DNA from: Candidatus Aphodosoma sp. | GTDB lineage: Bacteria > Bacteroidota > Bacteroidia > Bacteroidales > Paludibacteraceae | DNA length: 64,000 bases | Direction: 5' to 3' | Assembly: GCA_045600865.1 (NCBI GenBank) | Contig: JAZRYS010000168.1 | Coordinates: 1,556 to 65,555 of the forward strand | Part shown: piece after piece, positions 1-64,000 of the stretch | Layout of the letters: each line of letters begins with the position of its first letter | Position numbering within the stretch: the first letter of the stretch is position 1 | Position numbers and translations under genes: made by a program | The notes under the pieces: generated by a model | The model's input: the letters and a program-made list of their open reading frames with translations, nothing else | What the model was told of the DNA's origin: nothing | Databases searched by the model: none

Positions 1-411
1 AAACTGTTTGGCTATCACTCGCTCTACCTGACAGACCGCAAGCTGAACGAGACGGTTGACATCCTTGCTGGCGAGACCTATCAGTTCAAGGGATATACCG
101 TTGGCGAGAACATGAGGTTCCAGATCAACGGCATCACAGAACAAGAGTGGAATAACGATGACGATAACGATGACGATGACGATGATGACAGCAACGTCTG
201 CGACCTGAGGGTTGTAGGCAACACATTATACGTTCAGGGCTTCACCACCGACCATTACCCTGCAGCAACTATCGAGCTCTTCGACATGACTGGCAGCTCT
301 GTATGGTCAACGCCTCTGACCTCTGAACGAATCTATGACCTGCCTCAGCTGCCACAAGGAATATATACCATACGGTTAGGCGACTGCCATACGAAATATG
401 TAAGCAGGTAG
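1..411 (+). CDS. C-terminal part of a secreted protein with a poly-Asp linker and a T9SS C-terminal sorting domain (5' end lies outside the window)
   Basis: Frame 1 is open from base 1 (KLFGYHSLYLTDRKLNET...) into the listed 112..411 ORF. A run of Asp/Asn codons lies at ~157-190. The tail NTLYVQGF..IELFDMTGSSVWST..LPQGIYTIRLGD..KYV resembles the C-terminal domains of the S8 and M6 proteases in this window. Confidence 0.6.
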   Translation, partial: KLFGYHSLYLTDRKLNETVDILAGETYQFKGYTVGENMRFQINGITEQEWNNDDDNDDDDDDDSNVCDLRVVGNTLYVQGFTTDHYPAATIELFDMTGSSVWSTPLTSERIYDLPQLPQGIYTIRLGDCHTKYVSR

Positions 412-431
412 AAAATACAAGAGATTTTTTT

Positions 432-520
432 TCAGCCCACAGGAGGGAAGTTCTCATTACACGGGTTTACCAGAGCCTTCAATCAGGGAACAAATCCTCT
501 TCTGTGGGCTGATTTTTTAT
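432..520 (+). terminator. Long-range stem closing a ~50-nt insert, followed by a T-run: putative intrinsic terminator and copy A of a dispersed element
   Basis: tcagcccacag (432-442) and ctgtgggctga (502-512) are perfectly complementary; gagg (443-446) and cctc (496-499) extend the stem across a 2-nt bulge. TTTTTT lies at 513-518. The 28-nt core at 463-490 recurs at 26523-26550 on the minus strand. Confidence 0.45.
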
Positions 521-626
521 CTTGCTGATTACTGAGTCAGTTTCCATTACAGCAGATATGGAAGCCTGTGTGTTGGAGAAGAGAAAAATATATTAAGAAA
601 AATTTGGTGGTCTGAAAAAATAACCG

Positions 627-634
627 TACCTTTG
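627..634 (+). promoter_or_regulatory. Bacteroidetes-type -7 promoter box TACCTTTG for parAB
   Basis: Matches TAnnTTTG. A TTTG lies 20 nt upstream (603-606), giving -33-like spacing. The box is 25 nt upstream of the parA ATG. Confidence 0.55.
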
Positions 635-658
635 CAGGTCAAAATATTTTGGATTATT

Positions 659-1447
659 ATGGGCAAAATTTTCGCAATCGCTAACCAGAAAGGTGGTGTG
701 GGAAAGACTACTACCAGTATTAACCTTGCGGCATCTTTAGCAAAGATGGACAAGCGTGTATTGCTTGTGGATGCTGATCCGCAAGCAAATTCATCGACTG
801 GCCTTGGCATTGATATCAAAGGATTGAACAGAACTGTATATGAATGTCTTATTGGTGAGGTGAAGGCTGAAGACGCCATCGTGAAGACTGACTACAAGAA
901 CCTTGATGTCATCCCTTCGCACATCAATCTGGTAGGTGCAGAAATCGAGATGATTGAGATTGACGACCGTGAACTGAGGATGAGGGATATGCTGGTTCCC
1001 CTGCGCGACAGATACGATTACATTATCATCGATTGTTCCCCTTCGTTGGGTCTTATCACGGTGAATGCGTTGACCGCTTCTGATTCCGTCATCGTGCCAG
1101 TGCAATGCGAATACTTCGCTTTAGACGGTATTGCTCGTCTATGCAATACAATCCAGCGCATAAAGACATCGCTGAATCCACAACTGACAATCGAGGGCTT
1201 CCTGATGACCATGTACGATGCACGTCTGCGTTATGCAAACCAGGTGGTGGAAGAGGTGCGCCAGCATTTCGGCGACATGGTGTTCCAGACGGTCATCCAG
1301 AGAAACGTGAAACTGAGCGAGGCTACTTCGTATGGTCAGCCTGTCCTTATATATGACAAGGATTCAAACGGTGCGAAGAACCATCTTGAACTGGCCCGTG
1401 AACTTATAGAGAGAGATCTGAAAAAACAAGAAGAGAATGGCAAATAA
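659..1447 (+). CDS. parA: Chromosome partitioning ATPase ParA/Soj
   Basis: MGKIFAIANQKGGVGKTTT is a deviant Walker A motif. The start is moved to the ATG at 659, downstream of the promoter box. It overlaps parB by 11 nt. Confidence 0.92.
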   Translation: MGKIFAIANQKGGVGKTTTSINLAASLAKMDKRVLLVDADPQANSSTGLGIDIKGLNRTVYECLIGEVKAEDAIVKTDYKNLDVIPSHINLVGAEIEMIEIDDRELRMRDMLVPLRDRYDYIIIDCSPSLGLITVNALTASDSVIVPVQCEYFALDGIARLCNTIQRIKTSLNPQLTIEGFLMTMYDARLRYANQVVEEVRQHFGDMVFQTVIQRNVKLSEATSYGQPVLIYDKDSNGAKNHLELARELIERDLKKQEENGK

Positions 1448-2321
1448 ATCTAATCCCAAGAAATTAGGCAGGGGACTCGACACGCTGTTGGGCAGTGCCG
1501 CCACTGAGGTGAAAGAGGCTCTGAAGACGATGGTGTTTGAGGAGTTGGCTATCAGTCAGATACATCCGAATCCTGACCAGCCTCGAAAGAACTTTGACCA
1601 GGAGGCTCTGGAAGAGTTGGCTGAGAGTATCCGCAGAAACGGCATCATCACACCGATAACCGTGTGCAAGGATCCTGCCAAAGGCGGCTACATGATTATA
1701 GCAGGTGAACGCAGATACCGTGCTGCACAGATGGTGGGTCTCGAGAAAATGCCGGCATACATACGTGAAGTGGATGACGAGAAGGTGCTGGAGATGGCGC
1801 TGGTTGAGAACATACAACGTGAAGACCTGAATGCAATAGAAATTGCATTGACATACAGCAATATGGCTGATATGTACAAGCTCTCGCAGGAGGAATTGGC
1901 AGAAAGGGTCGGAAAGAAGCGTGCAACTGTCACAAACTACATGAGGCTGCTTGAACTTCCTGCCGAAATACAGATGGGCTTGCGTGATCACAAGATAGAG
2001 ATGGGCCATGCACGTGCAATAGCAGGATTAAACTCAGTAGAAAAACAAATTTCCGTATATAACAAAATTCTGGCTGAAGGTGCATCGGTGAGAAGAACTG
2101 AACAGCTTTGCCGCGAAGTTGACACTCTGAAACAAAAAGAAAACAAAAAATCGGCAGAGACTGAAGCAATCGAAGAGTCTCTGCGTCTAATATTCGGATG
2201 CGACGTGAAGGTGAATTATTCAGATAAGGGTTCGGGTGACGTGAAAATCAGGTTCAAAAGCGATGCTGAGTTCGAGAAGCTGCTGGGTATCATCGAGAAG
2301 TTGAAGATTGAAGAGGAGTGA
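1437..2321 (+). CDS. parB: Chromosome partitioning protein ParB/Spo0J (parS-binding)
   Basis: Contains LGRGLDTLL, IHPNPDQPRKNFDQEALEELAESIRRNGIITPI and IIAGERRYRAA ParB-box motifs, plus an HTH (SQEELAERVGKKRATVTNYMRL). Confidence 0.92.
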   Translation: MANKSNPKKLGRGLDTLLGSAATEVKEALKTMVFEELAISQIHPNPDQPRKNFDQEALEELAESIRRNGIITPITVCKDPAKGGYMIIAGERRYRAAQMVGLEKMPAYIREVDDEKVLEMALVENIQREDLNAIEIALTYSNMADMYKLSQEELAERVGKKRATVTNYMRLLELPAEIQMGLRDHKIEMGHARAIAGLNSVEKQISVYNKILAEGASVRRTEQLCREVDTLKQKENKKSAETEAIEESLRLIFGCDVKVNYSDKGSGDVKIRFKSDAEFEKLLGIIEKLKIEEE

Positions 2322-3052
2322 AAAAACTGTTGCAGATATTGCTGTTGCTGACAGTGTGCGTGGCTACAGACGCACAGTCTTTGTCGATATCTGACAGTAT
2401 TGACAATATCGACAATGTGGCGGTGGAGGCATTACCTATAACAAGCGACAGTGCCTTGGTAAAGACGGCAGAAGCAATGCCTGTGATAAGTGACAGTTTG
2501 GCTTTCAAGGCAATGCCGATGAAAAGAGACAGCATAGTCACCAAGAAAGACGAACCTGAGTCCGTACCTCTTTACGCGAACTTTCAGCCTAATCCCAACA
2601 CTGCTTTATGGCTGGCGCTGGCAATTCCAGGAGCAGGACAGATTTATAACAGAAAATACTGGAAATTGCCTATAGTCTATGGACTTGGAGTCGGGGTGGG
2701 TTATGCCATAGCTTATACCAACAGAAATTATCAGGACTACAGGAACGCCTACCAATCTATCAATTCGTCAATGCCTAATCCTGATTTGTATGAGCCAATG
2801 ATACCAGATGGCTATCCTGCAGGTTCGTACAGCAACTATTTCAAGACACAGATGGACAAATTCAGGCGGGAGCGTGACATCTCTATAGTGGCCGCAGTAG
2901 TTGTTTATGCTTTGTCGGTGATAGATGCTTTCGTGGATGCACAATTGAGCGATTTTGATGTTTCGCCAGACCTTTCGATAAAGGTGGCACCAGAGGTGCA
3001 GCAGGTAAACCACCATCAGGCTGTAGGAATGGGGGTTGGCGTGAAATTCTAG
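2318..3052 (+). CDS. Signal-peptide membrane protein, DUF5683-like
   Basis: GTG start overlaps the parB stop (GTGA). It has an N-terminal signal peptide. WLALAIPGAGQIYNRKYWKLPIVYG resembles the DUF5683 motif as I recall it. Position after parB is typical of Bacteroidales. Confidence 0.6.
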   Translation: MKKLLQILLLLTVCVATDAQSLSISDSIDNIDNVAVEALPITSDSALVKTAEAMPVISDSLAFKAMPMKRDSIVTKKDEPESVPLYANFQPNPNTALWLALAIPGAGQIYNRKYWKLPIVYGLGVGVGYAIAYTNRNYQDYRNAYQSINSSMPNPDLYEPMIPDGYPAGSYSNYFKTQMDKFRRERDISIVAAVVVYALSVIDAFVDAQLSDFDVSPDLSIKVAPEVQQVNHHQAVGMGVGVKF

Positions 3053-3080
3053 ATTTTCTAGAAGTTCTAGATGCTCTAGA
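3048..3080. repeat. Four tandem 9-bp units, each containing the palindrome TCTAGA
   Basis: TCTAGA occurs at 3048, 3057, 3066 and 3075 with an exact 9-bp period. The first copy contains the TAG stop of the upstream gene. The array ends 23 nt before the next ATG. Confidence 0.9.
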
Positions 3081-3102
3081 TAAACTATATACTAAAAATG
3101 AA

Positions 3103-4383
3103 ATGAAAAAGACGATTATAATATTACTGATGATTTTGCCGTTGATGCTGACGGCACAGACATCCGAAGAATTTAAGTTTGCATTCGGCACAGACAGCGT
3201 TGTCGTAGATAACCCGACATGCGACTCGCTGCTGACAGCAGAACCATTGCAGATATATGCCTCGGAACTTGATTCGCTGATGCACGACTGTTTCATAAAC
3301 CTGGCATTCTCGAGCGATTGCGAAGTAGATGATACGGCGGGCTGCGTGTTCTTCCCTGATTCAGTGTATATTGAAAGGCTGCAAAAGCTGCCATATATCA
3401 TGGAAATGCCGCTCAGCGAGGAGGTGAAGAAATTCATCGAGATGTATGCAAAGAGAAGAAGACAGGTGGCATATATGTTAGGTGTCGGCCAGTCGTATTA
3501 TTTCGAGATGTTCCAGCAGACGCTGGCAAAACACAATATACCATTAGAACTGTGCTATCTGCCAGTGATAGAGAGTGCCCTGAACGCAAGAGCCATATCA
3601 AGAGCAGGTGCCGGGGGACTATGGCAATTCATGGTGAAAACAGGCCATGTTTACGGATTGGAAGTCAACAGTCTGGTTGACGAACGAATGGACCCTATGA
3701 AATCAACAGATGCCGCAGCAAGATACCTGAAATACATGTATTCAATATACAACGACTGGCACATGGTGATAGCAGCCTACAATTGCGGACCCGGCAACGT
3801 GCAGAAAGCAATACGCAACAGTGGCGGCAAGACGACATTCTGGGAAATATACCCATACTTGCCACGCGAGACGAAAGGATACGTACCTATTTTCATTGCG
3901 GCTTGTTACATAATGAATTATTACACAGAACACAACATTTGTCCTGCAAAATCCAAATACACATATTCAACAGACACTGTCATGATTAGCGACAGGGTTC
4001 ACCTGAGACAGATAGCAGAAGTCGTGGGTATAGATTACGAGGAACTTGCATTCTTGAACCCACAATACAAGACCGGAATAATACCGGGAAACGTCAAGCC
4101 ATATCCTCTTACGGTGCCGTTGGCATACATAAATTCGTATTCCCTGAATAGAGATTCCATACTTGCATACAAGCCTGAACTTTCGGCAAGGATAGAGACT
4201 GTGAAGCCTGCTGGTGGAGGAAACAGCAGCGGAAGTGGCAACAAGGTTTATTATAAAGTGCGCAAAGGTGACAACCTGGCGGCGATAGCAAAGAAATACC
4301 GCACGTCTGTAAAGCGTCTGAAACAATTGAACAAGCTGCAAGGCAATACCATAAAAATCGGACAGAGATTGAGAGTGAGGTGA
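3103..4383 (+). CDS. Lytic murein transglycosylase (MltD-like) with a C-terminal LysM domain
   Basis: SLT motif VIESALNARAISRAGAGGLWQFM..AAYNCGPGNV. LysM domain YYKVRKGDNLAAIAKKYRTSVKRLKQLN. Signal peptide present. Confidence 0.85.
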   Translation: MKKTIIILLMILPLMLTAQTSEEFKFAFGTDSVVVDNPTCDSLLTAEPLQIYASELDSLMHDCFINLAFSSDCEVDDTAGCVFFPDSVYIERLQKLPYIMEMPLSEEVKKFIEMYAKRRRQVAYMLGVGQSYYFEMFQQTLAKHNIPLELCYLPVIESALNARAISRAGAGGLWQFMVKTGHVYGLEVNSLVDERMDPMKSTDAAARYLKYMYSIYNDWHMVIAAYNCGPGNVQKAIRNSGGKTTFWEIYPYLPRETKGYVPIFIAACYIMNYYTEHNICPAKSKYTYSTDTVMISDRVHLRQIAEVVGIDYEELAFLNPQYKTGIIPGNVKPYPLTVPLAYINSYSLNRDSILAYKPELSARIETVKPAGGGNSSGSGNKVYYKVRKGDNLAAIAKKYRTSVKRLKQLNKLQGNTIKIGQRLRVR

Positions 4384-4385
4384 TT

Positions 4386-4739
4386 ATGGATAAGATGTAT
4401 TATTCTATTACAGAGGTTGAGAGCATGACTGGTGTGAAGAGCGTCAGTCTGCGATACTGGGAAGACCAGATACCGCAACTCAAGCCAAGACGCACTGAAG
4501 GGGGGACACGACGTTATTCTGCCGAAGACGTGGAACTTGTCAGGACAATAAAATATATGATGGAGGAGAGTCATCTTACTATGGAGGGGATAAGGAGCCA
4601 GCTTGCAAACAGACGCAAGATGGTGGAGCGAGACTTGAAGGTAATCCGCCACCTTGAGAGCATAAGGAGTGAGCTTGAGGCCATCCGGCTGGAGATGAAC
4701 ACAATATCTGCCCTTGAAAAAGAAACAATAATAGACTGA
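4386..4739 (+). CDS. MerR-family HTH transcriptional regulator
   Basis: YYSITEVESMTGVKSVSLRYWEDQIP....GGTRRYSAEDVELVRTIKYM is MerR-type HTH. The exact start is uncertain: GTG 4380, ATG 4386 or ATG 4395. Confidence 0.75.
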   Translation: MDKMYYSITEVESMTGVKSVSLRYWEDQIPQLKPRRTEGGTRRYSAEDVELVRTIKYMMEESHLTMEGIRSQLANRRKMVERDLKVIRHLESIRSELEAIRLEMNTISALEKETIID

Positions 4740-4747
4740 TACAGATT

Positions 4748-5347
4748 ATGGACGCAATAACACGCATATACTTGACCCAGGCAATTTCGTCAATAGTGCT
4801 GTTCGGAGGAATAGCGTATGCCGGGATATGGATTACTGACAAGAGAAATCCTTTCAAGGTCTGTGCATTGGACAAGTCGCTGACTTGGAAACAAGTGGGG
4901 ATAATCTTTGCCGCAATCCTCGTGGTTCAGCCAATCATAGAGTTGACGCTGAAGTGGAACCAGATGATTGATTTCGGACCATTTTTCAGAATGCTGGACG
5001 AGCAGGCTGACGCCATGACAAAGATGCTGCTGAGCGACATGTCTTTCGGAAGGCTGATTGCCAACCTGCTGGTGATAGCACTGATACCTGCATTCGTCGA
5101 AGAATTCCTTTTCCGCGGATGGCTGCAGAGAAGACTCGAAATGAAAGTGAATTACCATGCGGCAGTATGGGTGACGGCAATAGTCTTCTCGCTCGTGCAT
5201 CTGCAGATGTCTGGCTGCATACCAAGAATGCTTCTTGGTGCCATGCTCGGCTATTCGTACCATTACACAAAGACATTGTGGGGGAGCGTGCTGATGCATT
5301 TTGTGAATAATGCCTTTGCAGTATTGACTTTTAATATAGTATTTTAG
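4748..5347 (+). CDS. CPBP (CAAX) family intramembrane glutamic endopeptidase
   Basis: Multi-pass membrane protein with EEFLFRGWL, FSLVH and HFVNNAFA motifs. Confidence 0.8.
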   Translation: MDAITRIYLTQAISSIVLFGGIAYAGIWITDKRNPFKVCALDKSLTWKQVGIIFAAILVVQPIIELTLKWNQMIDFGPFFRMLDEQADAMTKMLLSDMSFGRLIANLLVIALIPAFVEEFLFRGWLQRRLEMKVNYHAAVWVTAIVFSLVHLQMSGCIPRMLLGAMLGYSYHYTKTLWGSVLMHFVNNAFAVLTFNIVF

Positions 5348-5360
5348 AAAAAATAGATAT

Positions 5361-5669
5361 ATGTTAGAATTGGAATCACGCATAGTAGAGATGCTGAAGA
5401 CCGTATTTGACCCTGAAATACCTGTTAACGTGTATGACCTCGGGTTGATATACAGGATTGAAGACATGACCGGAAACGGTGACGTGGAGATAGACATGAC
5501 GTTGACAGCTCCAAACTGTCCGGCAGCAGATTTCATTGCCGAAGACGTGAAAGAGAAAGTCGAATCAGTGAAAGGAGTAAATTCACTGCAAGTGCACATA
5601 GTATATGAACCAGAGTGGGACCGCGACATGATGAGCGAAGAGGCAAAACTGGAATTAGGACTCCTATAA
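5361..5669 (+). CDS. DUF59/SufT-like metal-sulfur cluster assembly factor
   Basis: VFDPEIPVNVYDLGLIY...TLTAPNCPAADFI is typical of the MIP18/DUF59 family. Confidence 0.75.
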   Translation: MLELESRIVEMLKTVFDPEIPVNVYDLGLIYRIEDMTGNGDVEIDMTLTAPNCPAADFIAEDVKEKVESVKGVNSLQVHIVYEPEWDRDMMSEEAKLELGLL

Positions 5670-5706
5670 TTGAAAAATCAGAATAAACTAAACACATTAT
5701 ATTGTT

Positions 5707-8538
5707 ATGAGAAGGCTATTCTTAACAGCAATTGCAGTACTCTTGGCAGTACTGGCAATAGCACAGAATCCTATGGAACAGCAGCCCGTTCCAATGGACC
5801 CAACTGTACGTTATGGCAAACTGAACAATGGTTTGACATACTACATTCGTCACAATGAGAAACCAGAACAGCGTTGCGAATTTCACATTGCCCAGGCCGT
5901 AGGTGCCATTCTTGAGGAAGACCATCAGAACGGTTTGGCACACTTCCTGGAACACATGTGTTTCAATGGTACAGAACACTTTCCCGGAAAGCTGATTATA
6001 AATTATTTCGAGAGCGTAGGTGTAAGTTTCGGTGGCGACATCAATGCTTATACATCTCTGGACGAGACTGTTTATCGTCTTTCCAACGTACCGACAACAC
6101 GCGAGAGCATACTTGACTCTGCATTGCTCGTCTTGTATGACTGGTCGTGTGCAGTATCTCTCTTGAGCGAGGAGATTGACAACGAGCGTGGCGTCATCCG
6201 TGAAGAGTGGCGTACAGGCAATACAGCATCCCGCCGCATGTATTTCAACTGGCTGAAGATGATGATGCCTAACAGTCAATATGCAAAACGTGATGTCATT
6301 GGTGATACAGCAGTAATCAACAACTTCTCGTATCAAGCACTCCGTGACTACTATCACAAATGGTATGGTCCAGACCTTCAGGCAATTGTTGTTATCGGTG
6401 ACATTGATGTTGACAAGATGGAGCAGAAAATCATAAAGCTCTTCCAGAATGTCAAGGGACGTGAAGGCAAGACCCCACGTACACGCTATGGAGCAAACGA
6501 CAATGAGAAACCAGACCTTGGCGTTTATCTTGATAAAGAAGCTCAGTATCAGCGTATCACAATCGGTTATAAGTTCCCAGCAGATCCAGACGAGGTTAAA
6601 CTCTCGATGGCAGGATATGTCAATGACATGATCGTTGACATGATGAACTATGCAATCAACAACCGTTTCAACGAACTGGCGCAAGACCCTAAGGCTCCTT
6701 TCACGTCTATGGGTGGTGACTTCGAGAACCTTGCAGGAACAACAGATGCTATGATGTTCATCGTAATGCCAAAAGACGGACAGGAACTTGAAGCATACAA
6801 GGCACTCGTGTATCAGATAGAGAAACTCCGTCGCTTTGGTATCACAGAGTCAGAGCTCGAACGCGTCAAGGCAGACTATATGCAAGGTATAGAGAGCAGT
6901 TTCAACGAAAGAGACAACCGTAAGAACGATTCATGGGCACGGTCGTGCATCCGCCACTTCCTGGACCACAGTGGTCGCGCACTGACTTCTCCTGGTTTTG
7001 ACAAGATGAAGGCTGAGCAGTTGTTCCCAACAATCACAGCTGCTACAATCAATCAGATGATTACGCAACTGATTTCTGGCAAGAACATGTTCATCAATGG
7101 TGTGGGTAAGGACAATGCAGAATGCAAGATGCCTACAACCAGTGTAATGCTCAAAGAGTATGAAGCAGCCGACAAACTCAAGATTGATGCTCCAAAAGAG
7201 GAAAAGATTGACCGCCCTCTCGTTGAGCAGGATCCAAAGCCAGGCTATACAAAATCTAAAAAAGTGAATGAAGATCTTGGCTTAACCGAACTGACACTTT
7301 CCAATGGCATCAAAGTGGTAATCAAGACAACAGACTTCAAGAACGATGAGATCAACATGACAGCCTTGTCGTACGGAGGCTACAGCCGCTGCAAGACTGC
7401 AGACCTTATCAATGCACAGTTGGCATCATCAATAGTTGAATTCAATGGTATCGGAACATTCAATAGCATAGATCTGCGAAAAGTACTTGCTGGCAAGGAT
7501 GTTAACGTAAGTCCATCTATCGACCGTTTCACTGAGGAGATGTCAGGCTACTCATCTGTAAAAGACTTCGGCACAATGCTGATGCTCAACTATCTCTACT
7601 TCACCGCTCCACGCAAAGACGACAATCAATTCAAGACTCTTTTAGAACTGATAAGTAATTCTGTCAGGAGCCGTGACGTTGATCCTAAAACTGAATATAA
7701 TGATAAAATAAGCGAGACTCTCTATGCTCATTCTGACCGTATATTCAGCCTCACTACTGAAATGCTGCCAAAGATAAACCAGAAGAAAGCACTGCAAATA
7801 TACAAAGAACGTTTTGCCAATCCTGCAGATTTCACATTCTATTTTGTAGGCAACATTGATGCCAACGATCCTATGGTTATCTCGTTAATCGAGAAATGGA
7901 TTGGTGGTATGAAGACATCAGGCAAGAAAGAAAAAGCTGACTATGATGACGGGGTACATTATGCCAAGGATGGCAACTATGTCTATTTCAAGAAAGACAT
8001 GAAGACAAAAACAGCTTCAAACCGTGTATATATCCTTGGTGAAGGTTTTGAATACAACCTCAAGAACCGTATCGCAATAGACCTTATTGGTTCTATTCTC
8101 GGCACACGTTATCTTGAATCAATTCGTGAACGTGAAGGCGGTTCTTATGGCGTTGGAACACGCGGTACAATGATCCGTCGTCCTAAACCAGAAATGATGC
8201 TTCTCATGAATTTCGATACAGACCCTGACAAGCAGAATCATCTGCTCAATATCATATACGAAGAAGTTGAGACAATCATCGAGAACGGTCCTTTGGCAAC
8301 AGATCTCAACAAAGAGAAGGAGAACCTTCTGAAGGTATATGACCAGAAAGTCAAAGAGAATGGCTATTGGATGAATACCATCTTGATGAATTATTACAAC
8401 AACAACGGACTTAACTATCTGACAGACTACAAAAAGACAGTAGAGTCGATAGACGGAGCTTATATCCAGAAATTGCTCAAGGAGATTTATGAGCAGGGAA
8501 ACATTGTTGAAGTGGTAATGATGCCAACAAGAAAATGA
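5707..8538 (+). CDS. M16 (pitrilysin/insulinase) family zinc peptidase, secreted
   Basis: Inverted zincin motif HFLEHMCFNG (HxxEH). Signal peptide present. At 943 aa it has a double-module size. Confidence 0.85.
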   Translation: MRRLFLTAIAVLLAVLAIAQNPMEQQPVPMDPTVRYGKLNNGLTYYIRHNEKPEQRCEFHIAQAVGAILEEDHQNGLAHFLEHMCFNGTEHFPGKLIINYFESVGVSFGGDINAYTSLDETVYRLSNVPTTRESILDSALLVLYDWSCAVSLLSEEIDNERGVIREEWRTGNTASRRMYFNWLKMMMPNSQYAKRDVIGDTAVINNFSYQALRDYYHKWYGPDLQAIVVIGDIDVDKMEQKIIKLFQNVKGREGKTPRTRYGANDNEKPDLGVYLDKEAQYQRITIGYKFPADPDEVKLSMAGYVNDMIVDMMNYAINNRFNELAQDPKAPFTSMGGDFENLAGTTDAMMFIVMPKDGQELEAYKALVYQIEKLRRFGITESELERVKADYMQGIESSFNERDNRKNDSWARSCIRHFLDHSGRALTSPGFDKMKAEQLFPTITAATINQMITQLISGKNMFINGVGKDNAECKMPTTSVMLKEYEAADKLKIDAPKEEKIDRPLVEQDPKPGYTKSKKVNEDLGLTELTLSNGIKVVIKTTDFKNDEINMTALSYGGYSRCKTADLINAQLASSIVEFNGIGTFNSIDLRKVLAGKDVNVSPSIDRFTEEMSGYSSVKDFGTMLMLNYLYFTAPRKDDNQFKTLLELISNSVRSRDVDPKTEYNDKISETLYAHSDRIFSLTTEMLPKINQKKALQIYKERFANPADFTFYFVGNIDANDPMVISLIEKWIGGMKTSGKKEKADYDDGVHYAKDGNYVYFKKDMKTKTASNRVYILGEGFEYNLKNRIAIDLIGSILGTRYLESIREREGGSYGVGTRGTMIRRPKPEMMLLMNFDTDPDKQNHLLNIIYEEVETIIENGPLATDLNKEKENLLKVYDQKVKENGYWMNTILMNYYNNNGLNYLTDYKKTVESIDGAYIQKLLKEIYEQGNIVEVVMMPTRK

Positions 8539-10121
8539 AAAAAACCATATTACTTCTGCTGACCTTTTTGGCAGTTACTGCAGTGACTGCCAAAAGGATG
8601 CCAGCCATATATTATGTACAACTGAAGGACAAGCAGGGTTGCGGGTACACCACCAGCAACCCGTTGCCTTATCTAAGCCAACGTGCTATAGACAGACGCA
8701 TCCGTTGGAATATTCCTGTTGATTCAACAGACCTGCCATTGACGCAGACGTATGTCGATTCGTTGATTTCGCTCGGTGCAGATGTCTATCAGAAAAGCCG
8801 ATGGATGAATGGACTTCTTGTCTATGCAACTGATGCACAAATAGGTATGATAGAAAATCTGGGTTTTGTGAACTACGTGGAACAGGTACGTCCAGCTGCC
8901 AGCCAGAACATCTCTAAGAAACCTAAAAAGCCGATTCGCAAACAAAAAGCACCGAAAGAGCTGGATAATGACCAGAACCATCAAGTGGGAGCCGATTCTC
9001 TTCATGCCGCAGGATTCAGAGGCGAGGGAGTGCAGATTGCCATTATTGATGCTGGATTTCCATTGGTAGATCAATTGCCAGGATTCGATTCACTCCGTAG
9101 TCGTGGAGGAATATTGGGAACATATAATCTTGTGTTGAAATCAACTGATGTCTATCGCGATCTCGATCATGGCACAAAGTGCCTCAGCACTATGGCTTTC
9201 AACCTGCCAGGTGAATTTGTAGGTACTGCACCTGATGCGGACTACTGGCTGTTGCGTACAGAGGTAGGGGAAGAAGAATATCTGTACGAAACAGACTTGT
9301 GGATTATGGCTGCAGAAATAGCAGATTCGGCCGGAGCAGATATCATAACTTCCTCGTTGGGCTATTTCTATACCGATGACGAAGACCCACAATTTATCTA
9401 TCAGAATATGGATGGGCAACATTTTCGCTCGTCGAGAGCTGCAACAATGGCCGCAGAAAAGGGAATTGTGGTTTGTGTCGCTGTCGGCAACGAAGGCAGC
9501 CATGACTGGCACTACATTGGTACCCCAGCAGATGCTGATTCTGTTTTGTGCGTAGGAGGTGTTGATATCTCGGGCAGTCATTCTACATTCAGTTCGTTTG
9601 GACCGACGGCAGACAATAGGATAAAACCAGAAGTATGCGCACTGGCAACAAATGCCACCGTTGCAATGATGTATTACGAATATGGCAACATTACGTATGG
9701 CAGCGGAACATCATACGCCACACCTATAGCAGCAGGAACCATTGCATCACTCATGTCGGCCTTTCCGGATATCAATCCTGCAGTGATACGCAAGGTTGTT
9801 GCCGAGACAGCATCTCAGCACGACAATCCAGACAATACGTTGGGTTATGGAATCCTTAATGGATGGCAGGCCTACAAACTTCTCATGGGTTATCCTTCGG
9901 GTGTCCAGGATGAAGCGGCTGATGAGACAGAAAAATGCAAGACATGCGTAAATAACGGCATCTTATACATAGATGGATATATTGGAAATTACTTGATGTA
10001 CAGTCCATCAGGGTGTGTCATAGGATCAGGAAACACCAACGGGTGCATTGATATTACCCCATATCCCTCAGGGATATATCTATTGAAATGTGGAGACGAA
10101 ATAATCAAGGTATTAAAGTAA
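8535..10121 (+). CDS. S8 subtilisin-family serine peptidase with a T9SS C-terminal sorting domain
   Basis: Asp (IAIIDAGF), His (DHGTKC) and Ser (GTSYATP) triad motifs. Tail GILYIDG....PSGIYLLKCGDEIIKVLK. The ATG overlaps the M16 stop (ATGA). Confidence 0.85.
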   Translation: MKKTILLLLTFLAVTAVTAKRMPAIYYVQLKDKQGCGYTTSNPLPYLSQRAIDRRIRWNIPVDSTDLPLTQTYVDSLISLGADVYQKSRWMNGLLVYATDAQIGMIENLGFVNYVEQVRPAASQNISKKPKKPIRKQKAPKELDNDQNHQVGADSLHAAGFRGEGVQIAIIDAGFPLVDQLPGFDSLRSRGGILGTYNLVLKSTDVYRDLDHGTKCLSTMAFNLPGEFVGTAPDADYWLLRTEVGEEEYLYETDLWIMAAEIADSAGADIITSSLGYFYTDDEDPQFIYQNMDGQHFRSSRAATMAAEKGIVVCVAVGNEGSHDWHYIGTPADADSVLCVGGVDISGSHSTFSSFGPTADNRIKPEVCALATNATVAMMYYEYGNITYGSGTSYATPIAAGTIASLMSAFPDINPAVIRKVVAETASQHDNPDNTLGYGILNGWQAYKLLMGYPSGVQDEAADETEKCKTCVNNGILYIDGYIGNYLMYSPSGCVIGSGNTNGCIDITPYPSGIYLLKCGDEIIKVLK

Positions 10122-10167
10122 AAGTTAATAATTGCTAATCAAACACACATTGTACCGATATTGTTCG

Positions 10168-10175
10168 TAACTTTG
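10168..10175 (+). promoter_or_regulatory. -7 promoter box TAACTTTG for hpt
   Basis: Matches TAnnTTTG, 30 nt upstream of the hpt ATG. This argues against the GTG-extended ORF start at 10175. Confidence 0.5.
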
Positions 10176-10204
10176 TGCCGCATTTTTTGTTTTTGAGTTG
10201 CTAT

Positions 10205-10741
10205 ATGCAAAAGACCATTCAAGTGCTTGACAAAGAGTTTATTCTGCACATTCCGTATGAGACATTGCAGGGTAAAATTTATGATTTGGCGCAGCAATTG
10301 CAGCGCGAAACTGGGAACAGCAACCCTCTTTTTGTGGTAATGCTTAATGGAGCTTTCATGTTTGCTGCTGAACTGATGAAGGACATCAACACACCAGCAG
10401 AGATATCTTTCGTGAAATTCAGCTCATATACAGGAACGCAGTCGTCAGGCAAAGTGGATAAACTCATAGGACTGACGAACAGCATTGAAGGACGAAATGT
10501 CATCATAATAGAAGATATCGTCGAATCCGGGCTGACAATGAAATGTTGTAAAGAGATGCTGAAAGCGCAAGGTGCTGCATCGGTGAAGATTGCAGCATTG
10601 TTTGTCAAGCCACATTGTATGATACACGACGTGAAAGTGGATTACCCAGTGCTTGAGATAGGCGATGACTTCATAGTGGGATTCGGGTTGGATTACAATG
10701 GCTATGGTCGCAATTACAAAGACATTTACAAATTAAAATAA
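10205..10741 (+). CDS. hpt: Hypoxanthine phosphoribosyltransferase
   Basis: PRPP-binding motif VIIIEDIVESGLT. Typical length from the ATG at 10205. Confidence 0.85.
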   Translation: MQKTIQVLDKEFILHIPYETLQGKIYDLAQQLQRETGNSNPLFVVMLNGAFMFAAELMKDINTPAEISFVKFSSYTGTQSSGKVDKLIGLTNSIEGRNVIIIEDIVESGLTMKCCKEMLKAQGAASVKIAALFVKPHCMIHDVKVDYPVLEIGDDFIVGFGLDYNGYGRNYKDIYKLK

Positions 10742-10750
10742 CATATCGAA

Positions 10751-11320
10751 ATGCTTAATATAGTAATCACAGGAGCACCAGGCTCAGGCAAAGGAACGCA
10801 GAGCGACCTCATTGTCAAAGAGTATGGCTTGTATCATATCTCGACAGGAGACATGTTGCGTGCTGAGATAAAAATTGGCTCTGAGATAGGCAAGAAAGCA
10901 GAGAGCATCATCAATGACGGCAAATTGGTGCCAGACGAAGTGATGATAGACATGCTGCGGAAGACAATCATGGAACACCATGATGCCAAAGGAATCATTT
11001 TCGATGGATTTCCACGTACTGTGGCTCAGGCAGAAGCATTGGACAGGATGCTTGCAGATATGGGAGAGAAGGTGAACATACTGCTTGTTATGAATGTTGA
11101 GCACCAGACACTCGTGGAAAGATTGCTTGAAAGAGGCAAGACATCAGGACGTGCAGATGACAATCTGGAGACAATTGAGAAACGCCTGAAAGTCTATACC
11201 GAAAACACATTGCCAGTCATTGAATTTTACAAAGCCACTGGCAGACTGACTGAGGCAGACAACAACTCGACAGTTGATGCTTGCTTCGACCAGATAAAAA
11301 AGATTATTGCAGCACATTAA
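10751..11320 (+). CDS. adk: Adenylate kinase
   Basis: GAPGSGKGTQ P-loop; ISTGDMLR; short-lid form. Confidence 0.92.
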   Translation: MLNIVITGAPGSGKGTQSDLIVKEYGLYHISTGDMLRAEIKIGSEIGKKAESIINDGKLVPDEVMIDMLRKTIMEHHDAKGIIFDGFPRTVAQAEALDRMLADMGEKVNILLVMNVEHQTLVERLLERGKTSGRADDNLETIEKRLKVYTENTLPVIEFYKATGRLTEADNNSTVDACFDQIKKIIAAH

Positions 11321-11329
11321 ATCCCAGAC

Positions 11330-12334
11330 ATGGAAACAAACTTCATCGACTACGCCAAGATTTATTGCCGCTCAGGACACGGAGGCCCGGGGTCAGCGCA
11401 CCTGCATAGGGCCAAATACATGCCTAAAGGAGGCCCTGACGGAGGCGACGGAGGACGAGGCGGCCACGTCATAGTACGCGGCAATCGCAATTACTGGACT
11501 TTGATACATCTTAGGTACACTCGTCATGTGTTGGCTACTGACGGTGGTTCCGGCAGTGAGTCGCGCAGTTTCGGTGCAAACGGTGAGGACAAGATAATAG
11601 AAGTCCCATGCGGAACTACCATACACAATGCTGATACAGGAAAGTTCATAACCGACATAACGGAAGACGGTCAGGAGTACATACTGCTGAAAGGTGGCAG
11701 GGGTGGATTAGGCAATTGGCATTTCCGTACCTCGACCAACCAGACACCAAGGTTTGCACAACCTGGTGAAGACCGCCAGGAAATGAATGTCATCTTCGAA
11801 CTCAAGCTGCTGGCAGATGTCGGATTGGTGGGATTTCCGAATGCAGGCAAATCAACGTTACTCAGCGTAGTGTCGGCAGCAAAGCCTGAGATAGCCAATT
11901 ACCCATTTACGACACTTACGCCAAACCTTGGCATCGTGACATACAGAGACAACCAGTCGTTCTGTATGGCTGACATACCGGGAATAATCGAGGGCGCACA
12001 TGAAGGTAGAGGGTTGGGCTTGAGATTTCTCAGGCATATTGAACGTAATTCAGTATTGCTCTTTCTGGTTCCTTCTGATGCGGAACACCATGTCAAGGAG
12101 TACAAGATTCTGCTTAAAGAACTGGAGGAGTACAATCCCGAACTGCTTGACAAGAAGCGCATTCTGGCAATATCAAAGTGCGATCTGATAACTGAAGAAG
12201 AAACATCTAAACTGCAAAAGAAAATACGCAGGTCTATTCCAAAAGAAATACCAATAGTGATGTTTTCGTCTGCAGGAAGATATAATCTTGATGAACTCAA
12301 GGATATCATCTGGCATTCAATAAACGAAGAATAA
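11330..12334 (+). CDS. obgE: GTPase Obg/CgtA
   Basis: Gly-rich Obg fold ([12 protein letters not shown]) and G-domain motifs [13 protein letters not shown] and SKCD. Confidence 0.92.
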
Positions 12335-12339
12335 GAATT

Positions 12340-14652
12340 ATGGCAAAGAATTTAGTAATAGTAGAGTCACCAAACAAAATCAGTACAATAGAGAAATTTC
12401 TTGGGAAGGAATATAAAGTACTCTCATCCAAGGGTCATATCCGAGACTTGAAGAAGACAGGTTTGGGTATTGAGATAGAGAATGGATTTTCTCCTATGTA
12501 TGAGATTCCTTCCGACAAGAAGAAGACAGTGTCGGATCTGAAGAAAGCGGTAAGCGAGGCAGAAGTAGTCTGGCTTGCATCCGATGAAGACCGCGAAGGA
12601 GAGGCAATTGCATGGCATTTGTACGAAGTTCTCGGACTGAAGAACAAGACCACACATCGTATAGTGTTCCACGAAATCACCAAGACTGCCATATTGGAGG
12701 CTATTCAGAATCCACGCGACATCAACATGAATATTGTTGACGCACAGCAGGCAAGACGAGTGCTCGACCGAATAGTGGGATTTGAACTCAGCCCTGTGCT
12801 TTGGAAAAAGATAAAGACAAACCTGTCCGCAGGTCGTGTGCAATCTGTAACAGTCCGGCTTATAGTGGAACGAGAACGTGAGATAAACAATTTCCAGAGC
12901 GAAGAATCATATAAAATAGTGGCCGAACTGACAACCGAAAATGGAGTCAAGTTCAATGCAGAACTTAAGTCGAAGATATCTACCAAAGAAGAGGCAAAGG
13001 CCATTCTCGAAAAAGCATCAGGCAACAGCTTCAAAGTTTCAGGCATAGAAACAAAGCCTATGCGCCGTCACCCAATGCCGCCATTCACTACCTCTACACT
13101 CCAGCAGGAAGCATCACGTAAATATGGCTATTCAGTGGCGCTTACAATGCAGATTGCGCAACATCTGTATGAACAGGGAAAGATAACCTACATGCGTACT
13201 GACTCTGTCAATCTCTCAAATCTGGCAATGTCAACCATAAAAGAAGAGATACTGAACATTGCAGGCCCTGAATATTACAATGGTCATCAATATACAACCA
13301 AATCCAAAGGTGCACAGGAGGCTCATGAAGCTATCCGACCAACATACATGGCAAACCATGAGATAGAGGGAACATCGCAAGAGAAAAAACTATATGACCT
13401 CATCTGGAAACGTACCATTGCCTCGCAGATGGCAGATATCGAGATAGAGAAGACAACAGTGACTGTGGATATGGGAAATGGTGATGAGAAATTCCAGGCA
13501 TCCGGAGAGGTTGTGAAGTTCGATGGTTATCGCAGGATATATCATGAGTCGTATGACGACAAAAACGACGATGCCGAAGAGCAGGGACTGCCAGCAATAA
13601 AGAATGGAGAGGTGCTCAATATGTCATCCATAACGGCAACCCAAAGATTCACAACACGTCCTCCAAGATACACGCAAGCGACACTTGTTCGCAAGCTTGA
13701 AGAACTCGGTATAGGTCGTCCATCAACCTACGCACCAATCGTGTCAACCATCTTGAAGCGCGAATATGTTGACATGCACGAAATTAATAATGCAGCACGT
13801 GACTATACGTATTTGGTGCTCAAAGGGAAACAGATAGTTGAAGGATATAAACACGATAAGGCCTACGTAGAAAAAGGCAAACTTTCGCCTACAGATATAG
13901 GAATGGTTGTAAATGACTATCTTGTGGAGAACTTTGCCGAGATAATGGATTACAATTTCACTGCAAATGTTGAGGAAGAATTCGATAAGATAGCGGAAGG
14001 TGATATGCCATGGGTTATGGCAATATCCAAATTCTATGGGCCATTCCATGCGACAGTAAATCAGGCATCGCATACCAACACGCAGAACAGGGTCGGAGAA
14101 CGTCAACTCGGTACTGACCCAGTGAGTGGCGAACCTGTATTTGTAAAGATTGGACGTTATGGCCCTGTTGCCCAGATTGGCGTTGCAAGCGATGATGGCA
14201 CGAAAAAACCGCGATTTGCCGCATTGAAGCAGGGCATGTCTATTGAGACACTTACGCTGGAAGAAGCTTTGGAATTGTTCAAGCTTCCATTCAGTCTTGG
14301 AGAATATGAGGGTCAGAAACTGACAGTAGGTACTGGCCGTTTCGGACCATATCTCAGAGTCGGCACAGCGTTCATATCAATACCAAAAGGTATTGACCCG
14401 TTGAGCGTAAACCGTGAGATGGCTGAGAAAATAATTGCAGACAAAAAGAAAGCTGACCAAGAAAAGATAATAATACGCTTCGAGTCAGAGGATATAACTG
14501 TATTGCACGGACGAATGAATTCAGTCTATATCCAACACAACAAGGAGAACTACCGTATTCCAAAGAAATACGACACATCTGCTCTTACGTTGGACCAGTG
14601 CAAGGAGATTATTGCAGACGAAGGAAACAAGACCAAGAAGTCTAAGAAATAA
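12340..14652 (+). CDS. topA: DNA topoisomerase I (type IA)
   Basis: TOPRIM motifs LVIVESPNK and SDEDREGEAIAWH; ITYMRTDS contains the active-site Tyr. 770 aa. Confidence 0.92.
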   Translation: MAKNLVIVESPNKISTIEKFLGKEYKVLSSKGHIRDLKKTGLGIEIENGFSPMYEIPSDKKKTVSDLKKAVSEAEVVWLASDEDREGEAIAWHLYEVLGLKNKTTHRIVFHEITKTAILEAIQNPRDINMNIVDAQQARRVLDRIVGFELSPVLWKKIKTNLSAGRVQSVTVRLIVEREREINNFQSEESYKIVAELTTENGVKFNAELKSKISTKEEAKAILEKASGNSFKVSGIETKPMRRHPMPPFTTSTLQQEASRKYGYSVALTMQIAQHLYEQGKITYMRTDSVNLSNLAMSTIKEEILNIAGPEYYNGHQYTTKSKGAQEAHEAIRPTYMANHEIEGTSQEKKLYDLIWKRTIASQMADIEIEKTTVTVDMGNGDEKFQASGEVVKFDGYRRIYHESYDDKNDDAEEQGLPAIKNGEVLNMSSITATQRFTTRPPRYTQATLVRKLEELGIGRPSTYAPIVSTILKREYVDMHEINNAARDYTYLVLKGKQIVEGYKHDKAYVEKGKLSPTDIGMVVNDYLVENFAEIMDYNFTANVEEEFDKIAEGDMPWVMAISKFYGPFHATVNQASHTNTQNRVGERQLGTDPVSGEPVFVKIGRYGPVAQIGVASDDGTKKPRFAALKQGMSIETLTLEEALELFKLPFSLGEYEGQKLTVGTGRFGPYLRVGTAFISIPKGIDPLSVNREMAEKIIADKKKADQEKIIIRFESEDITVLHGRMNSVYIQHNKENYRIPKKYDTSALTLDQCKEIIADEGNKTKKSKK

Positions 14653-15079
14653 GTTCGCTCGCCAAAGAGAGTTCAAATCCTCGTCCAGCAACGTATCTTA
14701 ACAGTTTTGCCTTGCGCTCGTAATCTGTTGCTGCTTTGATTTTTTTTGATTCTGACTCGACAAGGCTTTTAAGCACGTCAATGTACTCTTCCTCATCAAT
14801 GCAAGATAAGGCATCGTCGATAGTGGCGGTGCCTATTTTCTTTGCCTTCAGCATCATGCGTATTTTTATGCGCCCCCAATGATTGAAACGGAATTTGTCC
14901 TTGACAAAAGCAATGGCATAGCGACTCTCGTTGATGAAATTGTTTTCAACAAGGGTTGTGATTATCTTGTCATGTTCTTCCACTGGCACTTTCCAATTCC
15001 AAAGTTTTTGCCTTATATCTTCTATGCAATGTTCAGACCGAGAACAATAGTTCATGGCCTTGTCAAGATACTTATCCAT
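14642..15079 (-). CDS. recX: Regulatory protein RecX
   Basis: RecX-like repeat pattern (YCSRSEHCIEDIRQKL..., INESRYAIAFVKDKFRFNHWGRIKI). Convergent with topA and overlaps it by 11 nt. Confidence 0.75.
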   Translation of the reverse strand: MDKYLDKAMNYCSRSEHCIEDIRQKLWNWKVPVEEHDKIITTLVENNFINESRYAIAFVKDKFRFNHWGRIKIRMMLKAKKIGTATIDDALSCIDEEEYIDVLKSLVESESKKIKAATDYERKAKLLRYVAGRGFELSLASELIS

Positions 15080-15869
15080 GTCTTACGAAAAATCTTGGTT
15101 TGCCAAACTGATCTTTTATAATATCTCCATCATCTGTCAGATGTTTCATTTCCTCTGACAAATGCTCATTGATTTCAATTACCAATACTCCATTGGCTGA
15201 GAGATGCGTTCTTGAATATTCAATTATTGAACGGTGAAACAGTAATTGATCATCGTCGGGAACAAAAAGAGCGTCATGAGGTTCCCAGTCAAGCACGTTT
15301 TTCCTCATTTCCTGCTTTTCCGTAGAAGTGATGTATGGGGGATTTGATATTATGATGTCAAAGGAACCATCGAGATTAAGGGCTGTCATATCTCCTTCCA
15401 TGAAATGGATATTGTCAAGGCCGGCATTCTCTGCATTTTCACGGGCCAACGCCAATGCCTGTTCGGAAATATCAACGCCTATGACACTGGCATTAGGGAA
15501 AGCATTTGCCAAAGCAATTGCGATGCAGCCAGTGCCTGTGCCGAGATCAAGAATGCGGTTTACATCTGGCAGATTACCGTCAGTTAGCCGTTGCACCAGC
15601 CATTCAGTTTCGGGACGTGGTATAAGTGCCCGTCTGTCACATTTTATCCGTATTCCGCAGAAGTCGCACCATCCAAGCACATATTGCATCGGTTCACCAC
15701 CCAAAAGACGTTCCACTGCTTTATTCACAAGTTCAGTAAGTGGGTAATTCTCTATGAGGTCTTTATCCAGGGTTACTTTGCCCACATCTTCCATTACAAT
15801 GAGAGCGAGGGAATGTGCCTCGCTCTCATTGTATTCTGTCAATAGTCTTTTCTTGATTTCCCTGAACAT
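15072..15869 (-). CDS. prmC: Peptide chain release factor N5-glutamine methyltransferase (PrmC/HemK)
   Basis: SAM-binding motif DLGTGTGCIA and the catalytic IISNPPY. Confidence 0.85.
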   Translation of the reverse strand: MFREIKKRLLTEYNESEAHSLALIVMEDVGKVTLDKDLIENYPLTELVNKAVERLLGGEPMQYVLGWCDFCGIRIKCDRRALIPRPETEWLVQRLTDGNLPDVNRILDLGTGTGCIAIALANAFPNASVIGVDISEQALALARENAENAGLDNIHFMEGDMTALNLDGSFDIIISNPPYITSTEKQEMRKNVLDWEPHDALFVPDDDQLLFHRSIIEYSRTHLSANGVLVIEINEHLSEEMKHLTDDGDIIKDQFGKPRFFVRHG

Positions 15870-15873
15870 ATCA

Positions 15874-16995
15874 TCAGTTGATTAGCATAGGCATAATGAG
15901 GTTCAGCAGATTTTCGTTCTCTCTCTGTTCAAAAGGAAGGAAAATGGCAGGACGAGAAGAGTCTGCAAGCTGGATACGTACAGTTTGATGTTCGATGCTT
16001 GCAAGTACCTCAGCAACCTGTGGTCCACGAAAACCTATCGTCATCTCGCTGCCATTGTATTGGCAAGCCAGTTCCTCACGGCCAGAACGCGATGTGTCAA
16101 CGTCCTGTGCGGTAAGTTCGAGGACATTCTCGTATACATGGAATTTGATGAGTTGCGTAGCCTGGTTGGAATAGTTAGATACACAGCGCAGAGCATTACG
16201 CAAAGTTTCATTTTCGATAATGAGTTCATAAGGGTTGTCCTTAGGAATTACACCATTATAGTTAGGATATTTACCCTCAATCTGACGGCAAATAACAGTT
16301 GCTGAATCAAGTTGGAATATGATATTCTTCTCATCGAAAATCACAAAGGCAGGGGTTGTATCGTTAGGAGAGATAAGTCCCTTCAATAGAATAGCAGATT
16401 TCTTAGGCAAGATAAACGAACGAGGAGTCTCACTTTTGATGTTTGTGAAACTCTGGCGCGAGAGCTTGTGAGCATCTGTGGCGACACATGTAAACATTTC
16501 AGGAGTGAAATCGAAATAAACGCCAGTCATTGTAGGGCGGATTTCGTCTGTGGCGGTAGAATTGATAGTTTTTGAAACACTCGTGAGAATGACATTTGCA
16601 GGCACTTGGATAGAGTCACGTTCTGTATTGATGTCAATTGGCTGTGGATATTCATTGCCACTCAATGCAATACAGTTAAACATGCCCGTTGAACTCTTTA
16701 TGAAGACCTCAAGATTGTTCTCATTGATTTCAATCTCGATAGGCTGTTTAGGCATGTTTTTTACAGTCTCGACGACAATATGAGGCAGTGCTATCGAAAG
16801 ATGTGCGCCTGTACTATCAATCTCTGTTGAGGTGATGATGGTATTCTCCAAGTTAGAACCAATGATAGTCAGTTTCGTGTCGTCTATCTCCATGAGAATA
16901 TTCTCAAGGATAGTAATGACATTGTTTGGAGCAACGGCTCTGTCTGCCATCTGGAGGCAGTTAAGCAAAGTAGAACTTGATATCTGGAATTTCAT
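15874..16995 (-). CDS. dnaN: DNA polymerase III beta sliding clamp
   Basis: 373 aa, with MKFQISSSTLLNCLQ... and a three-domain clamp pattern. It lies directly downstream of gyrB. Confidence 0.88.
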   Translation of the reverse strand: MKFQISSSTLLNCLQMADRAVAPNNVITILENILMEIDDTKLTIIGSNLENTIITSTEIDSTGAHLSIALPHIVVETVKNMPKQPIEIEINENNLEVFIKSSTGMFNCIALSGNEYPQPIDINTERDSIQVPANVILTSVSKTINSTATDEIRPTMTGVYFDFTPEMFTCVATDAHKLSRQSFTNIKSETPRSFILPKKSAILLKGLISPNDTTPAFVIFDEKNIIFQLDSATVICRQIEGKYPNYNGVIPKDNPYELIIENETLRNALRCVSNYSNQATQLIKFHVYENVLELTAQDVDTSRSGREELACQYNGSEMTIGFRGPQVAEVLASIEHQTVRIQLADSSRPAIFLPFEQRENENLLNLIMPMLIN

Positions 16996-17024
16996 AATTT
17001 AAGTTATTATCTATGGTTAAAAAA

Positions 17025-19013
<1,989 letters not shown>

Positions 19014-19016
19014 CTA

Positions 19017-19024
19017 CAAAGTTA
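19017..19024 (-). promoter_or_regulatory. -7 promoter box TAACTTTG (minus strand) for gyrB-dnaN
   Basis: Plus-strand CAAAGTTA, 28 nt upstream of the gyrB start codon. Confidence 0.5.
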
Positions 19025-19031
19025 CGAAAAT

Positions 19032-19107
19032 TTATCCATACCCACAAAGAATTATCCATATTATTTTCCACTTTTTTTCATAGGCAGTTGTTAAATATTT
19101 ATCCGAA
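19032..19107 (+). promoter_or_regulatory. Cluster of DnaA-box-like 9-mers in the same orientation
   Basis: TTATCCATA at 19032 and 19052 (8/9 to TTATCCACA), TTTTCCACT at 19064 (7/9), and TTATCCGAA at 19099 (7/9). A perfect TTATCCACA lies at 18832-18840 inside the gyrB 5' end. Confidence 0.4.
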
Positions 19108-19136
19108 AAAACCATTGTGGCATCGTTATTTATTCG

Positions 19137-19144
19137 TATCTTTG
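19137..19144 (+). promoter_or_regulatory. -7 promoter box TATCTTTG for the 554-aa T9SS protein gene
   Basis: Matches TAnnTTTG, 23 nt upstream of the ATG at 19167. Confidence 0.5.
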
Positions 19145-19166
19145 CGGCCGTTATTTATCATAAGAA

Positions 19167-20831
19167 ATGCATCGTCATATATATATACTCACACTTGTGA
19201 TGGTTCTTTTGCATCCTGTCATGCTGTTTTGCAAAAATACCAGTGATTCAATATCATACGACACTATATACAATCCCCTTTGTGATGGCGAATCTGTCTA
19301 TTTGAATGATTCGCTCATCAATACAGCCGGTACGTATTATGGATATGAATTATTGCAAGACAGCAGCCGTCACTATATTTGCGTCGTCATAGATGTCTAT
19401 CCGTCATACGAAGATACTGTCAGGGCATCAATATGTGCAGGAGATACATTCAGATTATATGGTTTCAACGCCTCAAAACCCGGTACATATACTCAATATA
19501 GACGCACAAGACTTGGTTGCGATAGCAACACCACTCTCGTCTTGTCGGTCGGAGAACCAATCAACGACACTATCCGTGCAACGACATGTTCAGGACTGCC
19601 ATATACAGGTTTCGGGTTCAACGAATCCTTGCCGGGTACATACACACATTACGGTGTTTCAAAAAACGGCTGCGACAGCAATGTGACACTTGTACTTTCA
19701 GTAGATACTGATTATAATGATACAATCTGGGCAACAGTGCGTTCTGGCGAAATCTATTCCCAGTTTGGTTTTGAGGAATATGAGACTGGAACATACGTCA
19801 TGTCCGTAAAGACCGTTCTCGGTTGCGACAGCACGACCACACTCATCCTTACTCAGGACATAATTGACACGACATTGGACATCGTATTATGTCCTGGCGA
19901 CACTTTCTGGTTGGACGGCATACCTTATTTCACCCCTGACACATATTACTGCATCTCTTCTTTTGGCAAAGAAGTCTGTCCTTATCATGTCATAATCAAC
20001 TTCAGTTACACGTCTGGAGCATCGATTCAGGTTACAGATGCCACACTCTGTGCAGACGAAGGAATACTGGAAATACCATATACATTTACATCTGATGTTC
20101 CTGCTCAGACAGCCTCAATACGCTTTATTTCAGGCATATTCAAAGACATAACAGGAATACCTCTCTATTCTGACAGTACTGTTCTTTCAGTAACCGTGCA
20201 GGAACCTTCGTCTGATTCAACTAAATATCCGCGTCCGGATTCATATAATGCTGTACTGACCATCGACAATGGCGTATGCTCTCCTGTATCTGCAGAATTC
20301 AGGTTTGATATTCTCTACCCATCATGGCTAATTCACCAGAAATGGAAAGACGTACTAATGGTGATGAACGAGCATTACAATGGCGGATACACCTTCACTG
20401 CATTCCAGTGGTATAAAGATGGGGTGAAAATGGAGGGCGAGAAGAATGCATACCTTTATGTGCCGGAATTCTTGGATCTCAGTTCAGAATATTGCGTTGA
20501 GTTGACCCGCGAGGATGACAACAAGACTATAAAGACATGTTCAATGATACCAGAGATGCGAGACAGTGGTTATGTCGAATATGCCAACCCATTCCTCACA
20601 GTCTATCCTACAATCGTTGAACACGGCGAGGCAACAGTGACCGTAAGCACTAACTCCAGAGGCGAGTACTGGGTATATACCCCAACAGGCAAGTTGATTG
20701 AATACAACACATACGATGCTGGCGAGGGCGAGACATTCCAACTGAGACTGCCATACGTTTCTAACGTATATTTCATAAAATTCAAGACTGATGACAACAC
20801 TACGAAAACTGAACGCATCATTGTTCATTAG
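19167..20831 (+). CDS. Secreted repeat protein with a T9SS C-terminal sorting domain
   Basis: Signal peptide. Five tandem ~50-aa Cys-containing repeats (...DT[IV]RA..C.G..Y.GF.F....GTY.......GCDS..TL.L.V) occupy ~19250-20004. C-terminal tail: NPFLTVYPT....YFIKFKTDDNTTKTERIIVH. Confidence 0.75.
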   Translation: MHRHIYILTLVMVLLHPVMLFCKNTSDSISYDTIYNPLCDGESVYLNDSLINTAGTYYGYELLQDSSRHYICVVIDVYPSYEDTVRASICAGDTFRLYGFNASKPGTYTQYRRTRLGCDSNTTLVLSVGEPINDTIRATTCSGLPYTGFGFNESLPGTYTHYGVSKNGCDSNVTLVLSVDTDYNDTIWATVRSGEIYSQFGFEEYETGTYVMSVKTVLGCDSTTTLILTQDIIDTTLDIVLCPGDTFWLDGIPYFTPDTYYCISSFGKEVCPYHVIINFSYTSGASIQVTDATLCADEGILEIPYTFTSDVPAQTASIRFISGIFKDITGIPLYSDSTVLSVTVQEPSSDSTKYPRPDSYNAVLTIDNGVCSPVSAEFRFDILYPSWLIHQKWKDVLMVMNEHYNGGYTFTAFQWYKDGVKMEGEKNAYLYVPEFLDLSSEYCVELTREDDNKTIKTCSMIPEMRDSGYVEYANPFLTVYPTIVEHGEATVTVSTNSRGEYWVYTPTGKLIEYNTYDAGEGETFQLRLPYVSNVYFIKFKTDDNTTKTERIIVH

Positions 20832-21795
20832 CATTGCTTTGCTGTTGTGTCAGTCGTTGAACGCACAATGGCACCACACCGTTTTCCATGGATTCTACCT
20901 GCAAGGCGGTTTTGCAGGACGCATGTACCATTCTCCGAAAGATGTAAAGGCCCTGAATGGTTCAGGGGTTACGGTAGGCTACTCCTACGAATATGACCGG
21001 GAATCCTTTGCCGTGAATACAGGTGTGGGTTTCCACTGGCAGCGTGTGTCGAACTCTCTTCCTGATTACTCTGCCACTCGCGAAGGCATGTACGATTCAG
21101 AGGGAGAGATGTTCACTCTTCGCTACTGTTTCAACAACCGCATTGAACACGTCACCACATGGAGATTGGAGGTTCCGGCATTCATAGGTTTCAAGCAACG
21201 TAAAATCTTCTGTTTCTTCGGTCCTATAGCTGGGGTTGAGTTTCACGAACAGGTGAGCCAGAATGCCAACATCTCCACATCGGCTGAATATCCGTTTGGG
21301 ATTGTGCCGCTGACAGCAATGGATGTCCATGGCCTGCATCTGAATGCCCAGAACATTGCAGAGAACTCTGCCTTCAAGATTCGCCCCTGGCTGGCATTTC
21401 ATCTTGAAGTCGGCGTCAACCTAAACCGCACTGTCCGTCAAGGTTATCGCAAGGAATCGCCAATCCAGCTCCGCTTCTCGCTTTATGCTGACTATGGCTA
21501 CAACTTCGACGACCTGATTACTAAAAACAAAAACCTTGAACCATACCAAATCGATAAGGATTATCCATACGATTTAAGCAGGATTAAGGCTTACCCATAT
21601 TCCGAGACAAATCAGTATTCAGCCTCATGGGTTTCAAGATTCACTGTCGGTGCTCGCGCAACGCTTCATTTCAACAACGACGTAAAAAAGACGTATGGCC
21701 GCAACCATAAATACGCCCACGGCAAGATCCGCTCCGTCAACAAACGCAAAAAGCCATCGCAGTACAAATCATCATCGTTCCGGAAGAAACGCTGA
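20791..21795 (+). CDS. Putative outer-membrane beta-barrel protein with a strongly basic C-terminal tail
   Basis: Signal peptide MTTLRKLNASLFISIALLLCQSLNAQ. Alternating aromatic/hydrophobic strand-like segments. Tail KKTYGRNHKYAHGKIRSVNKRKKPSQYKSSSFRKKR. It overlaps the upstream gene by 41 nt. Confidence 0.6.
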   Translation: MTTLRKLNASLFISIALLLCQSLNAQWHHTVFHGFYLQGGFAGRMYHSPKDVKALNGSGVTVGYSYEYDRESFAVNTGVGFHWQRVSNSLPDYSATREGMYDSEGEMFTLRYCFNNRIEHVTTWRLEVPAFIGFKQRKIFCFFGPIAGVEFHEQVSQNANISTSAEYPFGIVPLTAMDVHGLHLNAQNIAENSAFKIRPWLAFHLEVGVNLNRTVRQGYRKESPIQLRFSLYADYGYNFDDLITKNKNLEPYQIDKDYPYDLSRIKAYPYSETNQYSASWVSRFTVGARATLHFNNDVKKTYGRNHKYAHGKIRSVNKRKKPSQYKSSSFRKKR

Positions 21796-21853
21796 TTGAT
21801 TCAAATCGGTCATTGGAATCATTTCATGACTTTGTCAATGCCGTTACACAAAG

Positions 21854-23526
21854 TCATCCATTATTTTTCACCCAATGGCCATTTGTGGAATGACCTTCCC
21901 AGCGGTATCCCAAAATCTTTATTTCTCGTTTTATGGTTGCTTCCGAGACCTTTAGTTTTTTGCTCAATTCTTTCCTCGAAATAAACGTATTTTCCTCTAT
22001 ATATTTTGCAACACTTTTTTGACGCTTAGTTAATTGATTGTCCGCACATTGCCCATTATCATTTAGAGGGTCATTTAGAGGGTCATTTTTACCACTGTTT
22101 GCATCATCGTTGGCGGTATCATTACCTCCATTAATATTCCAGTTCCCATCTATCTCAGCAATCAGTTTCTCCTCCTTTAGATGATTCATCACTGTTTCGG
22201 GCACTTTCTCTTCCTCACCTCTGTTCACAAAATACAATCCCATCAGATCAAAAATCACCAAGGGATTATCATCACTGCGGATTTCCTGTTGCATACGCAC
22301 CAGTTTCACCAGTTTAGGGTATCTCAATTTTGAAAAGAATGTCAGGCTCACCTGATAGTTATCCGTTCCATCAAACGAAGGCATCTGTTTACCGTCCATT
22401 ATGCAGTTTGCAAACATCTTGTCTATTCCTTGTCCAGATCGTTCCACGAGTCCGGTTTTCTGAAGTACTTCAGCAAGACGTTTCTGTCTCGGCGTGCTGC
22501 TTACCGTCAGAATATTATCCAGAGTGACACCGATAGGGAATCCTCCTGGATTGACGATTGTCAGTTCCTCTGGAGACTGTTTGATAAAAACACTGCTTTG
22601 AATCTGCATTGATCTGTGAGTCAACGAATTCAAAATAGCCTCGCGTACACTATCCTCGTTGAATGCCAGAATATCGTGCATATCAAGCCCCACTCTCACA
22701 TGCTCCATAGGATTCGAGAGAGGCTGATTCAGAAATTCCCAGACTTTATATACTCCCACAAATAGTGGATGGACAAACTCCTTCCGTGCAGTATATGTAA
22801 TCGATGCTTTGTTTTTCCTATATTCCACCACGACTTCATATTGAGGCAGCAATCGGTGTATTATCTCCTTTTTGCCAAGTAGCATCAAAGCCGCATAATT
22901 CAATCTTCCGTTTTCCAGCAATTCCAAATCTGTCAGCACTTGTTCCGTAGGCAACTGCTTGAACGAGGGATTCTTCTGCTTTTCTGCATACTTTATCTTC
23001 ATCACATTTATAGCCTCTTCGTCAAGGTCATCAATATTCAGTCCCTCACATATCTTTGCCGAGAAATCTGGTTCCTGCTCATTCAGTATCTTACGCATTT
23101 CGTCATCTGACATCTCCCTCAGGCTTTCACCAATTCGCATCAATGGAACACCTTCAAATTTCAGCATTTTGCCTATAGGTCTTGACGGAATATTGAACAC
23201 TACCACCCTCTTGTCTTCGTCAAAATATTCCTTTATATCAACACGGATCCCGTGATATTTGTATATAGCATCTGCCAATGCGCCCAGATTCCCCATTTCG
23301 TATGATGTGCCGACAATTTCGTGAGGTCGTTTGTCTGCCATACCGAACACCAGACGACCTCCTTTTTCATTAGCCAAAGCCGCCACATAACCAAGAATGC
23401 AATGTCTGCGGTCCTTAGGATCTTTATGTTCCCCACCATTATAATTAAAATTTCTTTTCGCCTCCTTGAATTCTATGTGACCTCGCTCTCCTTGAGCAGT
23501 TTCAGTCTTTCCAAATATTCATTCAT
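21854..23526 (-). pseudogene. AlbA_2/Schlafen-type putative DNA-binding regulator (AlbA_2 + HATPase_c_4-like + C-terminal wHTH), disrupted by a frameshift near the 5' end
   Basis: The main ORF (21854..23386) begins only at an internal GTG. The same frame is open upstream and reads ..HIEFKEAKRNFNYNGGEHKDPKDRRHCILGY-VAALANEKGG but has no start codon. An ATG at 23526 gives MNEYLERLKLLKESEVT* in another frame, with its stop at 23473-23475. Joined, the two parts give the usual ...ESE..EFK AlbA_2 N-terminus. Confidence 0.65.
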
Positions 23527-23724
23527 AACAGATTTTATTCTGACAGTTATATTGTAAAAGTATGTAAATAACTACTTTTTGTGTCATGCTCCTAAATCAA
23601 CCTACGAAGGTACGAACATTTTTTTGACATGACAAAATCTTTCGTCAGAAAATTTTGGCCTTTGACAAGAAGGACAAACTACAGGCTGCGTTTCGTCTGA
23701 AAATATGACAGACACAGAGGAATC

Positions 23725-23776
23725 GCAAGAGCCCCTGATTCGGCCTTTTTGTACCGATTCTTATTGGGGCTCTTGC
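23725..23776. other. 11-bp inverted repeat (GCAAGAGCCCC / GGGGCTCTTGC) with a 30-nt spacer, followed by TTTTGTTT on the plus strand
   Basis: Read directly. It lies between the lipoprotein operon 3' end and the AlbA_2 gene 5' end. The T-run is on the strand that has no upstream gene, so a terminator role is uncertain. Confidence 0.3.
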
Positions 23777-23810
23777 TTTTGTTTATGCTAACCTTACTTC
23801 TGAGTTTATT

Positions 23811-24560
23811 TCACTTGATGACTTTAAGTTTTTGCAATGGTATGAGCATCGCATTGCCTCCAAAATAAAGCGGCTTAACTATTACTGTTTGATAGCCACT
23901 GAGAGACAAACGAAATTCAATCCTCACTACATCACTTGCATTTTCAACAACAAGCGGATTAAGTACTTTATACTGTTTCAGATTATTGTTTAACAATTCA
24001 TTTCCAAACATTTCCTCGGTAAGATAAGCAAACGGAGTCGTCCCAAGGTATTGAAAATCCGGAATACTACCCTGCGTTTTATAGATTATCCTATATTCCA
24101 CTGTTACCCCATCATATTGCGGTTTATGAGCATAGGATAATAACGAGCCAACACCATACGCAAAAACATTATATATTTTCACGTCAGAAATAGGCTTCTC
24201 CTTTGAAATCTTATCATCAATCCTCTGCCTCAATGTGGATTTCTCTACAGCGTCATCTAAAATAGACTTGCCATTTGATTCTTTATCTTCTCCATCTGTT
24301 TCGGACACTGAATCAAATGTATTCCTTTTTGGTTTAGTCATTTTAAATTCTTCATATTTTCCATCATCATACAATACAGCAGAAACATCATTTTTCAAAA
24401 CATAAGTTTCCACTCCGTTTTCTGCAATGTATATGATTTCGGTATCAGTCACAGATTTTATAGATACATTTTCAATCTTGTCACCAGATTTTTTCAGAAT
24501 TATTCCAGCATTCAAAAGTACAGGGAAGAGGACGAATAAGGTGAAAACTATTCGTTTCAT
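23811..24560 (-). CDS. Secreted protein with a possible C-terminal PEGA-like beta domain, function unknown
   Basis: Signal peptide MKRIVFTLFVLFPVLLNAG. Acidic linker. The C-terminal part (YLGTTPFAY...VRIEFRLSLSGYQTVIV) is loosely PEGA-like. It is the last gene of a three-gene minus-strand operon. Confidence 0.6.
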   Translation of the reverse strand: MKRIVFTLFVLFPVLLNAGIILKKSGDKIENVSIKSVTDTEIIYIAENGVETYVLKNDVSAVLYDDGKYEEFKMTKPKRNTFDSVSETDGEDKESNGKSILDDAVEKSTLRQRIDDKISKEKPISDVKIYNVFAYGVGSLLSYAHKPQYDGVTVEYRIIYKTQGSIPDFQYLGTTPFAYLTEEMFGNELLNNNLKQYKVLNPLVVENASDVVRIEFRLSLSGYQTVIVKPLYFGGNAMLIPLQKLKVIK

Positions 24561-24562
24561 AA

Positions 24563-25531
24563 CTATTCTTCTTCAGGAACTAATTTGAACATATAGCTCA
24601 CATCATTGTCATCAATCAGTGAACGGACATCATACTTGCGAGTTTGTGTATAATAACCTTTCTTGCTTACTTTAACCTCAATCTGCACAAGACCTGAATT
24701 ATTATATGTCAATCCCTTAATATCCAATGCCTCTGTTCCTTCATAAGGAGTTGTTTCCAAATATTTATAATTTTGGTTCTTTACCTCCGGAGTTTTTGAA
24801 ATAACGCGCCATTCAACATCTGCGCCCTGAGGACGTGAATTTATATTCCAATGCACCACCAGATGTTCCAATGCAGTATTGCCTTCTCCTTGCACTTGCT
24901 TGTTCGCCTCTAACTTAGGAGAGCTGGCACGATGAAGGAAAAAGGCTATTCTATCCCAATCCACATCTGCAAGTGCATTGCTATATGCTTTATTCAAAGC
25001 AATGTTAGCAGCCTGATTACTATCAGAAGCACCACTTACATTAGCACGTCCACTCACTTCTACCGTTGGGTAAACCAAAGTGCGATTATGGTCTGAAACC
25101 TTCAGATTCATAATTACCGTTCCAGTCCAACCAATTCCTGATAGATAATCCACGTGAAATTCTTTTAGGTCAACCTGCATCAGATAATCAGTTGCAACAT
25201 CTGCATCTAAATTGAATCCCATTGTGCGCATATATCTGCGCATGCTTTCCGGAACAAACGACGCTATTGAGGGATTAGCTTGAGCTGCAGGAAGAGAAGT
25301 CGCACTTGCGTCAAAAACTTGGATAATGCGCTGATTAGCGCGCACGTCTTGCACATTAAGACGTATTCCGTAATCTAAATTAGCATACTTGTCTGCTTGT
25401 GGGTCACTTACAAGTGCAAGATTGAAAATGCGCACCTGCGGCTGTGTTGCAACCTGCTTACGGAACAAGCTACAAGACGTAGCCAACACTACCACTGCTG
25501 CGATTGCAGCGAATAAAATACTTTTTCTCAT
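24563..25531 (-). CDS. Lipoprotein with a C-terminal PEGA domain, function unknown
   Basis: Lipobox VLATSC. C-terminal NSRPQGADVEWRV...YLETTPYEG...VKVSKKGYYTQTRKY fits the PEGA pattern. There is a 2-nt gap to the next gene. Confidence 0.65.
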   Translation of the reverse strand: MRKSILFAAIAAVVVLATSCSLFRKQVATQPQVRIFNLALVSDPQADKYANLDYGIRLNVQDVRANQRIIQVFDASATSLPAAQANPSIASFVPESMRRYMRTMGFNLDADVATDYLMQVDLKEFHVDYLSGIGWTGTVIMNLKVSDHNRTLVYPTVEVSGRANVSGASDSNQAANIALNKAYSNALADVDWDRIAFFLHRASSPKLEANKQVQGEGNTALEHLVVHWNINSRPQGADVEWRVISKTPEVKNQNYKYLETTPYEGTEALDIKGLTYNNSGLVQIEVKVSKKGYYTQTRKYDVRSLIDDNDVSYMFKLVPEEE

Positions 25532-25554
25532 AAATACATATCATTTATTTATTA

Positions 25555-26097
25555 TTATTTACCATCTGGTTTAATCTTAATAATCTTTGCGCTTACCGTA
25601 GTTCTATATATTATTTCACGGTTGCTTTTTCCCTGTTCTACATTCGTTGAAATCACAGGTTCTATAACGCCATCACCACCTGCAATCTTAGCCGCATTAA
25701 TAAGTCTGTAGATGGCCAAACGACGAACAATCCAATGTGGATATGGAGGTATATTGAATAGCTCTTCATCATAATCATTGCTCAAATACCCTAGACAAAC
25801 AAGTCCCTTAATAGAATTAGGTTCCCACTCTCCCGTTTTATTATTTTTATTCCAAGTTAGTGAGAACTCTCCATCTGGATCTTCCACCTTAACCGAAAAA
25901 TCAGAAAAGTGTGCTGTCAATGAAGCCTCAGCTGTAACCGTATTCACTATAATGTAATCTGTACGCTGCAAATCCAAATCATTGAAAGATATTGATGCAA
26001 CGGTGTTAGTTGCCTGAGGTATTACTGACAATGCACTACGACAAGAAGTCATCGTTATTGCAAGAATTGCAGCAAGAAATAGATTCTTTTTATTCAT
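25555..26097 (-). CDS. Small lipoprotein, function unknown
   Basis: The start is moved to the ATG at 26097, giving MNKKNLFLAAILAITMTSC (lipobox). It is the first gene of the three-gene operon. Confidence 0.6.
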   Translation of the reverse strand: MNKKNLFLAAILAITMTSCRSALSVIPQATNTVASISFNDLDLQRTDYIIVNTVTAEASLTAHFSDFSVKVEDPDGEFSLTWNKNNKTGEWEPNSIKGLVCLGYLSNDYDEELFNIPPYPHWIVRRLAIYRLINAAKIAGGDGVIEPVISTNVEQGKSNREIIYRTTVSAKIIKIKPDGK

Positions 26098-26492
26098 ATC
26101 AGTGTGTTTTAATATGTTGCCTACTCTAAAAAGGATTTTCGGCATACTCCATGTTTTTCTCAGTCCGTTGTTTGACGAGGCACAAAAAGTGGACTAACCT
26201 TTTCTATTCACAATCATAGACATCACCCCATTATGACAGTTTAGCAATTTGAAGATTGTGCAAAACAATGAATAACATCATGTTCTTAGTTGTGCATTTA
26301 GTTACATTTTATCCCATAGGCTTAATTTAATTAATTTTACACAGTTGAATCTATTTACTATGAGACCTAAAACCAATTACAATCAGGTAAAAGCTGAACA
26401 TACCTTATTGCAATCAATCAAAATACGTTTTCTGAGTTTTTGCAAAAGATGGCAAAATCTTTGTCTTGAAAAAAACATCTGATGTCTTTTTT

Positions 26493-26569
26493 GCAAATAA
26501 AAAACGCAGTCCCCAGTTGTCATTCCCTACTTGAAGGTTCTGGTAAACCCATACGACAAGAATGACAAC
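26493..26569 (-). repeat. Copy B of the dispersed element: 10-bp inverted repeat enclosing the conserved 28-nt core, followed by a T-run on the minus strand
   Basis: Arms are 26516-26525 (gttgtcattc) and 26560-26569 (gaatgacaac). The core at 26523-26550 matches 463-490 at 25/28 in reverse complement. The minus strand continues ...ctggggactgcgttttttatttgc. Confidence 0.6.
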
Positions 26570-26700
26570 GTAGCCTGCGCCGATATGTATAACCGCACTC
26601 TTAAGAGCGCATGAATATACATACACCGCAGACATTCATTGATCCCTCTTGCTTCAGGTCGTATAAAAATTTACCAGATTTTCAAGTACCGAAACAAGCG
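26510..26700. repeat. ~190-bp imperfect palindrome centred on CTCTTAAGAG (26598-26607)
   Basis: Reading outward from the centre, the two arms share AAGAGYGC, TATACATA, CGCAG, GTCGTAT, TTTACCAGA and TTCAAGTA in the same order. The right arm is a decayed inverted copy of element B. Confidence 0.6.
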
Positions 26701-26773
26701 TCAATAAACGCCTAAAATATGTCTGCTCGCCCACCCCCTAATGAGAGACCCCACAGGCGCGGGTTTGCGGTTG

Positions 26774-26781
26774 CAAAGGTA
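26774..26781 (-). promoter_or_regulatory. Orphan promoter P1: minus-strand TACCTTTG -7 box with TTTG at -33 spacing
   Basis: Plus-strand CAAAGGTA at 26774-26781. The minus-strand TTTG is at 26802-26805, giving a 20-nt spacer. The 20-mer 26772-26791 is 19/20 identical to 27080-27099. No credible ORF lies downstream for ~670 nt. Confidence 0.5.
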
Positions 26782-26838
26782 GGAATAATTTCTGAACTGG
26801 GCAAATGTTTGGGAAACTTTTTTCAATGATTGTTTATC

Positions 26839-26893
26839 CCAAATCGGTCATTGGGATTTGTCAAGCTCCCTTCATGGCTAATGACCGATTTGG
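26839..26893. repeat. 14-bp perfect inverted repeat (CCAAATCGGTCATT / AATGACCGATTTGG) with a 27-nt spacer
   Basis: Read directly. The left arm plus flank (CAAATCGGTCATTGGGAT, 26840-26857) recurs at 21802-21819 at 17/18. Confidence 0.8.
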
Positions 26894-26926
26894 TTTTAAT
26901 TGATAACTCTCAATTGAAAGGAGGTT

Positions 26927-27017
26927 GCGCCTTCGCTCGGGGTTCGCTCGGTATTCGCTTTTTGACCCCGAGAAGCGAATACCGAGCGAACTCGCAGCGA
27001 ACCTGCAGCGAACCTAA
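26927..27017. repeat. Iteron-like array: three forward TTCGCT and four reverse AGCGAA hexamers phased at exactly 11 bp
   Basis: TTCGCT lies at 26932, 26943 and 26954. AGCGAA lies at 26974, 26985, 26996 and 27007. The inner units form a perfect 19-bp inverted repeat (26942-26960 / 26973-26991). Confidence 0.85.
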
Positions 27018-27081
27018 TGTCTTGACTGTTCAGACCTCTGGAGTGTGAGCCATGAAAACATCCTTCCGCTGAATTGCACTG

Positions 27082-27089
27082 CAAAGGTA
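27082..27089 (-). promoter_or_regulatory. Orphan promoter P2: minus-strand TACCTTTG -7 box, duplicate of P1
   Basis: Plus-strand CAAAGGTA. The surrounding 20-mer is 19/20 identical to P1. It fires toward the iteron-like array. Confidence 0.45.
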
Positions 27090-27195
27090 TGAATAATTTT
27101 TGGTATGGCAATGGGTTGTCAGGACCTTGGCGGAATTAAAACTTGTATTGACTTGTGCCTGTGAGCGTTACAGCGGCTTTGAGATTGAAAATGGG

Positions 27196-27225
27196 GTGAA
27201 AAATGGAGGCAAAATTTGCCTCCAT
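27196..27225 (-). terminator. Putative intrinsic terminator ending the long minus-strand gene string
   Basis: ATGGAGGCAAAATTTGCCTCCAT (27203-27225) forms a stem of 8 bp or more. It is followed on the minus strand by TTTTCACCCCATTTTC, 49 nt after the stop at 27274. Confidence 0.6.
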
Positions 27226-27273
27226 CGTTGTCATCCGTTTATAACCTTATAGTAATAAATGGCTTTTGATGTC

Positions 27274-28731
27274 TTATTTTACCTTCAGGTCGTAGCCGTA
27301 TATCGTGTTGCTGCTTGGTGCAGTCCAGAAATGGCGCAACACACCATCGATGATAACGTCTTTACTGTCACTATCACCGTCATAGAGAATTGGCACGTCA
27401 ATCTTGATGTCTTTCTCGACCTGTGCCTCGCCCTTTTCAATGTCAATCCATGCCTTATAGAGGTTAACATTCGAACCAGAAAGAGGTGTATTGACGAAGG
27501 TCATCAGTATGCGTGAATCGTCAGTTGTAACGAGTTTCGTCATATTTGACATAATGCTGCCTTTCGGAACCATTACCAACTGCTTGCCATCACCTTCGAA
27601 GTCCTTGTTTCCTGTCTGGTCAACAGTCTGCAGTGCTGTATATGCCTCAACACCGTTGGCATCAGACCATACGCATACGAGTTTGTGGCTGTTCTTGTCT
27701 AATGTGGCATACACATTCAAATATCCTGTACTGCAGCCAGTAGGGAGTATGTCAACTTCGCCAAAGCCGTTTGTCTTGCCATTTGCATCAAAATGATAGG
27801 CATAAGCTTTCAGAAGGGTGGATTCTCCGACTTTGCAGACAACGTATGCACCCCCGAGACCATCTTCGACAATCTTTGGACGGAAACCTAAAGAATAGAT
27901 CCTGTTGCTCATCAACAGTTCCTGACTCTGAATCGTTCCATCAGCCGAAATTTTAATGACATCAACATAGCCATCGATTTTTGCTTCGGTTGAGCCACCT
28001 CCGACTGGGTCGGCATACTGTACAATCATCAGCAAATCATTGTTTGAATTCACGAACATCTGTGGATTGCGGATATGACTCTTTGCTCCAGACGAGCCGT
28101 TGGCTGGGTCGAACAAGATAGGGTCTGTCACCATATTGCCCTCGCTATTGACACGAGCTACTGCCATCATTGGACCTGCACAAGCGGCAGCAACCCACGC
28201 ACCTCCGTTATTATCGGCAGCTACAAAGCCTTCGCATGGTGTAATGTTGGCATTTTCACCGAAATCGTAAAACAGTTTGCCATTCTCGCCCCATGCGAAA
28301 GAGCCGTCTGGACGTATCATCGTAATGTATGGGTGCATTATGTCACCGCTATCGCCCTTGGCACTATAGACATCTATCACATTGCCCTCGGTGGTAATGT
28401 CGAATACTGTTGTGCTTACCCAACTTATTGCTTCGCGTTTTGTCATCTGTATCCAATTGCTCCATTTTGCCTTGCCGTTGGCATCAACACACTGCATAAA
28501 TGGTACATAACAATCTTTGCTGACTTCAGCCCAGCTTTCGATGTAGGTACATTTGCTTTTGACATCCGATTTGTACAGCATTGCATCCATAACAAAATTG
28601 TCCAAGACAACGTAAATCTTGTTCTCTTCGACAGGCTTCGGTTCTACAGGATTATCTTTTTTGCATCCAACCAGACCTAAGACAAGGATTGATACTGATG
28701 TCAGCAAGTATCCAAGATTAATTTTTTTCAT
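27274..28731 (-). CDS. Lipoprotein, function unknown (possibly beta-propeller-like)
   Basis: Lipobox LVGC. 485 aa, with repeated G/D/N-rich beta-strand-like segments. I recognise no catalytic motif. Confidence 0.6.
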   Translation of the reverse strand: MKKINLGYLLTSVSILVLGLVGCKKDNPVEPKPVEENKIYVVLDNFVMDAMLYKSDVKSKCTYIESWAEVSKDCYVPFMQCVDANGKAKWSNWIQMTKREAISWVSTTVFDITTEGNVIDVYSAKGDSGDIMHPYITMIRPDGSFAWGENGKLFYDFGENANITPCEGFVAADNNGGAWVAAACAGPMMAVARVNSEGNMVTDPILFDPANGSSGAKSHIRNPQMFVNSNNDLLMIVQYADPVGGGSTEAKIDGYVDVIKISADGTIQSQELLMSNRIYSLGFRPKIVEDGLGGAYVVCKVGESTLLKAYAYHFDANGKTNGFGEVDILPTGCSTGYLNVYATLDKNSHKLVCVWSDANGVEAYTALQTVDQTGNKDFEGDGKQLVMVPKGSIMSNMTKLVTTDDSRILMTFVNTPLSGSNVNLYKAWIDIEKGEAQVEKDIKIDVPILYDGDSDSKDVIIDGVLRHFWTAPSSNTIYGYDLKVK

Positions 28732-28787
28732 ATTTATGTTTGATTTATTGGATTTGCGTAATGAAGACTTTTGCTGCCTTCAGAAAG

Positions 28788-29561
28788 TCATTGACGAAAT
28801 CTGTAAGTAATAGTGCCAGACACTGGCGAATTTCCCGAAGTGAACGTATTCTTCTTTGCAGCTTCCATGGCAGCTTCAATCACCTTTGCTGACTTGATGG
28901 TGGTTCCAGAACCCTTGATGGCATCAACCACCTTTCCACTTGCATCTATCCGTATAGCAATGACGACAACACCTTGCTCGCTGCCTGAATATGAAGGTTC
29001 TGCCAACTGACCTTTCAGGGTACGCCCGTTCACAGACCACAATCCATCCACTTTTTCGTTATCCACAAATGCATCTCCGGCTGACGGATTATTGACTTCG
29101 AGTGTGCCAAAGTCTCTCATTGCGTCAAAAATCTTGTTGCACAACGGTGAATCATTGCATTTGATGCTCCATTCCTCAATCAGGAAAGGATATTTCTTGC
29201 CTGTCGTGCCGTTCTCTTCAGTCATCTCAATACCCTCTTCGCATACCATCTCTATAGTGCTGTTTTTTCTGGCGATAGTTGTCTTTGACAGGTCTATCCT
29301 CACTGTATAGGTATTGTATTCACCCATGTCTATGTCAGCTACAGCACTATTATGAACGACATAGACAACAGTCAGCATAACGCCATCAAGCGTCACTTTC
29401 TCAACACTCTTTGGTATTCTGTCGTCATGCATCTTGCATTCCTTATAATACGGCAGTCTGACTGATTCTGTGTAAGTGGTCAGCAGGCGTTGCAGTTCTG
29501 CCTGGGCAGACATTCCTGCCGCACATGCGAACAGGGTGATGATAAACAATATTCTTTTCAT
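28788..29561 (-). CDS. Secreted protein with a TonB C-terminal-like domain
   Basis: The start is moved to the ATG at 29561, giving MKRILFIITLFACAAGMSAQ. The C-terminus QGVVVIAIRIDASGKVVDAIKGSGTTIKSAKVIEAAMEAAKKNTF resembles the TonB_C fold pattern. The ATG overlaps the upstream stop (ATGA). Confidence 0.55.
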   Translation of the reverse strand: MKRILFIITLFACAAGMSAQAELQRLLTTYTESVRLPYYKECKMHDDRIPKSVEKVTLDGVMLTVVYVVHNSAVADIDMGEYNTYTVRIDLSKTTIARKNSTIEMVCEEGIEMTEENGTTGKKYPFLIEEWSIKCNDSPLCNKIFDAMRDFGTLEVNNPSAGDAFVDNEKVDGLWSVNGRTLKGQLAEPSYSGSEQGVVVIAIRIDASGKVVDAIKGSGTTIKSAKVIEAAMEAAKKNTFTSGNSPVSGTITYRFRQ

Positions 29562-29905
29562 AGATACTTCACTCCATGTTTGTTCAACCATCTTTCCTCG
29601 CATTTGCGACGTTGGCCCTCGTTATGGGCTCTTTTTCGCGTCGCTTTGTACTGGCGTTCGCCAACCTCTTTGGCATAGCAAAGCACACCTTTATCGTTCT
29701 CAACGACAATCCAGCCGTCCAGAGTTATGTTGCAGTGCCAATGCTCGTCGCCTATTAGACGTATCATAACAGTATCGCCTTTGTCGGGCTGAACCTTTGC
29801 GATTGGATATGGGGCTGCGGGAACTCTCTGTGGGCCACGTCTCTCCTGGCCGAATGCAAAGACACTGGCAGCCAGCAAGGCTATCAATACAATACTTTTT
29901 CTCAT
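29558..29905 (-). CDS. Stand-alone paralogue of the N-terminal module of the adjacent M6-type proteases
   Basis: It has a signal peptide and DTVMIRLIGDEHWHCNITLDGWIVVENDKGVLCY. This aligns with STVRVRLAGDEFFSYMVTEDGRIV, STIEAELVGDEYHHCYKSLDGFIV and TTVEAELVGDEFWHGMVTREGMLL in the three proteases. There is no protease domain. Confidence 0.6.
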   Translation of the reverse strand: MRKSIVLIALLAASVFAFGQERRGPQRVPAAPYPIAKVQPDKGDTVMIRLIGDEHWHCNITLDGWIVVENDKGVLCYAKEVGERQYKATRKRAHNEGQRRKCEERWLNKHGVKYL

Positions 29906-32277
29906 AATATTTTGATAAAATAAATACTTTCTGGAGCATCAAATTCCATTACGTCACTTTCGGCATCACGTGTCATGAGAACACGTCCCATGCCATCTAT
30001 CACCATCACTCGCATTCCTTCTTTCAATCTCTCAATTCTTACCTTTCCGCCTATCACCTTTTCTCGGATAATCACAGGCTCATCCTCATCATCCTCAACT
30101 TCAACCACAGAGACAGGAGCCTTCTCTCCGCAGATATGGATATCACCGATACTGAAAGAATATATGTCAGAACTGAATCTAATCTTGGCATTTGGCTTCA
30201 CGTCATACAGAGTCACCCTGACAATATTAGTTCCCTTTGTTGCCAGTGGATACTCTGACGAATATCCATCTTCCGACATGATACCGAAATACGACCTTGA
30301 TTCCTGTGAGAGAATGAAAGCCACCTCTATGTCACCCTGCAATCCAAGTTCAGGAGTGATAAAGTATCCTTTCTCAGAATCATTTCCTACTTTCACCAAC
30401 CCAACATTTGATTCAAGGATGTTTCCTGTCCAGCCTTTGTTCTCAGTATAAGCATCGATATTCTGGGTGATGTTTATGCCTCTGCTGTTACCGATATTCT
30501 TGAATTGTTCTGTAAAACAGTCGCCATAATAATCTTCCACTATTGAACCATCTTTCCTGTACACAGCAAAAAGAATTGTGTTTCTCTTTGGATGGTACGT
30601 AGTTCCTGCATTGTCGATTTTCGAACTGTTCCCGGTCATTGATTCACACCATCCGACAAATTCATATCCATCATCAGCTGTCACGGAAGGAAGGATTACT
30701 CCTGCATATACCGAATCTTCAGTAAGTACTGTAGTGTCGGCTATGCCGAATCCTCTGTCGTCAAATGTCACCGTGAAAGGTCCTTTAGGTGCCCCGCCTT
30801 TTGCATCGAAACTGATGATATCGCCTGTTTCCGTTATGCTTGTCAGTGGATAATCAGTATATGGAGTGAATGTGGTGACGTGACGTGTTCCAGGGAATGG
30901 GTCGCTTGCGGATCCGTCCGTATTGGTGGAATTTCCAGCCTCGACAATATCAACCACCATGTCGTGTGGGTCGTTGTTTGCCTCGTTGCCATACCATTTA
31001 CTTGCATCCCATCTGATTTTCTCGACAAGCATGCCGTGTCCGGGCACGTAGCTGTCCCATGATTTATTCTGTCTGTTTTCAAGCACATAATATTCATCAG
31101 GCACAGGATTGTCGAAATCATAGTTGAATTCTCCTGTGCTGGTTATTATATATCCCTCATGACTGCTTAAGGTATAGTCCATTACATAGCTCTCGGAAGT
31201 TGATATTACAGGCGGGTTGAACCATCCCAATGAAAATCTCTCGAAAGTGGAATATCCCGCTGGGGTGTGTTCGTCGTTGAGATAGTTTCCGCTGCACATC
31301 AAATCCCAACTGCCAACTGTCTTATGGTCAGAGGAGTAATCAGTAACATATAGGTCCATGAGTCCCAACAGGTGAGAAAATTCATGACAGAAAGTTCCAA
31401 TGCCGCACAATGATGTATAGCCTTCTGGTCCTGCCAATTCAGAGGTGCAGCCATAATCATAAAGTTTCTTTCCTCCGAAAGTCAGTTCACTCTTGCTGTC
31501 AGCATCAGTGTTGCTTGTACTGACGACCCATCTGTGTGGCCAGATATAATTACTGTTGTTTCCGGAATAATTCTCGCCGCATCCTGCAAAGTAAATGAAC
31601 ACATTTTCGATGTAGCCGTCATTGTCGCCATCGTAATTTGCGAAATCCACGTTTGCGCTATTGTCTGCAGCCAGTTTTCTGACAGCATCAAGTACCATCT
31701 GTGCAGGGCGAGTGTCGTTGTCATAACTGGAAGGTGCTCCGTAATATGCAGTGTTGTGATCCAGGGTATATGGTCCGAAAACGTCGAAGTCAGGGCTATA
31801 GACACCTCCTGAATTGTCGGTGAAATACTGTTTTACCGACCCTGTTGCACCATAATTGCTGTACCCATTCTGGTTCAGCAGGTTATCGAATTCTGTTCTC
31901 GGATATGTGAAAGATTGGTCGCTGAAGTTAACAAGTATCACCAGGCATCTGGAATATGCACCACTACTTGTCTTTGCGGGCATCCTGCGCTGGTTCTCCT
32001 TCATCATCAGTCTGCTCATCTTGCGTCTGGCAGCGATGTATCTGGCACTCATATCCTCTTCGTTCATTCCTGTCTCCACCATCACGCCGCCCTGTTCTTT
32101 GACTATGCGTCCGTCCTCCGTCACCATATAACTGAAAAACTCGTCTCCAGCGAGTCTTACCCTCACGGTGCTTCCGTCGGCCATGAGTTTTTCCACATAC
32201 TGGTTATTGGCTGGCACAGACCATGCCATCGTGGCACCAAACAATGCGAGCACCAAACTGAATACAACCTTTCTCAT
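29902..32277 (-). CDS. M6 (immune inhibitor A-like) family metalloprotease with a T9SS-type C-terminal domain, paralogue 3
   Basis: Signal peptide. Zinc motif FCHEFSHLLGLMDLY (HExxHxxGxxD). Tail PVIIREKVIGGKVRIERLKEGMRVMVIDGMGRVL..IYFIKIL. Confidence 0.75.
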   Translation of the reverse strand: MRKVVFSLVLALFGATMAWSVPANNQYVEKLMADGSTVRVRLAGDEFFSYMVTEDGRIVKEQGGVMVETGMNEEDMSARYIAARRKMSRLMMKENQRRMPAKTSSGAYSRCLVILVNFSDQSFTYPRTEFDNLLNQNGYSNYGATGSVKQYFTDNSGGVYSPDFDVFGPYTLDHNTAYYGAPSSYDNDTRPAQMVLDAVRKLAADNSANVDFANYDGDNDGYIENVFIYFAGCGENYSGNNSNYIWPHRWVVSTSNTDADSKSELTFGGKKLYDYGCTSELAGPEGYTSLCGIGTFCHEFSHLLGLMDLYVTDYSSDHKTVGSWDLMCSGNYLNDEHTPAGYSTFERFSLGWFNPPVISTSESYVMDYTLSSHEGYIITSTGEFNYDFDNPVPDEYYVLENRQNKSWDSYVPGHGMLVEKIRWDASKWYGNEANNDPHDMVVDIVEAGNSTNTDGSASDPFPGTRHVTTFTPYTDYPLTSITETGDIISFDAKGGAPKGPFTVTFDDRGFGIADTTVLTEDSVYAGVILPSVTADDGYEFVGWCESMTGNSSKIDNAGTTYHPKRNTILFAVYRKDGSIVEDYYGDCFTEQFKNIGNSRGINITQNIDAYTENKGWTGNILESNVGLVKVGNDSEKGYFITPELGLQGDIEVAFILSQESRSYFGIMSEDGYSSEYPLATKGTNIVRVTLYDVKPNAKIRFSSDIYSFSIGDIHICGEKAPVSVVEVEDDEDEPVIIREKVIGGKVRIERLKEGMRVMVIDGMGRVLMTRDAESDVMEFDAPESIYFIKIL

Positions 32278-32287
32278 AATTTTTCTT

Positions 32288-33970
32288 TTATTCTATTCTT
32301 ATAAAATAGACCACTTCGGGAGCATCAAATTCCATGATGTTCTCTTCGGCCGTCTTCTGCGTCAATATGCGACCTGTGGCGTCAACCACTTTGACAGTCA
32401 TCCCTTCTTTGAGACGTTCTATTCTTACTTTGCCGCCTATTACTTTTTCCCTGATTATAACAGGTCCGTCTTCTTTTAAGACTTCTTCGACACTGGCTGT
32501 CACACCTAATGTAAAACTTATTTGTCCGTTGGACTCACTAATCTGACTCAACGCATAATTTGAGTATGGGTTAAACGTCCTTACCATGCTGGTTCCTGGG
32601 AATGGGTCGCTTGACGAAGTATAATAATATCCGCCATATTTCTGATCTCCTCCTGCAGCTACAACAACACAGCCGAGACTTGATTTGTTATTGTTTACTG
32701 TATTGTTTTCCCATTTCGAGGCACTGAAGTTTATTTTCCATACCAACATGCCGTGACCTGGCAGATAGGCATCCCAGCCTGACTTTTGTCTGTTCTCAAG
32801 CAGGTAATATTGCTTGGGCGACGGATTGTCTGGTCTCAGGTTGCTTTTTCCAGTAGAGGTTATCATGTATGCCTGTCCATTACCTGTATTCACATTGCTT
32901 AACGTATAGTTCCCCGACTGGTTCAGTACCGTAGGAGTAAGCCATCCGACATAAAATCTCTCTTGTGCTGAATATACAGGAGGTGTGTTCATGTCGTTGT
33001 TGTAGCATCCGCCATCCATGATGTCCCATTCTCCCGGTGTTGCCCATCTGTAACTATAGTTTGTGTCGTATAAGTCTGGCAATCCCAGTACGTGCGAGAA
33101 TTCGTGACAGAAGGCACCAATGCCGTTTCTTGTCGTTCCGTATGTGCCAGCCAATTCGCTTGAGCAGGCATAATCGTACAGAGTTTTTCCGCCATAGGTG
33201 ATTTGCCCAGTGACATCGCTACTGAAAATATAAAACTTGTGCGGCCATATAGTGTTCTCGCTGGCTCCTGCGCTCTCAGCATATCCGGCATAGAAGATGA
33301 ATACGTTGTCCACATATCCGTCGTTGTCGCAATCGTACTGCTGCAAAACATTCTGCCCTTCGGCCGCCACCATTTTTTCCACCGCATCGACAACCATCTG
33401 GTCGGCATGTGCATCATTTCCCCGAGAATCATTCTGACCATAATAACTCATATTGCGATCCAAAGTGTATGGACCGTAAACATCAAATTCCGGATTGTAT
33501 TTATTGAATGAGCAGGCTTTGAAATAATCTTTGGCAGAACCCGTGGCACCATTATAATTGTAGCCTTGCTGGTTCATCATGTTTGTAAAGGATTCATTGG
33601 TGTGGGTGAAGGCCTTGTCTTTGAAAGATACCAGAATGACTAATCCTTTTGACGCATAGTTGGTAGTTGTCACATCGATGCTCTTAGGCTCAATGGGGGC
33701 TTCCTGACGTGCCTTTGCCATCTGACGCATAGACGAGACTTTCGCTGCATCGTATCTCTCGTCCGTCTTGACATAAAAATTGTCCTCGGTCTGTCTAACG
33801 ATAAACCCATCCAGAGACTTGTAACAATGGTGATACTCATCACCGACCAGTTCAGCCTCAATGGTTGAACCGTCTCTTGTTACTAATTTCATGACTCCTG
33901 GCTTTGCAGGAATTGCCCATGCGGCTGCTGCCACCATAGCAATGGCGAAAACTAAAAATATCTTTTTCAT
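32288..33970 (-). CDS. M6-type metalloprotease with a T9SS-type C-terminal domain, paralogue 2 (short form)
   Basis: FCHEFSHVLGLPDLYD. Its tail is nearly identical in protein sequence to paralogue 3 (PVIIREKVIGGKVRIERLKEGMTVKVVD). It lacks the ~230-aa middle region of the other two. Confidence 0.75.
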   Translation of the reverse strand: MKKIFLVFAIAMVAAAAWAIPAKPGVMKLVTRDGSTIEAELVGDEYHHCYKSLDGFIVRQTEDNFYVKTDERYDAAKVSSMRQMAKARQEAPIEPKSIDVTTTNYASKGLVILVSFKDKAFTHTNESFTNMMNQQGYNYNGATGSAKDYFKACSFNKYNPEFDVYGPYTLDRNMSYYGQNDSRGNDAHADQMVVDAVEKMVAAEGQNVLQQYDCDNDGYVDNVFIFYAGYAESAGASENTIWPHKFYIFSSDVTGQITYGGKTLYDYACSSELAGTYGTTRNGIGAFCHEFSHVLGLPDLYDTNYSYRWATPGEWDIMDGGCYNNDMNTPPVYSAQERFYVGWLTPTVLNQSGNYTLSNVNTGNGQAYMITSTGKSNLRPDNPSPKQYYLLENRQKSGWDAYLPGHGMLVWKINFSASKWENNTVNNNKSSLGCVVVAAGGDQKYGGYYYTSSSDPFPGTSMVRTFNPYSNYALSQISESNGQISFTLGVTASVEEVLKEDGPVIIREKVIGGKVRIERLKEGMTVKVVDATGRILTQKTAEENIMEFDAPEVVYFIRIE

Positions 33971-33976
33971 AATGCT

Positions 33977-36370
33977 TTAATTTAAAACTACTGCAAAGGA
34001 ACAACCTTTCCTTCTAACTTCAATGACGTACAGACCTTGACCTCCGTCGAACACGAATGAACTGCCAGAAGCCTGCTTGTCAATTATTATCTTTCCTGTC
34101 ATGTCCATGACTCTGACATTGTCGCCCTCTTCCAATCCATAGACTATTCTGTCCGAACCTTCTCTCACGACAACTATCTCTTCGGTTGTCTCAACATCTT
34201 CTACTGGCGATTTCTTTGCACCACAAAATTCAATGTTGTCAACATAGAATATATTGGCTTCACATTGAATGGTGATTCTTGAATCGAGCTGTACGTTATA
34301 TAGATGGAACACATAGTCATCATAATTCTTGCTTATCAGGACAGTGTCTGTTGCCATGCCGGAACTTATAATCATATTAGTGGCAATCAGAGCCTTTGCC
34401 CTTACGGTGATTGTCATGTCTCCGGAAAGTCTCATGCTTGGTGTCACCAGCTTGCCTGCCTCATCGTTGTTTCCGCACTTGGCTGCACCATTGTCGCAGA
34501 ACACCTTTATTCCGTTCCAACCTGTCCAGTCGGCATATTTGTCTATCTTGTCAGAAATTTCAGTGTTCTTTGATTTTGTCAAGCCGTCGAACGTTTCGGT
34601 TGCACACCCTGTTTCGGTAGGCACGATTCTGCCTCCCTGAGAATATACAGCAAACAGTTCAATATCTCCCTCAGGATAATATGTCTCTCCTGGCAACCCG
34701 GCTGAAACCTCTGCTGCCGAAGATGATTCGCACCATCCTTCGAACTTGTATCCCTTGAAGACATTGCTTACGTTTGGCAGCACTACCCCTGCACCTATAC
34801 CGCTTTCAATGAGTTCCTGAGTGCTGCAGTCTGCTCTTCCCATGGCGTCAAAATTGACTTTGAAATACTGCCTTCCGCCTTTGTATTTGAACTTGACAAT
34901 GCCAAAGTCATCCTCAATGTCCGTCAATGGCTGACCGTCGTATGGAGTATATGACGTTACATTGCTTGTGCCTGGGAATGGATCACTTGCCTGGGCATAA
35001 TAGCCATGCACTCCGTCTGCCTCGATGATGTCAACTCCCATGTCGTGACTGTCATTGTTTACTGTATTGCTGTACCACTTATATTCATCGTAACTGACTT
35101 TGGTAATGAGCATACCCCCACCTGGCAGATAACTGTCCCATCCTTTCAGCTGTCTGCTTTCGAGCAGGAAAAACTCAGAAGGATTAGGGTCGGCACCATT
35201 CAGGTTATGGTGTTCTGTTGAAGAAATCAGATAAGCCTCTCCCTGACCGTTGTTGATGTCGTCAAGCGATATCATATCTGGTTCGCTCAGCACTGTTGGC
35301 TTCAACCACCCGAGATAGAATCTCTCGTATGCCGAATATGCGGGTGGTGTGTGTTCATTGTTCAGGTAGTTGCCGGCATCCATCACGTCCCAGAGCGAGC
35401 ATGTCCTGTGTCCGGAATAACCAGTATCGTACATGTCTGGCAAGCCAATGACGTGTGAGAATTCGTGGCAGAATGGACCAATGCCGCTCATGGTTGAGCC
35501 GCTGTTGCCGCTGAGCTCGCATGTGCAGGCGTAATTGCCCAATGTCACACCTCCGTATGTTGTGGTTCCATCAACCCAGCTTTCATAGACATACGACTGA
35601 TGCGGCCAGATGGTGGTTGAACCTCCTCCTGCATTCTCGCCATATCCTGCATAGAATACGAACACGTTGTCAACATATCCGTCATTGTCGCAGTCATATT
35701 GCCTGAACACGTTGTTGCCTTGGTCTGCAGCAAGTTTTGCAGCTGCATCTGCTATCATCTGCGCTGCATTCTGGTCTGACCCCTGACCACCATAGTTCTT
35801 GCCGTAATATGAGCAGGTATTGTCCAGCGTATAAGGTCCATAGACATCAAATGTCGGATTGTATTTTCCGTATGAGTTGTTCTGGAAATATTGCTTCACT
35901 GAGCCTGACTTATTGTTGCTTGGACCTGTCTCTTCGTTCATCATGTCGTCGAAGGCCGCATTTGTCTTCGTGAAAGCCTTGTCGGAGAAACTTACCAGTA
36001 TCACCAGCACTTTTCCCGGGAATTTCATGTCGCCGATACCCATTGGCTTCATATTGTCTTCCTTGCCCACCGAGCGTATTCTCTTATATTCAGCTTCTCT
36101 CTGTTTCAGAAGACTTTGTGCCCTCATGGCAGCAATATCGACATTTGCAATGTTCTGATTTGTCACTTCAAACAGACCTGGTTGGACTTCACGCAGGAGC
36201 ATTCCTTCCCTTGTTACCATTCCATGCCAGAATTCATCACCTACCAATTCTGCCTCAACCGTGGTTCCATTAGTTTTCTTTACTTCGAACCAACCTCTCT
36301 TAGCTGGAACTCCCCAGCAGGCATTAATGATGCTTAATGACATTAACCCTGTTAAGAATAACTTTTTCAT
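33977..36370 (-). CDS. M6-type metalloprotease with a T9SS-type C-terminal domain, paralogue 1
   Basis: FCHEFSHVIGLPDMYD. Signal peptide present. The ATG overlaps the stop of the upstream AI-2E transporter gene (ATGA). Confidence 0.75.
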   Translation of the reverse strand: MKKLFLTGLMSLSIINACWGVPAKRGWFEVKKTNGTTVEAELVGDEFWHGMVTREGMLLREVQPGLFEVTNQNIANVDIAAMRAQSLLKQREAEYKRIRSVGKEDNMKPMGIGDMKFPGKVLVILVSFSDKAFTKTNAAFDDMMNEETGPSNNKSGSVKQYFQNNSYGKYNPTFDVYGPYTLDNTCSYYGKNYGGQGSDQNAAQMIADAAAKLAADQGNNVFRQYDCDNDGYVDNVFVFYAGYGENAGGGSTTIWPHQSYVYESWVDGTTTYGGVTLGNYACTCELSGNSGSTMSGIGPFCHEFSHVIGLPDMYDTGYSGHRTCSLWDVMDAGNYLNNEHTPPAYSAYERFYLGWLKPTVLSEPDMISLDDINNGQGEAYLISSTEHHNLNGADPNPSEFFLLESRQLKGWDSYLPGGGMLITKVSYDEYKWYSNTVNNDSHDMGVDIIEADGVHGYYAQASDPFPGTSNVTSYTPYDGQPLTDIEDDFGIVKFKYKGGRQYFKVNFDAMGRADCSTQELIESGIGAGVVLPNVSNVFKGYKFEGWCESSSAAEVSAGLPGETYYPEGDIELFAVYSQGGRIVPTETGCATETFDGLTKSKNTEISDKIDKYADWTGWNGIKVFCDNGAAKCGNNDEAGKLVTPSMRLSGDMTITVRAKALIATNMIISSGMATDTVLISKNYDDYVFHLYNVQLDSRITIQCEANIFYVDNIEFCGAKKSPVEDVETTEEIVVVREGSDRIVYGLEEGDNVRVMDMTGKIIIDKQASGSSFVFDGGQGLYVIEVRRKGCSFAVVLN

Positions 36371-37458
36371 CTGTCAGTTTCCTCTATCTTTTTCTCTTTT
36401 CTATCAGATAATACGACTCTTTTGTAATATGAGATTATTAGTGTTGTCATCGGCAATGCAATGATCATTCCCACCAGGCCGAGCAATGACCCCCAAATAG
36501 CCAATGCCAGCAGTATTATTGCCGGTTTCAGTCCCATGGCTTTGCCCATTATCTTTGGCACAAGCACCAAATCCTGTGTTGCCTGCACAACACAAACGAC
36601 AGCCGTGCATTCCACTGCTATTATCCAGAATGGGGTTCCTGTTTCAGCACTCTGCATCCATGCCAGGAATGCCAATGGTACCAATCCTGCAACCTGCAGG
36701 TATGGCACAAGGTTAAGCAAGCCGATAAACAATCCTATTGTAATTGCCATTGGCACACCCACAATCAAAAATCCTATGGAAAACAAAATTCCGACAATGA
36801 ACGCTATGAGTGCCTGACCTCTGAAATAGCTGTTCATGCCCTTTTCTACGTCATCAAATATGCCGTAGACCACAGATCTGTATTTTTTTGGAACAATGTT
36901 TCGGAATCCTTCATTGATTTTGTCGTAGTCAAGCATGATGAATATCAAGTAGAGTATGATAATGACAATAACTGCCAGTGCTGCTATCATTTTCCAGATA
37001 CCTTGCATCAAGCCGATGACACCTGGCCATATTTTTTCCACTGCGGATTGTACTGTCTGTACATTTATCATCTGCAGGAAATCATTATCTTTCAGATATG
37101 TATTGACATAATCAGTTATATCATGAACGAAAATCTGAGTATCTTTCTCTTCCCAAAACGTGAGAAACAGAGTTTCTGCCTTTGTTGTTTCGTCAATGAT
37201 TGCAGGTATCAGCATAAATCCCAACCCGACCAGGAATGTAACCAGAAGCAGCAGCACTATTACGACAGGAAGTCCGCGACTTTTCATTTTCATCTTTTTC
37301 TGGAACCACACAACTATGGGGTTCATCAGGTATGCTATGAGCCATGCCACAATAAATGGAATCAGTACGCCGCTCAGTGTCTTGAGCAGCAGGAATAATA
37401 GGACAGCAGAAACTATCCACACAATTCCATGCATGACTTTGTCGAATGTGTATGTCAT
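36367..37458 (-). CDS. AI-2E (PerM/YhhT) family transporter
   Basis: 363 aa with about 8 predicted TM segments. The overall pattern is typical of the AI-2E family. Confidence 0.7.
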   Translation of the reverse strand: MTYTFDKVMHGIVWIVSAVLLFLLLKTLSGVLIPFIVAWLIAYLMNPIVVWFQKKMKMKSRGLPVVIVLLLLVTFLVGLGFMLIPAIIDETTKAETLFLTFWEEKDTQIFVHDITDYVNTYLKDNDFLQMINVQTVQSAVEKIWPGVIGLMQGIWKMIAALAVIVIIILYLIFIMLDYDKINEGFRNIVPKKYRSVVYGIFDDVEKGMNSYFRGQALIAFIVGILFSIGFLIVGVPMAITIGLFIGLLNLVPYLQVAGLVPLAFLAWMQSAETGTPFWIIAVECTAVVCVVQATQDLVLVPKIMGKAMGLKPAIILLALAIWGSLLGLVGMIIALPMTTLIISYYKRVVLSDRKEKKIEETDR

Positions 37459-37462
37459 ATCC

Positions 37463-38269
37463 TCAAATTGTTTTAGCTTCCAGTTTCTCGCCTATCAGTT
37501 TCGAGGCTGCCTGCGAGAATTTCTCGGCTCTTTCGCTTGTCAGGTATGTTATTGTACCTTTCTTTTCGCATTTCTGCTCTATCTCTTTGTGGCGCATAAG
37601 ATAGTCTTTCAAGCTTTCAGCCACTATCTCTCCTTGTTCCACGACGTTGACTCCTTCGGGCAAGGCGGTCTCAATCTTGCTTTTTATTATAGGATAGTGT
37701 GTGCAGCCCAGTACCACAGTGTCTATCTCGCCACATTGAGCCATCAGCTGGTCAACGTACTTCTTTATGAAATAGTCGGCTCCTTCTGTTTCCCATTCTC
37801 CGTTTTCTATCAGAGGCACCCACATAGGGCAGGCTTGTTCGAAAACTTCGATGTCTGGTGCCAGCTTGCCTATCTCTATGCTGTACGAACGGCTGGCGAC
37901 TGTGCCTTCAGTAGCCAGTATTCCGACTTTTCTTGTTCTTGTCAGTTCGCCTACCTTTTCTACAGTTGGCCGCACCACACCAAGCACGCGTTTCTCAGCA
38001 CCAAGTCTTGGAAGGTCATTCTGCTGGATTGAACGCAAGGCTTTTGCCGATGCTGTGTTGCAAGCCAGTATTATCAGGTCACACCCAAGCTTCTGCAGGT
38101 ATTCCACAGCCTCAAGGGTATATTGATACACCACTTCAAATGAGCGTGTACCGTATGGGGCTCTTGCATTGTCTCCGAAATAGATGTAGTCGTACTCTGG
38201 CAGCAATGCCCTCACTTTCCTGAGTATTGTAAGCCCCCCGTAACCTGAATCAAAGAAACCTATCTTCAA
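37463..38269 (-). CDS. murI: Glutamate racemase
   Basis: FFDSGYGGLT, ILACNTAS and LGCTHYP motifs. Confidence 0.92.
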   Translation of the reverse strand: MKIGFFDSGYGGLTILRKVRALLPEYDYIYFGDNARAPYGTRSFEVVYQYTLEAVEYLQKLGCDLIILACNTASAKALRSIQQNDLPRLGAEKRVLGVVRPTVEKVGELTRTRKVGILATEGTVASRSYSIEIGKLAPDIEVFEQACPMWVPLIENGEWETEGADYFIKKYVDQLMAQCGEIDTVVLGCTHYPIIKSKIETALPEGVNVVEQGEIVAESLKDYLMRHKEIEQKCEKKGTITYLTSERAEKFSQAASKLIGEKLEAKTI

Positions 38270-38272
38270 TCT

Positions 38273-38782
38273 TTAGAGAATTGAGAGTTCTTTCTTCACT
38301 GCGGTAGTGATGTCAACGGCCTTTTCGCCTTTATATACTATGCCACCGGCCGAGAGGTCGAACACAAATACGAGTCCTTGTTTCTTGGCAACGGTATCTA
38401 TTGCTGCCTGCAGTTTGTCCTGCAATGGTTTAAGCAGTTCTGCCTGTTTTTTCTGAGCTTCAGTCTGCATATCCTGCTGAGCTGTCTGGAAACGTTCATA
38501 CATCGACTGCAGTTCCTCCTCCTTTATCTTCTTGATAGATTCACTCAATGTTGCCTTTTCCTGCTCGTATGCGGCAGCCTTGTCTTGCATCTCTTTGTAC
38601 ATTGTCTCAAGATAGGTCTGGTTCGTCTTGTTGAAATCAGCCATCTGTGTCTCAACCTGCGATACCTCTGGCATCAGCATCATTACTTCGTAAGAATTGA
38701 TGTAACCCATTTTGTCTTGAGCCTTCATCATCATTGGCACCATCATCACGATTGCCAACACTGCAAAAAATACTTTTTTCAT
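38273..38782 (-). CDS. OmpH/Skp family periplasmic chaperone
   Basis: Signal peptide and a coiled-coil-rich ~170-aa protein downstream of bamA. Confidence 0.8.
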   Translation of the reverse strand: MKKVFFAVLAIVMMVPMMMKAQDKMGYINSYEVMMLMPEVSQVETQMADFNKTNQTYLETMYKEMQDKAAAYEQEKATLSESIKKIKEEELQSMYERFQTAQQDMQTEAQKKQAELLKPLQDKLQAAIDTVAKKQGLVFVFDLSAGGIVYKGEKAVDITTAVKKELSIL

Positions 38783-38839
38783 ATTATGATTATTATGTTA
38801 GTTATCTATTTTTAGACTACAATAATTATCAATTGTCAA

Positions 38840-39352
38840 TTATTTCACATAGCCTAATTTCAGCAGCAACTCATCGCTCACATCCAGTTTTGGTGACATA
38901 TATACAATACTTGTTGCTGTAGATTTATCCAGAATCATCTGGGCTTTATGCTGTTCGCATATCTCTTTCAGTGCATTATACACCTCGTCGAGGATAGGTT
39001 TCACCAGTGCCTCGCGTTTCTTGTCCAGTTCGCCGCCTGCCCCGAAATAGAGTTTTTTCAGGTCGCTGGCTTCTTTTTCTTTTGCCACTATCTGGGCTGC
39101 ACGCTGTTTCTTCATTTCGTCGCTGAGGAAGACAATCTCTGTCTCATAGTTTTTCTGCATGACGCGTGCTTCTGCTTCAAGTGTCTCAACCTCACGTTGC
39201 CATTTCTTCGACACCTGTTCGAGTTGTTCGTTTGCAGTCTCGTATGATGGTATCTGGCTAAGCACGTATTCCATGTCAACCACTGCAAACTTCTGTGCAC
39301 TCACTCCCATCCAACAACCCAATGCCAATAAAATCAGTGCTATCTTTTTCAT
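38840..39352 (-). CDS. OmpH/Skp family periplasmic chaperone
   Basis: Second Skp-like paralogue: signal peptide and FAVVDMEYVL...KKWQREVE. Confidence 0.8.
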   Translation of the reverse strand: MKKIALILLALGCWMGVSAQKFAVVDMEYVLSQIPSYETANEQLEQVSKKWQREVETLEAEARVMQKNYETEIVFLSDEMKKQRAAQIVAKEKEASDLKKLYFGAGGELDKKREALVKPILDEVYNALKEICEQHKAQMILDKSTATSIVYMSPKLDVSDELLLKLGYVK

Positions 39353-39368
39353 AATATATTAGTTTTTT

Positions 39369-39430
39369 TCTAGATATTCTAGAATCTCTAGATACTCTAG
39401 AACCTCTAGCTATTCTATAGAACTTCTAGT
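39369..39430. repeat. Seven tandem ~9-bp units containing TCTAGA (four perfect, three degenerate)
   Basis: TCTAGA at 39369, 39378, 39387 and 39396. TCTAGC at 39405, TCTATA at 39414 and TCTAGT at 39425. The array fills the bamA-skp intercistronic spacer. Confidence 0.9.
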
Positions 39431-39433
39431 TTA

Positions 39434-42055
39434 TTAGAATTCCTGCCCAAGGATAAAATGGAAGTGCGAGCCGCCAAGAGTTCCAGTCTGGTCTTTGTCG
39501 AAGCCCCATCCCCAGTCAACACCAAGCAGACCAAACATAGGCAGAAATACGCGTACACCAACTCCTGCAGACCTCTTCAGTTCGAATGGGTTGAACTCCT
39601 TGAATTCTGTCCAGCAGTTGCCACCTTCCAGGAATCCCAACACCCATATTGTCGATTGAGGTTTTAGCAATATAGGGTATCTTATCTCCATTGTCAGCTT
39701 AGTGTAGATGTTACCTGCATATCCCCAGTAACCATCGCCTGAGTAAGGGGTAAGGGTTCCCGAATCATAACCTCTGACTGCCACCAGTTCACTACCTGGA
39801 GTAACGTAACCCGAAGTACCGTCACCTCCCACCAGGAATTTACCGAATGCAGAACGCTTATCGTGGTTGTAATAACCCAAGAAGCCGTATTCTGCCCTTG
39901 CCATCAGTACAAGTTTCTCATCTGGAGTCAGAGGCACAAAGAACTGGGCCTTGAATTTCCATTTATGATATTCTACCCATTCGTTTCTCTGAGCCAGATC
40001 CATGTTGGCATAATCCTTGTCTTTGTTTGCAGGGAATGCCGAGTATGGCAAAGTCGCTGAAACTGACAGCGATATGTTGGAACCTCTTCTTGTATATATC
40101 GGGTTGTTTATCGAATTTCGAGAGAGTGTTATTCCGAGTGCAAGGTCGTTTGTGACACCACTTTCAAAGCCATAGTAATATTTGAACCAATTGTTTAGAT
40201 GGTGACGCTGGTACGACAGTTCACAGAAAATCTGGAAGTAATCGTCAGGCCAGTTTAACCTTGTACCATAACCTACCGATGTGCCGAGCGTTCTCATATA
40301 TACGTTCTTGTCGTATTCCGTACCCCAACTGTTATAATTGTAGTTGTATGTCTGGTCATATATTCCATAGTAGTTGGTGTAGTAATTGCTCATGTTGTTA
40401 TAGTTGGTGTAGGCGCGGTTGCTCAATCCGGTCTGCACGGCATAGTAAATGCTGAATGAGAAAGAATTTGGACGTTTGCCACCCAACCATGGGTCAAAAA
40501 ACGAAAGGCTGTAGTTCTGATAGTAAATGCCATTCACTTGTGCCTTGAGGCTCAATGTCTGTCCTTCTCCCTGAGGCACAATCCGGTATGTCTTAGGCTT
40601 GAATAAGTTCTGTATGGCGAAGTTGGTAAATTTCAGTCCCACAGAGAGCACAAGTCCTGACTGGCCGACACCGGCAGAGAACTCTATCTGGTCGGAATTC
40701 TTGCTCTCAAGGTTAAAGTCGATGTCAACAGTACCTGTCTCCATATCTGGTTTCATGTCAACTCCTGAGTATATCTTCTCCTCGTCAAACTGTCCCAATT
40801 GTGCCAGTTCACGCAAAGTACGTACAAGGTCACTTTGGCTGTATAGTGCACCTGGTTTCACCCTCATCTCGCGTCGAACGACATGCTCATACAATTTAGT
40901 GTTACCATTGATGGTTATCTTGTTTATTGTGGCTTGCGAACCTTCGTATATGCGGAACTCGTAATTGATGGAGTCACCATTTATTCCAGTCTCTACCGGA
41001 TCGAGTTGCATGAACAGATAACCATTGTCTTTGTAAAGAGCTGTCACGGCATCTTCTTCCTCAAACAGTCGCTTGTCCATTTGCTTGCCGTTGTAAATGT
41101 CGCCTTGATTCAACCCGAGTATCTGGTTCAGGTATTCAGACGAATACATGGTGTTGCCCACCCACTTCATTTCGCCGAAGTAATATTTCTTGCCTTCGGT
41201 TATGTCCATGTAGATATCTACTCGTCCGTCATCACGGCGAATCACTGTGTCGTATTCGATTTTGGCATCACGGAACCCCATCTCGTTATATTTCTCGATC
41301 AGTGTCTTCTTGTCGTTTGCGTATTCCTTAGGAATGAACTTCTTTGACCGGAAAATGTTCTGTATCTTGCCTTTACGGTTGGTTTTCTTCATGGCCTTGT
41401 CAATCTTGTACATGCTCAAGGCTGAATTTCCGGTGACGATTATGTCGTTCACCTTCACTTTTGTTCCCTTATCTACACTGATGTCTATCAGCACGTTGCT
41501 GTCGTCCGCAGGGTCTGGTTTCTGATAGACAACCACCTCTGCAGAGTAGTAGCCCTTGTCAGCCAGGTATTTCTTTATCGCTATCTTCGTGCGGTCTATG
41601 GCATCTGCATTCAGCTGCTTGTTCTTTTGTATTTCGACTGTTGGGTCGATATCTTCTATTTCGCCCTTTTTCAGGCCGTAATAGTTTACTTTTTTGACGC
41701 GTGGCAGTTGTTTCAGTGCAATAGTTATCCATAGGCTGTCACCAATGATGCTGTCTGCATAGATTTTGACATCGGCAAAGAATCCCTGTTTCCAGAATTT
41801 CTTAACCGCATTGGTTATTTTTGCACCTGGCATCTTCAATCTTTCACCGACAGTCAGGCCAGAGAAACCCACCAACATATAGTCTTCATAATGGTCTGCT
41901 CCTTCGATATTTATCCCCATCAGCACATATTCACGATTTGTTTCGGCATAATCGATCTTATACCGTTCCGTGATGCTTTCTTGTGCAATCGACTTCATTG
42001 TCGTCAGCAGCAGCAATATGACTAAAGAATATCTTTTCACGTCAATAATTTTCAC
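39434..42055 (-). CDS. bamA: Outer membrane protein assembly factor BamA
   Basis: 873 aa, with a signal peptide, POTRA-like repeats and a C-terminal Omp85 barrel ending ...HFHFILGQEF. Confidence 0.9.
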   Translation of the reverse strand: MKIIDVKRYSLVILLLLTTMKSIAQESITERYKIDYAETNREYVLMGINIEGADHYEDYMLVGFSGLTVGERLKMPGAKITNAVKKFWKQGFFADVKIYADSIIGDSLWITIALKQLPRVKKVNYYGLKKGEIEDIDPTVEIQKNKQLNADAIDRTKIAIKKYLADKGYYSAEVVVYQKPDPADDSNVLIDISVDKGTKVKVNDIIVTGNSALSMYKIDKAMKKTNRKGKIQNIFRSKKFIPKEYANDKKTLIEKYNEMGFRDAKIEYDTVIRRDDGRVDIYMDITEGKKYYFGEMKWVGNTMYSSEYLNQILGLNQGDIYNGKQMDKRLFEEEDAVTALYKDNGYLFMQLDPVETGINGDSINYEFRIYEGSQATINKITINGNTKLYEHVVRREMRVKPGALYSQSDLVRTLRELAQLGQFDEEKIYSGVDMKPDMETGTVDIDFNLESKNSDQIEFSAGVGQSGLVLSVGLKFTNFAIQNLFKPKTYRIVPQGEGQTLSLKAQVNGIYYQNYSLSFFDPWLGGKRPNSFSFSIYYAVQTGLSNRAYTNYNNMSNYYTNYYGIYDQTYNYNYNSWGTEYDKNVYMRTLGTSVGYGTRLNWPDDYFQIFCELSYQRHHLNNWFKYYYGFESGVTNDLALGITLSRNSINNPIYTRRGSNISLSVSATLPYSAFPANKDKDYANMDLAQRNEWVEYHKWKFKAQFFVPLTPDEKLVLMARAEYGFLGYYNHDKRSAFGKFLVGGDGTSGYVTPGSELVAVRGYDSGTLTPYSGDGYWGYAGNIYTKLTMEIRYPILLKPQSTIWVLGFLEGGNCWTEFKEFNPFELKRSAGVGVRVFLPMFGLLGVDWGWGFDKDQTGTLGGSHFHFILGQEF

Positions 42056-42770
42056 TTGTCATTTGTTCTGAGGTTTTACCGAACCTTCTTTCTCTTCCGT
42101 TAAAGTTTTCTATTGCCTTTAGGAATTCTTCTCTTCTGAAGTCAGGCCACAGAGTGTCAGTGAAATACATCTCTGTGTAAGCCAGTTGCCACAGCAGGTA
42201 GTTCGACAATCTGTATTCACCACTGGTCCTTATCAGCAGGTCGGGGTCAGGTATTCCGGCAGTGGCAAGGTTGTCGCATACGGTTGACTCGGTTATTTCC
42301 TCTGGTTTCATCTCGCCTCTTGCCACCTTCTCAGCCACCTTGCGTACCATTTCAGTTATCTCCCAGCGAGATGAGTAGCTCAGTGCCAGCACCAGTGTGG
42401 TGCGGTCGTGTTCCTTTGTCTCTTCCTCACAGTTTTCCAGCAATCTGCGTGCCTCTTCAGGCAGCATTTGTCGTTCACCAATTGCTCTGAGTCGCACGTT
42501 GTTCTTGTGGAAAGTGGGCAACTCTTTCACAAGGTTCTGCATAAGCAGGGTCATCAATCCGTCAACCTCCTCTTTAGGGCGGTTCCAATTTTCGGTACTG
42601 AATGTATAGAGAGTCAGATACTTAACACCTATCTCGACTGCCGTTTCCAACACAGCCCTCACTGATTCCACTCCGTTCAGGTGTCCGAACAATCTCTCAC
42701 GGCCATGTTTCTTGGCCCAACGGCCATTGCCGTCCATGATAATTGCTATGTGCTCAGGAACTTTCATCAT
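42042..42770 (-). CDS. uppS: Isoprenyl transferase (undecaprenyl diphosphate synthase)
   Basis: HIAIIMDGNGRWAKK, FSTENWNRP and RTSGEYRLSNYLLWQ. The start is moved to the ATG at 42770, which overlaps the upstream stop by 1 nt. Confidence 0.9.
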   Translation of the reverse strand: MMKVPEHIAIIMDGNGRWAKKHGRERLFGHLNGVESVRAVLETAVEIGVKYLTLYTFSTENWNRPKEEVDGLMTLLMQNLVKELPTFHKNNVRLRAIGERQMLPEEARRLLENCEEETKEHDRTTLVLALSYSSRWEITEMVRKVAEKVARGEMKPEEITESTVCDNLATAGIPDPDLLIRTSGEYRLSNYLLWQLAYTEMYFTDTLWPDFRREEFLKAIENFNGRERRFGKTSEQMTSENY

Positions 42771-43462
42771 CAATATTGTTTTTTCACTGTCACCCCATTG
42801 CGACATGGAGCACAGAATTTAAGAAAGTTAATAGAAATGTATAACTGTGCGGTTGAATACCAGTCTCTGTTGTTCCAGAAACCTCTGTTCAGCCCTATCG
42901 GGTCATCCACATAGTCCAGTTTGTCAGTGAATGCCTTGCTCACCATCCAGTAGGCACCCATGTTGACTCGGTCGGAGAGTTTGAATTTCACACCGATACC
43001 CATTGGCAGCGTGGCGGCAAAGCCTCCGTTGAACCCGATAAATCCCACGCCTAATGCCAGCGAAGGAGTAACCCATGTACGGTATTCAGCCCATTTCTGC
43101 ACACCATAATTGAAGAAGTTGAATTCTCCCAAAACCATTGCACCACCGAAAAGGTTGCGTCTCTTGTCGTCATCAATTTTCTGCACGCCAAGGTAGCCGC
43201 CTTCGCCTTGCACTCTTATCTCCCAGTGGCCGTTGAATTTGTAACGGAAATAGGCACCTCCGACTGGTTGCACGTAGTTGAACAGCATTCCGTTGACGTC
43301 GCCAAGAGTGAAGCCGCATCCACCACTCAATCCGAACTCGCAGAAATAGACGTTTCCGCCTCTGTCTCCTCTTCCTTTTGCCGCAGGGTCAGCCTGCAGG
43401 TCTTCGCATACGCATAACCCGCAAACGATACACATTATAAATATGTGGCCCTTGTTCCTCAC
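42770..43462 (-). CDS. Small outer-membrane beta-barrel-like protein (DUF6089-like)
   Basis: Gly/aromatic-rich strands. Its position upstream of uppS is conserved in Bacteroidales as I recall. The family assignment is from memory only. Confidence 0.5.
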   Translation of the reverse strand: MRNKGHIFIMCIVCGLCVCEDLQADPAAKGRGDRGGNVYFCEFGLSGGCGFTLGDVNGMLFNYVQPVGGAYFRYKFNGHWEIRVQGEGGYLGVQKIDDDKRRNLFGGAMVLGEFNFFNYGVQKWAEYRTWVTPSLALGVGFIGFNGGFAATLPMGIGVKFKLSDRVNMGAYWMVSKAFTDKLDYVDDPIGLNRGFWNNRDWYSTAQLYISINFLKFCAPCRNGVTVKKQY

Positions 43463-43486
43463 GGTCCTTTTGACTTCAGTCTTTCG

Positions 43487-45940
43487 TCATCTCCTGATTC
43501 TCAGCTCCACACGTCTGTTCAGTTGCCTTCCCTCAGCGGTCTCGTTTGTAGCACGAGGTTTGTCAGGTCCATAACCAATTATAGTGAACATCTCGTATTT
43601 GCAACCTTTGCTAATCAGGTAGTCGCGAACCGAACGGCATCTGTCTTCACTGAGTCTCTGGTTTTTGTCTCTCTCGCCATTGCTGTCGGTATGCCCGCTT
43701 ATTTCAACGCGTATGCTCTTCATGTTCTTGAGGATGTAAGCCACACGGTCCAGCTCAAAGCGGGATGCAGGCAGCAGTTCAGACTTGGCTGTCTCGAAGA
43801 AGAGGTTGTTCAAAGGCACTGCGGCATCCTCGTTCATCATCTCCTCGTACGACACCATCTCGATGTCGTGCTCCTCTTTTGTCACATTCTTCCTGTTTCT
43901 GAGGTCTATCCAGTTTGCCACAGGATAATATCCCTCTTTGTCAACATAATAGCCATAGTTTCTGCCCATAGGTAGTACGATGAAGAACTTTCCGTCAACC
44001 GAACTTGTCCTTACCTCACCCATGTCGCGACCTGTTTCAAGATCCTCCCAACGTATCACACCCTCAAGGTATTTACCCTTTCTGTCTTTCAGGTGGCCAG
44101 TTATTATAGTGACACCTTCAGGTCTCATTTTTGCAGGCAAGTCAATGATGTAAATGTCTTCATTGCCAGACTCTATTCCCTTCGAGAAATATGCTTTCTG
44201 GCCGTCAGTGGATATCTTGTACCAGCACTCCATCTCGCCGGTATTTATCTCACGGCCGAGGTTCACAGGCTCACTCCATTCCGTCCATTTCTCGTCATTC
44301 AGCCTGCGTGTCATCCATACATCGTAACTGCCTGTGGAACCGTGGCCTTCGCTCGAGAAGTACAGGGTCTTCATGTCTGGGTGCATAAACGGAGCGCGCT
44401 CGTTGAATGACGTATTCACTTTTGACCCGAGTTCTATGGCCTCGCCCCAGGTGCCATCTGCCTGTTTCAGGCTGACGTACAGGTTTTCCGAGGTTCCAAT
44501 CTCGCGGCCGTTGTTGGTTCTTGCCGCAAAAAGCATTGCCTTGCCGTCGCTTGTCAGTGTGGCATCTGCCTGCCATGAAGCCATGTTCACATTCTTTGGC
44601 ATCTGTTCCAGTTTGCCCCATGTCGTGCCATGGCGGCGTGTGGTGTAGAATTTGCCGTTCTTGAATACAATCATGTCTTCGCCATCCACGCTGACAGCCT
44701 CGACAGCCTCGTTTCCTCGCTCAGTGTTGATGCTTCGTATCTGCATAGGGCGTTTCCACTGGCCGTTCTCGTCACGTTCTGCGTAGAATATGTCTTCTCC
44801 TCCGAGGTTGTCAACACGTTTCTTCCCGACGAAATAGAGGGTCTTGTCGTCTGCCGAGATGTAAGGTGAATACTCATGGCCACCCGAATTGACCTTTTCG
44901 CTCAACTTCTCCGGTTTGATTTCTCCTGAAACCTTTGCGGACATTGTTGCTGCCATGGTCTTGTACCATGGATTGCTGCCATAACCCGCTTTGAATGACT
45001 CCAATGCTGCTGAAATCTTGCTTGCTGCAGCACCCTCTTTCTGCATCTGGTCAAGGTATCTTGCCATGTACACCATTCCGATATTGTATGGAGCCAGCGA
45101 ATCGACCAGACCCTTGCTGACTTTCCCGTCAGCCCTTTTCTCAGCCTCGGCACGTTTCAGGTCTGCAGCCTTGTATTTCATGAGTGTTGACGAGTTGAAA
45201 CGCTCATACAGGGCATACATGCTGTCCAAGTGTTGCAGCGACGGTCCGCTCACCCATATATCATGAATCTTCTCCATGAGTTTCTCCCGCTCTGCCCCTG
45301 TAACCATTTCGATCACGCATTCCATGAGTTCAATGTCTTTTCCCTGCATTGCCTCGTTATAGATGTCCCGCTTTGCTCCAGCTACCCAGTCGCCCACAGG
45401 ATTCTGCTTGAGCATGTTGCAGTATTCCACGCGGGAACCTGACCCTTTGGCGGCACTTTGGCGCATCTGATCCCTGCGTTTTTCGACATCCATCTTTATC
45501 TCCTCTGGTGCCAGGATGTATGTCAACAGAAAGGAATCCAGCTGCTCTTCAGTCGGCTCGCCTTCCAGCAATTCATCGTAAATTATCTTGCAAACGAACT
45601 CTAAACCTATCGTATAGAGGTCATCATTGAAGCCATTTCGCTCAGCTTTTGCCCTTTCTTCGTCATTCATCGCCTTAAAACCATCCCGCGAAGCCACCAA
45701 ATGTGAGTATGCTTTCTCCAGACTGTAGCCTTTGTACGTCTTTATCATGCACAGCTTATAGGCAGTGTAATTGACGCCAGTTGCCTTTGGATTTTTTTTC
45801 AGTTCTTTGTCAATAGATGCTTTAACAGCTTTGTAATCACCCGCTTTCATTTCCTTCTGAAATGGGTATCTGACCATCTGTGCGTTCATTGCGAGCACAC
45901 TGAAAATCAGTAAACAGATACAAAAAGTTGTTTTTTTCAT
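43487..45940 (-). CDS. OmpA-family protein with TolB-like beta-propeller repeats
   Basis: C-terminal OmpA domain EISGHTDSNGERDKNQRLSEDRCRSVRDYL...NRRVELRI. Signal peptide present. The middle region has repeated 'ErapfmhPDmKTLYFSS' type WD40/TolB-like units. Confidence 0.8.
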   Translation of the reverse strand: MKKTTFCICLLIFSVLAMNAQMVRYPFQKEMKAGDYKAVKASIDKELKKNPKATGVNYTAYKLCMIKTYKGYSLEKAYSHLVASRDGFKAMNDEERAKAERNGFNDDLYTIGLEFVCKIIYDELLEGEPTEEQLDSFLLTYILAPEEIKMDVEKRRDQMRQSAAKGSGSRVEYCNMLKQNPVGDWVAGAKRDIYNEAMQGKDIELMECVIEMVTGAEREKLMEKIHDIWVSGPSLQHLDSMYALYERFNSSTLMKYKAADLKRAEAEKRADGKVSKGLVDSLAPYNIGMVYMARYLDQMQKEGAAASKISAALESFKAGYGSNPWYKTMAATMSAKVSGEIKPEKLSEKVNSGGHEYSPYISADDKTLYFVGKKRVDNLGGEDIFYAERDENGQWKRPMQIRSINTERGNEAVEAVSVDGEDMIVFKNGKFYTTRRHGTTWGKLEQMPKNVNMASWQADATLTSDGKAMLFAARTNNGREIGTSENLYVSLKQADGTWGEAIELGSKVNTSFNERAPFMHPDMKTLYFSSEGHGSTGSYDVWMTRRLNDEKWTEWSEPVNLGREINTGEMECWYKISTDGQKAYFSKGIESGNEDIYIIDLPAKMRPEGVTIITGHLKDRKGKYLEGVIRWEDLETGRDMGEVRTSSVDGKFFIVLPMGRNYGYYVDKEGYYPVANWIDLRNRKNVTKEEHDIEMVSYEEMMNEDAAVPLNNLFFETAKSELLPASRFELDRVAYILKNMKSIRVEISGHTDSNGERDKNQRLSEDRCRSVRDYLISKGCKYEMFTIIGYGPDKPRATNETAEGRQLNRRVELRIRR

Positions 45941-45966
45941 AATGCAGACGATTTACTCCAAAATTA

Positions 45967-46003
45967 GCGCACAAAGTTACAAAAAAAATTCGTACCTTTG
46001 CAC
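45967..46003. promoter_or_regulatory. Back-to-back divergent -7 boxes (minus TAACTTTG at 45972-45979, plus TACCTTTG at 45993-46000)
   Basis: GCGCACAAAGTTACAAAAAAAATTCGTACCTTTGCAC. This is the same 35-37-nt cassette as at 49249-49283. Confidence 0.6.
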
Positions 46004-46041
46004 AAGATTTCTGATTATTTTTTCCTTTAAAAATTTTTCCC

Positions 46042-46740
46042 ATGCTTCAAATCGACAAAGTGGTGAAATCCTACACTGGCCATGAGGTACTTCGGGGGCT
46101 TTCCCTCGACATTCCAGAAGGTTCCGTCTATGCCCTTCTCGGCACCAATGGGGCAGGCAAAACCACACTTTTGCGCATCATCAACGGCATAATATCGCCC
46201 GACTCAGGTTCTGTCTCTCTGGATGGAGCCCCCATCACCCTCGACTCTTCGTCACGCATAGGCTACCTGCCGGAAGAGCGCGGCCTGTATCGCAAAATGG
46301 CTCTCGGCGAGCAGGTCATCTATCTTGCAATGCTTCACGGCATGACACGTCAGGAAGCGTCACGCGAACTGGACATATGGCTTGAGCGTTTCGAGTTGAC
46401 CGAATGGCGCAGACGTCCTGTCGAGCAGCTCTCAAAAGGAATGCAGCAGAAGGTTCAATTCATCTCGACCGTCATCCACAGGCCAAGCCTGCTCATCTTC
46501 GACGAGCCTTTCAGCGGTTTCGACCCCGTCAATGCTGAATTGCTGAAAAAAGAAATCCTCCGGCTCAATGCCGAAGGAGCTACGGTGCTTTTCTCGACCC
46601 ATAACCTCGATTCAGTCTCCCGCATCTGCACCCATGCCGCCATCCTCCATAACGGCACCATCGCCACATCAGGGCCTTTGGGCGAAATTATCCAACAAGG
46701 CCAGAGCATCAACGACCTCTTCTTTCAGATAGTGAAATAA
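46042..46740 (+). CDS. ABC transporter ATP-binding protein (no permease partner in the window)
   Basis: Walker A GTNGAGKTT, signature LSKGMQQKV and Walker B LLIFDEP. Confidence 0.88.
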   Translation: MLQIDKVVKSYTGHEVLRGLSLDIPEGSVYALLGTNGAGKTTLLRIINGIISPDSGSVSLDGAPITLDSSSRIGYLPEERGLYRKMALGEQVIYLAMLHGMTRQEASRELDIWLERFELTEWRRRPVEQLSKGMQQKVQFISTVIHRPSLLIFDEPFSGFDPVNAELLKKEILRLNAEGATVLFSTHNLDSVSRICTHAAILHNGTIATSGPLGEIIQQGQSINDLFFQIVK

Positions 46741-46806
46741 GTTGTCTGCGACAGAATAAAAAAACGCCGATTTTTGAACTATAAGTCGATTTAAAATGCC
46801 AAAAAG

Positions 46807-47121
46807 CTAGTCCGCCAGATGACATGATGACAGGTAGCGTGATCCTAATATAACATGGGAACTACTACTCTCAAAGTTAATGTCAGCCAAACTTTTGTAC
46901 TGAGCCTTCTTGAATGTGTTGTTGAGCCTTTCGGCTTGGGCATTATCCTTAGGATTACCGCTCTCGCTGGGCACAAATCCATCCACCTGCGGCTTGTAGT
47001 AGGATTGCTTGCTGAATCCTGCAAAGCCGCACAGCAATGACACCCTGCGCTCTTCTCCGCCATCGACTATGCTTCTGACGGCCTGATGCCAGCTTTTGTT
47101 CCCTACACTGTTGATCGTTTT
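46807..47121 (-). pseudogene. Remnant of an IS3-family transposase (OrfB) gene
   Basis: The open frame reads ..NSVGNKSWHQAVRSIVDGGEERRVSLLCGFAGFSKQSYYKPQ, which is the HTH/'YY' region. It is joined directly to ..SESGNPKDNAQAERLNNTFKK, the rve C-terminal DNA.AER motif. The catalytic core is missing and there is no proper start codon. Confidence 0.6.
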
Positions 47122-47189
47122 CTAACTCCATTTGTTAAAAAGTTTGGAGTCAACTTTTTTCAGTATAGGACAGAGTCGTCTTTCTATTT

Positions 47190-49229
47190 TTATCCTACCG
47201 TAGAACCAGGCTTGACTGGCTGGGAAGGTGTACATAGAACAAGTTTGCCATCTGCATCAACAGCTGACAGTATCATGCCTTCTGAGACTATCCCACGGAG
47301 TTTGCGTGGCTCGAAGTTGGCTATGAAGAGCACCTGCGTACCTACGAGTTTCTCTGGCTCTGGGTAACTCTGGGCAATGCCTGAGACTATAGTACGGCCT
47401 CCCATGCCGTCATCCAACTTGAACTGAAGCAGCTTATCTGCCTTTGGCACCTTTGTGCACTCAATGACTGTAGCTACGCGTATGTCTGTCTTCTCCCACT
47501 CCTCGAATGGCACGTTCGCCTTTACATCTGCAGGCTTATAGTTGTCAATCTCGTTTTGCTTCTCCATATCCTTGAGCTTCTGAATCTGAGCCTCTATCAC
47601 GCTATCCTCTATCTTCTCGAAAAGCAATTCAGGCTTGTTGATTGTCTCGCCAGCCTTAAGCAGATTTATGCGACCAAGGTCTGCCCATACAATATTACCC
47701 ATATTGAGCATTTCGCGAAGCTTACGGGCTGAGAATGGAGTGAATGGCTCGAATGCTATTGCAAGGTTTGCCGCTATCTGCAGGGCAACATGCATGATTG
47801 TTGCAGTACGTGCCTCGTCCGTCTTGACAAGCTTCCAAGGCTCCATGTCAGCAAGATATTTATTGCCGATACGTGCAAGGTTCATTGCCTCCTTCAGTGC
47901 GTCACGGAACCTGAATACGTCAAGATAACCCTCCATTGCCTTCTTAACCTCCATGAACTCGTCAAGCGTCTGGCGGTCAACGTCTGCCAACTCCCCTACT
48001 GCCGGAATCACACCATTATAGAACTTATGGGTGAGCACAAGCGCACGGTTTATGAAATTGCCGAATATTGCAACCAGCTCCGAATTGTTGCGCTGCTGGA
48101 AATCGTGCCACGTAAAGTCGTTATCCTTTGTCTCTGGGGCATTCGCAGTGAGCACATAACGGAGGACATCCTGCTTGCCAGGCATATCAACCAAGTATTC
48201 ATGCAACCATACAGCCCAGTTCTTTGAAGTCGAAATCTTGCGGCCTTCGAGGTTGAGGAATTCGTTTGCAGGGACATTGTCCGGCAGATTGTAGCTGCCA
48301 TCGGCCTTGAGCATTGCAGGGAAGACTATGCAATGGAAGACAATATTGTCCTTTCCTATGAAATGGAGCATACGTGTATCCTTGTCTTTCCACCACTTTT
48401 CCCAGTCGTTTGGCAGAAGTTCCTTAGTATTTGATATATAGCCTATTGGGGCATCAAACCACACATAAAGCACCTTGCCGTCGGCACCTTCTACGGGTAC
48501 AGGCACACCCCAATCGAGGTCGCGGCTTACGGCACGTGGCTGAAGTCCCATGTCGAGCCACGACTTGCACTGGCCATATACATTCACCTTCCACTCCTTG
48601 TGACCTTCGAGAATCCACTGCTTGAGCCACTCCTCGTGCTTGTCGAGAGGGAGATACCAGTGTTTTGTTTCTTTCAGTACTGGCTTTGCCCCGGAGAGTG
48701 TCGAGTGTGGATCTATCAAATCAAGTGGGCTCAGAGACGTACCACAAGCCTCGCACTGATCTCCGTATGCGTTAGGGTTCTTGCAATGAGGGCAGGTACC
48801 AGTTATGTAACGGTCGGCAAGAAACTGATGAGCCTCTGGGTCGTAATACTGCTCTGAAGTCTTCTCGATGAACTCTCCTTTTTCGTAGAGTTTGCGGAAG
48901 AATTCTGACGAGGTCTCGTGATGAATCTTGGACGAAGTGCGGGAATAGATGTCGTAAGAGATACCCAATTCCTCGAATGATTTCTTGATAATGCCATGAT
49001 AGCGATCAACGATATCCTGAGGTGTGACACCTTCTTTCTTAGCCTTTATCGTGATAGGCACACCATGTTCGTCAGAACCTCCGACAAACAGAACTTCCTC
49101 ACCTTTAAGACGTAAGTAACGGACATAGATATCTGCAGGAACATAAACACCAGCCAGATGACCAATATGAACAGGACCGTTTGCGTATGGCAACGCAGTG
49201 GTTACAAGGGTACGTTTGAAGTTATTCAT
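47190..49229 (-). CDS. metG: Methionine--tRNA ligase
   Basis: HIGHLAG and KISTSK (KMSKS) motifs, a Zn knuckle CPHC...CEAC, and a C-terminal tRNA-binding domain. Confidence 0.93.
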
Positions 49230-49248
49230 AAAATTATTTTCAATTTGG

Positions 49249-49283
49249 GCGCAAAGTTACAAAAAAAATCATTACCTTTGCAC
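49249..49283. promoter_or_regulatory. Back-to-back divergent -7 boxes (minus TAACTTTG at 49252-49259, plus TACCTTTG at 49273-49280)
   Basis: GCGCAAAGTTACAAAAAAAATCATTACCTTTGCAC. It serves metG (minus) and the lipoprotein gene at 49303 (plus). Confidence 0.6.
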
Positions 49284-49302
49284 GATTTTTAGAACAAACT
49301 AT

Positions 49303-49899
49303 ATGAAAAAAATTTTCATGCTTTTCATCACCATGATGATGATGGCTTCTTGCACTACTATGAGCACTAAACAGCTGCTCAAAATTTTGAAAAACTCTAT
49401 AAACAATGATATAGACGACATAGGTCAAACACTTATAAACCACGGATTTACAGAATCATCACGAAGGTTTGCCGAGAAAGTGATTTTCGAGCATGGAGAT
49501 ACGATGGTGTATGTCGTAGTGTCGATGGCAGACCAACGGAAAGTGGGTGGAGCATACGTCTGCATCAACTGCGCCAATGCAGAAAGAGCTCTGGAACAAT
49601 ACCATGAATTTCGTGATTTATGTCGTGAGGACGACAAATTCTATGGTGCAAAGATTATAAAAGTGTTTGCCAAGACACCTGAAGAGGCACTTTACTCGTC
49701 AACTGACCCTGCCACTATAGACACATTGAATGCAAAAACAATAGAGGAACGTGAGATTTCAACCATAAATGAGCGTTGGGAGGATGGCATCAACCCAGAC
49801 AACCGTACAGTTGTGGCAATGTTCAAGAACCAGTTTGACGGCTATAGCGTGACCGCCGTCTTCAGGACATCGCTTGCCCACCCTAAGGGATTTGAATAA
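49303..49899 (+). CDS. Small lipoprotein, function unknown
   Basis: The start is moved to the ATG at 49303, giving MKKIFMLFITMMMMASC (lipobox), downstream of the promoter box. Its stop abuts the recG stop. Confidence 0.6.
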   Translation: MKKIFMLFITMMMMASCTTMSTKQLLKILKNSINNDIDDIGQTLINHGFTESSRRFAEKVIFEHGDTMVYVVVSMADQRKVGGAYVCINCANAERALEQYHEFRDLCREDDKFYGAKIIKVFAKTPEEALYSSTDPATIDTLNAKTIEEREISTINERWEDGINPDNRTVVAMFKNQFDGYSVTAVFRTSLAHPKGFE

Positions 49900-51990
49900 T
49901 CAGGAGATGCTCCCCCAGTTGTGTTCGCGGTTCTCCAGTTGCTGCAAGTGATTGCGCAAACCTGAATATTCATCGTTGTCAATAATACCGGCAGCGATGA
50001 TTTTTTTTGCCTCGTCTCGTGCAAGGTTAAGCACCAGACCATCCGTTGCAAGACTGGCTATCTTGAGGTCGAAAGGCAGGCCGCTTTGCTGAAGACCCTC
50101 CATGTCGCCTGGCCCACGAAGGCGCATATCCTCCTCTGCAATTACAAAACCATCATTTGTAGAGCACATTATAGAGAGACGCTGGCGAGTCTCTTTTGCC
50201 AGCTCATATTTTGACATCAATATGCAATAACTTTGGTCGGCACCTCTTCCTACCCTACCCCTCAACTGATGTAACTGGCTGAGACCAAAACGCTCTGCAT
50301 TCTCTATCACCATCACAGAAGCGTTCGGCACATTCACACCAACCTCTATTACTGTCGTTGCCACCATTATCCGCGCCTTGCCTAAAACAAAACGCTCCAT
50401 CATCTCGTCTTTACGCTGGACTTTCATCTGCCCGTGAACCATCACGACCTCGCACTCGGGAAAAGCCTCCATCATCTGGTTATAGCCCTCCTCTGCATTC
50501 CTGAGGTCCATCTTTTCGCTCTCCTTGACCAACGGATAAACTACATATATCTGACGACCTTCAGCTATCTGTTTATGTATAAAGGCATAAAGACTCTGAC
50601 GGGCATTATCGTAATAATGATATGTAGCCACAGGCTTTCGGCCAGGGGGGAGTTCGTCTATCACCGACACTTCAAGGTCGCCATAGACTGTCATTGCAAG
50701 CGTACGCGGGATAGGCGTTGCCGTCATAACAAGCACGTGAGGAGGTAACTTACTCTTTGTCCACAGTTTTGCTCTCTGTGCCACCCCAAAACGATGCTGC
50801 TCGTCTATGACGCAATAACCAAGATTCTTGAATACCACAGTGTCTTCTATCAGCGCATGAGTGCCTATGACTATCTGGACATTGCCATACGAAAGCCCAT
50901 CCAATATCTCTTGACGCCTCTTGCCTTTCACAGAACCTGTGAGCAACCGAACTTCCACCCCAAGTGAAAACAGTTGAGACGATATACTTTCGTAATGCTG
51001 GTTGGCAAGAATCTCGGTTGGTGCCATGATGCAGACCTGAAACCCATTGTCGAGGGCTATCAAGGCTGTGAGCATTGCGACCATTGTCTTGCCACTACCC
51101 ACGTCGCCCTGAAGAAGACGGTTCATCTGACGGCCTGTGTTCATGTCGTTGCGTATCTCCTTGATGACACGTTTCTGTGCTCCAGTGAGAGGGAAAGGCA
51201 TGAAATCGCTGTAGAAACGGTTGAAGTAATCACCCACTTTCTTGAATTCATACCCTTTATAACGCTGCATGCGCAGTTGTGCAGACCTCAGCAACATCAA
51301 CTGTATATAGAATAATTCCTCGAATTTCAGGCGAAACTGAGCCCTTTTCAATAATTCGTTTGACGTGGGACGATGTATCTGCCTTATGGCATCATCTTTA
51401 CCCATTAATCCTAACCTTGAGACAATCTCAGAAGGAATGTATTCGTTGAAATGTATGGTCTGGTCCTGCAGCACATTATAGACAATCTTGCGTATGGCCT
51501 CGCTGTTCAGAAACATACGCTTCATCGTCTCTGTGGTGTTGTAGAAAGCCTGAAGGCCGCTGTTGCGCTTTATGTTTTCAGGAGTATAAGCATCAATGTC
51601 AGGATGGACAATGTTGAAAGTATCCCTGAAAAAAGTAGGTTTTCCAAATACTATATATTCAACATTTATCCGCAGACTGTCTTTTATGTATTTCAATCCC
51701 TGAAACCATACAAGGTCGATAATACCAGAACCATCGGTGAACTTTGCTATGAGACGTTGCTTGGGACCAGTACCCTGCACGTCAAAACTCCGGATTACTC
51801 CTCGAAACTGGACATACGAGGCATCATCGACACATTCTGCAATCCTGTAGAATTTCGAACGGTCAATGTATTTGTACGGGTAGTAGGTCAGCAAATCACC
51901 GACTGTCCTTATTTCGAGTTGCTTTTCGAGCATCTCGGCACGTTTTGGACCTACACCTGTTACATATTTGAGAATACTATCCAGTTCCAT
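49900..51990 (-). CDS. recG: ATP-dependent DNA helicase RecG
   Basis: An OB wedge N-terminal domain, then GDVGSGKT, DEQHRFG and QLHQLRGRVGRG helicase motifs. Confidence 0.92.
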   Translation of the reverse strand: MELDSILKYVTGVGPKRAEMLEKQLEIRTVGDLLTYYPYKYIDRSKFYRIAECVDDASYVQFRGVIRSFDVQGTGPKQRLIAKFTDGSGIIDLVWFQGLKYIKDSLRINVEYIVFGKPTFFRDTFNIVHPDIDAYTPENIKRNSGLQAFYNTTETMKRMFLNSEAIRKIVYNVLQDQTIHFNEYIPSEIVSRLGLMGKDDAIRQIHRPTSNELLKRAQFRLKFEELFYIQLMLLRSAQLRMQRYKGYEFKKVGDYFNRFYSDFMPFPLTGAQKRVIKEIRNDMNTGRQMNRLLQGDVGSGKTMVAMLTALIALDNGFQVCIMAPTEILANQHYESISSQLFSLGVEVRLLTGSVKGKRRQEILDGLSYGNVQIVIGTHALIEDTVVFKNLGYCVIDEQHRFGVAQRAKLWTKSKLPPHVLVMTATPIPRTLAMTVYGDLEVSVIDELPPGRKPVATYHYYDNARQSLYAFIHKQIAEGRQIYVVYPLVKESEKMDLRNAEEGYNQMMEAFPECEVVMVHGQMKVQRKDEMMERFVLGKARIMVATTVIEVGVNVPNASVMVIENAERFGLSQLHQLRGRVGRGADQSYCILMSKYELAKETRQRLSIMCSTNDGFVIAEEDMRLRGPGDMEGLQQSGLPFDLKIASLATDGLVLNLARDEAKKIIAAGIIDNDEYSGLRNHLQQLENREHNWGSIS

Positions 51991-52030
51991 AAATCAAAAA
52001 TAGGTCAAGAAGGAAAACCCTCTTGACCTA
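51991..52030 (-). terminator. Putative intrinsic terminator after the TPR lipoprotein gene
   Basis: taggtcaaga (52001-52010) and tcttgaccta (52021-52030) form a perfect 10-bp stem. It is followed on the minus strand by TTTTTGATTT. It lies immediately upstream of the recG start. Confidence 0.6.
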
Positions 52031-52050
52031 TTTCTTATAATAGTTGATGA

Positions 52051-53724
52051 TTAACGTACATTGTTGAATTCAACGTCATTTGCACCACGAGTAGCATACT
52101 TTGAGTCAAGTCTTGAAGCCTGTGCCAGGTTAGACTCATACTCAGCCTTGTTGTTTGTACGTGCAGCAAGAACAGCACGAAGGTAATAAGTTGTAGCGTT
52201 AGGGTTCTGGTTGTTATCCAAAGCACGACGTGCAGCAGCATTGTCATTATTGAGGATATGAGCAAGAGCAGCATTGTTGGTAGCATCGTTGCCGAACAAC
52301 TGAGCAGCCTTCTTGTAGTTACCCTTAAGGATAGCGATGACACCCTGAGCTTGGTTCAAAGATTTACCTACACCAGCAGCTTTGCCGAAATATTCCTCAG
52401 CTTTGTCAACATTATTGTTTGTCAACATTATAAGACCCATATTGTAATTGATGGCAGCATTATTTGCATCCATTGAAATAGCTTTTTCGAAGCAACGCTG
52501 AGCCTCAGCATATTTGCCCTGTTCATAGTAAGCATAACCGAGATTATTGAAAGCACGAACGCTGTTAGGGAACTGCTCTGTAGCCTTAGCGTAGATAGCC
52601 TGCTTCTCTGCCTTGTCGTTAGTCAATGTTGCAGCATAGAGGATTTCCTCCTCGTTGAGTTTTGTTGCATCCTCTTTTGCAAGACGTGCAATTTCTTCGT
52701 CAGACTTACCTATTACATTGACAACAAGGGCCATCTTTGAACGGCGAAGTTCAGGAAGAATTTCGTCAGCTAACACTTTGTATGCTGCTGAAAGTTTCTT
52801 GATTTCAGCCTCACGCTCTTCTGGATCTGTGTACATTGACAAGACGCGAAGGATGACAGCCTTATCTTCAATGTTAGAAGCGTTTACTAAAGCCTGGAAA
52901 CCTTCCCAGTCCTCAGCTGTAACGTTAGACTCTATTGATACTTGAGCCTTAATCTTGCGGAGCTGAGTATTAATGTAGTTCTCAGAACTCTTTCCACGGT
53001 TGCCTGCAAGTTTCTCGTTAAGATCCAAACCTCCGTCAGGAGAAGCGTATGAACTTACTTCGATACCCTTAATCTGACGAACTGTGTCATTTTTGAGATT
53101 CTTGATAGTGTTTGTCAATGCTTTTACCTCTTCCTGATTCAATTCTGAAGAACGAATCTGTGACTGATTGATGAGGTATTTAATCTGAGCATTTGTACGC
53201 TCCTCAATAATACGCTGGAAATTGTCTGAAATTACGAGTGCATTTAAATCTCCAGTACCAGGAGTCAACGAAACAAGAGTAGGAGTAATGTTTATGCCCT
53301 TGCCAATTACGACTGGTTCAAGTTCGTATGTTTTTTTCTTAGTCTGAACTGTTGCCTCAAGGGTGATTGTTGCAGTCTCCATACCCTCTTCAAACTCAAA
53401 AATGGCAGATTGAGTGTATTTGCCACCTACTTTATACTGTATGACATCATTGTTGTCTTTTATCTTCTGACCCTGATAAGTCTTAGGAGTTCCTTTATAA
53501 ACACGACCATCAGATGTTGTCAATACTGGAGTGACAGTCATTGTCATCTTCTTAGTAAAATACTTTTCAGGGAAGTTTCCTTCAAATGTAACTTCCACTT
53601 TTCCAGCTTTATAAACTGCTGGATCTGGGTTCATCTTTACTTTATCGATGAACTCTTTTGGAGGCTTACATGCAGTAAGAACCAAAGCTAAAACCGCTAA
53701 AGCGAATAAGATTTTCTTTTTCAT
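52051..53724 (-). CDS. Tetratricopeptide-repeat lipoprotein
   Basis: Lipobox LTAC. C-terminal TPR units (AFNNLGYAYYEQGKYAEAQRCFEKAI...). The middle region has SYASPDGGLDLNEKLAGNRG, which is OmpA-C-like. Confidence 0.7.
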   Translation of the reverse strand: MKKKILFALAVLALVLTACKPPKEFIDKVKMNPDPAVYKAGKVEVTFEGNFPEKYFTKKMTMTVTPVLTTSDGRVYKGTPKTYQGQKIKDNNDVIQYKVGGKYTQSAIFEFEEGMETATITLEATVQTKKKTYELEPVVIGKGINITPTLVSLTPGTGDLNALVISDNFQRIIEERTNAQIKYLINQSQIRSSELNQEEVKALTNTIKNLKNDTVRQIKGIEVSSYASPDGGLDLNEKLAGNRGKSSENYINTQLRKIKAQVSIESNVTAEDWEGFQALVNASNIEDKAVILRVLSMYTDPEEREAEIKKLSAAYKVLADEILPELRRSKMALVVNVIGKSDEEIARLAKEDATKLNEEEILYAATLTNDKAEKQAIYAKATEQFPNSVRAFNNLGYAYYEQGKYAEAQRCFEKAISMDANNAAINYNMGLIMLTNNNVDKAEEYFGKAAGVGKSLNQAQGVIAILKGNYKKAAQLFGNDATNNAALAHILNNDNAAARRALDNNQNPNATTYYLRAVLAARTNNKAEYESNLAQASRLDSKYATRGANDVEFNNVR

Positions 53725-53779
53725 AATAGTTATTTATTTTGTAATTTTTATTAAAGAGAAAATGGTCAATAATTTTTTG

Positions 53780-53787
53780 CAAAATTA
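53780..53787 (-). promoter_or_regulatory. -7 box TAATTTTG (minus strand) for the TPR lipoprotein gene
   Basis: Plus-strand CAAAATTA, 56 nt upstream of the start at 53724. Confidence 0.4.
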
Positions 53788-53812
53788 CAACAAATAATCG
53801 AATTATAATTGC

Positions 53813-53820
53813 TAAATTTG
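53813..53820 (+). promoter_or_regulatory. -7 box TAAATTTG (plus strand), 327 nt upstream of mnmG
   Basis: Matches TAnnTTTG. It is the only full match I see on the plus strand between 53725 and 54147. Confidence 0.35.
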
Positions 53821-54147
53821 CAAAAATATTCAGATAAACGATATTTTTTTATTAAATACTTGATTATAAATTATTTATATAGATATTGTTTATTAGTTAA
53901 GTACTTTTCATTATTCAACATATATTACTTATAATCTAAATTTGAATCATCTATATTTATTATATATGTTGTTAGTAATGTTGAAAAGTATGTTTGGCTT
54001 TTGATTTATATCTTATTAGGTTGTTCAATTTTATGTTTAAATTACTGTGTATTTAAAGGACATGTTGTTTATAAGTGTTGTTTTAAACCTTGTTTATTAC
54101 CTTTTCAACATATTTTGAACACATGTTAGTCACCATTGTTAATAAAT

Positions 54148-56022
54148 ATGAGGTACGATGTTATAGTAATAGGTGCAGGACATGCCGGTTGTGAGGCTGC
54201 TTCAGCTGCTGCTAATTTAGGTTCAAAGACATTGTTGATAACAATGGATATGAATAAAATTGGGCAAATGAGTTGCAATCCTGCTGTTGGAGGCATTGCA
54301 AAAGGCCAAATAGTGCGTGAAATTGATGCTTTGGGAGGCCAAATGGGTATAGTGACTGATATGTCTTCCATACAGTTTCGTATGTTGAATATGTCAAAAG
54401 GACCTGCTATGTGGAGTCCACGTGCACAATGTGACCGTACTAAATACATTGACAATTGGAGAAGAATTTTGGATGGTATTCCGAATCTTGATATATGGCA
54501 GGATTGTGTTACAAAACTTACCATTATAGATAGTGTGGTTGCAGGAGTAGAGTGTGCTATGGGAGTCAAGTTTGAATCTACAACTGTTATTCTTACTGCT
54601 GGAACCTTTCTTAATGGATTGATGCATGTGGGTTCTCATAAATTCGAAGGAGGAAGAATATCTGAACCTTCTTCGTATGGTTTGACGGAACAGCTTATAA
54701 ATATCGGTTTCAAGTCTGACCGTATGAAGACGGGTACGCCTATGCGAGTAGATGGAAGCACTATTGATTTCAGTAAAATGCAGCGTCAAGATGGTGATTA
54801 TGAGAATGTTAGATGCTTTTCTTTTCTTCCTGGAAACCGTAATTCGTTGATACAGAGACCTTGTTGGATCACTTATACAAACAATGCTACTCATGAGATA
54901 TTGAAATCTGGCCTAAAGGATTCACCTTTATATAATGGTCAGATAAGGAGTATTGGTCCTCGTTACTGTCCTTCAATCGAAACAAAAATAGTTACATTTG
55001 CTGACAAGGATCAACATCAGTTGTTTATTGAGCCTGAGGGAGAAACTTCTGAAGAATACTATATCAATGGTTTTTCTTCGTCTTTACCTATAGATATTCA
55101 GTTTGCAGCCATTCATACAGTAGCTGGGTTGGAAAATGTAAAGGCTTATAGACCTGGTTACGCTATAGAATATGATTATTTTGACCCGATGCAGTTGCAT
55201 CATACTCTTGAGACAAAGATTGTAAAGAATCTATATTTTGCAGGTCAGGTGAATGGTACTACTGGTTATGAAGAAGCAGCTGGCCAAGGTTTGGTTGCTG
55301 CCATCAATGCTCACCAAAGATGTGTAGGAGGTGATGATTTTATTCTTTCTCGTTCTGAATCATATATTGGAGTGCTGATTGATGATTTGGTGAACAAAGG
55401 AGTGGATGAGCCTTATCGTATGTTTACATCACGTGCTGAATATAGGATTCTTTTAAGGCAAGATGATGCTGATATGCGACTTACTGAAAAATCTTATAGA
55501 CTTGGTCTTGCCACTGAGGAGCGTTATAATATAATGTGTTGCAAAAGGGGTGCCATTGAAAGAATAATTGATTTTTGTCGGAATTATTTGCTGAAGCCAG
55601 ATTTGCTTAATGGCTATCTTTCTTCTGTTGGTTCTTCGCTTGTTGACCATACTGTGCATTTATATGATATGGTTTTACGTCCGCAGGTTTCGATGTCTGC
55701 TCTACTCCACTCTTGCAATCTTATCGAAAGATGTAGAGAATTGACTGAAGGTTCTTGTTTTGATGAAGTCATAGAGGCAGCCGAAATACAGATTAAATAT
55801 GCAGGATATATTGCAAGGGAAAAACAATTGGCGGATAAATTGTCAAGACTTGATTACATCAAGATTCCTTCATCTTTTAATTATGAGGAACAGCAGTCTC
55901 TTTCAACTGAAGCAAGGCAGAAGTTGACACGTATTAGACCTGCAACGATAGGCGATGCTTCTCGTATCCCTGGAGTATCTCCTAATGATGTTTCAGTGTT
56001 GTTATTATTATTAGGGAGATGA
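54148..56022 (+). CDS. mnmG: tRNA uridine-5-carboxymethylaminomethyl(34) synthesis enzyme MnmG (GidA)
   Basis: MRYDVIVIGAGHAGCEAA FAD motif. About 624 aa. The start is moved from TTG 54136 to ATG 54148. Confidence 0.92.
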   Translation: MRYDVIVIGAGHAGCEAASAAANLGSKTLLITMDMNKIGQMSCNPAVGGIAKGQIVREIDALGGQMGIVTDMSSIQFRMLNMSKGPAMWSPRAQCDRTKYIDNWRRILDGIPNLDIWQDCVTKLTIIDSVVAGVECAMGVKFESTTVILTAGTFLNGLMHVGSHKFEGGRISEPSSYGLTEQLINIGFKSDRMKTGTPMRVDGSTIDFSKMQRQDGDYENVRCFSFLPGNRNSLIQRPCWITYTNNATHEILKSGLKDSPLYNGQIRSIGPRYCPSIETKIVTFADKDQHQLFIEPEGETSEEYYINGFSSSLPIDIQFAAIHTVAGLENVKAYRPGYAIEYDYFDPMQLHHTLETKIVKNLYFAGQVNGTTGYEEAAGQGLVAAINAHQRCVGGDDFILSRSESYIGVLIDDLVNKGVDEPYRMFTSRAEYRILLRQDDADMRLTEKSYRLGLATEERYNIMCCKRGAIERIIDFCRNYLLKPDLLNGYLSSVGSSLVDHTVHLYDMVLRPQVSMSALLHSCNLIERCRELTEGSCFDEVIEAAEIQIKYAGYIAREKQLADKLSRLDYIKIPSSFNYEEQQSLSTEARQKLTRIRPATIGDASRIPGVSPNDVSVLLLLLGR

Positions 56023-56033
56023 TATGGGATATA

Positions 56034-56049
56034 TGTTCCACGTGGAACA
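56034..56049. promoter_or_regulatory. parS-type ParB binding site TGTTCCACGTGGAACA (centre of a perfect 22-bp palindrome, 56031-56052)
   Basis: 14/16 match to tGTTtCACGTGaAACa, and the two differences are symmetric. It lies 12 nt after the mnmG stop. Confidence 0.65.
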
Positions 56050-56079
56050 TATGGTGTTCGATTTTTTTTTTTGATTTTT

Positions 56080-56095
56080 TGTTCCACGTGGAACA
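56080..56095. promoter_or_regulatory. Second parS-type site TGTTCCACGTGGAACA (centre of a perfect 22-bp palindrome, 56077-56098)
   Basis: The 16-mer is identical to the first site and lies 46 bp downstream of it. It is separated from it by a T11 run (56062-56072). It lies 15 nt before the uvrC ATG. Confidence 0.65.
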
Positions 56096-56109
56096 AAACG
56101 ATAAATGCT

Positions 56110-57897
56110 ATGGTTAATTACTTAGATCTCCCTTCGTCACCCGGTGTATATAAGTTCTTCAATGCCGACGATAAAATTATATATGTCGGTAAAGCGAAGA
56201 ACCTGAAGCGTAGGGTCTCTTCATATTTCACCAAAACACATGATTCGCCTAAGACAAATATCCTTGTTTCGCATATCAAAAGATTGGAATATATTTGTGT
56301 CGATACTGAGGCGGATGCCCTGTTGCTGGAAAATAATATTATTAAGAAATACCAGCCCCGGTATAACATACTGCTGAAGGATGGCAAGACTTATCCTTGG
56401 CTTTGCATTACTAAGGAAGATTACCCAAGAGTTTTCAAGACAAGGGTTGTAAGCCGTGGAGCAGATTATTTTGGTCCATATCCAAGCACCTACACTCTTG
56501 ATTTACTACTGACGCTTATTCAGGATATTTTTCCTGTGAGAACTTGTAGACTGCCTATTAACGAAAAGTCTGTGGACGATAACAGATATAAAGAGTGCCT
56601 GCAATATCATATTCATCGATGCAATGCTCCTTGTGTAGGCCGTCAGTCGAAGGCGGATTACAACCGAATGATTGACCAAATAAGGGATATTGCAAAAGGC
56701 AATTCTCATTTGGTGACAGACTATCTTCTCAAACAAATGCACGAATTAAGCGAGCAGCTGAAATTTGAAGAAGCACAGGTTCTGAAACGACAATACGATG
56801 CAATAGTCAATTATCAATCGAAAACTGTTATAACAACAACTTCCGATTCGGACATTGACGTGTTTGGTTATGACGAGGACGATGCAAGTGCGTTTATAAA
56901 TATCCTGAGAATAAATAATGGTTCGGTCGTTCAGGGATATACTATCGAATATAAAAAAACACTTGAAGATGAAACCAGAGAGGAGATATTGTCTTTAGCT
57001 ATAGTTGAACTCAGGGATAAATTCAAGAGTGTCTCTTCTGTAGCCATAGTGCCTTTTCTTCCGGATACAGATATAAAAGGTGTTGATTTCATCGTTCCCC
57101 AGCGTGGCGATAAACATACACTTTTGCAGTTGTCGCAGAGAAATGTTGCTCAATACAGAGTTGACAAATACAAACAGGCAGAACGTTTGAATCCTGAACA
57201 GCGACAGGTGCGGCTGCTTACTGAAGTGCAGAAGAAGCTGCATCTCGAAACACTGCCTCGTACTATCGACTGTTTCGATAACTCAAATATATCTGGCACT
57301 GATGCTGTGGCAGCGTGCGTGGTCTTCAAGATGGGTAAACCATCGAAGAATGACTATAGAAAATATATAATAAAAACTGTTGTAGGTTCTGACGACTATG
57401 CCTCCATGGCAGAGGTGGTGAGACGTCGTTATAGTAGATTTATTGATGAATCCATCGCTCTTCCAGACCTTATCCTGACAGATGGAGGAAAAGGGCAGAT
57501 GGAGGTAGTAAGGAAAGTTGTTGAAGACGAACTTCATCTCAAGATACCAATAGCAGGTATGGCCAAGAATGAGCATCACAGAACAAACGAGATACTTATC
57601 GGAACCCCGCCAATCGTCGTTGGAATGGGCCTAAAAGATGAAGTTTTCCAGTTCTTCACAAGAATACAGGACGAGGTACATCGCTTTGCAATCTCTTTCC
57701 ATCGCGACAAAAGGTCAAAGAGCCAGACCCAATCGGAACTTGATACTATTCCTGGTATAGGAAAAGTGACGAAACAGGCTCTTTTACAGCACTTTAAGTC
57801 GTTAAAAAGAATTAAACAGGCTGATATTCAAGAACTTATACAAGTTATAGGCAAATCAAAGGCAAACATTATAAAGAATTATTATAATAAAGTATGA
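56110..57897 (+). CDS. uvrC: Excinuclease ABC subunit C
   Basis: GIY-YIG motif (PGVYKFFNADDKIIYVGKAKNLKRRVSSYF), a UVR domain and a C-terminal HhH. The start is moved to the ATG at 56110. Confidence 0.9.
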   Translation: MVNYLDLPSSPGVYKFFNADDKIIYVGKAKNLKRRVSSYFTKTHDSPKTNILVSHIKRLEYICVDTEADALLLENNIIKKYQPRYNILLKDGKTYPWLCITKEDYPRVFKTRVVSRGADYFGPYPSTYTLDLLLTLIQDIFPVRTCRLPINEKSVDDNRYKECLQYHIHRCNAPCVGRQSKADYNRMIDQIRDIAKGNSHLVTDYLLKQMHELSEQLKFEEAQVLKRQYDAIVNYQSKTVITTTSDSDIDVFGYDEDDASAFINILRINNGSVVQGYTIEYKKTLEDETREEILSLAIVELRDKFKSVSSVAIVPFLPDTDIKGVDFIVPQRGDKHTLLQLSQRNVAQYRVDKYKQAERLNPEQRQVRLLTEVQKKLHLETLPRTIDCFDNSNISGTDAVAACVVFKMGKPSKNDYRKYIIKTVVGSDDYASMAEVVRRRYSRFIDESIALPDLILTDGGKGQMEVVRKVVEDELHLKIPIAGMAKNEHHRTNEILIGTPPIVVGMGLKDEVFQFFTRIQDEVHRFAISFHRDKRSKSQTQSELDTIPGIGKVTKQALLQHFKSLKRIKQADIQELIQVIGKSKANIIKNYYNKV

Positions 57898-59225
57898 ATT
57901 TTTCTAAGGCTTATTGGACGGTGAACTTTGCCGAAATGCTGGAACGCACGGCATATTATGGTATTTTCATCGCAATTACTTTCTATCTGTCAAACCTTCT
58001 TGGCTTTTCGGATATTGAAGCAGGTATTATTTCCGGTCTCTTTTCTGCTACCACCTATTTTCTTCAGATGTTTTCGGGTGCGTATGCCGACAGGCTGGGT
58101 TATCGCAAGTCGTTGCTGCTTGCATTTGGGTTGATGCCTATTGCCTATTTTTCGCTTGGCATACTACCCTACCTTTATCGTGACTTCGGTGAAATCTACC
58201 GTTGGCTGATAGTTCCGGTAATGCTGATTCTTGTTTTTACAGGTTCTATAACCAAGAGTATCATACGTGCTTCTGTTGCACGTGAAACAACCACCGAAAC
58301 TCGTGCCAAAGGATATTCAATATTCTATATGATAGTGAATATTGGTGCATTCAGTGGAAAATCAATAATCGACCCACTCAGAAGCTTTACGGGTCAGAAT
58401 GCCTACATTTACGTTAATTTCATATCTGCAGGTCTTTGTCTGTTAGCCTTCATAACAACATATTTCTTGTATGATTCTGTTCATACAGCAGGCGAGGGGA
58501 AATCGTTCAAGGAGATTGGTCAAGGAATGGCGAAATTATTCACTAAACCTCGATTGATTGTGCTTATTCTGATAGCTGCAGGCTTCTGGACTATCCAGCA
58601 GCAGTTGTATGCCTCAATGCCGAAATATGTAGTCCGTATGGTTGGCGAATCTGCAAAGCCAGGTTGGATTGCAAATGTAAATCCGCTGGTTGTGGTTTTG
58701 TTGGTCAATGTCGTCACTTCTTTCATGAAGAAACGTTCTGCTCTCACCTCCATATTCATCGGTATATTGCTTGTTCCTGTTGCTGCCCTGATAATGTCAA
58801 CAGGTACGTTTTTAGGTGATCAGCCAATACTCGGTTTGCATCCTGTAACTCTGATGTTGGTTATTGGAATCATGTTGCAGGGATTGTGCGAGTGTTTCAT
58901 AACTCCTCGTTATCTTGAGTATTTCTCGTATCATGCGCCTAAAGGTGAGGAAGGTCTCTATTTGGGTTTCAGCCAGATGGATTCTTTCTTTGCATCACTG
59001 ATAGGCTTTTTCATGTCGGGATTCCTGCTCGACAGATATTGCCCTGACCCTGCCAAGTTTGCTACACACCAAGAGTGGCTTGCTGCCTCGGCACATGCAC
59101 ATTATATCTGGTATTATTTTGCTGCTGTTGGTTTGGTGGCTGCTCTTACACTTGTCATTTTCAGTTTTGTAACCAAGAGAATTGACGCTAAGAAAGAATT
59201 AGAGAAAACAATGGAAAAACAATGA
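57894..59225 (+). CDS. MFS transporter of the POT/PTR (di-/tripeptide:proton symporter) type
   Basis: FAEMLERTAYYG fits the ExxER(F)xYYG POT motif. About 12 TM segments. The ATG overlaps the uvrC stop (ATGA). Confidence 0.7.
   Translation: MNFSKAYWTVNFAEMLERTAYYGIFIAITFYLSNLLGFSDIEAGIISGLFSATTYFLQMFSGAYADRLGYRKSLLLAFGLMPIAYFSLGILPYLYRDFGEIYRWLIVPVMLILVFTGSITKSIIRASVARETTTETRAKGYSIFYMIVNIGAFSGKSIIDPLRSFTGQNAYIYVNFISAGLCLLAFITTYFLYDSVHTAGEGKSFKEIGQGMAKLFTKPRLIVLILIAAGFWTIQQQLYASMPKYVVRMVGESAKPGWIANVNPLVVVLLVNVVTSFMKKRSALTSIFIGILLVPVAALIMSTGTFLGDQPILGLHPVTLMLVIGIMLQGLCECFITPRYLEYFSYHAPKGEEGLYLGFSQMDSFFASLIGFFMSGFLLDRYCPDPAKFATHQEWLAASAHAHYIWYYFAAVGLVAALTLVIFSFVTKRIDAKKELEKTMEKQ
58275..58290. 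promoter_or_regulatory. Intragenic parS-consensus site TGTTGCACGTGAAACA
   Basis: Exact match to TGTTNCACGTGAAACA. It lies inside the POT transporter CDS, 2.2 kb from the palindrome pair. Confidence 0.5.
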
Positions 59226-60145
59226 AAATTCTCCATTCCACCGACATATTGACAGAACCTGCAATTGCCACCATAGGTTTTTTTGACGGAGTACACCTGG
59301 GACATGAATATCTGTTGAGGGATTTGAAGTCTGAGGCCAGATGCAGAGGTTTGAAAACCCTTGTCGTGACTTTCTCGAACCACCCAAGGCTGCTTTTCAA
59401 TCCAGATTGCGGGTTGAAATTTCTTACCCTTACTGACGAAAAACTCCATTTAATCGAACTTTCGTACATAGATTATTGTCTGGTACTGCCTTTTACATTC
59501 GAACTTGCACATCTGACATCACGCGATTTCATGAAGAAATTGCATGATTCTTTTGCTGTCAAGAGCATATTGGTTGGTTATGACCATCATTTTGGTTCAG
59601 ACAGAGAGTCAGGCTTCGATGAATACGTCAATTTTGGTAGAGAGATTGGGATAGAACTCCTCAGATGTGGTGCTTTTAGTGTGAAGGAGATAAATGTTTC
59701 CTCAACTAGGGCAAGAAAAGCTCTTGAAGATGGGAATGTTGAACTTGCCACTACCCTTCTCGGTTATCCTTACAGGATTCATGGAAAGGTTGTGCATGGC
59801 CATCAGGTAGGACGTACTATCGGTTTTCCAACAGCTAATCTCGAAATTCCTGTACAGAAGATATTGCCCAAATGTGGAGCCTATATAGTGACAGTAGCAA
59901 CACCTGACGGCAAGGAGTACGAGGGGCTTCTAAACATCGGTCACCGCCCTACTCTCGACAATGGAAAACTCTCTGTCGAGGTCTATATTGACAACTTCGA
60001 AGGCAATCTTTACGACTCTCTGCTCCAGTTGCAATTGCTACGTTTCATAAGACCTGAGCAGAAATTTGACTCTATTGACCTGCTAAAAGAGCAGTTACAA
60101 TCTGATTTACAATTACTTAAAAAACTTACAAAAAAAACTGACTAA
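59222..60145 (+). CDS. ribF: Bifunctional riboflavin kinase / FMN adenylyltransferase
   Basis: IGFFDGVHLGH, GYDHHFG and the C-terminal kinase motif G..VGRTIGFPTANL. The ATG overlaps the upstream stop (ATGA). Confidence 0.9.
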   Translation: MKILHSTDILTEPAIATIGFFDGVHLGHEYLLRDLKSEARCRGLKTLVVTFSNHPRLLFNPDCGLKFLTLTDEKLHLIELSYIDYCLVLPFTFELAHLTSRDFMKKLHDSFAVKSILVGYDHHFGSDRESGFDEYVNFGREIGIELLRCGAFSVKEINVSSTRARKALEDGNVELATTLLGYPYRIHGKVVHGHQVGRTIGFPTANLEIPVQKILPKCGAYIVTVATPDGKEYEGLLNIGHRPTLDNGKLSVEVYIDNFEGNLYDSLLQLQLLRFIRPEQKFDSIDLLKEQLQSDLQLLKKLTKKTD

Positions 60146-60172
60146 TCTGTTTCATAGGTCAGGAATTCTTTG

Positions 60173-60180
60173 TACCTTTG
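60173..60180 (+). promoter_or_regulatory. -7 promoter box TACCTTTG for the tRNA cluster
   Basis: Matches TAnnTTTG, 33 nt upstream of tRNA-Gly. Confidence 0.55.
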
Positions 60181-60212
60181 CATTCGTTTTTAGGACATAC
60201 TGTTAAAGAATT

Positions 60213-60285
60213 GCGGAAATAGCTCAGTTGGTAGAGCACAACCTTGCCAAGGTTGGGGTCGCGGGTTCGAGTCCCGTTTTCCGCT
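60213..60285 (+). tRNA. tRNA-Gly (anticodon GCC)
   Basis: Cloverleaf read by eye. Acceptor GCGGAAA/TTTCCGC. Anticodon arm CAACC-TTGCCAA-GGTTG. T arm GCGGG-TTCGAGT-CCCGT. No encoded CCA. Confidence 0.9.
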
Positions 60286-60317
60286 CTTTTTTTGTATCTG
60301 TTCTGAACGTATTGGTC

Positions 60318-60402
60318 GCCCGAATGGTGGAATCGGTAGACACGAAGGACTTAAAATCCTTTGGCCATTGCGGCTGTGCGGGTTCAAGTCCCGCTTCGGG
60401 TA
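60318..60402 (+). tRNA. tRNA-Leu (anticodon TAA)
   Basis: Acceptor GCCCGAA/TTCGGGT. Anticodon arm AAGGA-CTTAAAA-TCCTT. Long variable arm. T arm GCGGG-TTCAAGT-CCCGC. Confidence 0.9.
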
Positions 60403-60413
60403 CTCTTTTTTTT

Positions 60414-60486
60414 GCGGAAGTAGCTCAGTTGGCAGAGCACAACCTTCCCAAGGTTGGGGTCGCGGGTTCGAGCCCCGTTTTCCGCT
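60414..60486 (+). tRNA. tRNA-Gly (anticodon CCC)
   Basis: Acceptor GCGGAAG/TTTCCGC. Anticodon arm CAACC-TTCCCAA-GGTTG. T arm GCGGG-TTCGAGC-CCCGT. Confidence 0.9.
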
Positions 60487-60495
60487 CGATACTGT

Positions 60496-60527
60496 GAGAT
60501 TTTCCGTAATTCGGGAAATCTCTTTTT
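60496..60527 (+). terminator. Intrinsic terminator of the tRNA cluster
   Basis: gagattttccg (60496-60506) pairs with cgggaaatctc (60512-60522), including one G-U pair. The loop is taatt. It is followed by TTTTT (60523-60527). Confidence 0.7.
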
Positions 60528-60555
60528 GCATAGTGTGAACTTAGATGAGTTATAT

Positions 60556-61581
60556 ATGCAGCGATGTCTTCAACTCGCCTTGCGGGCTGAAGGTTTGACG
60601 TCACCTAATCCTATGGTTGGGGCATTGCTCGTTGCGGATGACAGGATAATAGCTGAAGGGTATCATCATCGTGCAGGTTTGCCTCATGCTGAGCCCAATG
60701 CAATCAATCAGGTCACTGACCCTGAGTTGCTTAAAAGGTCAACGCTATATGTCTCGCTTGAACCTTGCTCGCATTATGGAAAGACACCTCCATGCTGTGA
60801 ACTTATCATCCGGAAAGGAATCCCAAAGGTTGTAGTGGCAACTCTTGATCCGAATCCGCTTGTTGCCGGTAGAGGAGTGCGTATGCTTCAGCAGGCAGGA
60901 GTAGAGGTTGTTGTTGGTGTGTTGCAGAAAGAGGCACAGCATCTCAATCGTAGGTTCTTTACATACCAGTTGCATCATCGTCCGTATGTTATATTGAAAT
61001 GGGCACAGACTGCCGATGGATTCATTGATTATGCAAGAACAGAGAAGGGTAGTGGACCTCTGAAAATAAGCAACGCCATTACTAAAACCCTCAATCATCA
61101 GATGCGCACCACTGAGGATGCAATAATGGTGGCAACAAATACGGCAATTCTTGACGATCCTCATCTGACTGTTACCAAATGGAGCGGTAAGAATCCTTTG
61201 AGGGTCTTGCTTGACAGAACTTTGAGAGTGCCTGTCGGGTCAAGAATATTTGACGATGCGGCAAAAACACTCGTTTTCACCGAGCAATCGGCAAATTGTG
61301 AATTGCGGATATGTAAGCCAAACATAGAATATTGCCAGATAGATTTCAGTGCTGACATTGTCAGCCAGGTCTTGAATGCTTTATACGAGCGGAAAATACT
61401 TTCAGTCATCATCGAGGGAGGTTCCCGGTGGTTGCAGACGGTTATTGACTCAGGTTTGTGGGACGAGGCGCATGTCGAGACTGGCAGAATGTTTGCAAAA
61501 GAGGGTGTAATGGCGCCAGGAATTAAACTTATGGCGCAGCCGGGAGTCCAAATCCTGTATAACCCTCATACAAATGATTAG
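60556..61581 (+). CDS. ribD: Bifunctional riboflavin biosynthesis protein RibD (deaminase/reductase)
   Basis: Deaminase Zn motifs HAEPNAI and PCSHYGKTPPCC, plus the reductase half. The start is moved to the ATG at 60556, because the longer ORF runs into tRNA-Gly and the terminator. Confidence 0.88.
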   Translation: MQRCLQLALRAEGLTSPNPMVGALLVADDRIIAEGYHHRAGLPHAEPNAINQVTDPELLKRSTLYVSLEPCSHYGKTPPCCELIIRKGIPKVVVATLDPNPLVAGRGVRMLQQAGVEVVVGVLQKEAQHLNRRFFTYQLHHRPYVILKWAQTADGFIDYARTEKGSGPLKISNAITKTLNHQMRTTEDAIMVATNTAILDDPHLTVTKWSGKNPLRVLLDRTLRVPVGSRIFDDAAKTLVFTEQSANCELRICKPNIEYCQIDFSADIVSQVLNALYERKILSVIIEGGSRWLQTVIDSGLWDEAHVETGRMFAKEGVMAPGIKLMAQPGVQILYNPHTND

Positions 61582-61584
61582 AAA

Positions 61585-63027
61585 ATGGTTTGGTCGATAA
61601 TATATTATACCATTGCAGTGGCATACGCTATCTTTGCCGCCTTTCTGTCGGTAGTGATAGTCATGGAAAACCGTAATCCAGTCCGTACTTTGGCTTGGAT
61701 ACTGTTGCTTATTGCCTTGCCAATCGTTGGTGCCGTAATATATCTTTTCCTGGGACGTGACATCCGTACTTCTATCTTGCTGCCAAAGCGTCTGAAACCA
61801 CTTGAGGATTACTCCACTATAAACGAGCAGACATTACATGAGCATAATGTACCAGTCAATTTCCATAAACTCATCCGTTTGCTGGACAATAACCAGCATT
61901 CCAGGTTATATACAGACAATAAGGTAGAGGTCTATGGAACAGGCAAGGAGATTTTCGAGACCCTGTTTGCCGACCTCGAAACAGCAACGACCTCCATTCA
62001 TATCGAGTTTTATATAATAGAGGAGGGTACTGTCGGAAATCAGTTGCACGACATTTTGGTGCGCAAGGCAGAGCAAGGAGTTCAGGTCAGGGTGCTTTAT
62101 GATGCCATTGGGGCAATGCATCTCCCGATAGAATGGCGAAATTCTCTCAAATCTGCAGGAGTAAAGATTGCACCTTTCCTTTCTGCCAATTCCTTGTCTG
62201 GTTTAAAATATGTGAATTACAGGAACCATCGCAAGCTGGTGATAATTGACGGTTCCATCGGTTATACGGGTGGAATTAACATTGCTGACCGTTACAGATT
62301 GGGTAATCATCTCGGTCTGTGGCGTGATACTTTTGTAAAGATAATGGGCCCGGCCGTCGAGTCTTTGCAGCATGCTTTCCTCATTGACTGGAATTTTGCC
62401 AATATCAAGGAGTTCCTGCCTCTTCCGGAATATGTAGCACCATGCGAACCTAAGGAAGGCGATGAAATGGCTGGAAATGACCAGTTGATACAACTTATTA
62501 CCTCTGGTCCTGATTCTTACTGGCCACATATACTGAATGGAATACTTTCGGCAATTAACAATGCCCGTGAGTGCATTTACATTCATACTCCATATTTCAT
62601 ACCGCCAGAGACACTCAGGTTAGCTTTGGAATCTGCTGCACTCTCAGGTGTTGATGTCAGGCTTATGATGGCGGAACAGAGTGATTCCATCGTAGTTTCG
62701 ACAGCCTCACGCAGTTATATTGAGCCATTGCTCAGGGCAGGAGTGAAGGTCTATTTCTACCGTCAGAATTTTCTTCATTCTAAGGCTGTCGTGATAGACA
62801 ATTACCTGTCGATAATAGGCACCGCGAATATGGACATACGTTCTTTTGAACAGAATTTCGAGGTTGCAACCTTTATTTATGGCCAATCTACCGCTGAAAA
62901 GCTTACCAAAAACTTCCTGCAAGACGAGAAATCCTGTCGCCAGCTCAACATGCAATCCTGGCGTCAGAGAACCATGGCACGAAGGATGTACGAATCGTTC
63001 GCAAGACTGCTCTCGCCACTTTTCTGA
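61585..63027 (+). CDS. cls: Cardiolipin synthase
   Basis: Two N-terminal TM segments and two HKD motifs (HRKLVIIDG, HSKAVVIDN). Confidence 0.88.
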   Translation: MVWSIIYYTIAVAYAIFAAFLSVVIVMENRNPVRTLAWILLLIALPIVGAVIYLFLGRDIRTSILLPKRLKPLEDYSTINEQTLHEHNVPVNFHKLIRLLDNNQHSRLYTDNKVEVYGTGKEIFETLFADLETATTSIHIEFYIIEEGTVGNQLHDILVRKAEQGVQVRVLYDAIGAMHLPIEWRNSLKSAGVKIAPFLSANSLSGLKYVNYRNHRKLVIIDGSIGYTGGINIADRYRLGNHLGLWRDTFVKIMGPAVESLQHAFLIDWNFANIKEFLPLPEYVAPCEPKEGDEMAGNDQLIQLITSGPDSYWPHILNGILSAINNARECIYIHTPYFIPPETLRLALESAALSGVDVRLMMAEQSDSIVVSTASRSYIEPLLRAGVKVYFYRQNFLHSKAVVIDNYLSIIGTANMDIRSFEQNFEVATFIYGQSTAEKLTKNFLQDEKSCRQLNMQSWRQRTMARRMYESFARLLSPLF

Positions 63028-63053
63028 TATGCAAACAAATAACTTACAATATT

Positions 63054-64000
63054 ATGGCAAACTTTATCAACTCGCATCACACCAGCACTGAGTTTTCAGA
63101 CTTGGCAAATGTGAAACCGGCGGATGTCATCCGCACATACGGCATGATTCACAAGGTCCGTGTCACAAAATGGGGAGGTTTCCTTATCATCCGCAAGGCT
63201 AACGGACTATTGCAGACAGTCATGCAGAATGACAATATGCAGATTGTTGACGAAAAAGGCAACGCTGCAGCAGTCAACGACCTCTCTCGCGAGATGGCAG
63301 TAATTGTTGAAGGAACAGTCAACGAGGCTAAAATCAAGGACCCTGCAATGGCATACAACAACTTCGAGGTAGCCATCCAGAAGATACAGATAATCTCCCG
63401 TCCTTCGACAACAGAGGTTATCGACGTCAACGCTCTCAAGTTCGGTGACGAGGAGAGCCTCCTGCGCTTCAAGTTCGACAACCGCCATGTGACATTGCGT
63501 AACCCACGCGACATGGCAATCCTGAGAATACAGAGCGGCATCAGCCAGGGTTTTGCTGAATATCTCCGCAGCCAGGGCTTCACCCAGATTTTCACTCCGA
63601 AGATTGTTTCCGAAGGTGCAGAGGGTGGTGCAAATGTCTTCAAGATGGACTATTTCGGCAAGCAGGTCTATCTTGCACAGTCGCCACAGTTCTACAAACA
63701 GATTGGCGTAGGAGCATACGAGCGCGTGTTTGAGATTGCTCCTGCATATCGTGCCGAGAAACATGCGACATCCCGTCACCTCAACGAGTTCATCTCGCTT
63801 GATGTCGAGATGGGCTTTATCCGTGGCCAGGAAGATGTCATGGAACTTGAGATGAACCTTATCCGCCATATCATGGCATATCTGCAGCAGAATTTCGCTC
63901 ACGAGCTTGAGCTGCTCAATGCTGAGTTGCCACAGATATCAGAGCAGATTCCTGCCTACAGGCTGAGCGAGTGCCATGAGTTGCTTTGGAATGAGCATCT
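63054..64000 (+). CDS. aspS: Aspartate--tRNA ligase, archaeal/eukaryotic-like class IIb type (3' end outside the window)
   Basis: The frame is open from the ATG at 63054 to the window end and is not in the ORF track because it has no stop. It has an OB-fold N-terminus, LAQSPQFYKQ and YRAEKHATSRHLNEFISLDVEM. An AsnRS-like or non-discriminating enzyme cannot be excluded. Confidence 0.8.
   Translation, partial: MANFINSHHTSTEFSDLANVKPADVIRTYGMIHKVRVTKWGGFLIIRKANGLLQTVMQNDNMQIVDEKGNAAAVNDLSREMAVIVEGTVNEAKIKDPAMAYNNFEVAIQKIQIISRPSTTEVIDVNALKFGDEESLLRFKFDNRHVTLRNPRDMAILRIQSGISQGFAEYLRSQGFTQIFTPKIVSEGAEGGANVFKMDYFGKQVYLAQSPQFYKQIGVGAYERVFEIAPAYRAEKHATSRHLNEFISLDVEMGFIRGQEDVMELEMNLIRHIMAYLQQNFAHELELLNAELPQISEQIPAYRLSECHELLWNEH

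Follow-up and report, generated by a model that had tools for sequence, protein, structure and literature searches.

TCTAGA tandem arrays in two intercistronic spacers, members of a dispersed repeat family that also encloses a four-helix-bundle gene

Short repeats dispersed through bacterial genomes fall into several described systems, some of which are associated with a dedicated protein. The REP, BIME and REPIN sequences of Proteobacteria are imperfect palindromes of 20-40 bp, located outside genes, and their cognate gene, flanked by the same repeat, encodes RAYT, a Y1 HUH transposase. In 23S rRNA, intervening sequences of the Leptospira, Coxiella and Xanthomonas type harbour an S23p/PF05635 ORF enclosed by complementary or repeated flanks. 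MIRU elements consist of tandem units of 40-100 bp with small ORFs, which fill operon intercistronic gaps in such a way that the stop and start of the neighbouring genes lie at or near the array ends; to our knowledge, MIRU have no partner gene. The tandem operators of the MetJ and TrpR type (met-boxes and trp operators) contain CTAG at 8-bp phasing and are served by a cognate repressor. Finally, the STRR heptamers of Cyanobacteria and the TAACTGA direct repeats of Beggiatoaceae, Cyanobacteria and Bacteroidetes are dispersed, usually in 2-6 copies, mostly intergenic and shortly ahead of start codons with few copies inside ORFs, and show a patchy, apparently horizontal spread (PMC4679880; bioRxiv 10.1101/2022.06.06.494920). 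The partner of the Nostoc heptamer has been described as 'yet to be identified' (bioRxiv 10.1101/2022.06.06.494920), and neither of these papers mentions a four-helix-bundle gene (PMC4679880; 10.1101/2022.06.06.494920). Dispersed repeats of this sort have been known for decades with neither a mechanism nor a partner.

The 64-kb window, that is, the whole stretch of DNA analysed here, contains two arrays of the palindrome TCTAGA. Array 1 (3048..3080, + strand) is composed of four exact units starting at 3048, 3057, 3066 and 3075 and separated by TTT, AGT and GCT; the exact 9-bp period first noticed in a sequence-only reading is confirmed and is also reported by TRF (3047-3081, period 9, 3.9 copies). 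The array occupies the spacer between the gene of a 244-aa DUF5683-family protein (2318..3052, + strand; Pfam PF18935, E 1.8e-47) and a lytic transglycosylase gene with SLT and LysM domains (3103..4383, + strand; Pfam PF01464 and PF01476), which starts 22 nt past the array. The DUF5683 gene does end inside the first unit, as had been claimed, with its TAG stop at 3050..3052 (+ strand): the last codon, TTC, followed by TAG and A, spells TCTAGA. We infer that this TTC-TAG-A was a natural seed for the array. The C-terminal phenylalanine before the stop is kept in relatives, and two of them have TTT TAG A at this position.

Array 2 (39369..39430, - strand) lies in the bamA-skp spacer, where a longer version of the same array had been reported, and it indeed comprises four exact units (39369, 39378, 39387 and 39396, again with a 9-bp period) and three degenerate ones (TCTAGC at 39405, TCTATA at 39414 and TCTAGT at 39425); TRF delimits it at 39368-39439, with a period of 9/18. 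On the coding (-) strand, it is situated 14 nt past the stop of bamA (39434..42055, - strand; POTRA repeats and Omp85 barrel, Pfam PF07244 and PF01103) and 16 nt ahead of the start of the skp/OmpH gene (38840..39352, - strand; Pfam PF03938). All eight TCTAGA sites of the window are inside these two arrays, and none is seen outside, whereas dinucleotide-preserving shuffles of the window lead one to expect 14.5. An Rfam scan of the window at the gathering threshold gave no match at either array.

The suspicion that the two arrays belong together proved right, as both are members of a (TCTAGA-N3)n family of 40 arrays and 214 units in the 2.66-Mb genome. Among 64 palindromic hexamers tested genome-wide, TCTAGA forms 26 runs of at least three sites in 9-bp phase and each of the others forms none, so that the arrays are non-random, as the sequence-only reading had held. 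The same is true of the scarcity of CTAG that it had observed: the genome has 658 CTAG words, compared with ~10,150 expected from base composition or ~3,345 from a Markov model, a depletion of about 15-fold, and 185 of them (28%) are contained in the 1.8 kb of the arrays. The unit profile is T C T A G A A n A, with a period of 9/18 in TRF; conservation of the core positions is 85-99%, as measured on arrays chosen for having intact cores, and spacer positions carry 0.08-0.7 bits. On the sense strand the spacers are rich in A; they differ between neighbouring units of an array, and identical spacers are 3.2 times as frequent within an array as between arrays. The copy number of solo arrays, i.e. 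those without a gene, peaks at 5-6. No published description of TCTAGA or CTAG tandem repeats was found in the literature on Prevotella and Bacteroidetes, in line with the initial statement that no described element of this kind was known.

With regard to their placement, 27 of the 40 arrays lie outside ORFs in a genome with 15% non-coding DNA. The 13 others lie within housekeeping genes and preserve their reading frame; the frame containing TAG is never used, and they translate as (SRx)n or (L-E/D-x)n; in MurB and in a CcsA-like protein, they constitute insertions of 4 to 16 aa relative to orthologues. In co-directional spacers, the downstream ATG is found 5-39 nt from the array in 21 of 22 cases, and the array's own TAG serves as the upstream stop in 10-12 of the 22, whereas over the whole genome TAG makes up 13% of stops (p 2e-4 to 3e-6). 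Divergent spacers are under-represented, with one of 26 intergenic arrays against 21.5% of intergenic bases, and the preference for co-directional spacers is significant by bases (p 0.004) but not by spacer number (p 0.23). The genes adjoining or hosting the arrays are unrelated, including those of MurB, the CcsA-like protein, an AddA-like helicase, an ABC-F ATPase and a U32 peptidase. The special link to envelope genes, suggested by the two arrays of the window, was abandoned once all 40 loci had been listed, since no functional theme emerged. A phase-variation (contingency) repeat was likewise rejected, the period being a multiple of 3, the intragenic arrays being in frame, and a single intergenic array of 26 being in a divergent spacer.

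One TCTAGA locus differs from about 39 gene-less copies in that the repeat encloses a gene. This array-gene-array cassette (G000:C64:4887-5690) has the same repeat on both sides (G000:C64:4887-4946 and 5640-5690) of a gene (G000:C64:4942-5604) coding for a 220-aa PF05635/Avd-like four-helix-bundle protein with a 'suffix' domain, which matches TIGR04258 (70 bits) and TIGR02436 (26 bits). PF05635 has been noted to resemble Avd (PMC10053308). A sequence search of the PDB with the C64 protein gave no significant match. The single-sequence model was unusable (pLDDT 51), and an alignment-based model (pLDDT 88) was used instead; its best matches are 2GSC (target TM-score 0.88) and 2RLD, and these solved relatives were deposited with at least five chains. 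No reverse transcriptase match maps to the cassette contig. The C64 gene is an insertion relative to two other genomes, G008 and G014; the sole TCTAGA array of G008 adjoins a homologue of the C64 gene, 73% identical, and the homologues in G280 and G302 have arrays on both sides. Such a pairing of a four-helix-bundle gene with a ~9-base repeat was not found in the literature searched.

Like the REP/REPIN-RAYT systems, the present family combines a short dispersed intergenic repeat with a cognate gene flanked by the same repeat, and in both cases repeat and protein clade co-vary and numbers differ greatly among related genomes. However, its units are tandem 9-mers with a 6-nt core and free spacers, 13 of its 40 arrays are inside ORFs, and no catalysis is known for its partner, a four-helix-bundle protein. 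A RAYT-type transposase was considered and discarded, since the one PF01797 gene of the genome (C48:4978-5316) has no CTAG arrays near it, the nearest CTAG being at 2487 and 11355. The likeness to STRR/TAACTGA lies in the dispersed, patchy occurrence, in the mostly intergenic location, tens of nt upstream of starts, and in a strand bias, seen here as A-rich spacers on the sense strand; the heptamers are, however, head-to-tail copies of a 7-nt unit that does not vary, whereas the TCTAGA family has a 9-bp unit, a palindromic CTAG core and a variable spacer. A second family of this genome, AATTGAn, has the 7-bp period, and a four-helix-bundle gene of Scytonema has inverted TAACTGA arrays in its flanks. 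The ORFs of 23S rRNA intervening sequences, as well as the DGR accessory protein Avd, belong to the same protein family as the partner gene, and complementary or repeated flanks surround the gene there as in the C64 cassette; by contrast, the cassette and the arrays are not in rRNA, and their repeats are tandem 9-mers that also occur in gene-less form. MIRU, compared by unit size alone, are alike in filling intercistronic gaps but have units far above 9 bp. The features of a cassette-associated array class, namely ~9-bp units, a 6-7-nt core, a variable spacer and the same repeat flanking a PF05635/TIGR02436 gene, are all seen here.

The pairing of repeat and protein extends to other genomes. 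In the flanks of 34 four-helix-bundle loci, tandem repeats of period 8, 9, 10 or 18 reach 3.88 per kb, compared with 0.119 elsewhere, and the density of ~9-bp arrays beside these genes is 33 times background. The 11 CTAG-flanked proteins all fall in one clade (support 100/98) covering four genera, related genomes sharing labels, and the TAAGGAC-flanked proteins form a separate clade. Over genera and phyla alike, the core of the repeat goes with the protein clade and not with the host genus. Homologues from Kiritimatiellae (63% identity) are enclosed by 250-390 nt of CTAG 9-mers, which agrees with a cross-phylum spread of arrays, and in G146 the TAAGGAC repeat that flanks the gene is also dispersed (94 matches, control 0). 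Over 301 genomes, the clade protein and the arrays co-occur with an odds ratio of 26 (Fisher, p 5e-7), a test that, like the protein tree, overstates independence owing to kinship among genomes. This co-occurrence is limited to the CTAG clade of the protein; the presence of any TIGR04258 gene was rejected as a predictor, since the count is 11 in the 22 array-bearing genomes and 28 in the 60 genomes of genus g35 as a whole. A clade homologue was not seen in 11 to 14 of the 22 array-bearing genomes. These are drafts assembled from metagenomes, in which the gene is often situated at a contig end; nevertheless, some arrays may arise or be maintained in its absence. In four genomes (G212, G089, G006 and G008), the repeat is present only beside the gene, which argues against a gene simply landing in pre-existing arrays. 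The clade-to-core mapping could also be explained by co-inheritance of the gene with its flanks, without recognition of the repeat by the protein.

At the two junctions of the window, the orthologous sites have been compared. Neither the bamA-skp spacer (15-104 nt) nor the DUF5683-transglycosylase spacer (4-24 nt) carries an array in any of 11 same-genus species, and the bamA-skp spacer is without an array in all of about 12 metagenome relatives (<=62% identity). An exact-protein look-up for Skp gave no match, and no same-species contigs were found in the metagenome scan. Any run of three TCTAGA units occurs in 5 of 25 sampled genus members and in 2 of 30 genera of the family. Because the arrays are missing from both orthologous spacers in 11 of 11 species, a conserved operator or processing site is unlikely; on this comparative sequence evidence, the window arrays are unlikely to be conserved envelope-gene operators, and in annotation they should not be taken as conserved bamA/skp regulatory sites. 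The sequence-only reading had regarded absence from the orthologous spacers of close relatives without a change in expression, together with random placement over the genome, as the mark of a neutral microsatellite: the absence is observed, but the placement is not random.

We favour, with a probability of a little under 0.6, the reading that the window arrays are 'solo' (gene-less) representatives of a (TCTAGA-N3)n family, fast-evolving and specific to the lineage, that partners the C64 cassette. The arrays are probably binding platforms for the candidate oligomeric four-helix-bundle protein, which is the best binder candidate because its gene is enclosed by the same repeat. The earlier idea of phased protein sites is kept insofar as a binder is still envisaged, but its best candidate is this oligomeric protein and not a dimeric regulator. 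Under the proposed scheme, solo arrays would arise where a chance sequence offers a seed, for example the TTC-TAG-A at the end of the DUF5683 gene, and would expand there by slipped-strand duplication of 9 or 18 bp. The oligomeric protein would read successive cores, in DNA or RNA, so that the core stays intact, and a unit that lost its core would no longer be bound or amplified. Solo growth from seeds is suggested by the 3.2-fold spacer identity within arrays and by the own-TAG stops. The bamA-skp and DUF5683-transglycosylase arrays would then be recent additions to intercistronic mRNA, with probably little conserved regulatory role at the two junctions. We know of no mechanism by which a non-enzymatic helical protein could seed arrays at new sites.

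The strongest competitor, although we consider it rather improbable, holds that the arrays are neutral or selfish minisatellites, in which TCTAGA hairpins promote 9-bp slippage with no partner and no function, and that the gene merely sits in, or recombines into, arrays. It accommodates the array-free orthologous spacers and the patchiness among species, the tolerance of in-frame arrays inside housekeeping genes, the raised spacer identity within arrays, a copy number that, among sister species, lies between 0 and 14.7 at a single orthologous locus, and the differences in the array between strains with identical protein. Slippage alone, however, leaves unexplained why, of 64 palindromic hexamers, TCTAGA alone forms arrays, why the non-palindromic cores TAAGGAC and AATTGAn behave alike, and why the core type tracks the protein clade over genera and phyla; nor does it sit well with the four genomes in which the repeat is confined to the vicinity of the gene.

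A role in RNA is less probable still. The arrays would form intercistronic hairpins, acting as RNase III-type substrates or stabilisers that uncouple neighbouring cistrons, on the model of the stems of 23S rRNA intervening sequences enclosing four-helix-bundle ORFs. Both window arrays are in co-directional pairs, just past a stop and 16-22 nt ahead of the next start, and short four-helix-bundle genes have inverse-complementary arrays in their flanks, which could pair into enclosing stems. Instead of the row of mini-hairpins anticipated for array 1, a single nested hairpin is predicted, in which unit 1 pairs with unit 4 and unit 2 with unit 3 (-12.2 kcal/mol, z about -2.4); a nested hairpin of -20.8 kcal/mol (z -1.8) is predicted for the other array. 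These structures are nevertheless weak, with 6-bp helices split by 3x3 loops, and the non-palindromic sister families are dispersed as direct arrays without self-pairing. Furthermore, 13 arrays are inside coding sequences, the orthologous junctions have no array, and the A-richness of the sense-strand spacers, which might be taken as a sign of such a role, is also normal for these spacers in relatives.

We give very little credence to phased operator half-sites for a dimeric regulator (MetJ, TrpR or ribbon-helix-helix style) coordinating envelope-biogenesis operons. The fixed-phase tandem palindromes do resemble met-boxes and trp operators, and both window arrays adjoin envelope genes, but the 40 loci have no functional theme, promoter-bearing divergent spacers hold a single array of 26, and orthologous operons are devoid of arrays. 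The period, moreover, is 9 bp and not 8, and no MetJ (PF01340) or TrpR (PF01371) homologue was matched in this genome, which is 89% complete.

Equally implausible are footprints of transposable elements (9-bp target duplications at TCTAGA) or by-products or decoys of XbaI/BfaI-like restriction-modification or nicking: several IS families make 9-bp target duplications, CTAG is a known IS target and its genome-wide avoidance would fit restriction pressure, but neither IS ends nor transposase genes adjoin the arrays, the lone Y1 transposase gene has no CTAG array near it, spacers of neighbouring units differ as they would not after simple duplications, families with other cores and a 7-bp period behave identically, and reverse transcriptase, which was also rejected as a co-factor or driver, does not discriminate (5/5 array-rich versus 3/5 array-poor genomes).

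Beyond the solo-array reading, we tentatively raise a wider possibility, less likely than not: that proteins of the PF05635/Avd family recognise, by sequence, the short tandem repeats dispersed in bacterial genomes and are their long-sought partners, each clade reading its own core, with a pentameric ring engaging ~5 units, and that gene and repeats form a new self-propagating system by which operon junctions, and also loops of proteins, acquire arrays. The repeats that it would cover are the CTAG and TAAGGAC nonamers of gut/rumen Bacteroidales and PVC, AATTGAn, and the cyanobacterial TAACTGA/STRR. Of the sequence relatives of the protein family, 7,951 of the 8,000 scored matched at E <= 1e-5. 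If the protein reads the repeat, a very widespread family of unknown function would gain a function, one origin of the insertions that rapidly appear at operon junctions and in protein loops of gut and rumen bacteria would be explained, and so would the assembly breaks at these genes.

The AATTGAn heptamers number about 107 arrays in the genome, and the other four-helix-bundle gene of this genome is enclosed by them. Their solo arrays peak at five copies, with 38 arrays of five units and five arrays of six. One genome holds two repeat families, each round one of its two four-helix-bundle genes, which makes a clean testable case. A three-unit heptamer array (AATTGAC AATTGAT AATTATT; 38824..38841, - strand), for which 0.03 occurrences are expected by chance, is also present in the window; it begins at the stop of the first skp gene and belongs to the heptamer family, not to the TCTAGA family.

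Array 1 of the window (3048-3080, between the DUF5683 and lytic transglycosylase genes) and array 2 (39369-39430, between bamA and skp) have a period of 9/18 according to TRF. The sequence of the first with its borders (3043-3085) is GAAAT TCTAGATTT TCTAGAAGT TCTAGATGC TCTAGA TAAAC, and that of the second (39362-39433) is T7 CTAGATAT TCTAGAATC TCTAGATAC TCTAGAACC TCTAGCTAT TCTATAGAAC TTCTAGTTTA. Pfam confirms the neighbouring genes (DUF5683, SLT plus LysM, POTRA plus Omp85 for bamA, and two OmpH/skp), and unit 1 of array 1 does contain the TAG with which the DUF5683 gene ends, as claimed in the sequence-only reading. The window contains eight exact TCTAGA sites, all within these two arrays, compared with 14.5 expected from shuffling. 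With a probability of roughly 0.6, we consider both arrays to be gene-less members of a repeat family that belongs to a cassette, in which a four-helix-bundle 'suffix' gene is framed by two such arrays.

The source genome is a draft of 2.66 Mb in 275 contigs with 44.8% GC, where the window corresponds to C168:1556-65555. It seems to come from an uncultured member of the Bacteroidales, and NCBI places the protein of the closest relative in Paludibacteraceae. CTAG, noted earlier as scarce, occurs 658 times in this genome, whereas base composition would predict about 10,150 occurrences and a Markov estimate gives about 3,345. The genome-wide search suggested by the first reading, requiring at least three phased units with at most one mismatch per unit, yielded 40 arrays comprising 214 units and 1,806 bp, with a copy-number peak at 5-6 units and accounting for 185 (28%) of the CTAG words. 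Runs of three sites at 9-bp phasing number 26 for TCTAGA and 0 for each of the other 63 palindromic hexamers in the genome.

With regard to placement, 27 of the 40 arrays lie outside ORFs, versus 15% non-coding DNA, a strong enrichment, and they occupy co-directional (22), convergent (3) and divergent (1) spacers and a contig end (1). Divergent spacers are under-represented per base (1 of 26 arrays versus 21.5%, p 0.015). A preference for co-directional spacers reaches significance when bases are counted (p 0.004), but not when spacers are counted (p 0.23). An array in a co-directional spacer adjoins the upstream stop codon, and its end is followed 5-39 nt later by the next ATG in 21 of 22 cases. 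For 10-12 of these 22, the array's own TAG is the stop of the upstream gene, TAG representing 13% of the stops in this genome. Read in the direction of transcription, the unit is TCTAGA-A-n-A, and its A-richness corresponds to the usual composition of the same spacers in relatives. The 13 remaining arrays lie within long ORFs and are tolerated in frame; in every case they encode (Ser-Arg-x)n or (Leu-Glu/Asp-x)n, the TAG frame never being used. Alignment with same-genus orthologues identifies them as loop insertions of 4-16 residues in the products of conserved housekeeping genes: an O-methyltransferase, an M16 peptidase, an AddA/UvrD-like helicase, a MutS2-like protein, an HlyD-type protein, a U32 peptidase, an ABC-F ATPase, and a CcsA/ResC-like protein and MurB, which harbour three and two arrays, respectively.

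At both window junctions, the arrays are of recent, lineage-specific origin. Among 11 species of the same genus, the bamA-skp spacer is A-rich, measures 15-104 nt and carries no array, and the DUF5683-transglycosylase spacer measures 4-24 nt, likewise with no array. We infer that the arrays have little conserved regulatory role for bamA/skp and the transglycosylase gene. A final F before the stop is conserved in the DUF5683 protein, and the ending TTC TAG A in the source genome is by itself TCTAGA (TTT TAG A in two relatives), which fits array growth from a chance seed at this stop codon. Identical spacers are more frequent within arrays (14.7%) than between arrays (4.6%), which indicates that 9 or 18 bp are duplicated locally. 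In sister species of one genus (L206-L212, g41) with almost identical proteins, a GTCCTTAC 9-mer array at one orthologous locus, downstream of a suffix gene, varies from 0 to 14.7 copies. Elsewhere, in six samples with an identical protein, the adjacent array differs by an indel and core substitutions. Arrays may grow from seeds by slippage. The row of RNA mini-hairpins envisaged earlier is not what folding predicts: array 1 would form one nested hairpin (units 1:4 and 2:3; -12.2 kcal/mol, z -2.4), and the predicted structure is modest for both arrays (array 2, -20.8 kcal/mol, z -1.8). RNA hairpins cannot in any case be the general principle, since families with non-palindromic cores behave alike.

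The candidate partner gene emerged from a PF05635 search of the source genome, which gave two matches. The weaker is a 220-aa ORF (C64:4942-5604) with TCTAGA arrays on either side (4887-4946 and 5640-5690), located between a CcsA-like gene and a cytochrome c gene. Its product matches the NCBIfam models TIGR02436 (four helix bundle protein; 26.1 bits, cut-off 24) and TIGR04258 (four helix bundle suffix domain; 70 bits). The best matches of an alignment-based structural model (pLDDT 88) are 2GSC (target TM-score 0.88, rmsd 1.9 Å) and 2RLD, both solved PF05635 proteins, a family that according to a review resembles Avd, the DGR accessory protein (PMC10053308). Such an oligomeric protein could act as a reader of the cores, on DNA or RNA. 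The cassette is missing from this locus in two other genomes, G008 and G014, where both neighbour genes are adjacent; G008 carries a homologue (73% identical) at another locus, directly after its only TCTAGA array. The source genome has a TCTAGA array (C113:27550-27600) 30 nt upstream of the orthologue of the gene neighbouring the G008 cassette, on the opposite side of that gene from the cassette in G008.

Gene and repeat are associated in the source genome, in other members of the bacterial family and in further phyla. Around 34 TIGR04258 loci from 12 genera, tandem repeats with periods of 8, 9, 10 or 18 reach 3.88 per kb in the 170-nt flanks, versus 0.119 per kb elsewhere in the same loci. 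The flank units differ among lineages (CTAG types, TAAGGAC/GTCCTTA, CCTATTAG, GACTGATAA and CGTCCGAC). In a maximum-likelihood tree, the 11 CTAG-flanked proteins, from four genera, form one clade (support 100/98) and the TAAGGAC-flanked proteins a separate one; several clades may occur in one host genus, each with its own repeat. In G280 and G302, the other genomes with multi-locus arrays, a homologue lies between two TCTAGA arrays. The gene of G146 has (TAAGGACNN)n in its flanks, a unit dispersed there at 30 or more loci (94 matches, control 0), and in G212, G089 and G006 this repeat is found essentially only beside the gene. Kiritimatiellae homologues, 63% identical to the source-genome protein, carry 250-390 nt of CTAG 9-mers on each side. 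These flanks (L396-L405) consist of two mutually complementary blocks, GGCTAGAnn then TCTAGnnnn, so that each could form a long hairpin, and an intrinsic-terminator-like hairpin precedes the upstream CTAG block.

Of 25 genus members sampled, 5 have three-unit TCTAGA runs (52 windows for the source genome, 1-5 for the others), and a 300-genome sample of the bacterial family has them in only 2 of 30 genera. Among species-representative genomes, the same arrays with variable spacers recur in many Bacteroidales genomes assembled from rumen and gut metagenomes, and they are also present in contigs of 55-66% GC from Victivallales, Lentisphaeria and Kiritimatiellae. Across 301 genomes, TCTAGA arrays are present in 8 of 14 with a homologue (at least 53% identity over nearly full length) versus 14 of 287 genomes lacking one (odds ratio 26, p 5e-7, shared ancestry being ignored). 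The homologue was not found in 11-14 array-bearing genomes; the gene often lies at contig ends, and some of these absences may therefore be assembly gaps.

A second dispersed family of the source genome numbers about 107 arrays of heptamers (AATTGAG, AATTGAT and AATTGAC), in which AATT recurs every 7 bp. The commonest copy number is 5, beyond which counts collapse (26, 31, 38, 5 and 4 arrays with 3, 4, 5, 6 and 7 units), and the sense strand is favoured (37 versus 13). On C215 (21503-21820), the genome's other four-helix-bundle gene (102 bits) has this very family on both sides, with 11.6 copies upstream and 4.7 downstream. On the minus strand of the window, a three-unit array (AATTGAC AATTGAT AATTATT, 38824-38841) begins at the stop of the first skp/OmpH gene, so the bamA-skp-skp operon has one member of each family. 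Other short four-helix-bundle genes lie between inverse-complementary heptamer-like arrays, and among TAACTGA-rich genomes inverted TAACTGA arrays enclose a four-helix-bundle gene of Scytonema. This gene family goes unmentioned in the TAACTGA paper (PMC4679880), and a Nostoc preprint calls the heptamer partner unidentified (bioRxiv 10.1101/2022.06.06.494920).

In other respects, the sole Y1 (IS200/RAYT-like) transposase gene of the source genome, within C48:4700-5650, has GC-rich palindromic flanks with cccagggcaagcgaag..caccctggg repeated, and looks like a classical REP/RAYT arrangement. The window also contains a TTCGCT foldback repeat (26927-27017) and an Rfam DUF805b RNA motif (26118-26152, minus strand; 40.8 bits, above the gathering score). 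Three similar reverse-transcriptase genes near contig starts (C43:1219-1839, C139:434-1054 and C108:859-1359) are, we would guess, probably copies of one retroelement that breaks the assembly.

Follow-up and report, generated by a model that had tools for sequence, protein, structure and literature searches.

A Dispersed Leader RNA Family with Two Competing Folds in Bacteroidota, a Probable Transcription Attenuator

Introduction

Gene control at the level of RNA has been charted far less extensively in Bacteroidota than in Proteobacteria or Firmicutes. The described systems that come closest to the element reported here are the terminator/antiterminator leaders, including riboswitch platforms, the trp and pyr attenuators, the T-box, and the PyrR or BglG/LicT RAT leaders. 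Another group is formed by the leaders of NusG paralogues (Bacteroides UpxY, Bacillus LoaP) and the processive antitermination RNAs (HK022 put, Bacillus EAR), in which a structured leader with an internal terminator precedes long surface, polysaccharide, or accessory operons. Promoters can likewise be delivered to genes by dispersed repeats that form hairpins, as exemplified by the Correia elements of Neisseria, which are promoter-carrying MITEs. In Bacteroides thetaiotaomicron, FopS and GibS are multicopy small RNAs with a canonical sigma-ABfr promoter and an intrinsic terminator, and the FopS RNAs, about 65-70 nt in length, act in trans via a 5' seed and are confined to Bacteroidaceae (PMC11697453).

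In this article, an intergenic locus of Candidatus Aphodosoma sp. (Paludibacteraceae; GenBank assembly GCA_045600865.1, contig JAZRYS010000168.1) is analyzed within a stretch of 64,000 nucleotides, hereafter referred to as the window. The leader RNA found there is promoter-proximal, as are the terminator/antiterminator leaders, and has in common with them the four-strand logic in which pairings 1:2 and 3:4 oppose 2:3, an intrinsic terminator located tens of nucleotides before the start codon, and covariation in both folds. Unlike these leaders, it contains no leader peptide, matches no aptamer or leader in Rfam 15, precedes heterogeneous cargo genes, and occurs in up to about 21 copies per genome. 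Its likeness to the UpxY, LoaP, put, and EAR systems appears to be one of layout, and the covariation of a competing terminator would point to a switch rather than to modification of the polymerase. With FopS and GibS it shares the multicopy state, the sigma-ABfr promoter, the intrinsic terminator, and a link to outer-membrane or surface genes; identity with them was rejected, as the leader is 170-275 nt long, lies in cis before its gene, and occurs in several phyla, so that both size and mode differ. In contrast to Correia elements, it lacks terminal inverted repeats and target duplications, its compensatory variation is strong, and its distance and orientation to the downstream open reading frame (ORF) are fixed.

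If this reading is correct, Bacteroidota use a widespread, portable attenuator, outside Rfam 15 and without a description found in papers, that controls giant adhesin-like proteins, T9SS cargo, lipoproteins, and defense genes, and that travels with phages and probable conjugative elements. The leader would then constitute an orphan switch allowing a direct search for its effector, as well as a regulatory part for the engineering of gut Bacteroidales. For annotation purposes, it would account for many long 'empty' intergenic regions with strong promoters.

Promoters and Gene Neighborhood

Two near-identical minus-strand promoters of the Bacteroidetes type had been proposed in the original prediction, and in the present analysis both sites have the appearance of such promoters. 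The 20-mers at 26772-26791 (P1, AAATTATTCCTACCTTTGCA) and 27080-27099 (P2, AAATTATTCATACCTTTGCA) agree at 19 of 20 positions and are situated 308 bp apart. The degenerate 20-mer AAATTATTC[C/A]TACCTTTGCA is matched without mismatch at P1 and P2 only, with 0.01 chance matches expected in the window; no further site with two or fewer mismatches exists across the window, and a third, similar site on the plus strand (45983-46002) carries three. The TAnnTTTG-type -7 box TACCTTTG is present in each promoter and occurs six times in the window compared with 1.68 expected, a count reached in 1 of 100 shuffles. One of these boxes is located 33 nt ahead of the tRNA cluster, and the TTTG at -33 of P1 lies 20 nt upstream of the -7 box. 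In P2, the corresponding position is occupied by ATTG, separated from the -7 box by a 19-nt spacer, and this variant is kept in all P2-type modules. A sigma-70 promoter scan remained at chance level, the sigma-70 model not being relevant to Bacteroidota. The P1 module of about 60 nt occurs about 25 times in the genome and is found upstream of every full-length copy of the leader family described below.

Both promoters are contained in a 1.13-kb gap between two minus-strand genes, the 485-aa gene upstream and a lipoprotein gene downstream (Table 1); within 26146-27273, only short ORFs were observed, and the next real start codon after P1 is indeed the one at 26097. The perfect 11-bp hairpin beside the 485-aa gene is likely its terminator, and similar hairpins recur elsewhere in the genome. 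At the other end of the gap, 401 nt separate the leader from the ATG at 26097. This interval contains a weak hairpin, which is possibly a second or bidirectional terminator and is kept in the C3 paralogue, two weak promoter-like boxes, and the DUF805b motif, which ends 21 nt ahead of the start codon and was the sole match when the gap was scanned against Rfam. DUF805b shares the intergenic region with the leader and follows leader copies in some relatives; nevertheless, it is a separate 35-nt hairpin by the start codon, outside the leader, and is absent from most of the family loci scanned. The 180-aa lipoprotein belongs to no Pfam family. The three-gene operon that it opens is presumed to be the cargo of the window leader, and the order of leader and lipoprotein operon is kept in another species (G009:C7), where the gap measures 265 nt.

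Table 1. Features of the locus, in window coordinates
Feature	Position	Strand	Remarks
Upstream gene, 485 aa	27274-28731	-	
Perfect 11-bp hairpin, then TTTTCACCCC	27203..27225	-	likely terminator; from inverted repeat and sequence
P2 module, upstream conserved part CCAAGGTCCTGACAACCCATTGCCA	27106..27130	-	contains -33-like ATTG, 27109-27112
P2 20-mer	27080..27099	-	-7 box TACCTTTG at 27082-27089
GC-rich palindrome, 11-nt-periodic TTCGCT/AGCGAA units	26926..27013		29-nt arms, 90% complementary
Small palindrome CAATTGAGAGTTATCAATT	26898..26916		after the array; likewise kept after the C129 array
Hairpin, perfect 14-bp stem, 27-nt loop	26839..26893		REP-like; TTTTAATTG follows on plus strand
P1 promoter module	26772..26823	-	A-rich upstream part; -33 TTTG 26802-26805; 20-nt spacer
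P1 -7 box TACCTTTG	26774-26781	-	matches sigma-ABfr TAnnTTTG
Structured leader RNA	26499..26769	-	family model R1, 307.8 bits
Leader, 5' hairpin	26729-26764	-	
Leader, conserved GACAUA	26717-26726	-	
Leader, small hairpin	26696-26713	-	
Leader, strand s1	26689-26698	-	
Leader, helix strands a; b; c	26681-26690; 26670-26678; 26658-26664	-	
Leader, strand s2	26647-26657	-	
Leader, AT5	26627-26633	-	
Leader, apical hairpin	26582-26626	-	
Leader, shared segment S	26573-26579	-	
Leader, s3/x	26557-26569	-	
Leader, helix strands c'; b'; a'	26551-26557; 26539-26547; 26526-26535	-	
Leader, s4/x'	26516-26525	-	
Leader, T3	26505-26509	-	
Leader, T-run	26499-26504	-	
Weak A-run/T-run hairpin AAAAAAGACATCAGATGTTTTTTT	26469..26492	-	directly past the leader; kept in C3 paralogue
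Weak promoter-like box TTGCCATCTTTTGCA	26441..26463	-	70% identical to P1; does not fit TAnnTTTG
Promoter-like box TTATTCATTGTTTTGCA	26259..26275	-	TTGTTTTG, one mismatch to TAnnTTTG
DUF805b RNA motif (Rfam RF02914)	26118..26152	-	40.8 bits; gathering score 35.6
First gene of lipoprotein operon, 180 aa	25555..26097	-	MNKKNLF...MTSC lipobox

Anatomy of the Leader RNA

P1 is predicted to start an RNA of about 270 nt, spanning about 26769-26499 on the minus strand, with a hairpin and T6 at its end; its start, like the other transcription starts given here, is one that we infer. The expectation that P1 fires into a structured noncoding element ending in a T-run holds. The '190-bp palindrome' described at this position is real, but its nature is that of a rod-shaped RNA stem rather than of two inverted copies of an element. 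The covariance model of the family (R1) scores 26499-26773 with 307.8 bits across model positions 1-275, with the promoter lying upstream and the T-run downstream.

The 3' end has the composition of an intrinsic terminator, in which a hairpin formed by S:T3 and x:x' (-34.2 kcal/mol) is directly followed by T6, and the T-run is kept across the leader family. A simple terminator scanner misses this terminator because the loop exceeds 8 nt. With respect to coding capacity, no AUG occurs within the first ~130 nt of the window RNA, and no short ORF of the trp leader-peptide type covers strand 1. A 45-codon frame farther along the RNA was considered and rejected as a protein-coding sequence: among 22 close copies, about half have it interrupted by stops or frameshifts, and distant members have no ATG at its position.

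Compact members of the family, about 170-200 nt in length, display the segments in the following order: the small hairpin, s1 (CTTATTCTC), the variable strand a, the invariant strand b (UCUGGUAAAUUU), the variable strand c, s2 (GAGAATAAG), AT5 (GTTCACG), a loop, S (CGTGRRC), s3 (GCTTATT), c', b', a', s4 (AATAAGC), T3 (GTTCACGC), and the T-run. The window copy contains all of these segments; in addition, it has a further hairpin at the 5' end, and a long apical hairpin separates AT5 from S.

Distribution of the Leader Family

BLAST comparison of the gap with relatives revealed that the P1 module and the ~270 nt up to T6 (about 26823-26499 in the window) constitute a dispersed repeat, with copies of 75-87% identity in the source genome and in other genomes of the genus. 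An HMM search recovered about 21 full or partial copies in the 2.66-Mb assembly. In alignments of the copies, similarity extends from a point about 50 nt ahead of the -7 box to the T-run and is lost right behind it. Promoter boxes were found ahead of leader copies; in distant copies, only promoter-like features persist upstream of the -7 box, and the transcribed part remains conserved.

Model R1 was built from 23 close copies (alignment A1), all of the long Paludibacteraceae form. Within the same family, 75 of 151 genomes yielded matches to it, spread over 25 of 33 sampled genera, the highest number of scored copies in one genome being at least 12; matches were also obtained in 22 genomes from other families of the order. 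Among named records, the close form is carried by metagenome-assembled genomes (MAGs) of Paludibacteraceae from horse faeces, namely Ca. Colousia faecequi, Ca. Minthenecus merdequi, and Ca. Aphodosoma. A phylum-level covariance search with R1 returned almost no matches outside the order, which is attributed to strict filters and the long-form model, since a pattern scan with R1 rescoring finds many members.

This wider scan relied on the core motifs AATCTGGWAAATTT and TTWCCAGARCCT at a distance of 55-85 nt, loci thus being selected by both motifs, and identified at least 120 loci in species-representative genomes of Bacteroidota, Ignavibacteria, and Fibrobacter, along with 30 viral contigs in IMG/VR. 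The matches listed include Bacteroides finegoldii, Alistipes, Rikenella, Parabacteroides, Butyricimonas, and Prevotellaceae within Bacteroidales, and Flavobacterium, Chryseobacterium, Tenacibaculum, Pedobacter, Dyadobacter, Emticicia, Runella, and Chitinophagaceae among other Bacteroidota. The compact forms have the whole architecture in common with the long form, beyond both core motifs, and R1, although a long-form model, scores them at E-values of 1e-18 to 5e-7. Horizontal transfer is suggested by one copy that recurs in identical form, with identical cargo, in records of Alistipes, Bacteroides ndongoniae, and Butyricimonas. Rfam 15 contains no match to 26499-27099, at the gathering score or at E-values up to 10, and none to the leader in 29 related loci; searches with conserved sequence words and keywords found no published description of the family.

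Two Competing Folds Supported by Covariation

Alternative partners exist for three segments of the leader: S can pair with AT5 or T3, s3 with s2 or s4, and s2 with s1 or s3. In the rod fold, a, b, c, s2, and AT5 are paired with S, s3, c', b', and a'. The consensus of A1 is rod-like, with compensatory changes in 24 pairs, and when 44 members were aligned to R1, 92.6% of cells were paired and double changes occurred in 71 of 77 pairs; controls in which the 3' partners were slid by 1-3 columns yielded 38-50%.

The individual pairings were evaluated in A3, an alignment produced with MAFFT from 50 diverse members (mean identity 48%) without being fitted to any structure. RNAalifold recovered only the conserved helices from A3 and missed the variable stems; the named helices were therefore counted directly. 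For the pairing that belongs to the terminator, S:T3, 94.8% of cells are paired, with double changes in 5 of 7 pairs, and for its competitor AT5:S the values are 95.1% and 4 of 7. The remaining pairings show 81% for s1:s2 (double changes in 9 of 9 pairs), 74% for s3:s4 (6 of 6), and 87% for s2:s3 (5 of 6), and slid controls for all five reach roughly 33-66%, those of the last three pairings about 40-56%. All five exceed 500 column shuffles in both the percentage paired and the covariation score, statistics that are inflated by kinship among the sequences, which the shuffles ignore. In addition, for 27 distinct S variants, the S/T3 and AT5/S duplexes formed by cognate partners exceed non-cognate ones in stability by about 2.3-2.5 kcal/mol, an advantage reached in none of 5000 permutations. 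A closing helix proposed by RNAalifold (5' GCAG / 3' CUGC) was discarded as the weakest candidate, with 78% paired and failure in distant members, and is replaced by S:T3.

As expected of an attenuator, one segment thus has two alternative partners, both supported by covariation. The two folds are mutually exclusive: the loop of the terminator hairpin encloses the 3' strand of the rod, and the two ends of this strand would have to meet. In the window copy, their energies are nearly equal, at -104.3 kcal/mol for the rod and -105.7 kcal/mol for the terminator state, slightly different stretches having been folded. Of 49 compact members, 45 are predicted to favor the rod, by about 10 kcal/mol on average, and 4 the terminator state, so that termination would need the s1:s2 kinetic trap or a factor disfavoring the rod.

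Across the family, loops are fixed while stems change by compensation. Helix b (UCUGGUAAAUUU / RGGUUUACCAGA) is an exception, being invariant across phyla apart from one swap of U:A to A:U, and this constancy amid the freely varying helices a and c would make it the likeliest point of recognition by a host factor or ligand.

Downstream Genes

Of 117 copies, 111 are followed by a co-directional ORF of at least 70 aa whose start lies no more than 450 nt past the T-run, at a median distance of 57 nt (interquartile range 45-82). The closest ORFs begin 28-35 nt past the T-run, which leaves too little space for another promoter. The C3 paralogue lacks a co-directional gene over a distance of about 1 kb. 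About half of the cargo proteins, by a crude rule, carry a signal-peptide-like N-terminus, compared with 24% of long ORFs in the genome. By Pfam assignment, the cargo includes BspA-type LRR proteins, a 3716-aa fn3 protein, a 4156-aa InlB-B-repeat protein, a beta-propeller protein, an FGE-sulfatase lipoprotein, a Por_Secre_tail (T9SS) protein, one kinase, one WYL protein, and one OmpA protein, with the LRR, fn3, and T9SS proteins counting as surface proteins, as well as DNA methylases of the C5, N6, MmeI, and EcoRI types, a LytTR regulator, and a DUF4417 protein; several proteins of ~75 aa appear HTH-like by eye. This pattern fits a portable leader ahead of accessory genes. The coherent metabolic or transport context of a metabolite riboswitch was not seen in the cargo, which is heterogeneous.

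The original prediction had favored two noncoding transcripts and had offered a long structured leader of the lipoprotein operon as the alternative. The product of P1 is indeed a conserved structured RNA, but its family behaves as a 5' leader, and the alternative is closer than a small RNA in view of the folds and the ORF spacing. The window copy itself is atypical, with its 401 nt to the start codon, and the RNA could end here as a free transcript.

Proposed Mechanism and Alternative Explanations

P1 is probably the promoter of a cis-acting leader RNA of ~270 nt that serves as a transcription attenuator. In the proposed mechanism, the rod fold would sequester S and s3, resulting in antitermination, and RNA polymerase would read on into the downstream gene or genes, which in the window are those of the three-gene lipoprotein operon, at an unusually long distance. 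In the terminator fold, s1 would pair with s2, and S and s3 with s4 and T3; the long hairpin that results would abut the T-run, and transcription would stop there. The balance between the folds might be set by an effector, should one exist, or, plausibly, by kinetics through the early-forming s1:s2 hairpin.

A broader reading, put forward tentatively, is that the leaders of Bacteroidota, Ignavibacteria, and Fibrobacter form one superphylum-wide orphan RNA class, a portable promoter-plus-attenuator cassette that would read a single universal host signal and gate cell-surface and horizontally acquired genes. Candidates for such a signal are a second messenger, the state of the elongation complex, or a conserved RNA-binding protein docking on helix b. 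Restriction-modification methylases and phage or conjugative-element genes are among those that the cassette would gate.

Two other functional explanations deserve attention, both of them unlikely. According to the first, the leader is a stand-alone, trans-acting multicopy small RNA whose terminator always ends the transcript, with neighboring genes using their own promoters. Every copy does possess its own promoter and terminator, multicopy small RNAs with canonical promoters are known in Bacteroides (FopS, PMC11697453), the C3 copy lacks a nearby co-directional gene, and promoter-like boxes occupy the 401 nt between the window RNA and its ORF. The short spacing to co-directional ORFs in the family as a whole, however, leaves no space for such promoters, the covariation of S with two partners argues that the terminator is not constitutive, and a conserved single-stranded seed is not evident.

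The second, equally improbable, sees in the leader not a signal-gated switch but an element of processive antitermination or Rho shielding, similar to put, EAR, or LoaP/UpxY, which would alter the elongation complex and thereby allow complete transcription of long or foreign genes. Such a role would suit the very long cargo genes (3716, 4156, and >1822 aa), the horizontally acquired ones, and the presence of the leader on phage DNA and on DNA that is probably conjugative; the constancy of helix b suggests a partner that is universal among hosts, and for most members the rod is predicted to be the ground state. Nevertheless, action of the put/EAR type does not need a covarying terminator that competes with the rod, and many cargos are short (70-200 aa).

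A selfish, MITE-like palindromic element with an incidental promoter and no RNA-level function is very improbable: copy number and within-genus identity are high, and the repeat is associated with other repeats (the array and the REP-like hairpin) and occurs on mobile DNA, but neither terminal inverted repeats nor target duplications bound the element in the copy alignments, on which ground identity with a MITE was rejected, similarity stops exactly at the promoter and the T-run, stems vary by compensation around fixed loops, the same architecture persists across phyla at a mean identity of 48%, and the orientation and spacing to the downstream ORF are constant.

P2 and Associated Repeats

For P2, the proposal of a noncoding transcript did not hold in the same way, as its product is not conserved as an RNA and only the promoter module and the array recur. 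Transcription from P2 is predicted to start near 27075-27078. What follows P2 is not retained as one unit in relatives, and descent from a decayed leader copy was rejected, the post-promoter alignment score being 37 against 39.4 +/- 4.8 in shuffles. What recurs is a composite in which a P2 module (AAGGGTCGGACAAYCCATTGCCA...TACCTTTGCAGTGCAATT) is followed by an 11-nt-periodic, GC-rich palindrome and then by a P1-type module. It is found in the window, in G000 C136:1939-1700, and in G009:C40, in divergent form in C129, and with a decayed P2 box in C179; the upstream part of the P2 module is also present in G000 C136 (two copies), C129, and G009:C40. On the minus strand, no T-run follows the array or the 14-bp-stem hairpin, and a P2 transcript would therefore run into the P1 leader or end otherwise. 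P2 forms a second promoter module within the composite and, as no terminator intervenes, would feed the P1 leader or yield an unstable upstream transcript.

P2 had been said to fire into an 'iteron-like array' and a 14-bp inverted repeat; both exist, at 26926-27013 and at 26839-26852 / 26880-26893, respectively. The array is a member of a small repeat family, and related arrays with other hexamers and the palindrome kept occur at C129:17531, C179:6000, C179:~29480, C211:603, and G009:C40, the hexamer differing by locus (TTCGCT, GTCCGYT, CTCCGC). Arrays at C179:6000 and C211:603 are solitary and located between convergent genes, and in this respect the arrays behave like REP-type or terminator-like palindromes. 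Copies of the 14-bp-stem hairpin are found at C271:1189 and C111:21856, with many more in G007, and one of its arms is repeated within the window at 21802-21819.

Reuse of the promoter module and surrounding repeats

The P1-type promoter module (AAAAAACTTTCCGAAACATTTGCCCAAGTCAGAAATTATnnCTACCTTTGCA, ~60 nt), which resembles the more downstream of the two near-identical minus-strand promoters, is a strong-promoter cassette that is reused across the genome containing the window (G000), because it occurs there about 25 times, far outnumbering the structured leader RNA that follows P1. These occurrences are distributed over contigs C136, C58, C115, C3, C16, C54 and C261, among others, and on C136 (~1700-1640, minus strand) the promoter leads into tandemly repeated ~32-nt units (AAAATCTCGATTTGGTGCAAAAATCATGCTGC...) in place of the leader.

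The GC-rich palindromes are built from hexamer units with an 11-nt period and constitute a small repeat family, in which the hexamer varies from locus to locus while the palindrome is kept. Some copies are situated between convergent genes, and others between P2-type and P1-type promoters.

Coordinates of repeat and RNA features (C-numbers denote contigs; ranges without one refer to the window)
Feature	Location	Strand	Remark
GC-rich palindrome array, window copy	26926-27013		
GC-rich palindrome arrays, G000	C129:17531-17611; C179:6000-6102; C179:~29480-29590; C211:603-684		
GC-rich palindrome array, relative	L003 (G009:C40)		
Hairpin with perfect 14-bp stem	26839-26893		
Perfect 11-bp hairpin ATGGAGGCAAA/TTTGCCTCCAT	27203-27225		3' of 485-aa gene
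DUF805b RNA motif RF02914	26118-26152	-	40.8 bits

Copies of the 14-bp-stem hairpin are numerous in the relative G007, and partial ones occur at C271:1189 and C111:21856. One arm of the hairpin is repeated at 21802-21819, directly after an AlbA_2-like gene, and the ~5-kb span between the two could be an inserted segment. Nearly identical copies of the 11-bp hairpin are located at several other gene ends in G000 (C58, C80, C111, C259).

The lipoprotein start codon lies 21 nt 3' of the DUF805b motif. BLAST also placed this stretch in several genomes of the genus, either 3' of leader copies, as on G006:C92 (54 nt), or near other genes.

Cargo and neighbours of compact leaders

In records of Butyricimonas, Bacteroides ndongoniae and Alistipes (L126, L146 and L156), the compact leader and its flanks are identical across the three genera and accompany the same cargo ORF (MLDGTQAKYG...), a pattern that suggests recent transfer of a mobile element. 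Seven further compact leaders, from rumen Bacteroidales MAGs (L097, L134, L142, L143, L157, L162, L165), precede genes for ~71-89-aa proteins at a distance of 1-55 nt. These proteins share the motif IHIGxxIKxxLxEQGRxxxWLA and look HTH-like by eye; the single member searched against Pfam gave no match. One leader copy in a same-family genome has a SAM-II riboswitch (52.8 bits, L064:3089-3148) as a neighbour, at a distance of a few hundred nt.

What the first reader, a model, noticed from the sequence alone, without database searches (positions are those of the whole stretch)
26927..27017. Iteron-like array: seven TTCGCT hexamers (3 forward, 4 reverse) at exactly 11-bp phasing
The forward units are gcgccTTCGCT, cggggTTCGCT and cggtaTTCGCT, with hexamers at 26932, 26943 and 26954. 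After a 14-nt spacer come AGCGAAtaccg, AGCGAActcgc, AGCGAAcctgc and AGCGAAcctaa, with hexamers at 26974, 26985, 26996 and 27007. The 11-bp spacing places every hexamer on one face of the helix. Arrays like this occur at plasmid and phage origins as iterons. They also occur as winged-helix (OmpR/PhoB-type) response-regulator sites and as recombinase arm sites. The inner units also form a perfect 19-bp inverted repeat (26942-26960 / 26973-26991). Its 12-nt loop contains CCCCGAG, which is complementary to CTCGGGG (26936-26942) immediately 5' of the stem. An RNA copy could therefore form alternative or pseudoknotted pairings. The array lies ~60 nt downstream of P2 and ~150-240 nt upstream of P1. 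No replication initiator, recombinase or regulator gene is adjacent, so the binding partner, if any, acts in trans.
Basis: seen in the sequence. Interest (0 to 1): 0.7.

Follow-up and report, generated by a model that had tools for sequence, protein, structure and literature searches.

The report
Foldback repeat of phased TTCGCT hexamers
The seven evenly spaced TTCGCT hexamers are real and form the strongest hairpin-forming palindrome in the window, but they look like one copy of an undescribed family of small palindromic intergenic repeats in Bacteroidota, not a replication origin or a conserved regulator site.

Summary

The iteron/origin reading is not supported. No initiator, recombinase or regulator gene is adjacent, and there are no DnaA boxes or AT-rich element.

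The array sits in a 305-nt block (26894-27198) that close relatives lack. This block lies between the terminator of a lipoprotein gene and a small MITE-like palindrome, 55 nt downstream of a Bacteroidetes-type promoter on the minus strand.

A scan of 185,579 species genomes for the 2+2 palindromic pattern found 31 loci, against about 0.1 expected by chance. By record title, 24 are Bacteroidota. A metagenome scan found 78 more. In Bacteroidota the arrays:
- are intergenic, beside unrelated housekeeping genes;
- are multi-copy in some genomes;
- vary by whole 11-nt units between orthologous loci;
- show loop flip-flop;
- often coincide with contig ends.

A separate Acidobacteriota class lies upstream of imuA-imuB and is probably a LexA operator.

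Best reading (about 0.5): a foldback-type palindromic repeat whose hexamer cores are probably recognised by an unknown trans-acting protein. I found no description of it in Rfam or the papers searched. Whether TTCGCT is special among hexamers was not controlled.

The parts
26927..27017 (.). Palindromic array of seven 11-nt units with an invariant TTCGCT/AGCGAA core (3 forward, 4 reverse)
   Evidence: All five two-hexamer matches in the window fall here, and none of 100 shuffles reached that count.
26942..26991 (.). Inner perfect hairpin: 19-bp arms (26942-26960 / 26973-26991) with a 12-nt loop (26961-26972) that holds a slipped-register copy of the CGGGG spacer
26894..27198 (-). Lineage-specific 305-nt block holding the promoter-like site and the array. 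It has no homology to related contigs, although the sequence on both sides does.
   Evidence: matches to relatives end at 27199 and resume at 26893; in L174 the terminator is followed after about 50 nt by the MITE-like element.
27080..27102 (-). Bacteroidetes-type promoter-like site (TAccTTTG -7 box, aTTG at -33) pointing into the array. The inferred transcription start is near 27070, about 55 nt before the array.
   Evidence: Sequence read and repeat family D1. The consensus TTTG-N19-21-TAnnTTTG is from my own knowledge. The site is not conserved in relatives.
27203..27225 (-).
   Evidence: (I11). Conserved in L121-L123 and L174.
26839..26893 (.).
   Evidence: I4. Longer copies are at L157:3438-3647 and at the end of L174.
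26772..26794 (-). Second Bacteroidetes-type promoter-like site (TAccTTTG, with TTTG 20 nt upstream). It heads a conserved leader and small ORF.
   Evidence: Conserved with L157.
26414..26771 (-). Conserved leader plus 73-aa ORF (26635..26414), downstream of the array on the minus strand
   Evidence: 84% nucleotide identity to L157:505-804. Homologues P0134 and P0135 exist.

Best explanation
The array is one copy of a family of small foldback-type palindromic intergenic repeats found mainly in Bacteroidota.

Structure. Each element is a long imperfect palindrome whose two arms are tandem runs of 11-nt units with a TTCGCT core. Read 5'->3' on either strand, the TTCGCT arm always comes first and the AGCGAA arm second. 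Some genera add outer 11-nt arrays of GGTACGG-like units.

What is shown:
- Such elements recur far above chance.
- They are intergenic and sit beside unrelated genes.
- They are multi-copy in some genomes and metagenomes.
- They gain and lose whole units.
- Their central loop inverts between orthologous copies.
- The window's copy lies in a block that relatives lack.

What is inferred:
- The element folds as a DNA hairpin or cruciform during replication. Slippage and template switching then drive unit turnover and loop flip-flop.
- The invariant hexamers, one per helical turn, are contacts for a trans-acting protein, either a transposase-like or a host DNA-binding protein, which would explain spread and maintenance.
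- In this window the element is transcribed from the promoter-like site at 27080-27102. It would then form a roughly 90-nt hairpin in the 5' part of an RNA that runs toward the small ORF and lipoprotein operon, where it could block read-through or stabilise the RNA. This local effect is a side consequence, not the reason the element exists.
For: Recurrence.
- A genome scan for TTCGCT-N5-TTCGCT-N(8-30)-AGCGAA-N5-AGCGAA gave 31 loci. My calculation from 24 fixed bases in 596 Gb gives about 0.1 expected by chance.
- By record title 24 of the 31 are Bacteroidota.
- Copies per genome: 5 in one Mediterranea MAG, 3 in one Chitinophagaceae MAG, 2 in Butyricimonas synergistica.
- A metagenome scan added 78 loci.

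Dispersal.
- 28 of 31 arrays lie between ORFs, in tandem, convergent and divergent gene contexts.
- The 58 flanking proteins share no family.
- No consistent promoter motif points into the arrays.

Multi-copy behaviour.
- The Mediterranea copies share a core of about 110 nt with unrelated flanks.
- Eleven rumen contigs share 150-200 nt, and several end at the array.
- Peat contigs share at least 450 nt.

Palindrome beyond the hexamers. Spacers are 62% complementary across the dyad, against 25% for random sequence.

Turnover.
- L127 and L131 have flanking proteins that are 94-97% identical. Their arrays differ by whole units and their loops are inverted.
- L196/L235 and L217 have identical flanks and exactly reverse-complemented loops.

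The window.
- Homology to relatives stops at 27199 and resumes at 26893.
- Contigs L121-L123 and L174, which carry the orthologue of the 485-aa gene, all end 160-175 nt past its stop. L121-L123 end in another 11-nt periodic stretch.
- The 77%-identity relative L157 has a degenerate 11-nt array upstream of the same conserved small ORF. Its centre carries the 12-mer CCGCTCCTATAG. In the 1.85 Mb held, that 12-mer otherwise occurs only in Mediterranea element centres.
- All 42 hexamer positions in the window are identical, while the non-facing spacers differ at several positions each.
Against: - Only one copy is visible in the 64-kb window. The rest of the source genome could not be searched, so multi-copy status is unproven for this genome.
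- No target-site duplication, sharp element ends or partner transposase were found in any locus.
- The pattern fixed the hexamer, so part of its apparent conservation is ascertainment. In outer units that the pattern did not require, hexamers are only moderately better kept than spacers (0.74 against 0.60).
- No control scan with other hexamers was possible.
- The window's spacers are not pyrimidine-rich like the family consensus, and it has no outer GGTACGG arrays.
- Family members lie upstream of the same small ORF in two species (window and L157). This could mean a local function rather than selfish spread.
- Strict-pattern hits are few per genome.
Confidence: 0.5

Rival explanations
1. The array is an operator or enhancer for a trans-encoded winged-helix or ribbon-helix-helix protein. 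The protein binds one hexamer per helical turn from both sides and controls the promoter-like sites at 27080-27102 and/or 26772-26794.
For: - The hexamers are invariant and the spacers variable, with exact 11-bp phasing.
- The array lies 55 nt downstream of one promoter-like site and about 135-245 nt upstream of the next.
- The Acidobacteriota class with the same 2+2 layout sits about 25-100 nt upstream of imuA-imuB at orthologous loci, as a repressor operator would.
- The window's right arm reads GAAC-N7-GAAC-N7-GAAC.
- An 11-nt array also lies upstream of the same small ORF in L157.
Against: - The array is not conserved at the corresponding place in relatives.
- The array in L157 has a different core (ATAGCA/AGCAGA), so a shared regulator is unlikely.
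- In Bacteroidota, distances to gene starts range from 23 to more than 1000 nt and neighbouring functions are unrelated.
- Up to 7+4 units and spacer complementarity across the dyad are not needed for duplex-DNA binding.
- Known Bacteroidetes SOS regulators bind GGA-N5-TCC or CTAA-N5-TTAG and are absent in Bacteroidales (PMC8565304).
- No other site is present in the window.
Confidence: 0.2
2. The array is a structured RNA element, either a small RNA or a 5'-leader hairpin, transcribed from the promoter-like site at 27080-27102. It would act as an attenuator, terminator, processing site or stabiliser for the transcript that enters the small ORF and lipoprotein operon.
For: - A Bacteroidetes-type -7 box lies 55 nt upstream on the minus strand.
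- The RNA folds strongly on both strands, z = -5.2 to -6.3.
- A-form RNA has about 11 bp per turn (own knowledge).
- Some unrelated 11-nt arrays in Paludibacteraceae loci also follow a -7 box, for example L161-L164.
Against: - No Rfam family matches, even at E <= 10.
- No U-tract follows the hairpin.
- Only 7 of the 31 genome loci have a TAnnTTTG box within 250 nt pointing toward the array, at scattered distances.
- There is no consistent strand asymmetry in fold energy or G-U pairs.
- The promoter-like site itself is lineage-specific.
Confidence: 0.15
3. The array is a neutral by-product. A local tandem duplication of an 11-mer was followed by palindrome formation through template switching, with no recognition by any protein and no mobility.
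For: - Unit gain and loss and loop inversion are what replication errors at palindromes produce.
- Other period-11 tandem arrays with unrelated motifs occur in the same kinds of genomes.
- Period 11 is not clearly enriched once the ascertained arrays are removed.
Against: - Homogenisation by slippage should copy whole 11-mers. In the window only the hexamers are identical.
- The same core recurs in several Bacteroidota orders, with a shared weak spacer consensus, shared centres (CTATAG-type) and shared outer GGTACGG arrays.
- Copies with homologous cores but unrelated flanks occur within single genomes.
Confidence: 0.1
4. The array is a set of iterons of a plasmid, phage or chromosomal replication origin, a partition centromere, or recombinase arm sites.
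For: Eleven-bp phased repeats occur in R1 parC and in the pMV158 RepB bind locus (own knowledge).
Against: - No Rep, Par, integrase or transposase domain was found in the surrounding ORFs scanned, about 12-52 kb of the window.
- The nearest TTATCCACA-like words are at 25736 and 29059.
- The array is G+C-rich (0.53-0.54) with no AT-rich neighbour suited to unwinding.
- BLAST finds nothing similar in 72,556 plasmids and only a 32-nt chance-level match in phages. The palindromic pattern has 0 hits in viral contigs.
- A candidate oriC (GC-skew minimum, divergent genes, AT-rich spacer at 53725-54135, two parS-like sites at 56 kb) lies 27 kb away.
Confidence: 0.03

Closest known systems
REP / BIME / REPIN elements of Proteobacteria (repetitive extragenic palindromes, mobilised by RAYT transposases)
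   Same: Short, dispersed, intergenic imperfect palindromes that fold as hairpins. They occur in many copies beside unrelated genes, have a modular and variable make-up, and have a conserved short core thought to be read by a trans-acting protein (general background: PMC3733652, PMC3184786).
   Different: There is no GTAG or CGTC tag. The arms are tandem runs of 11-nt units with a hexamer core rather than a single 20-40-nt palindrome. No RAYT-like gene was seen, and copy numbers under the strict pattern are low.
MITEs and eukaryotic Foldback/Galileo-type transposons
   Same: The long inverted arms are themselves made of short tandem sub-repeats that carry multiple transposase-binding sites (PMC3688188). 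The elements are non-coding, cause assembly breaks, and are present or absent between relatives.
   Different: This case is prokaryotic and much smaller (about 90-400 nt). No target-site duplication, sharp termini or autonomous partner was found, so mobility is not shown.
LexA direct-repeat SOS box GTTC-N7-GTTC (Alphaproteobacteria, Acidobacterium)
   Same: The period is 11 bp with a TTC-containing core. My scans recovered this type upstream of imuA-imuB in Acidobacteriota. The window's right arm contains GAAC-N7-GAAC twice in overlap.
   Different: The window has seven units in a hairpin-forming palindrome and no SOS gene nearby. Bacteroidales lack the known SOS regulators, and Bacteroidetes motifs are GGA-N5-TCC and CTAA-N5-TTAG (PMC8565304).
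Plasmid iterons, R1 parC (ParR) and the pMV158 RepB bind locus
   Same: Multiple short repeats at 11-bp phasing, bound cooperatively on one face of the helix (own knowledge).
   Different: Those repeats are direct, lie next to the rep or par gene they serve, and sit on a replicon. None of this holds here.
Pneumococcal BOX elements
   Same: Modular intergenic repeats with a variable number of an internal module and a strong predicted secondary structure (own knowledge).
   Different: The sequence is unrelated, the module is 45 nt rather than 11 nt, and the phylum differs.

Membership tests
Replication-origin iterons (plasmid, phage or chromosome) | An initiator (Rep or DnaA) gene or DnaA boxes adjacent | tested here: not met
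   Pfam scans of the neighbouring ORFs found lipoproteins, M6 peptidases and an AlbA_2/HTH protein, but no Rep. The nearest DnaA-box-like words are more than 1 kb away.
Replication-origin iterons (plasmid, phage or chromosome) | An AT-rich unwinding element next to the repeats | tested here: not met
   G+C is 0.53-0.54 over the array and 0.38-0.46 beside it, with no AT-rich tract.
Replication-origin iterons (plasmid, phage or chromosome) | Similar arrays on known plasmids or phages | tested here: not met
   No BLAST match in plasmids and one 32-nt chance-level match in phages. The palindromic pattern gave 0 hits in viral contigs.
OmpR/PhoB- or LexA-type winged-helix operator | Direct repeats at 10-11-bp phasing | tested here: met
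   Exact 11-bp phasing, and GTTC-N7-GTTC twice on the minus strand.
OmpR/PhoB- or LexA-type winged-helix operator | Site conserved in the promoters of orthologous target genes | tested here: not met
   Relatives lack the block 26894-27198. L157 has a different core.
OmpR/PhoB- or LexA-type winged-helix operator | The cognate regulator is present in the lineage and the regulon is coherent | tested here: not met
   Both groups of Bacteroidetes SOS regulators are absent in Bacteroidales (PMC8565304). Genes flanking the Bacteroidota arrays are functionally unrelated. Other regulator families could not be tested.
REP/REPIN-like dispersed palindromes | Many copies in one genome, with unrelated flanks | tested here: inconclusive
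   Met for other genomes: 5 copies in the Mediterranea MAG, 11 rumen contigs and 9 peat contigs. There is only one copy in the 64-kb window, and the source genome is not in the collections searched.
REP/REPIN-like dispersed palindromes | Intergenic hairpin-forming imperfect palindrome | tested here: met
REP/REPIN-like dispersed palindromes | An associated RAYT (Y1 transposase) and a GTAG/CGTC tag | tested here: not met
   No such tag is present in the units. No transposase family recurs among the 58 flanking proteins. Whole genomes were not searchable.
MITE / foldback transposon | Terminal inverted repeats | tested here: met
   The whole element is an inverted repeat.
MITE / foldback transposon | Target-site duplication and sharp ends | tested here: not met
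   None is visible at the window junctions or in alignments of multi-copy sets.
MITE / foldback transposon | Filled and empty sites between relatives | tested here: inconclusive
   The block is absent from L174 and L121-L123 at the matching place, but those contigs end within 175 nt, so a clean empty site was not seen.
Intrinsic terminator | G+C-rich hairpin followed directly by a U-tract | tested here: not met
   The scan found only a 5-bp sub-hairpin, and no T run follows the full stem on either strand. The true terminator of the upstream gene is at 27203-27225.
Any curated RNA family (Rfam 15) | Covariance-model match | tested here: not met
   Only sub-threshold miRNA-model noise falls over the array. 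There is no match in 20 family loci.

The most novel reading that the evidence does not exclude
TTCGCT-core 11-nt arrays are the recognition platform of a so far unidentified Bacteroidota protein, such as a domesticated transposase or a hairpin/cruciform-binding nucleoid protein. The protein would bind one hexamer per helical turn on both arms. Together they would form a REP/RAYT-like or foldback-transposon-like system that is new for prokaryotes, with loop flip-flop as its footprint.
Probability: 0.2. Interest if true: 0.7.

Novelty: new variant of a known kind. Interest (0 to 1): 0.45.

Why it matters
If the family is real, it adds a structurally distinct kind of small palindromic repeat to Bacteroidota, a phylum whose intergenic repeats are little studied. 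Its arms are built of helically phased hexamers.

Three consequences would follow:
- There should be an unknown trans-acting protein to find.
- Assemblies of these genomes break repeatedly at such sites, which this would explain.
- The elements could shape transcription between neighbouring genes through hairpins, read-through blocks or promoters they carry with them.

For this window the practical message is more modest. The array should not be annotated as an origin or as a conserved operator.

Tried and rejected
- Rfam at gathering threshold and at E <= 10: nothing on the array.
- Viral-contig scan for three direct TTCGCT at 11 nt: at least 120 hits, but they are unrelated tandem or coding low-complexity repeats, and almost none has an inverted partner.
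- The palindromic pattern in viral contigs: 0 hits.
- BLAST against plasmids and phages: nothing useful.
- Exact-protein look-ups for window proteins and for P0134: not on record.
- Shared neighbour genes: none.
- Separate half-arrays flanking a gene, as in an autonomous element: none in the loci held.
- A promoter motif pointing into the arrays: not consistent.
- Strand asymmetry of RNA folding and G-U pairs: none consistent.
- The opposite arrangement (AGCGAA arm first): 0 in the 1.85 Mb held, but this is not a real control.
- Other hexamers in the same palindromic layout in the held loci: none, but the sample is too small to be informative.
- General enrichment of period 11: not seen once the ascertained arrays are removed.
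- Short ORFs beside the peat-class arrays: under 90 aa and not credible.
- LexA reading for the window: rejected from PMC8565304.
- oriC reading: rejected.
- Literature searches for such arrays in Bacteroidetes: nothing. The single TTCGCT hit is incidental, in a P. gingivalis MITE paper.
- PMC4352660, on the 77-bp inverted repeat of P. gingivalis, is not held.
Full report
**1. Observation**

- TTCGCT starts at 26932, 26943 and 26954. AGCGAA starts at 26974, 26985, 26996 and 27007. A 14-nt spacer separates the two sets.
- 26942-26960 and 26973-26991 are a perfect 19-bp inverted repeat with a 12-nt loop.
- CCCCGAG in the loop is complementary to CTCGGGG at 26936-26942.

The array is far beyond chance. 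The pattern TTCGCT-N5-TTCGCT occurs five times in the window, all of them here. The mean from 100 dinucleotide-preserving shuffles is 0.25 and the largest count was 2. Allowing two mismatches adds only two unrelated sites.

It is the longest inverted repeat in the 64 kb. It folds far better than shuffled sequence:
- DNA: -34.3 kcal/mol, z = -6.8.
- RNA: z = -6.3 on the + strand and -5.2 on the - strand.

The loop/flank complementarity is what a tandem-repeat palindrome gives when one unit pairs in a shifted register. I do not read it as a designed pseudoknot.

**2. Local anatomy**

The neighbouring genes are on the minus strand. Read on that strand, the region runs in this order:
1. A 485-aa lipoprotein gene (28731..27274).
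2. Its intrinsic terminator (27225-27203, followed by a T run).
3. A Bacteroidetes-type promoter-like site, aTTG-N19-TAccTTTG (27102-27080). The consensus is from my own knowledge.
4. The array, about 55 nt after that site.
5. A 14-bp inverted repeat (26893-26839).
6. A second promoter-like site, TTTG-N20-TAccTTTG (26794-26772).
7. A leader and a 73-aa ORF.
8. A DUF805b RNA motif (26152-26118) and a further lipoprotein operon.

Pfam finds no initiator, recombinase, partition or transposase domain in the surrounding ORFs. Homologues of the 196-aa protein are named Paludibacteraceae by their sources, so the organism is a member of the Bacteroidales.

**3. Origin and iteron reading**

This reading is not supported.
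- The nearest TTATCCACA-like words are at 25736 and 29059.
- The array is the most G+C-rich part of the spacer and has no AT-rich neighbour.
- Nothing similar exists in 72,556 plasmids. In phages the only match is a 32-nt chance-level one.
- The palindromic pattern has no hit in viral contigs.
- The window has a better oriC candidate 27 kb away. It combines the cumulative GC-skew minimum, divergent gene orientation, an AT-rich 410-bp spacer at 53725-54135, and two perfect parS-like palindromes at 56034 and 56080.

**4. Conservation in relatives**

The array is not conserved at this place.
- Contigs carrying orthologues of the 485-aa gene (79-90% identical: L121-L123 and L174) keep the terminator and then diverge. 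All end 160-175 nt past the stop.
- L174 runs after about 50 nt into a longer copy of the 'P2' element, with terminal repeat CCCAAATCGGTCATTAG. That element also occurs at L157:3438-3647.
- L121-L123 end in another 11-nt periodic stretch (TTCGAG / CTCGAC / CTCGAC).
- BLAST of the whole spacer shows that homology to relatives stops at 27199. It resumes at 26893 (the 'P2' element) and at 26795 (the second promoter, leader and small ORF, 81-84% identical to L157).

So 26894-27198, which holds the first promoter-like site and the array, is a lineage-specific 305-nt block in a spacer that collects small palindromic insertions.

L157, whose neighbouring protein is 77% identical, has a degenerate 11-nt array upstream of the same small ORF (ATAGCA/AGCAGA cores, L157:142-252). 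Its centre carries CCGCTCCTATAG. In the 1.85 Mb I held, that 12-mer occurs elsewhere only at the centres of the Mediterranea elements described in section 5. About 0.2 occurrences are expected by chance.

**5. A recurrent kind of element**

I scanned one genome for each of 185,579 species with the pattern TTCGCT-N5-TTCGCT-N(8-30)-AGCGAA-N5-AGCGAA. This gave 31 loci. My own calculation, from 24 fixed bases, 23 gap lengths and 596 Gb on both strands, expects about 0.1.

By record title, 24 of the 31 are Bacteroidota. They include Chitinophagaceae, Puia, Ferruginibacter, Chitinophaga, Anaerorudis, Butyricimonas, Mediterranea, Bacteroides and several Bacteroidales MAGs. Some genomes have more than one copy: 5 in one Mediterranea MAG, 3 in one Chitinophagaceae MAG, and 2 in B. 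synergistica. The same scan of metagenome contigs gave 78 more loci.

Shared properties:
- Arms of 2-7 in-phase units.
- A weak spacer consensus of TTCGCT followed by c-t-t-k-s, so the TTCGCT arm is pyrimidine-rich.
- Spacers 62% complementary across the dyad.
- Centres such as CTATAG or ...CGCTCCTATAG....
- In several genera, outer 11-nt arrays of GGTACGG-like units.
- The Butyricimonas copy is an imperfect palindrome of about 250 nt.

**6. Behaviour of the Bacteroidota elements**

- 28 of 31 lie between ORFs, in tandem, convergent and divergent contexts.
- The 58 flanking proteins are unrelated housekeeping enzymes and transporters with no shared family.
- No consistent promoter motif points into them.
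- No second half-array lies at a distance, as the ends of an autonomous element would.
- No Rfam family matches.
- Copies within one genome or metagenome share a core but not the flanks: about 110 nt in Mediterranea, 150-200 nt in eleven rumen contigs, and at least 450 nt in nine peat contigs.
- Many short metagenome contigs end at or within about 50 nt of the array, as expected for multi-copy or hairpin-forming DNA.

Two orthologous comparisons show how fast the elements change.
- L127 and L131 have flanking proteins that are 94-97% identical. Their arrays differ by whole 11-nt units and the central loop is inverted.
- L196/L235 and L217 have identical flanks and loops that are exact reverse complements.

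Loop flip-flop with perfect arms is the footprint of hairpin-mediated template switching, or of inversion of the whole element. It argues that the palindrome folds in vivo.

**7. A separate class that is a true operator**

Sixteen or more metagenome loci and three genome loci (L136, L151, L153) are orthologous to one another. They carry a fixed 2+2 arrangement with A/T-rich spacers, about 25-100 nt upstream of two genes whose products start MPATCRADVEALL... and MFACLY....

I read these two genes, by sequence recall and not by a domain search, as imuA-imuB, the SOS mutagenesis cassette. The GTTC-N7-GTTC direct repeat is the LexA box of Alphaproteobacteria, and by the title of Mazon et al. 2006 also of Acidobacterium (PMC3323433). 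I therefore infer that these sites are LexA boxes.

It does not transfer to the window:
- Bacteroidetes SOS regulators bind GGA-N5-TCC or CTAA-N5-TTAG.
- Both groups of regulators are absent in Bacteroidales (PMC8565304).
- No SOS gene is nearby.

**8. Mechanism**

Shown: recurrence far above chance, dispersal, multi-copy cores, unit turnover, loop inversion, and lineage-specific presence in the window.

Inferred:
- The element is a foldback-type palindromic repeat that forms hairpins during replication. This generates its turnover.
- The hexamers are read by a trans-acting protein. They are invariant in the window (42 of 42 positions), while non-facing spacers differ at several positions each.
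- In this window the element is transcribed from the site at 27102-27080. It would put a hairpin of about 90 nt, followed by the 'P2' hairpin, at the head of an RNA that runs into the second promoter region.

Weaknesses:
- Only one copy is visible in the window.
- No target-site duplication, sharp ends or partner gene was found.
- The search pattern fixed the hexamer. In units it did not require, hexamers are only moderately better kept than spacers (0.74 against 0.60).
- Finding family members upstream of the same small ORF in two species leaves room for a local role.

**9. Comparison with known systems, and novelty**

The closest known kinds are REP/BIME/REPIN elements, MITEs, and, for architecture, eukaryotic Foldback/Galileo transposons, whose long inverted arms are made of tandem sub-repeats (PMC3688188).

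Membership of the REP or MITE families proper is not established. There is no GTAG/CGTC tag, no RAYT, no target-site duplication and no transposase.

I found no description of such arrays in Rfam or in eight literature searches.

I rate it a new variant of a known kind. It is of moderate interest as a lead to an unknown hexamer-binding protein in Bacteroidota. For annotating this window it is ordinary: it is not an origin, not an iteron array, and not a conserved operator.

Noticed in passing
window 56034-56049 and 56080-56095: Two identical perfect 16-bp palindromes, TGTTCCACGTGGAACA, lie 46 bp apart (start to start) around the gap between two + strand genes; the second overlaps the TTG start (56071) of the downstream ORF. 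They look like parS sites, which would place the window near the replication origin.
   Followed up: partly
window 53725-54135: This AT-rich 410-bp spacer (G+C about 0.37) lies between divergently oriented genes at the minimum of the cumulative GC skew. It is a candidate oriC. dnaN (16995..15874), gyrB (18989..17025), a topoisomerase and recX are also in the window.
   Followed up: partly
window 4385-52214: TTATCCACA-like 9-mers are over-represented: 35 found against 18.9 expected, and no shuffle reached 35. Their strand preference flips near 18.8 kb, with four boxes clustered at 18719-19060 around the gyrB start.
   Followed up: no
Related Paludibacteraceae contigs carry longer copies (about 210 nt), and one contig ends inside it. 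A single half-site lies at window 21801.
   Followed up: partly
window 26414-26795 (minus strand): A promoter-like site, a leader of about 130 nt and a 73-aa ORF (core AVIHIGAGYVVIL) are 84% identical at nucleotide level to L157. Some differences are synonymous, and only two protein homologues exist in 5.8 billion sequences. This may be an unannotated small membrane protein or a conserved leader RNA.
   Followed up: partly
window 3043-3081 and 39368-39439: Period-9/18 tandem arrays of TTCTAGATA-like, partly palindromic units lie in two intergenic spots 36 kb apart.
   Followed up: no
window 26118-26152 (minus strand): A DUF805b RNA motif (Rfam RF02914, 40.8 bits) lies directly upstream of the 196-aa lipoprotein gene.
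   Followed up: no
window 29902-36370 (minus strand): Three tandem paralogues of M6 (immune inhibitor A-like) peptidases are present, one with a Listeria-Bacteroides repeat. They are followed by small genes and the 485-aa lipoprotein gene, and the same order is kept in relatives (L121).
   Followed up: no
L136, L151, L153, L178-L231 (several): A fixed TTCGCT-N5-TTCGCT...AGCGAA-N5-AGCGAA site lies about 25-100 nt upstream of imuA-imuB-like genes in Acidobacteriota genomes and in sediment and soil metagenomes. It is probably a double LexA direct-repeat box. A similar fixed site lies upstream of a gene whose product starts MSTSPRIGTAGWSY (which I recall as DUF72-like; no domain scan was run) in L180, L188, L206 and L234.
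   Followed up: partly
L161-L164 (about 1837-1876 in L161): A period-11 direct array of TATGTTATCCG lies about 30 nt downstream of a TAccTTTG promoter box in Paludibacteraceae contigs. Copy number differs between samples (3.6 against 4.6).
   Followed up: no
L001-L120 (viral contigs): Many phage contigs carry TTCGCT at 11-nt spacing within a larger homologous repeat (...CCTTATCCTTATCCTTATAGGCTTCGGT TTCGCT...). It reads as a coding K/D/E-rich low-complexity tail on the opposite strand and is unrelated to the window's array.
   Followed up: no

Follow-up and report, generated by a model that had tools for sequence, protein, structure and literature searches.

Genes and palindromes of the window

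The window (the whole 64-kb stretch of DNA that was analyzed) contains two perfect palindromes in the spacer between mnmG and uvrC, together with a parA–parB operon that lies 54 kb from them. The relevant features are the following:

659–1447, + strand: parA, encoding a Soj-type ATPase with a deviant Walker A motif, MGKIFAIANQKGGVGKTT (Pfam AAA_31, 4e-72, and CbiA/ParA); start codon ATG 659
1437–2321, + strand: parB, chromosomal-type (Pfam ParB_N, HTH_ParB and ParB_C)
54148–56022, + strand: mnmG (gidA; Pfam GIDA, 3e-157); the listed open reading frame starts from TTG 54136, and the first ATG is at 54148
56031–56052, unstranded: perfect palindrome ATATGTTCCACGTGGAACATAT, with the core TGTTCCACGTGGAACA at 56034–56049; predicted parS site 1
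56062–56072, + strand: T11 homopolymer between the two sites, polymorphic in length
56077–56098, unstranded: perfect palindrome TTTTGTTCCACGTGGAACAAAA, with the core TGTTCCACGTGGAACA at 56080–56095; predicted parS site 2
56110–57897, + strand: uvrC (Pfam GIY-YIG and UvrC domains), without a specific link to the sites
58274–58289, unstranded: candidate third parS, TGTTGCACGTGAAACA, which matches TGTTNCACGTGAAACA exactly and lies inside an MFS transporter gene

A preliminary description of this DNA reported two perfect 22-bp palindromes with an identical 16-bp core, which was confirmed by the sequence itself and by a repeat search. The two core copies are both exact TGTTCCACGTGGAACA and are 46 bp apart, with a chance expectation far below 1, and the repeat search showed that the 16-mer is the only part common to both copies, their flanks being different. 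Site 1 starts 12 nt past the mnmG stop codon, while the second palindrome, which ends at 56098, indeed lies 11 nt before the uvrC start codon; this ATG at 56110 yields MVNYLDLPSSPGVYKFF and the GIY-YIG domain. The 3-bp palindromic extensions, which bring each copy to 22 bp, vary among relatives, even in the 92%-identical locus L001, which indicates that the functional unit is the 16-mer. Hence, both 22-bp palindromes are real, but the arms of 3 bp on each side, which are not kept in relatives, were rejected as part of the site.

The search of the window with the TGTTCCACGTGGAACA core, allowing up to three mismatches, gave four matches, including the two exact ones, versus 0.23 expected, and the degenerate consensus TGTTNCACGTGNAACA gave three matches versus 0.34 expected. 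All three consensus matches are located inside 2.3 kb, and none was found in the remaining 61.7 kb. The half-site GTTCCAC occurs 13 times in the window versus 7.1 expected, which is not significant, and 4 of these 13 occurrences come from the two full sites.

The core TGTTCCACGTGGAACA is identical to the parS2 and parS3 sites of Pseudomonas aeruginosa, which are perfect palindromes with experimentally shown ParB binding of the highest affinity, and a single one of the four oriC-proximal sites of this bacterium (parS1–parS4, including parS2 and parS3) is sufficient for segregation (PMC4368675). The same sequence has also been given as the parS of P. putida, with TGTTNCACGTGAAACA as the general chromosomal consensus (PMC7022226). 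A parS is expected to be a 16-bp inverted repeat of the TGTTNCACGTGAAACA type or of its TGTTCCACGTGGAACA variant, and the spacer contains two exact copies of the latter.

The operon of parA and parB at 659–2321, which had also been described before, was borne out by the Pfam domains and the translations. The parA gene, which extends to 1447, overlaps the start of parB at 1437, and hence ParB has a ParA partner in its own operon. The domains of ParB correspond to an N-terminal CTP-binding domain, a parS-specific helix-turn-helix and a C-terminal dimerization domain, and the N-terminal domain contains the CTP motif at the sequence level, as GERRYRA and ENIQREDLN. The closest solved structures are those of Caulobacter, Myxococcus, Helicobacter pylori, Bacillus subtilis and Thermus ParB/Spo0J proteins, with E values of ~1e-48 to 1e-50.

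To describe the DNA-contacting residues, the window ParB was aligned to Caulobacter ParB 6T1F, in which the published numbering equals the chain index plus 10. The parS-contacting residues Q151, G159, K160, R162, N167, G190 and R193 are kept in the window ParB. In this alignment R162 and G190 correspond to Caulobacter R173 and G201, as is expected of a parS-specific protein. The specificity quartet reads R-Y-E-G, which belongs to the RXXG class, whose conservation among ParB orthologues has been called absolute, while Noc has QKKR. A binding site of Noc would be a ATTTCCCGGGAAAT-type palindrome accompanied by a QKKR protein, whereas the window has the bases of parS in its palindromes and R and G in its ParB. 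One departure was observed at K161, which occupies the position of Caulobacter S172, a residue conserved in ParB and Noc.

A DUF5683 gene (window 2318–3052) overlaps the parB stop codon in an ATGA-type arrangement. Its product has a signal-peptide-like N-terminus and hydrophobic segments, and it is apparently a Bacteroidota-specific, co-operonic partner of parAB.

Conservation and placement of the sites in related loci

Related loci were recovered with UvrC (42–92% identical), and gene positions in them were mapped by tblastn. The 54 loci, which total 453 kb, belong to metagenome-assembled genomes of Paludibacteraceae, Candidatus Aphodosoma and other gut Bacteroidales, and the nearest of them is L001 (92%). 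The data showed that they contain 47 sites matching the strict consensus, versus 0.005 expected from block shuffles. Each of these 47 sites is located within the mnmG–uvrC–MFS neighborhood, and none in the unrelated flanks. A site with two or fewer mismatches lies no more than ~130 nt past the mnmG stop codon in 34 of the 39 loci that cover the 3′ end of mnmG, and in most relatives the orthologous site is 0–45 nt, often 0–20 nt, past this codon. The spacer around the sites is unalignable, with flank information of 0.1–0.8 bit per position, and these 34 of 39 loci thus present conserved DNA with diverging flanks. Conservation in the mnmG–uvrC spacers of relatives, which had been proposed earlier as a check, was therefore found, the sites being kept and anchored to the mnmG stop codon. 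The number of sites per relative is between one and four, and a second paired site is present in L001, L003, L004, L017, L020, L022–L029, L046, L051 and L056, with a start-to-start spacing of 29–93 bp.

The variation among the sites is confined to positions 1, 5, 8, 12 and 16, which are those known to be degenerate in parS. The other 11 of the 16 positions, including those of GTT.CA and TG.AAC, are invariant at a UvrC identity of only ~50%, although this invariance is inflated by the selection of sites by pattern. The identity of the core to validated sites, the class of the ParB, the conservation in relatives and the non-dispersed occurrence in ~0.5 Mb of related DNA all support the preliminary proposal that the palindromes are parS sites and that the parAB operon of the window is their cognate operon. 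Hence, from the sequence evidence it is very probable that both palindromes represent parS centromere sites on the chromosome of a gut Bacteroidales bacterium of the Paludibacteraceae/Candidatus Aphodosoma group.

The closeness of site 1 to the mnmG stop codon, 12 nt in the window and 0–45 nt in relatives, could also suggest that the palindromes are RNA elements, either terminator hairpins of mnmG or part of the 5′ leader of uvrC, with the likeness to parS being incidental or reflecting a dual role. The RNA of the 98-nt spacer was predicted to fold with −29.4 kcal/mol (z = −4.9), and the T11 run follows the first palindrome. However, this strong fold is the trivial pairing of the two identical palindromes with each other, and a scan for terminators did not find a stem with a T run at either palindrome, the T run being located 12 nt beyond the stem. 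The search of Rfam returned no family at threshold, but only sub-threshold hairpin noise. An intrinsic terminator would have a G+C-rich stem–loop followed immediately by a U run, and its pairing would be kept in relatives, which is not the arrangement in this spacer. Instead, it is the bases at the invariant positions that are kept, and asymmetric variants such as TGTTCCACGTGAAACA break the pair; the asymmetric combination of C and A at positions 5 and 12 was observed in six sites. The occurrence of such C5/A12 sites argues that the sequence is conserved, and not a hairpin or base pairing. We consider it quite improbable that the palindromes are RNA elements.

The location of the second site, 11 nt before the uvrC start codon, is typical for an operator, and a promoter scan found no consensus promoter in the mnmG–uvrC spacer, which raises the question of whether the palindromes could bind another dimeric protein, such as a uvrC or DNA-repair regulator recognizing a CACGTG-centered inverted repeat. 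On the other hand, relatives often have between the sites and uvrC a gene that we take to be apt, judging from its N-terminal sequence MTIEEVK..., and where this apt-like gene replaces uvrC downstream, the sites still adjoin mnmG. Additionally, no site was found near or upstream of uvrC in any of the seven loci in which mnmG is not nearby (L013–L015, L018, L019, L047 and L048). Since the sites track the mnmG stop codon whatever gene is downstream, and are absent at uvrC away from mnmG, there is no support for a dedicated role of the sites in regulating uvrC. There is exact agreement between the parS consensus and the motif with its tolerated variants, and the window itself encodes a ParB that matches, which makes it highly improbable that the sites are an operator of another protein. 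As regards the earlier suggestion that ParB loading or spreading could affect the expression of uvrC, an incidental effect of this kind could still exist; repression by ParB at intergenic sites is known from parS3 and parS4 of P. aeruginosa, although it was not seen in B. subtilis.

Finally, we give hardly any credence to the view that the palindromes belong to a dispersed REP- or MITE-type repeat or are a non-functional local duplication, for which two identical copies close by and an array of the same core in an unrelated contig could speak, as the other 61.7 kb of the window contain no further copies, the 453 kb of related loci contain none outside the mnmG–uvrC–MFS neighborhood, the 16-mer alone and not the flanks is common to the two copies, and the position is kept across order-level divergence. 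The many spread copies with repeated flanks that characterize REP and MITE elements were found neither in the window nor in the 54 loci. The unrelated contig, L055 (JAEEGL015142655.1), was the one match of a metagenome scan with a 23-mer, while the scan with a 28-mer gave no matches. Its positions 1–730 contain at least nine copies of ATGTTCCACGTGGAACA with a period of ~60–64 bp. A GTGTGGAAC half-site stands in front of most copies, and two larger repeats of ~416 bp contain the array, which resembles a multi-parS centromere of the plasmid or phage type built on the same core.

The T11 homopolymer between the two predicted parS sites had been described as slippage-prone and able to change their helical phasing. 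Exact-protein look-ups for other strains gave no match for UvrC and MnmG, while the look-up of the MFS protein gave one conspecific contig, L056. This contig is 99.66% identical to the window over 4.76 kb and differs by a single indel, the tract being shortened to T8 and the two sites thus lying 3 bp closer; all three sites are kept. The tract in L001 is T9. Hence, the length of the tract is variable, unless the differences are homopolymer assembly errors, and the part of the earlier claim that concerned slippage is consistent with the T11, T8 and T9 variants. The part that concerned phasing is unsupported, because the spacing of 29–93 bp among paired sites in relatives, together with the T8 tract in the conspecific contig, indicates that helical phasing is unconstrained. 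Such a wide tolerance of spacing fits independent loading of ParB at each parS.

The candidate third site at 58274 encodes the invariant peptide SVARET. It is kept in 11 of 14 relatives, in 10 of them exactly and in L012 with one change at position 1, while synonymous changes erase it in L002, L004 and L011. The synonymous positions flanking the site vary in relatives; however, many of the 11 relatives that keep it belong to one clade, and the codons are possibly just the preferred ones. The position in a coding sequence and the exact TGTTNCACGTGAAACA match are as in the B. subtilis parS family. The origin of this site is ambiguous, as it could be a true parS or a by-product of a conserved peptide and codon bias.

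Two further variants of the motif were observed in relatives. In one Paludibacteraceae lineage (L020–L024, L026 and L046) one or both of the mnmG-downstream sites have the sequence TGTTCCATGTGGAACA, in which the central CpG is changed to TpG and the dyad is lost, always in the same orientation (for example in L022, at 3271 and 3312). Several contigs of this lineage carry the labels Segatella, Leyella, Flexilinea or Erysipelotrichaceae, apparently through mis-binning. Three Porphyromonadaceae-type loci, in which uvrC does not have mnmG upstream, instead have a parS with one mismatch, CGTTNCACGTGGAACA, directly past the uvrC stop codon (L041 at 5751, L042 at 5757 and L050 at 5751).

Predicted role of the sites and comparison with known parS systems

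According to the established ParABS model, each 16-bp core would be recognized by a dimer of ParB (1437–2321) through the helix-turn-helix. ParB would then bind CTP at GERRYRA, close as a clamp and slide to neighboring DNA, while the partition complex would be moved by the ParA ATPase (659–1447), and the origin-proximal domain would be organized in this way. The two sites would load ParB independently of each other and not as a phased pair, and their position would be inherited with the 3′ end of mnmG and not with a uvrC promoter. Hence, ParB binding and spreading at the window sites, as well as their role in segregation, are expected by analogy with this model.

The sites of P. aeruginosa and P. 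putida have the same 16 bp, and, like those in the window, they are perfect palindromes that are intergenic and form a small cluster. In both cases a chromosomal ParA–ParB pair is encoded in the same region. On the other hand, the Pseudomonas species are Gammaproteobacteria, while the window comes from Bacteroidota, and the arrangement is different, with parAB ~7 kb from oriC in Pseudomonas, and two sites 46 bp apart, straight after mnmG and with parAB 54 kb off, in the window.

The window sites also belong to the same consensus family as the parS of B. subtilis Spo0J (consensus TGTTNCACGTGAAACA), and Spo0J and the window ParB share their CTP motif and their architecture of three domains. The two main sites differ from the B. 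subtilis consensus by C/G at positions 5 and 12, in both arms. It is common for parS to be located in parB or to adjoin it, and B. subtilis has a parS inside spo0J, in contrast to the window, where no site is present in or beside parB. The pan-bacterial parS family was reportedly surveyed by Livny et al. in 2007.

The parS sites described here almost certainly represent a well-known type of element and not a new one, and, being ordinary centromere sites of one more uncultured genome, they do not bring a conceptual change. The order-wide placement of the predicted parS after the 3′ end of mnmG, away from parAB, would be a modest new point. The sites and their conserved position could serve as a landmark of the predicted ParB-loading region in gut Bacteroidales, and probably also of the origin domain. 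Experimental work on ParB and parS in gut Bacteroidales was not found in the literature that was searched. For ParB ChIP-seq or binding assays in cultured relatives, the exact 16-mer could be a ready-made probe.

Position of the sites relative to a possible replication origin

The genes parAB, dnaN, gyrB, topA and mnmG are all located within 56 kb, and the window also contains obg and recG, while dnaA was not found in the 64 kb. An origin-proximal location of the sites, as proposed in the preliminary description, is plausible. The sign of the GC skew flips together with gene orientation at ~14.6 kb and ~53.9 kb, and since the skew follows the gene strand, the proximity of an origin cannot be shown from 64 kb. 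In the same order, clusters of consensus-predicted parS of Bacteroides caecimuris coincide with the origin domain defined by Hi-C, and the origin is not always at dnaA (PMC10197239, in its available text). The available text of this study does not contain a sequence-level or synteny account of the sites, and the anchoring to the 3′ end of mnmG is not described in it.

Two spacers of the window could be considered as candidate origins, and either of them would be 2–37 kb from the parS sites. The first is the spacer at 53725–54135, which is 410 bp long, has 15–20% GC, and is placed at the switch of gene orientation between a divergent TPR lipoprotein gene (− strand) and mnmG (+ strand). It is similarly AT-rich in close relatives. 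No canonical DnaA boxes were found in this spacer, which contains an inverted pair of TTTTCAACA, at 53979 (− strand) and 54103 (+ strand), and this motif is about tenfold enriched upstream of mnmG in relatives. The spacer may be an origin or an unwinding element, but it may also be no more than a promoter region. The second is the 177-bp spacer at 18990–19166, upstream of the gyrB–dnaN operon, in which DnaA-box-like motifs form a cluster at 19.0–19.1 kb, consisting of TTATCCATA at 19032 and 19052, TTTTCCAC near 19064, and TTATCCGAA near 19100. A perfect TTATCCACA is also present at 18832, inside gyrB. This cluster could belong to a DnaA-regulated promoter or to part of the origin.

It is conceivable, if rather doubtful, that the Bacteroidales centromere is anchored to the 3′ end of mnmG and uncoupled from parAB (54 kb), and that in Paludibacteraceae/Aphodosoma it lies ~2 kb from a dnaA-unlinked origin in the spacer 53725–54135, with TTTTCAACA replacing the canonical DnaA boxes. 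If this were true, origins in metagenome-assembled genomes of Bacteroidales could be located simply by the combination of mnmG and parS. With regard to the organization of such chromosomes, the Hi-C study reported, in its available text, that homologues of the known bacterial condensins were not found in its two Bacteroidetes species, one of which still aligns its chromosome arms (PMC10197239).

Other features were observed in the part of the window between the gyrB–dnaN spacer and mnmG. The open reading frames at 19167–29603 have no Pfam or NCBIfam matches, with the exception of a HATPase_c_4 domain at 21854–23386, and the GC content within this region is lowered to 0.38–0.42 at 22–28 kb; the region may be an acquired island. 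Farther on, at 29902–36370 (− strand), there are three tandem paralogous genes with M6 (immune inhibitor A-like) peptidase domains.
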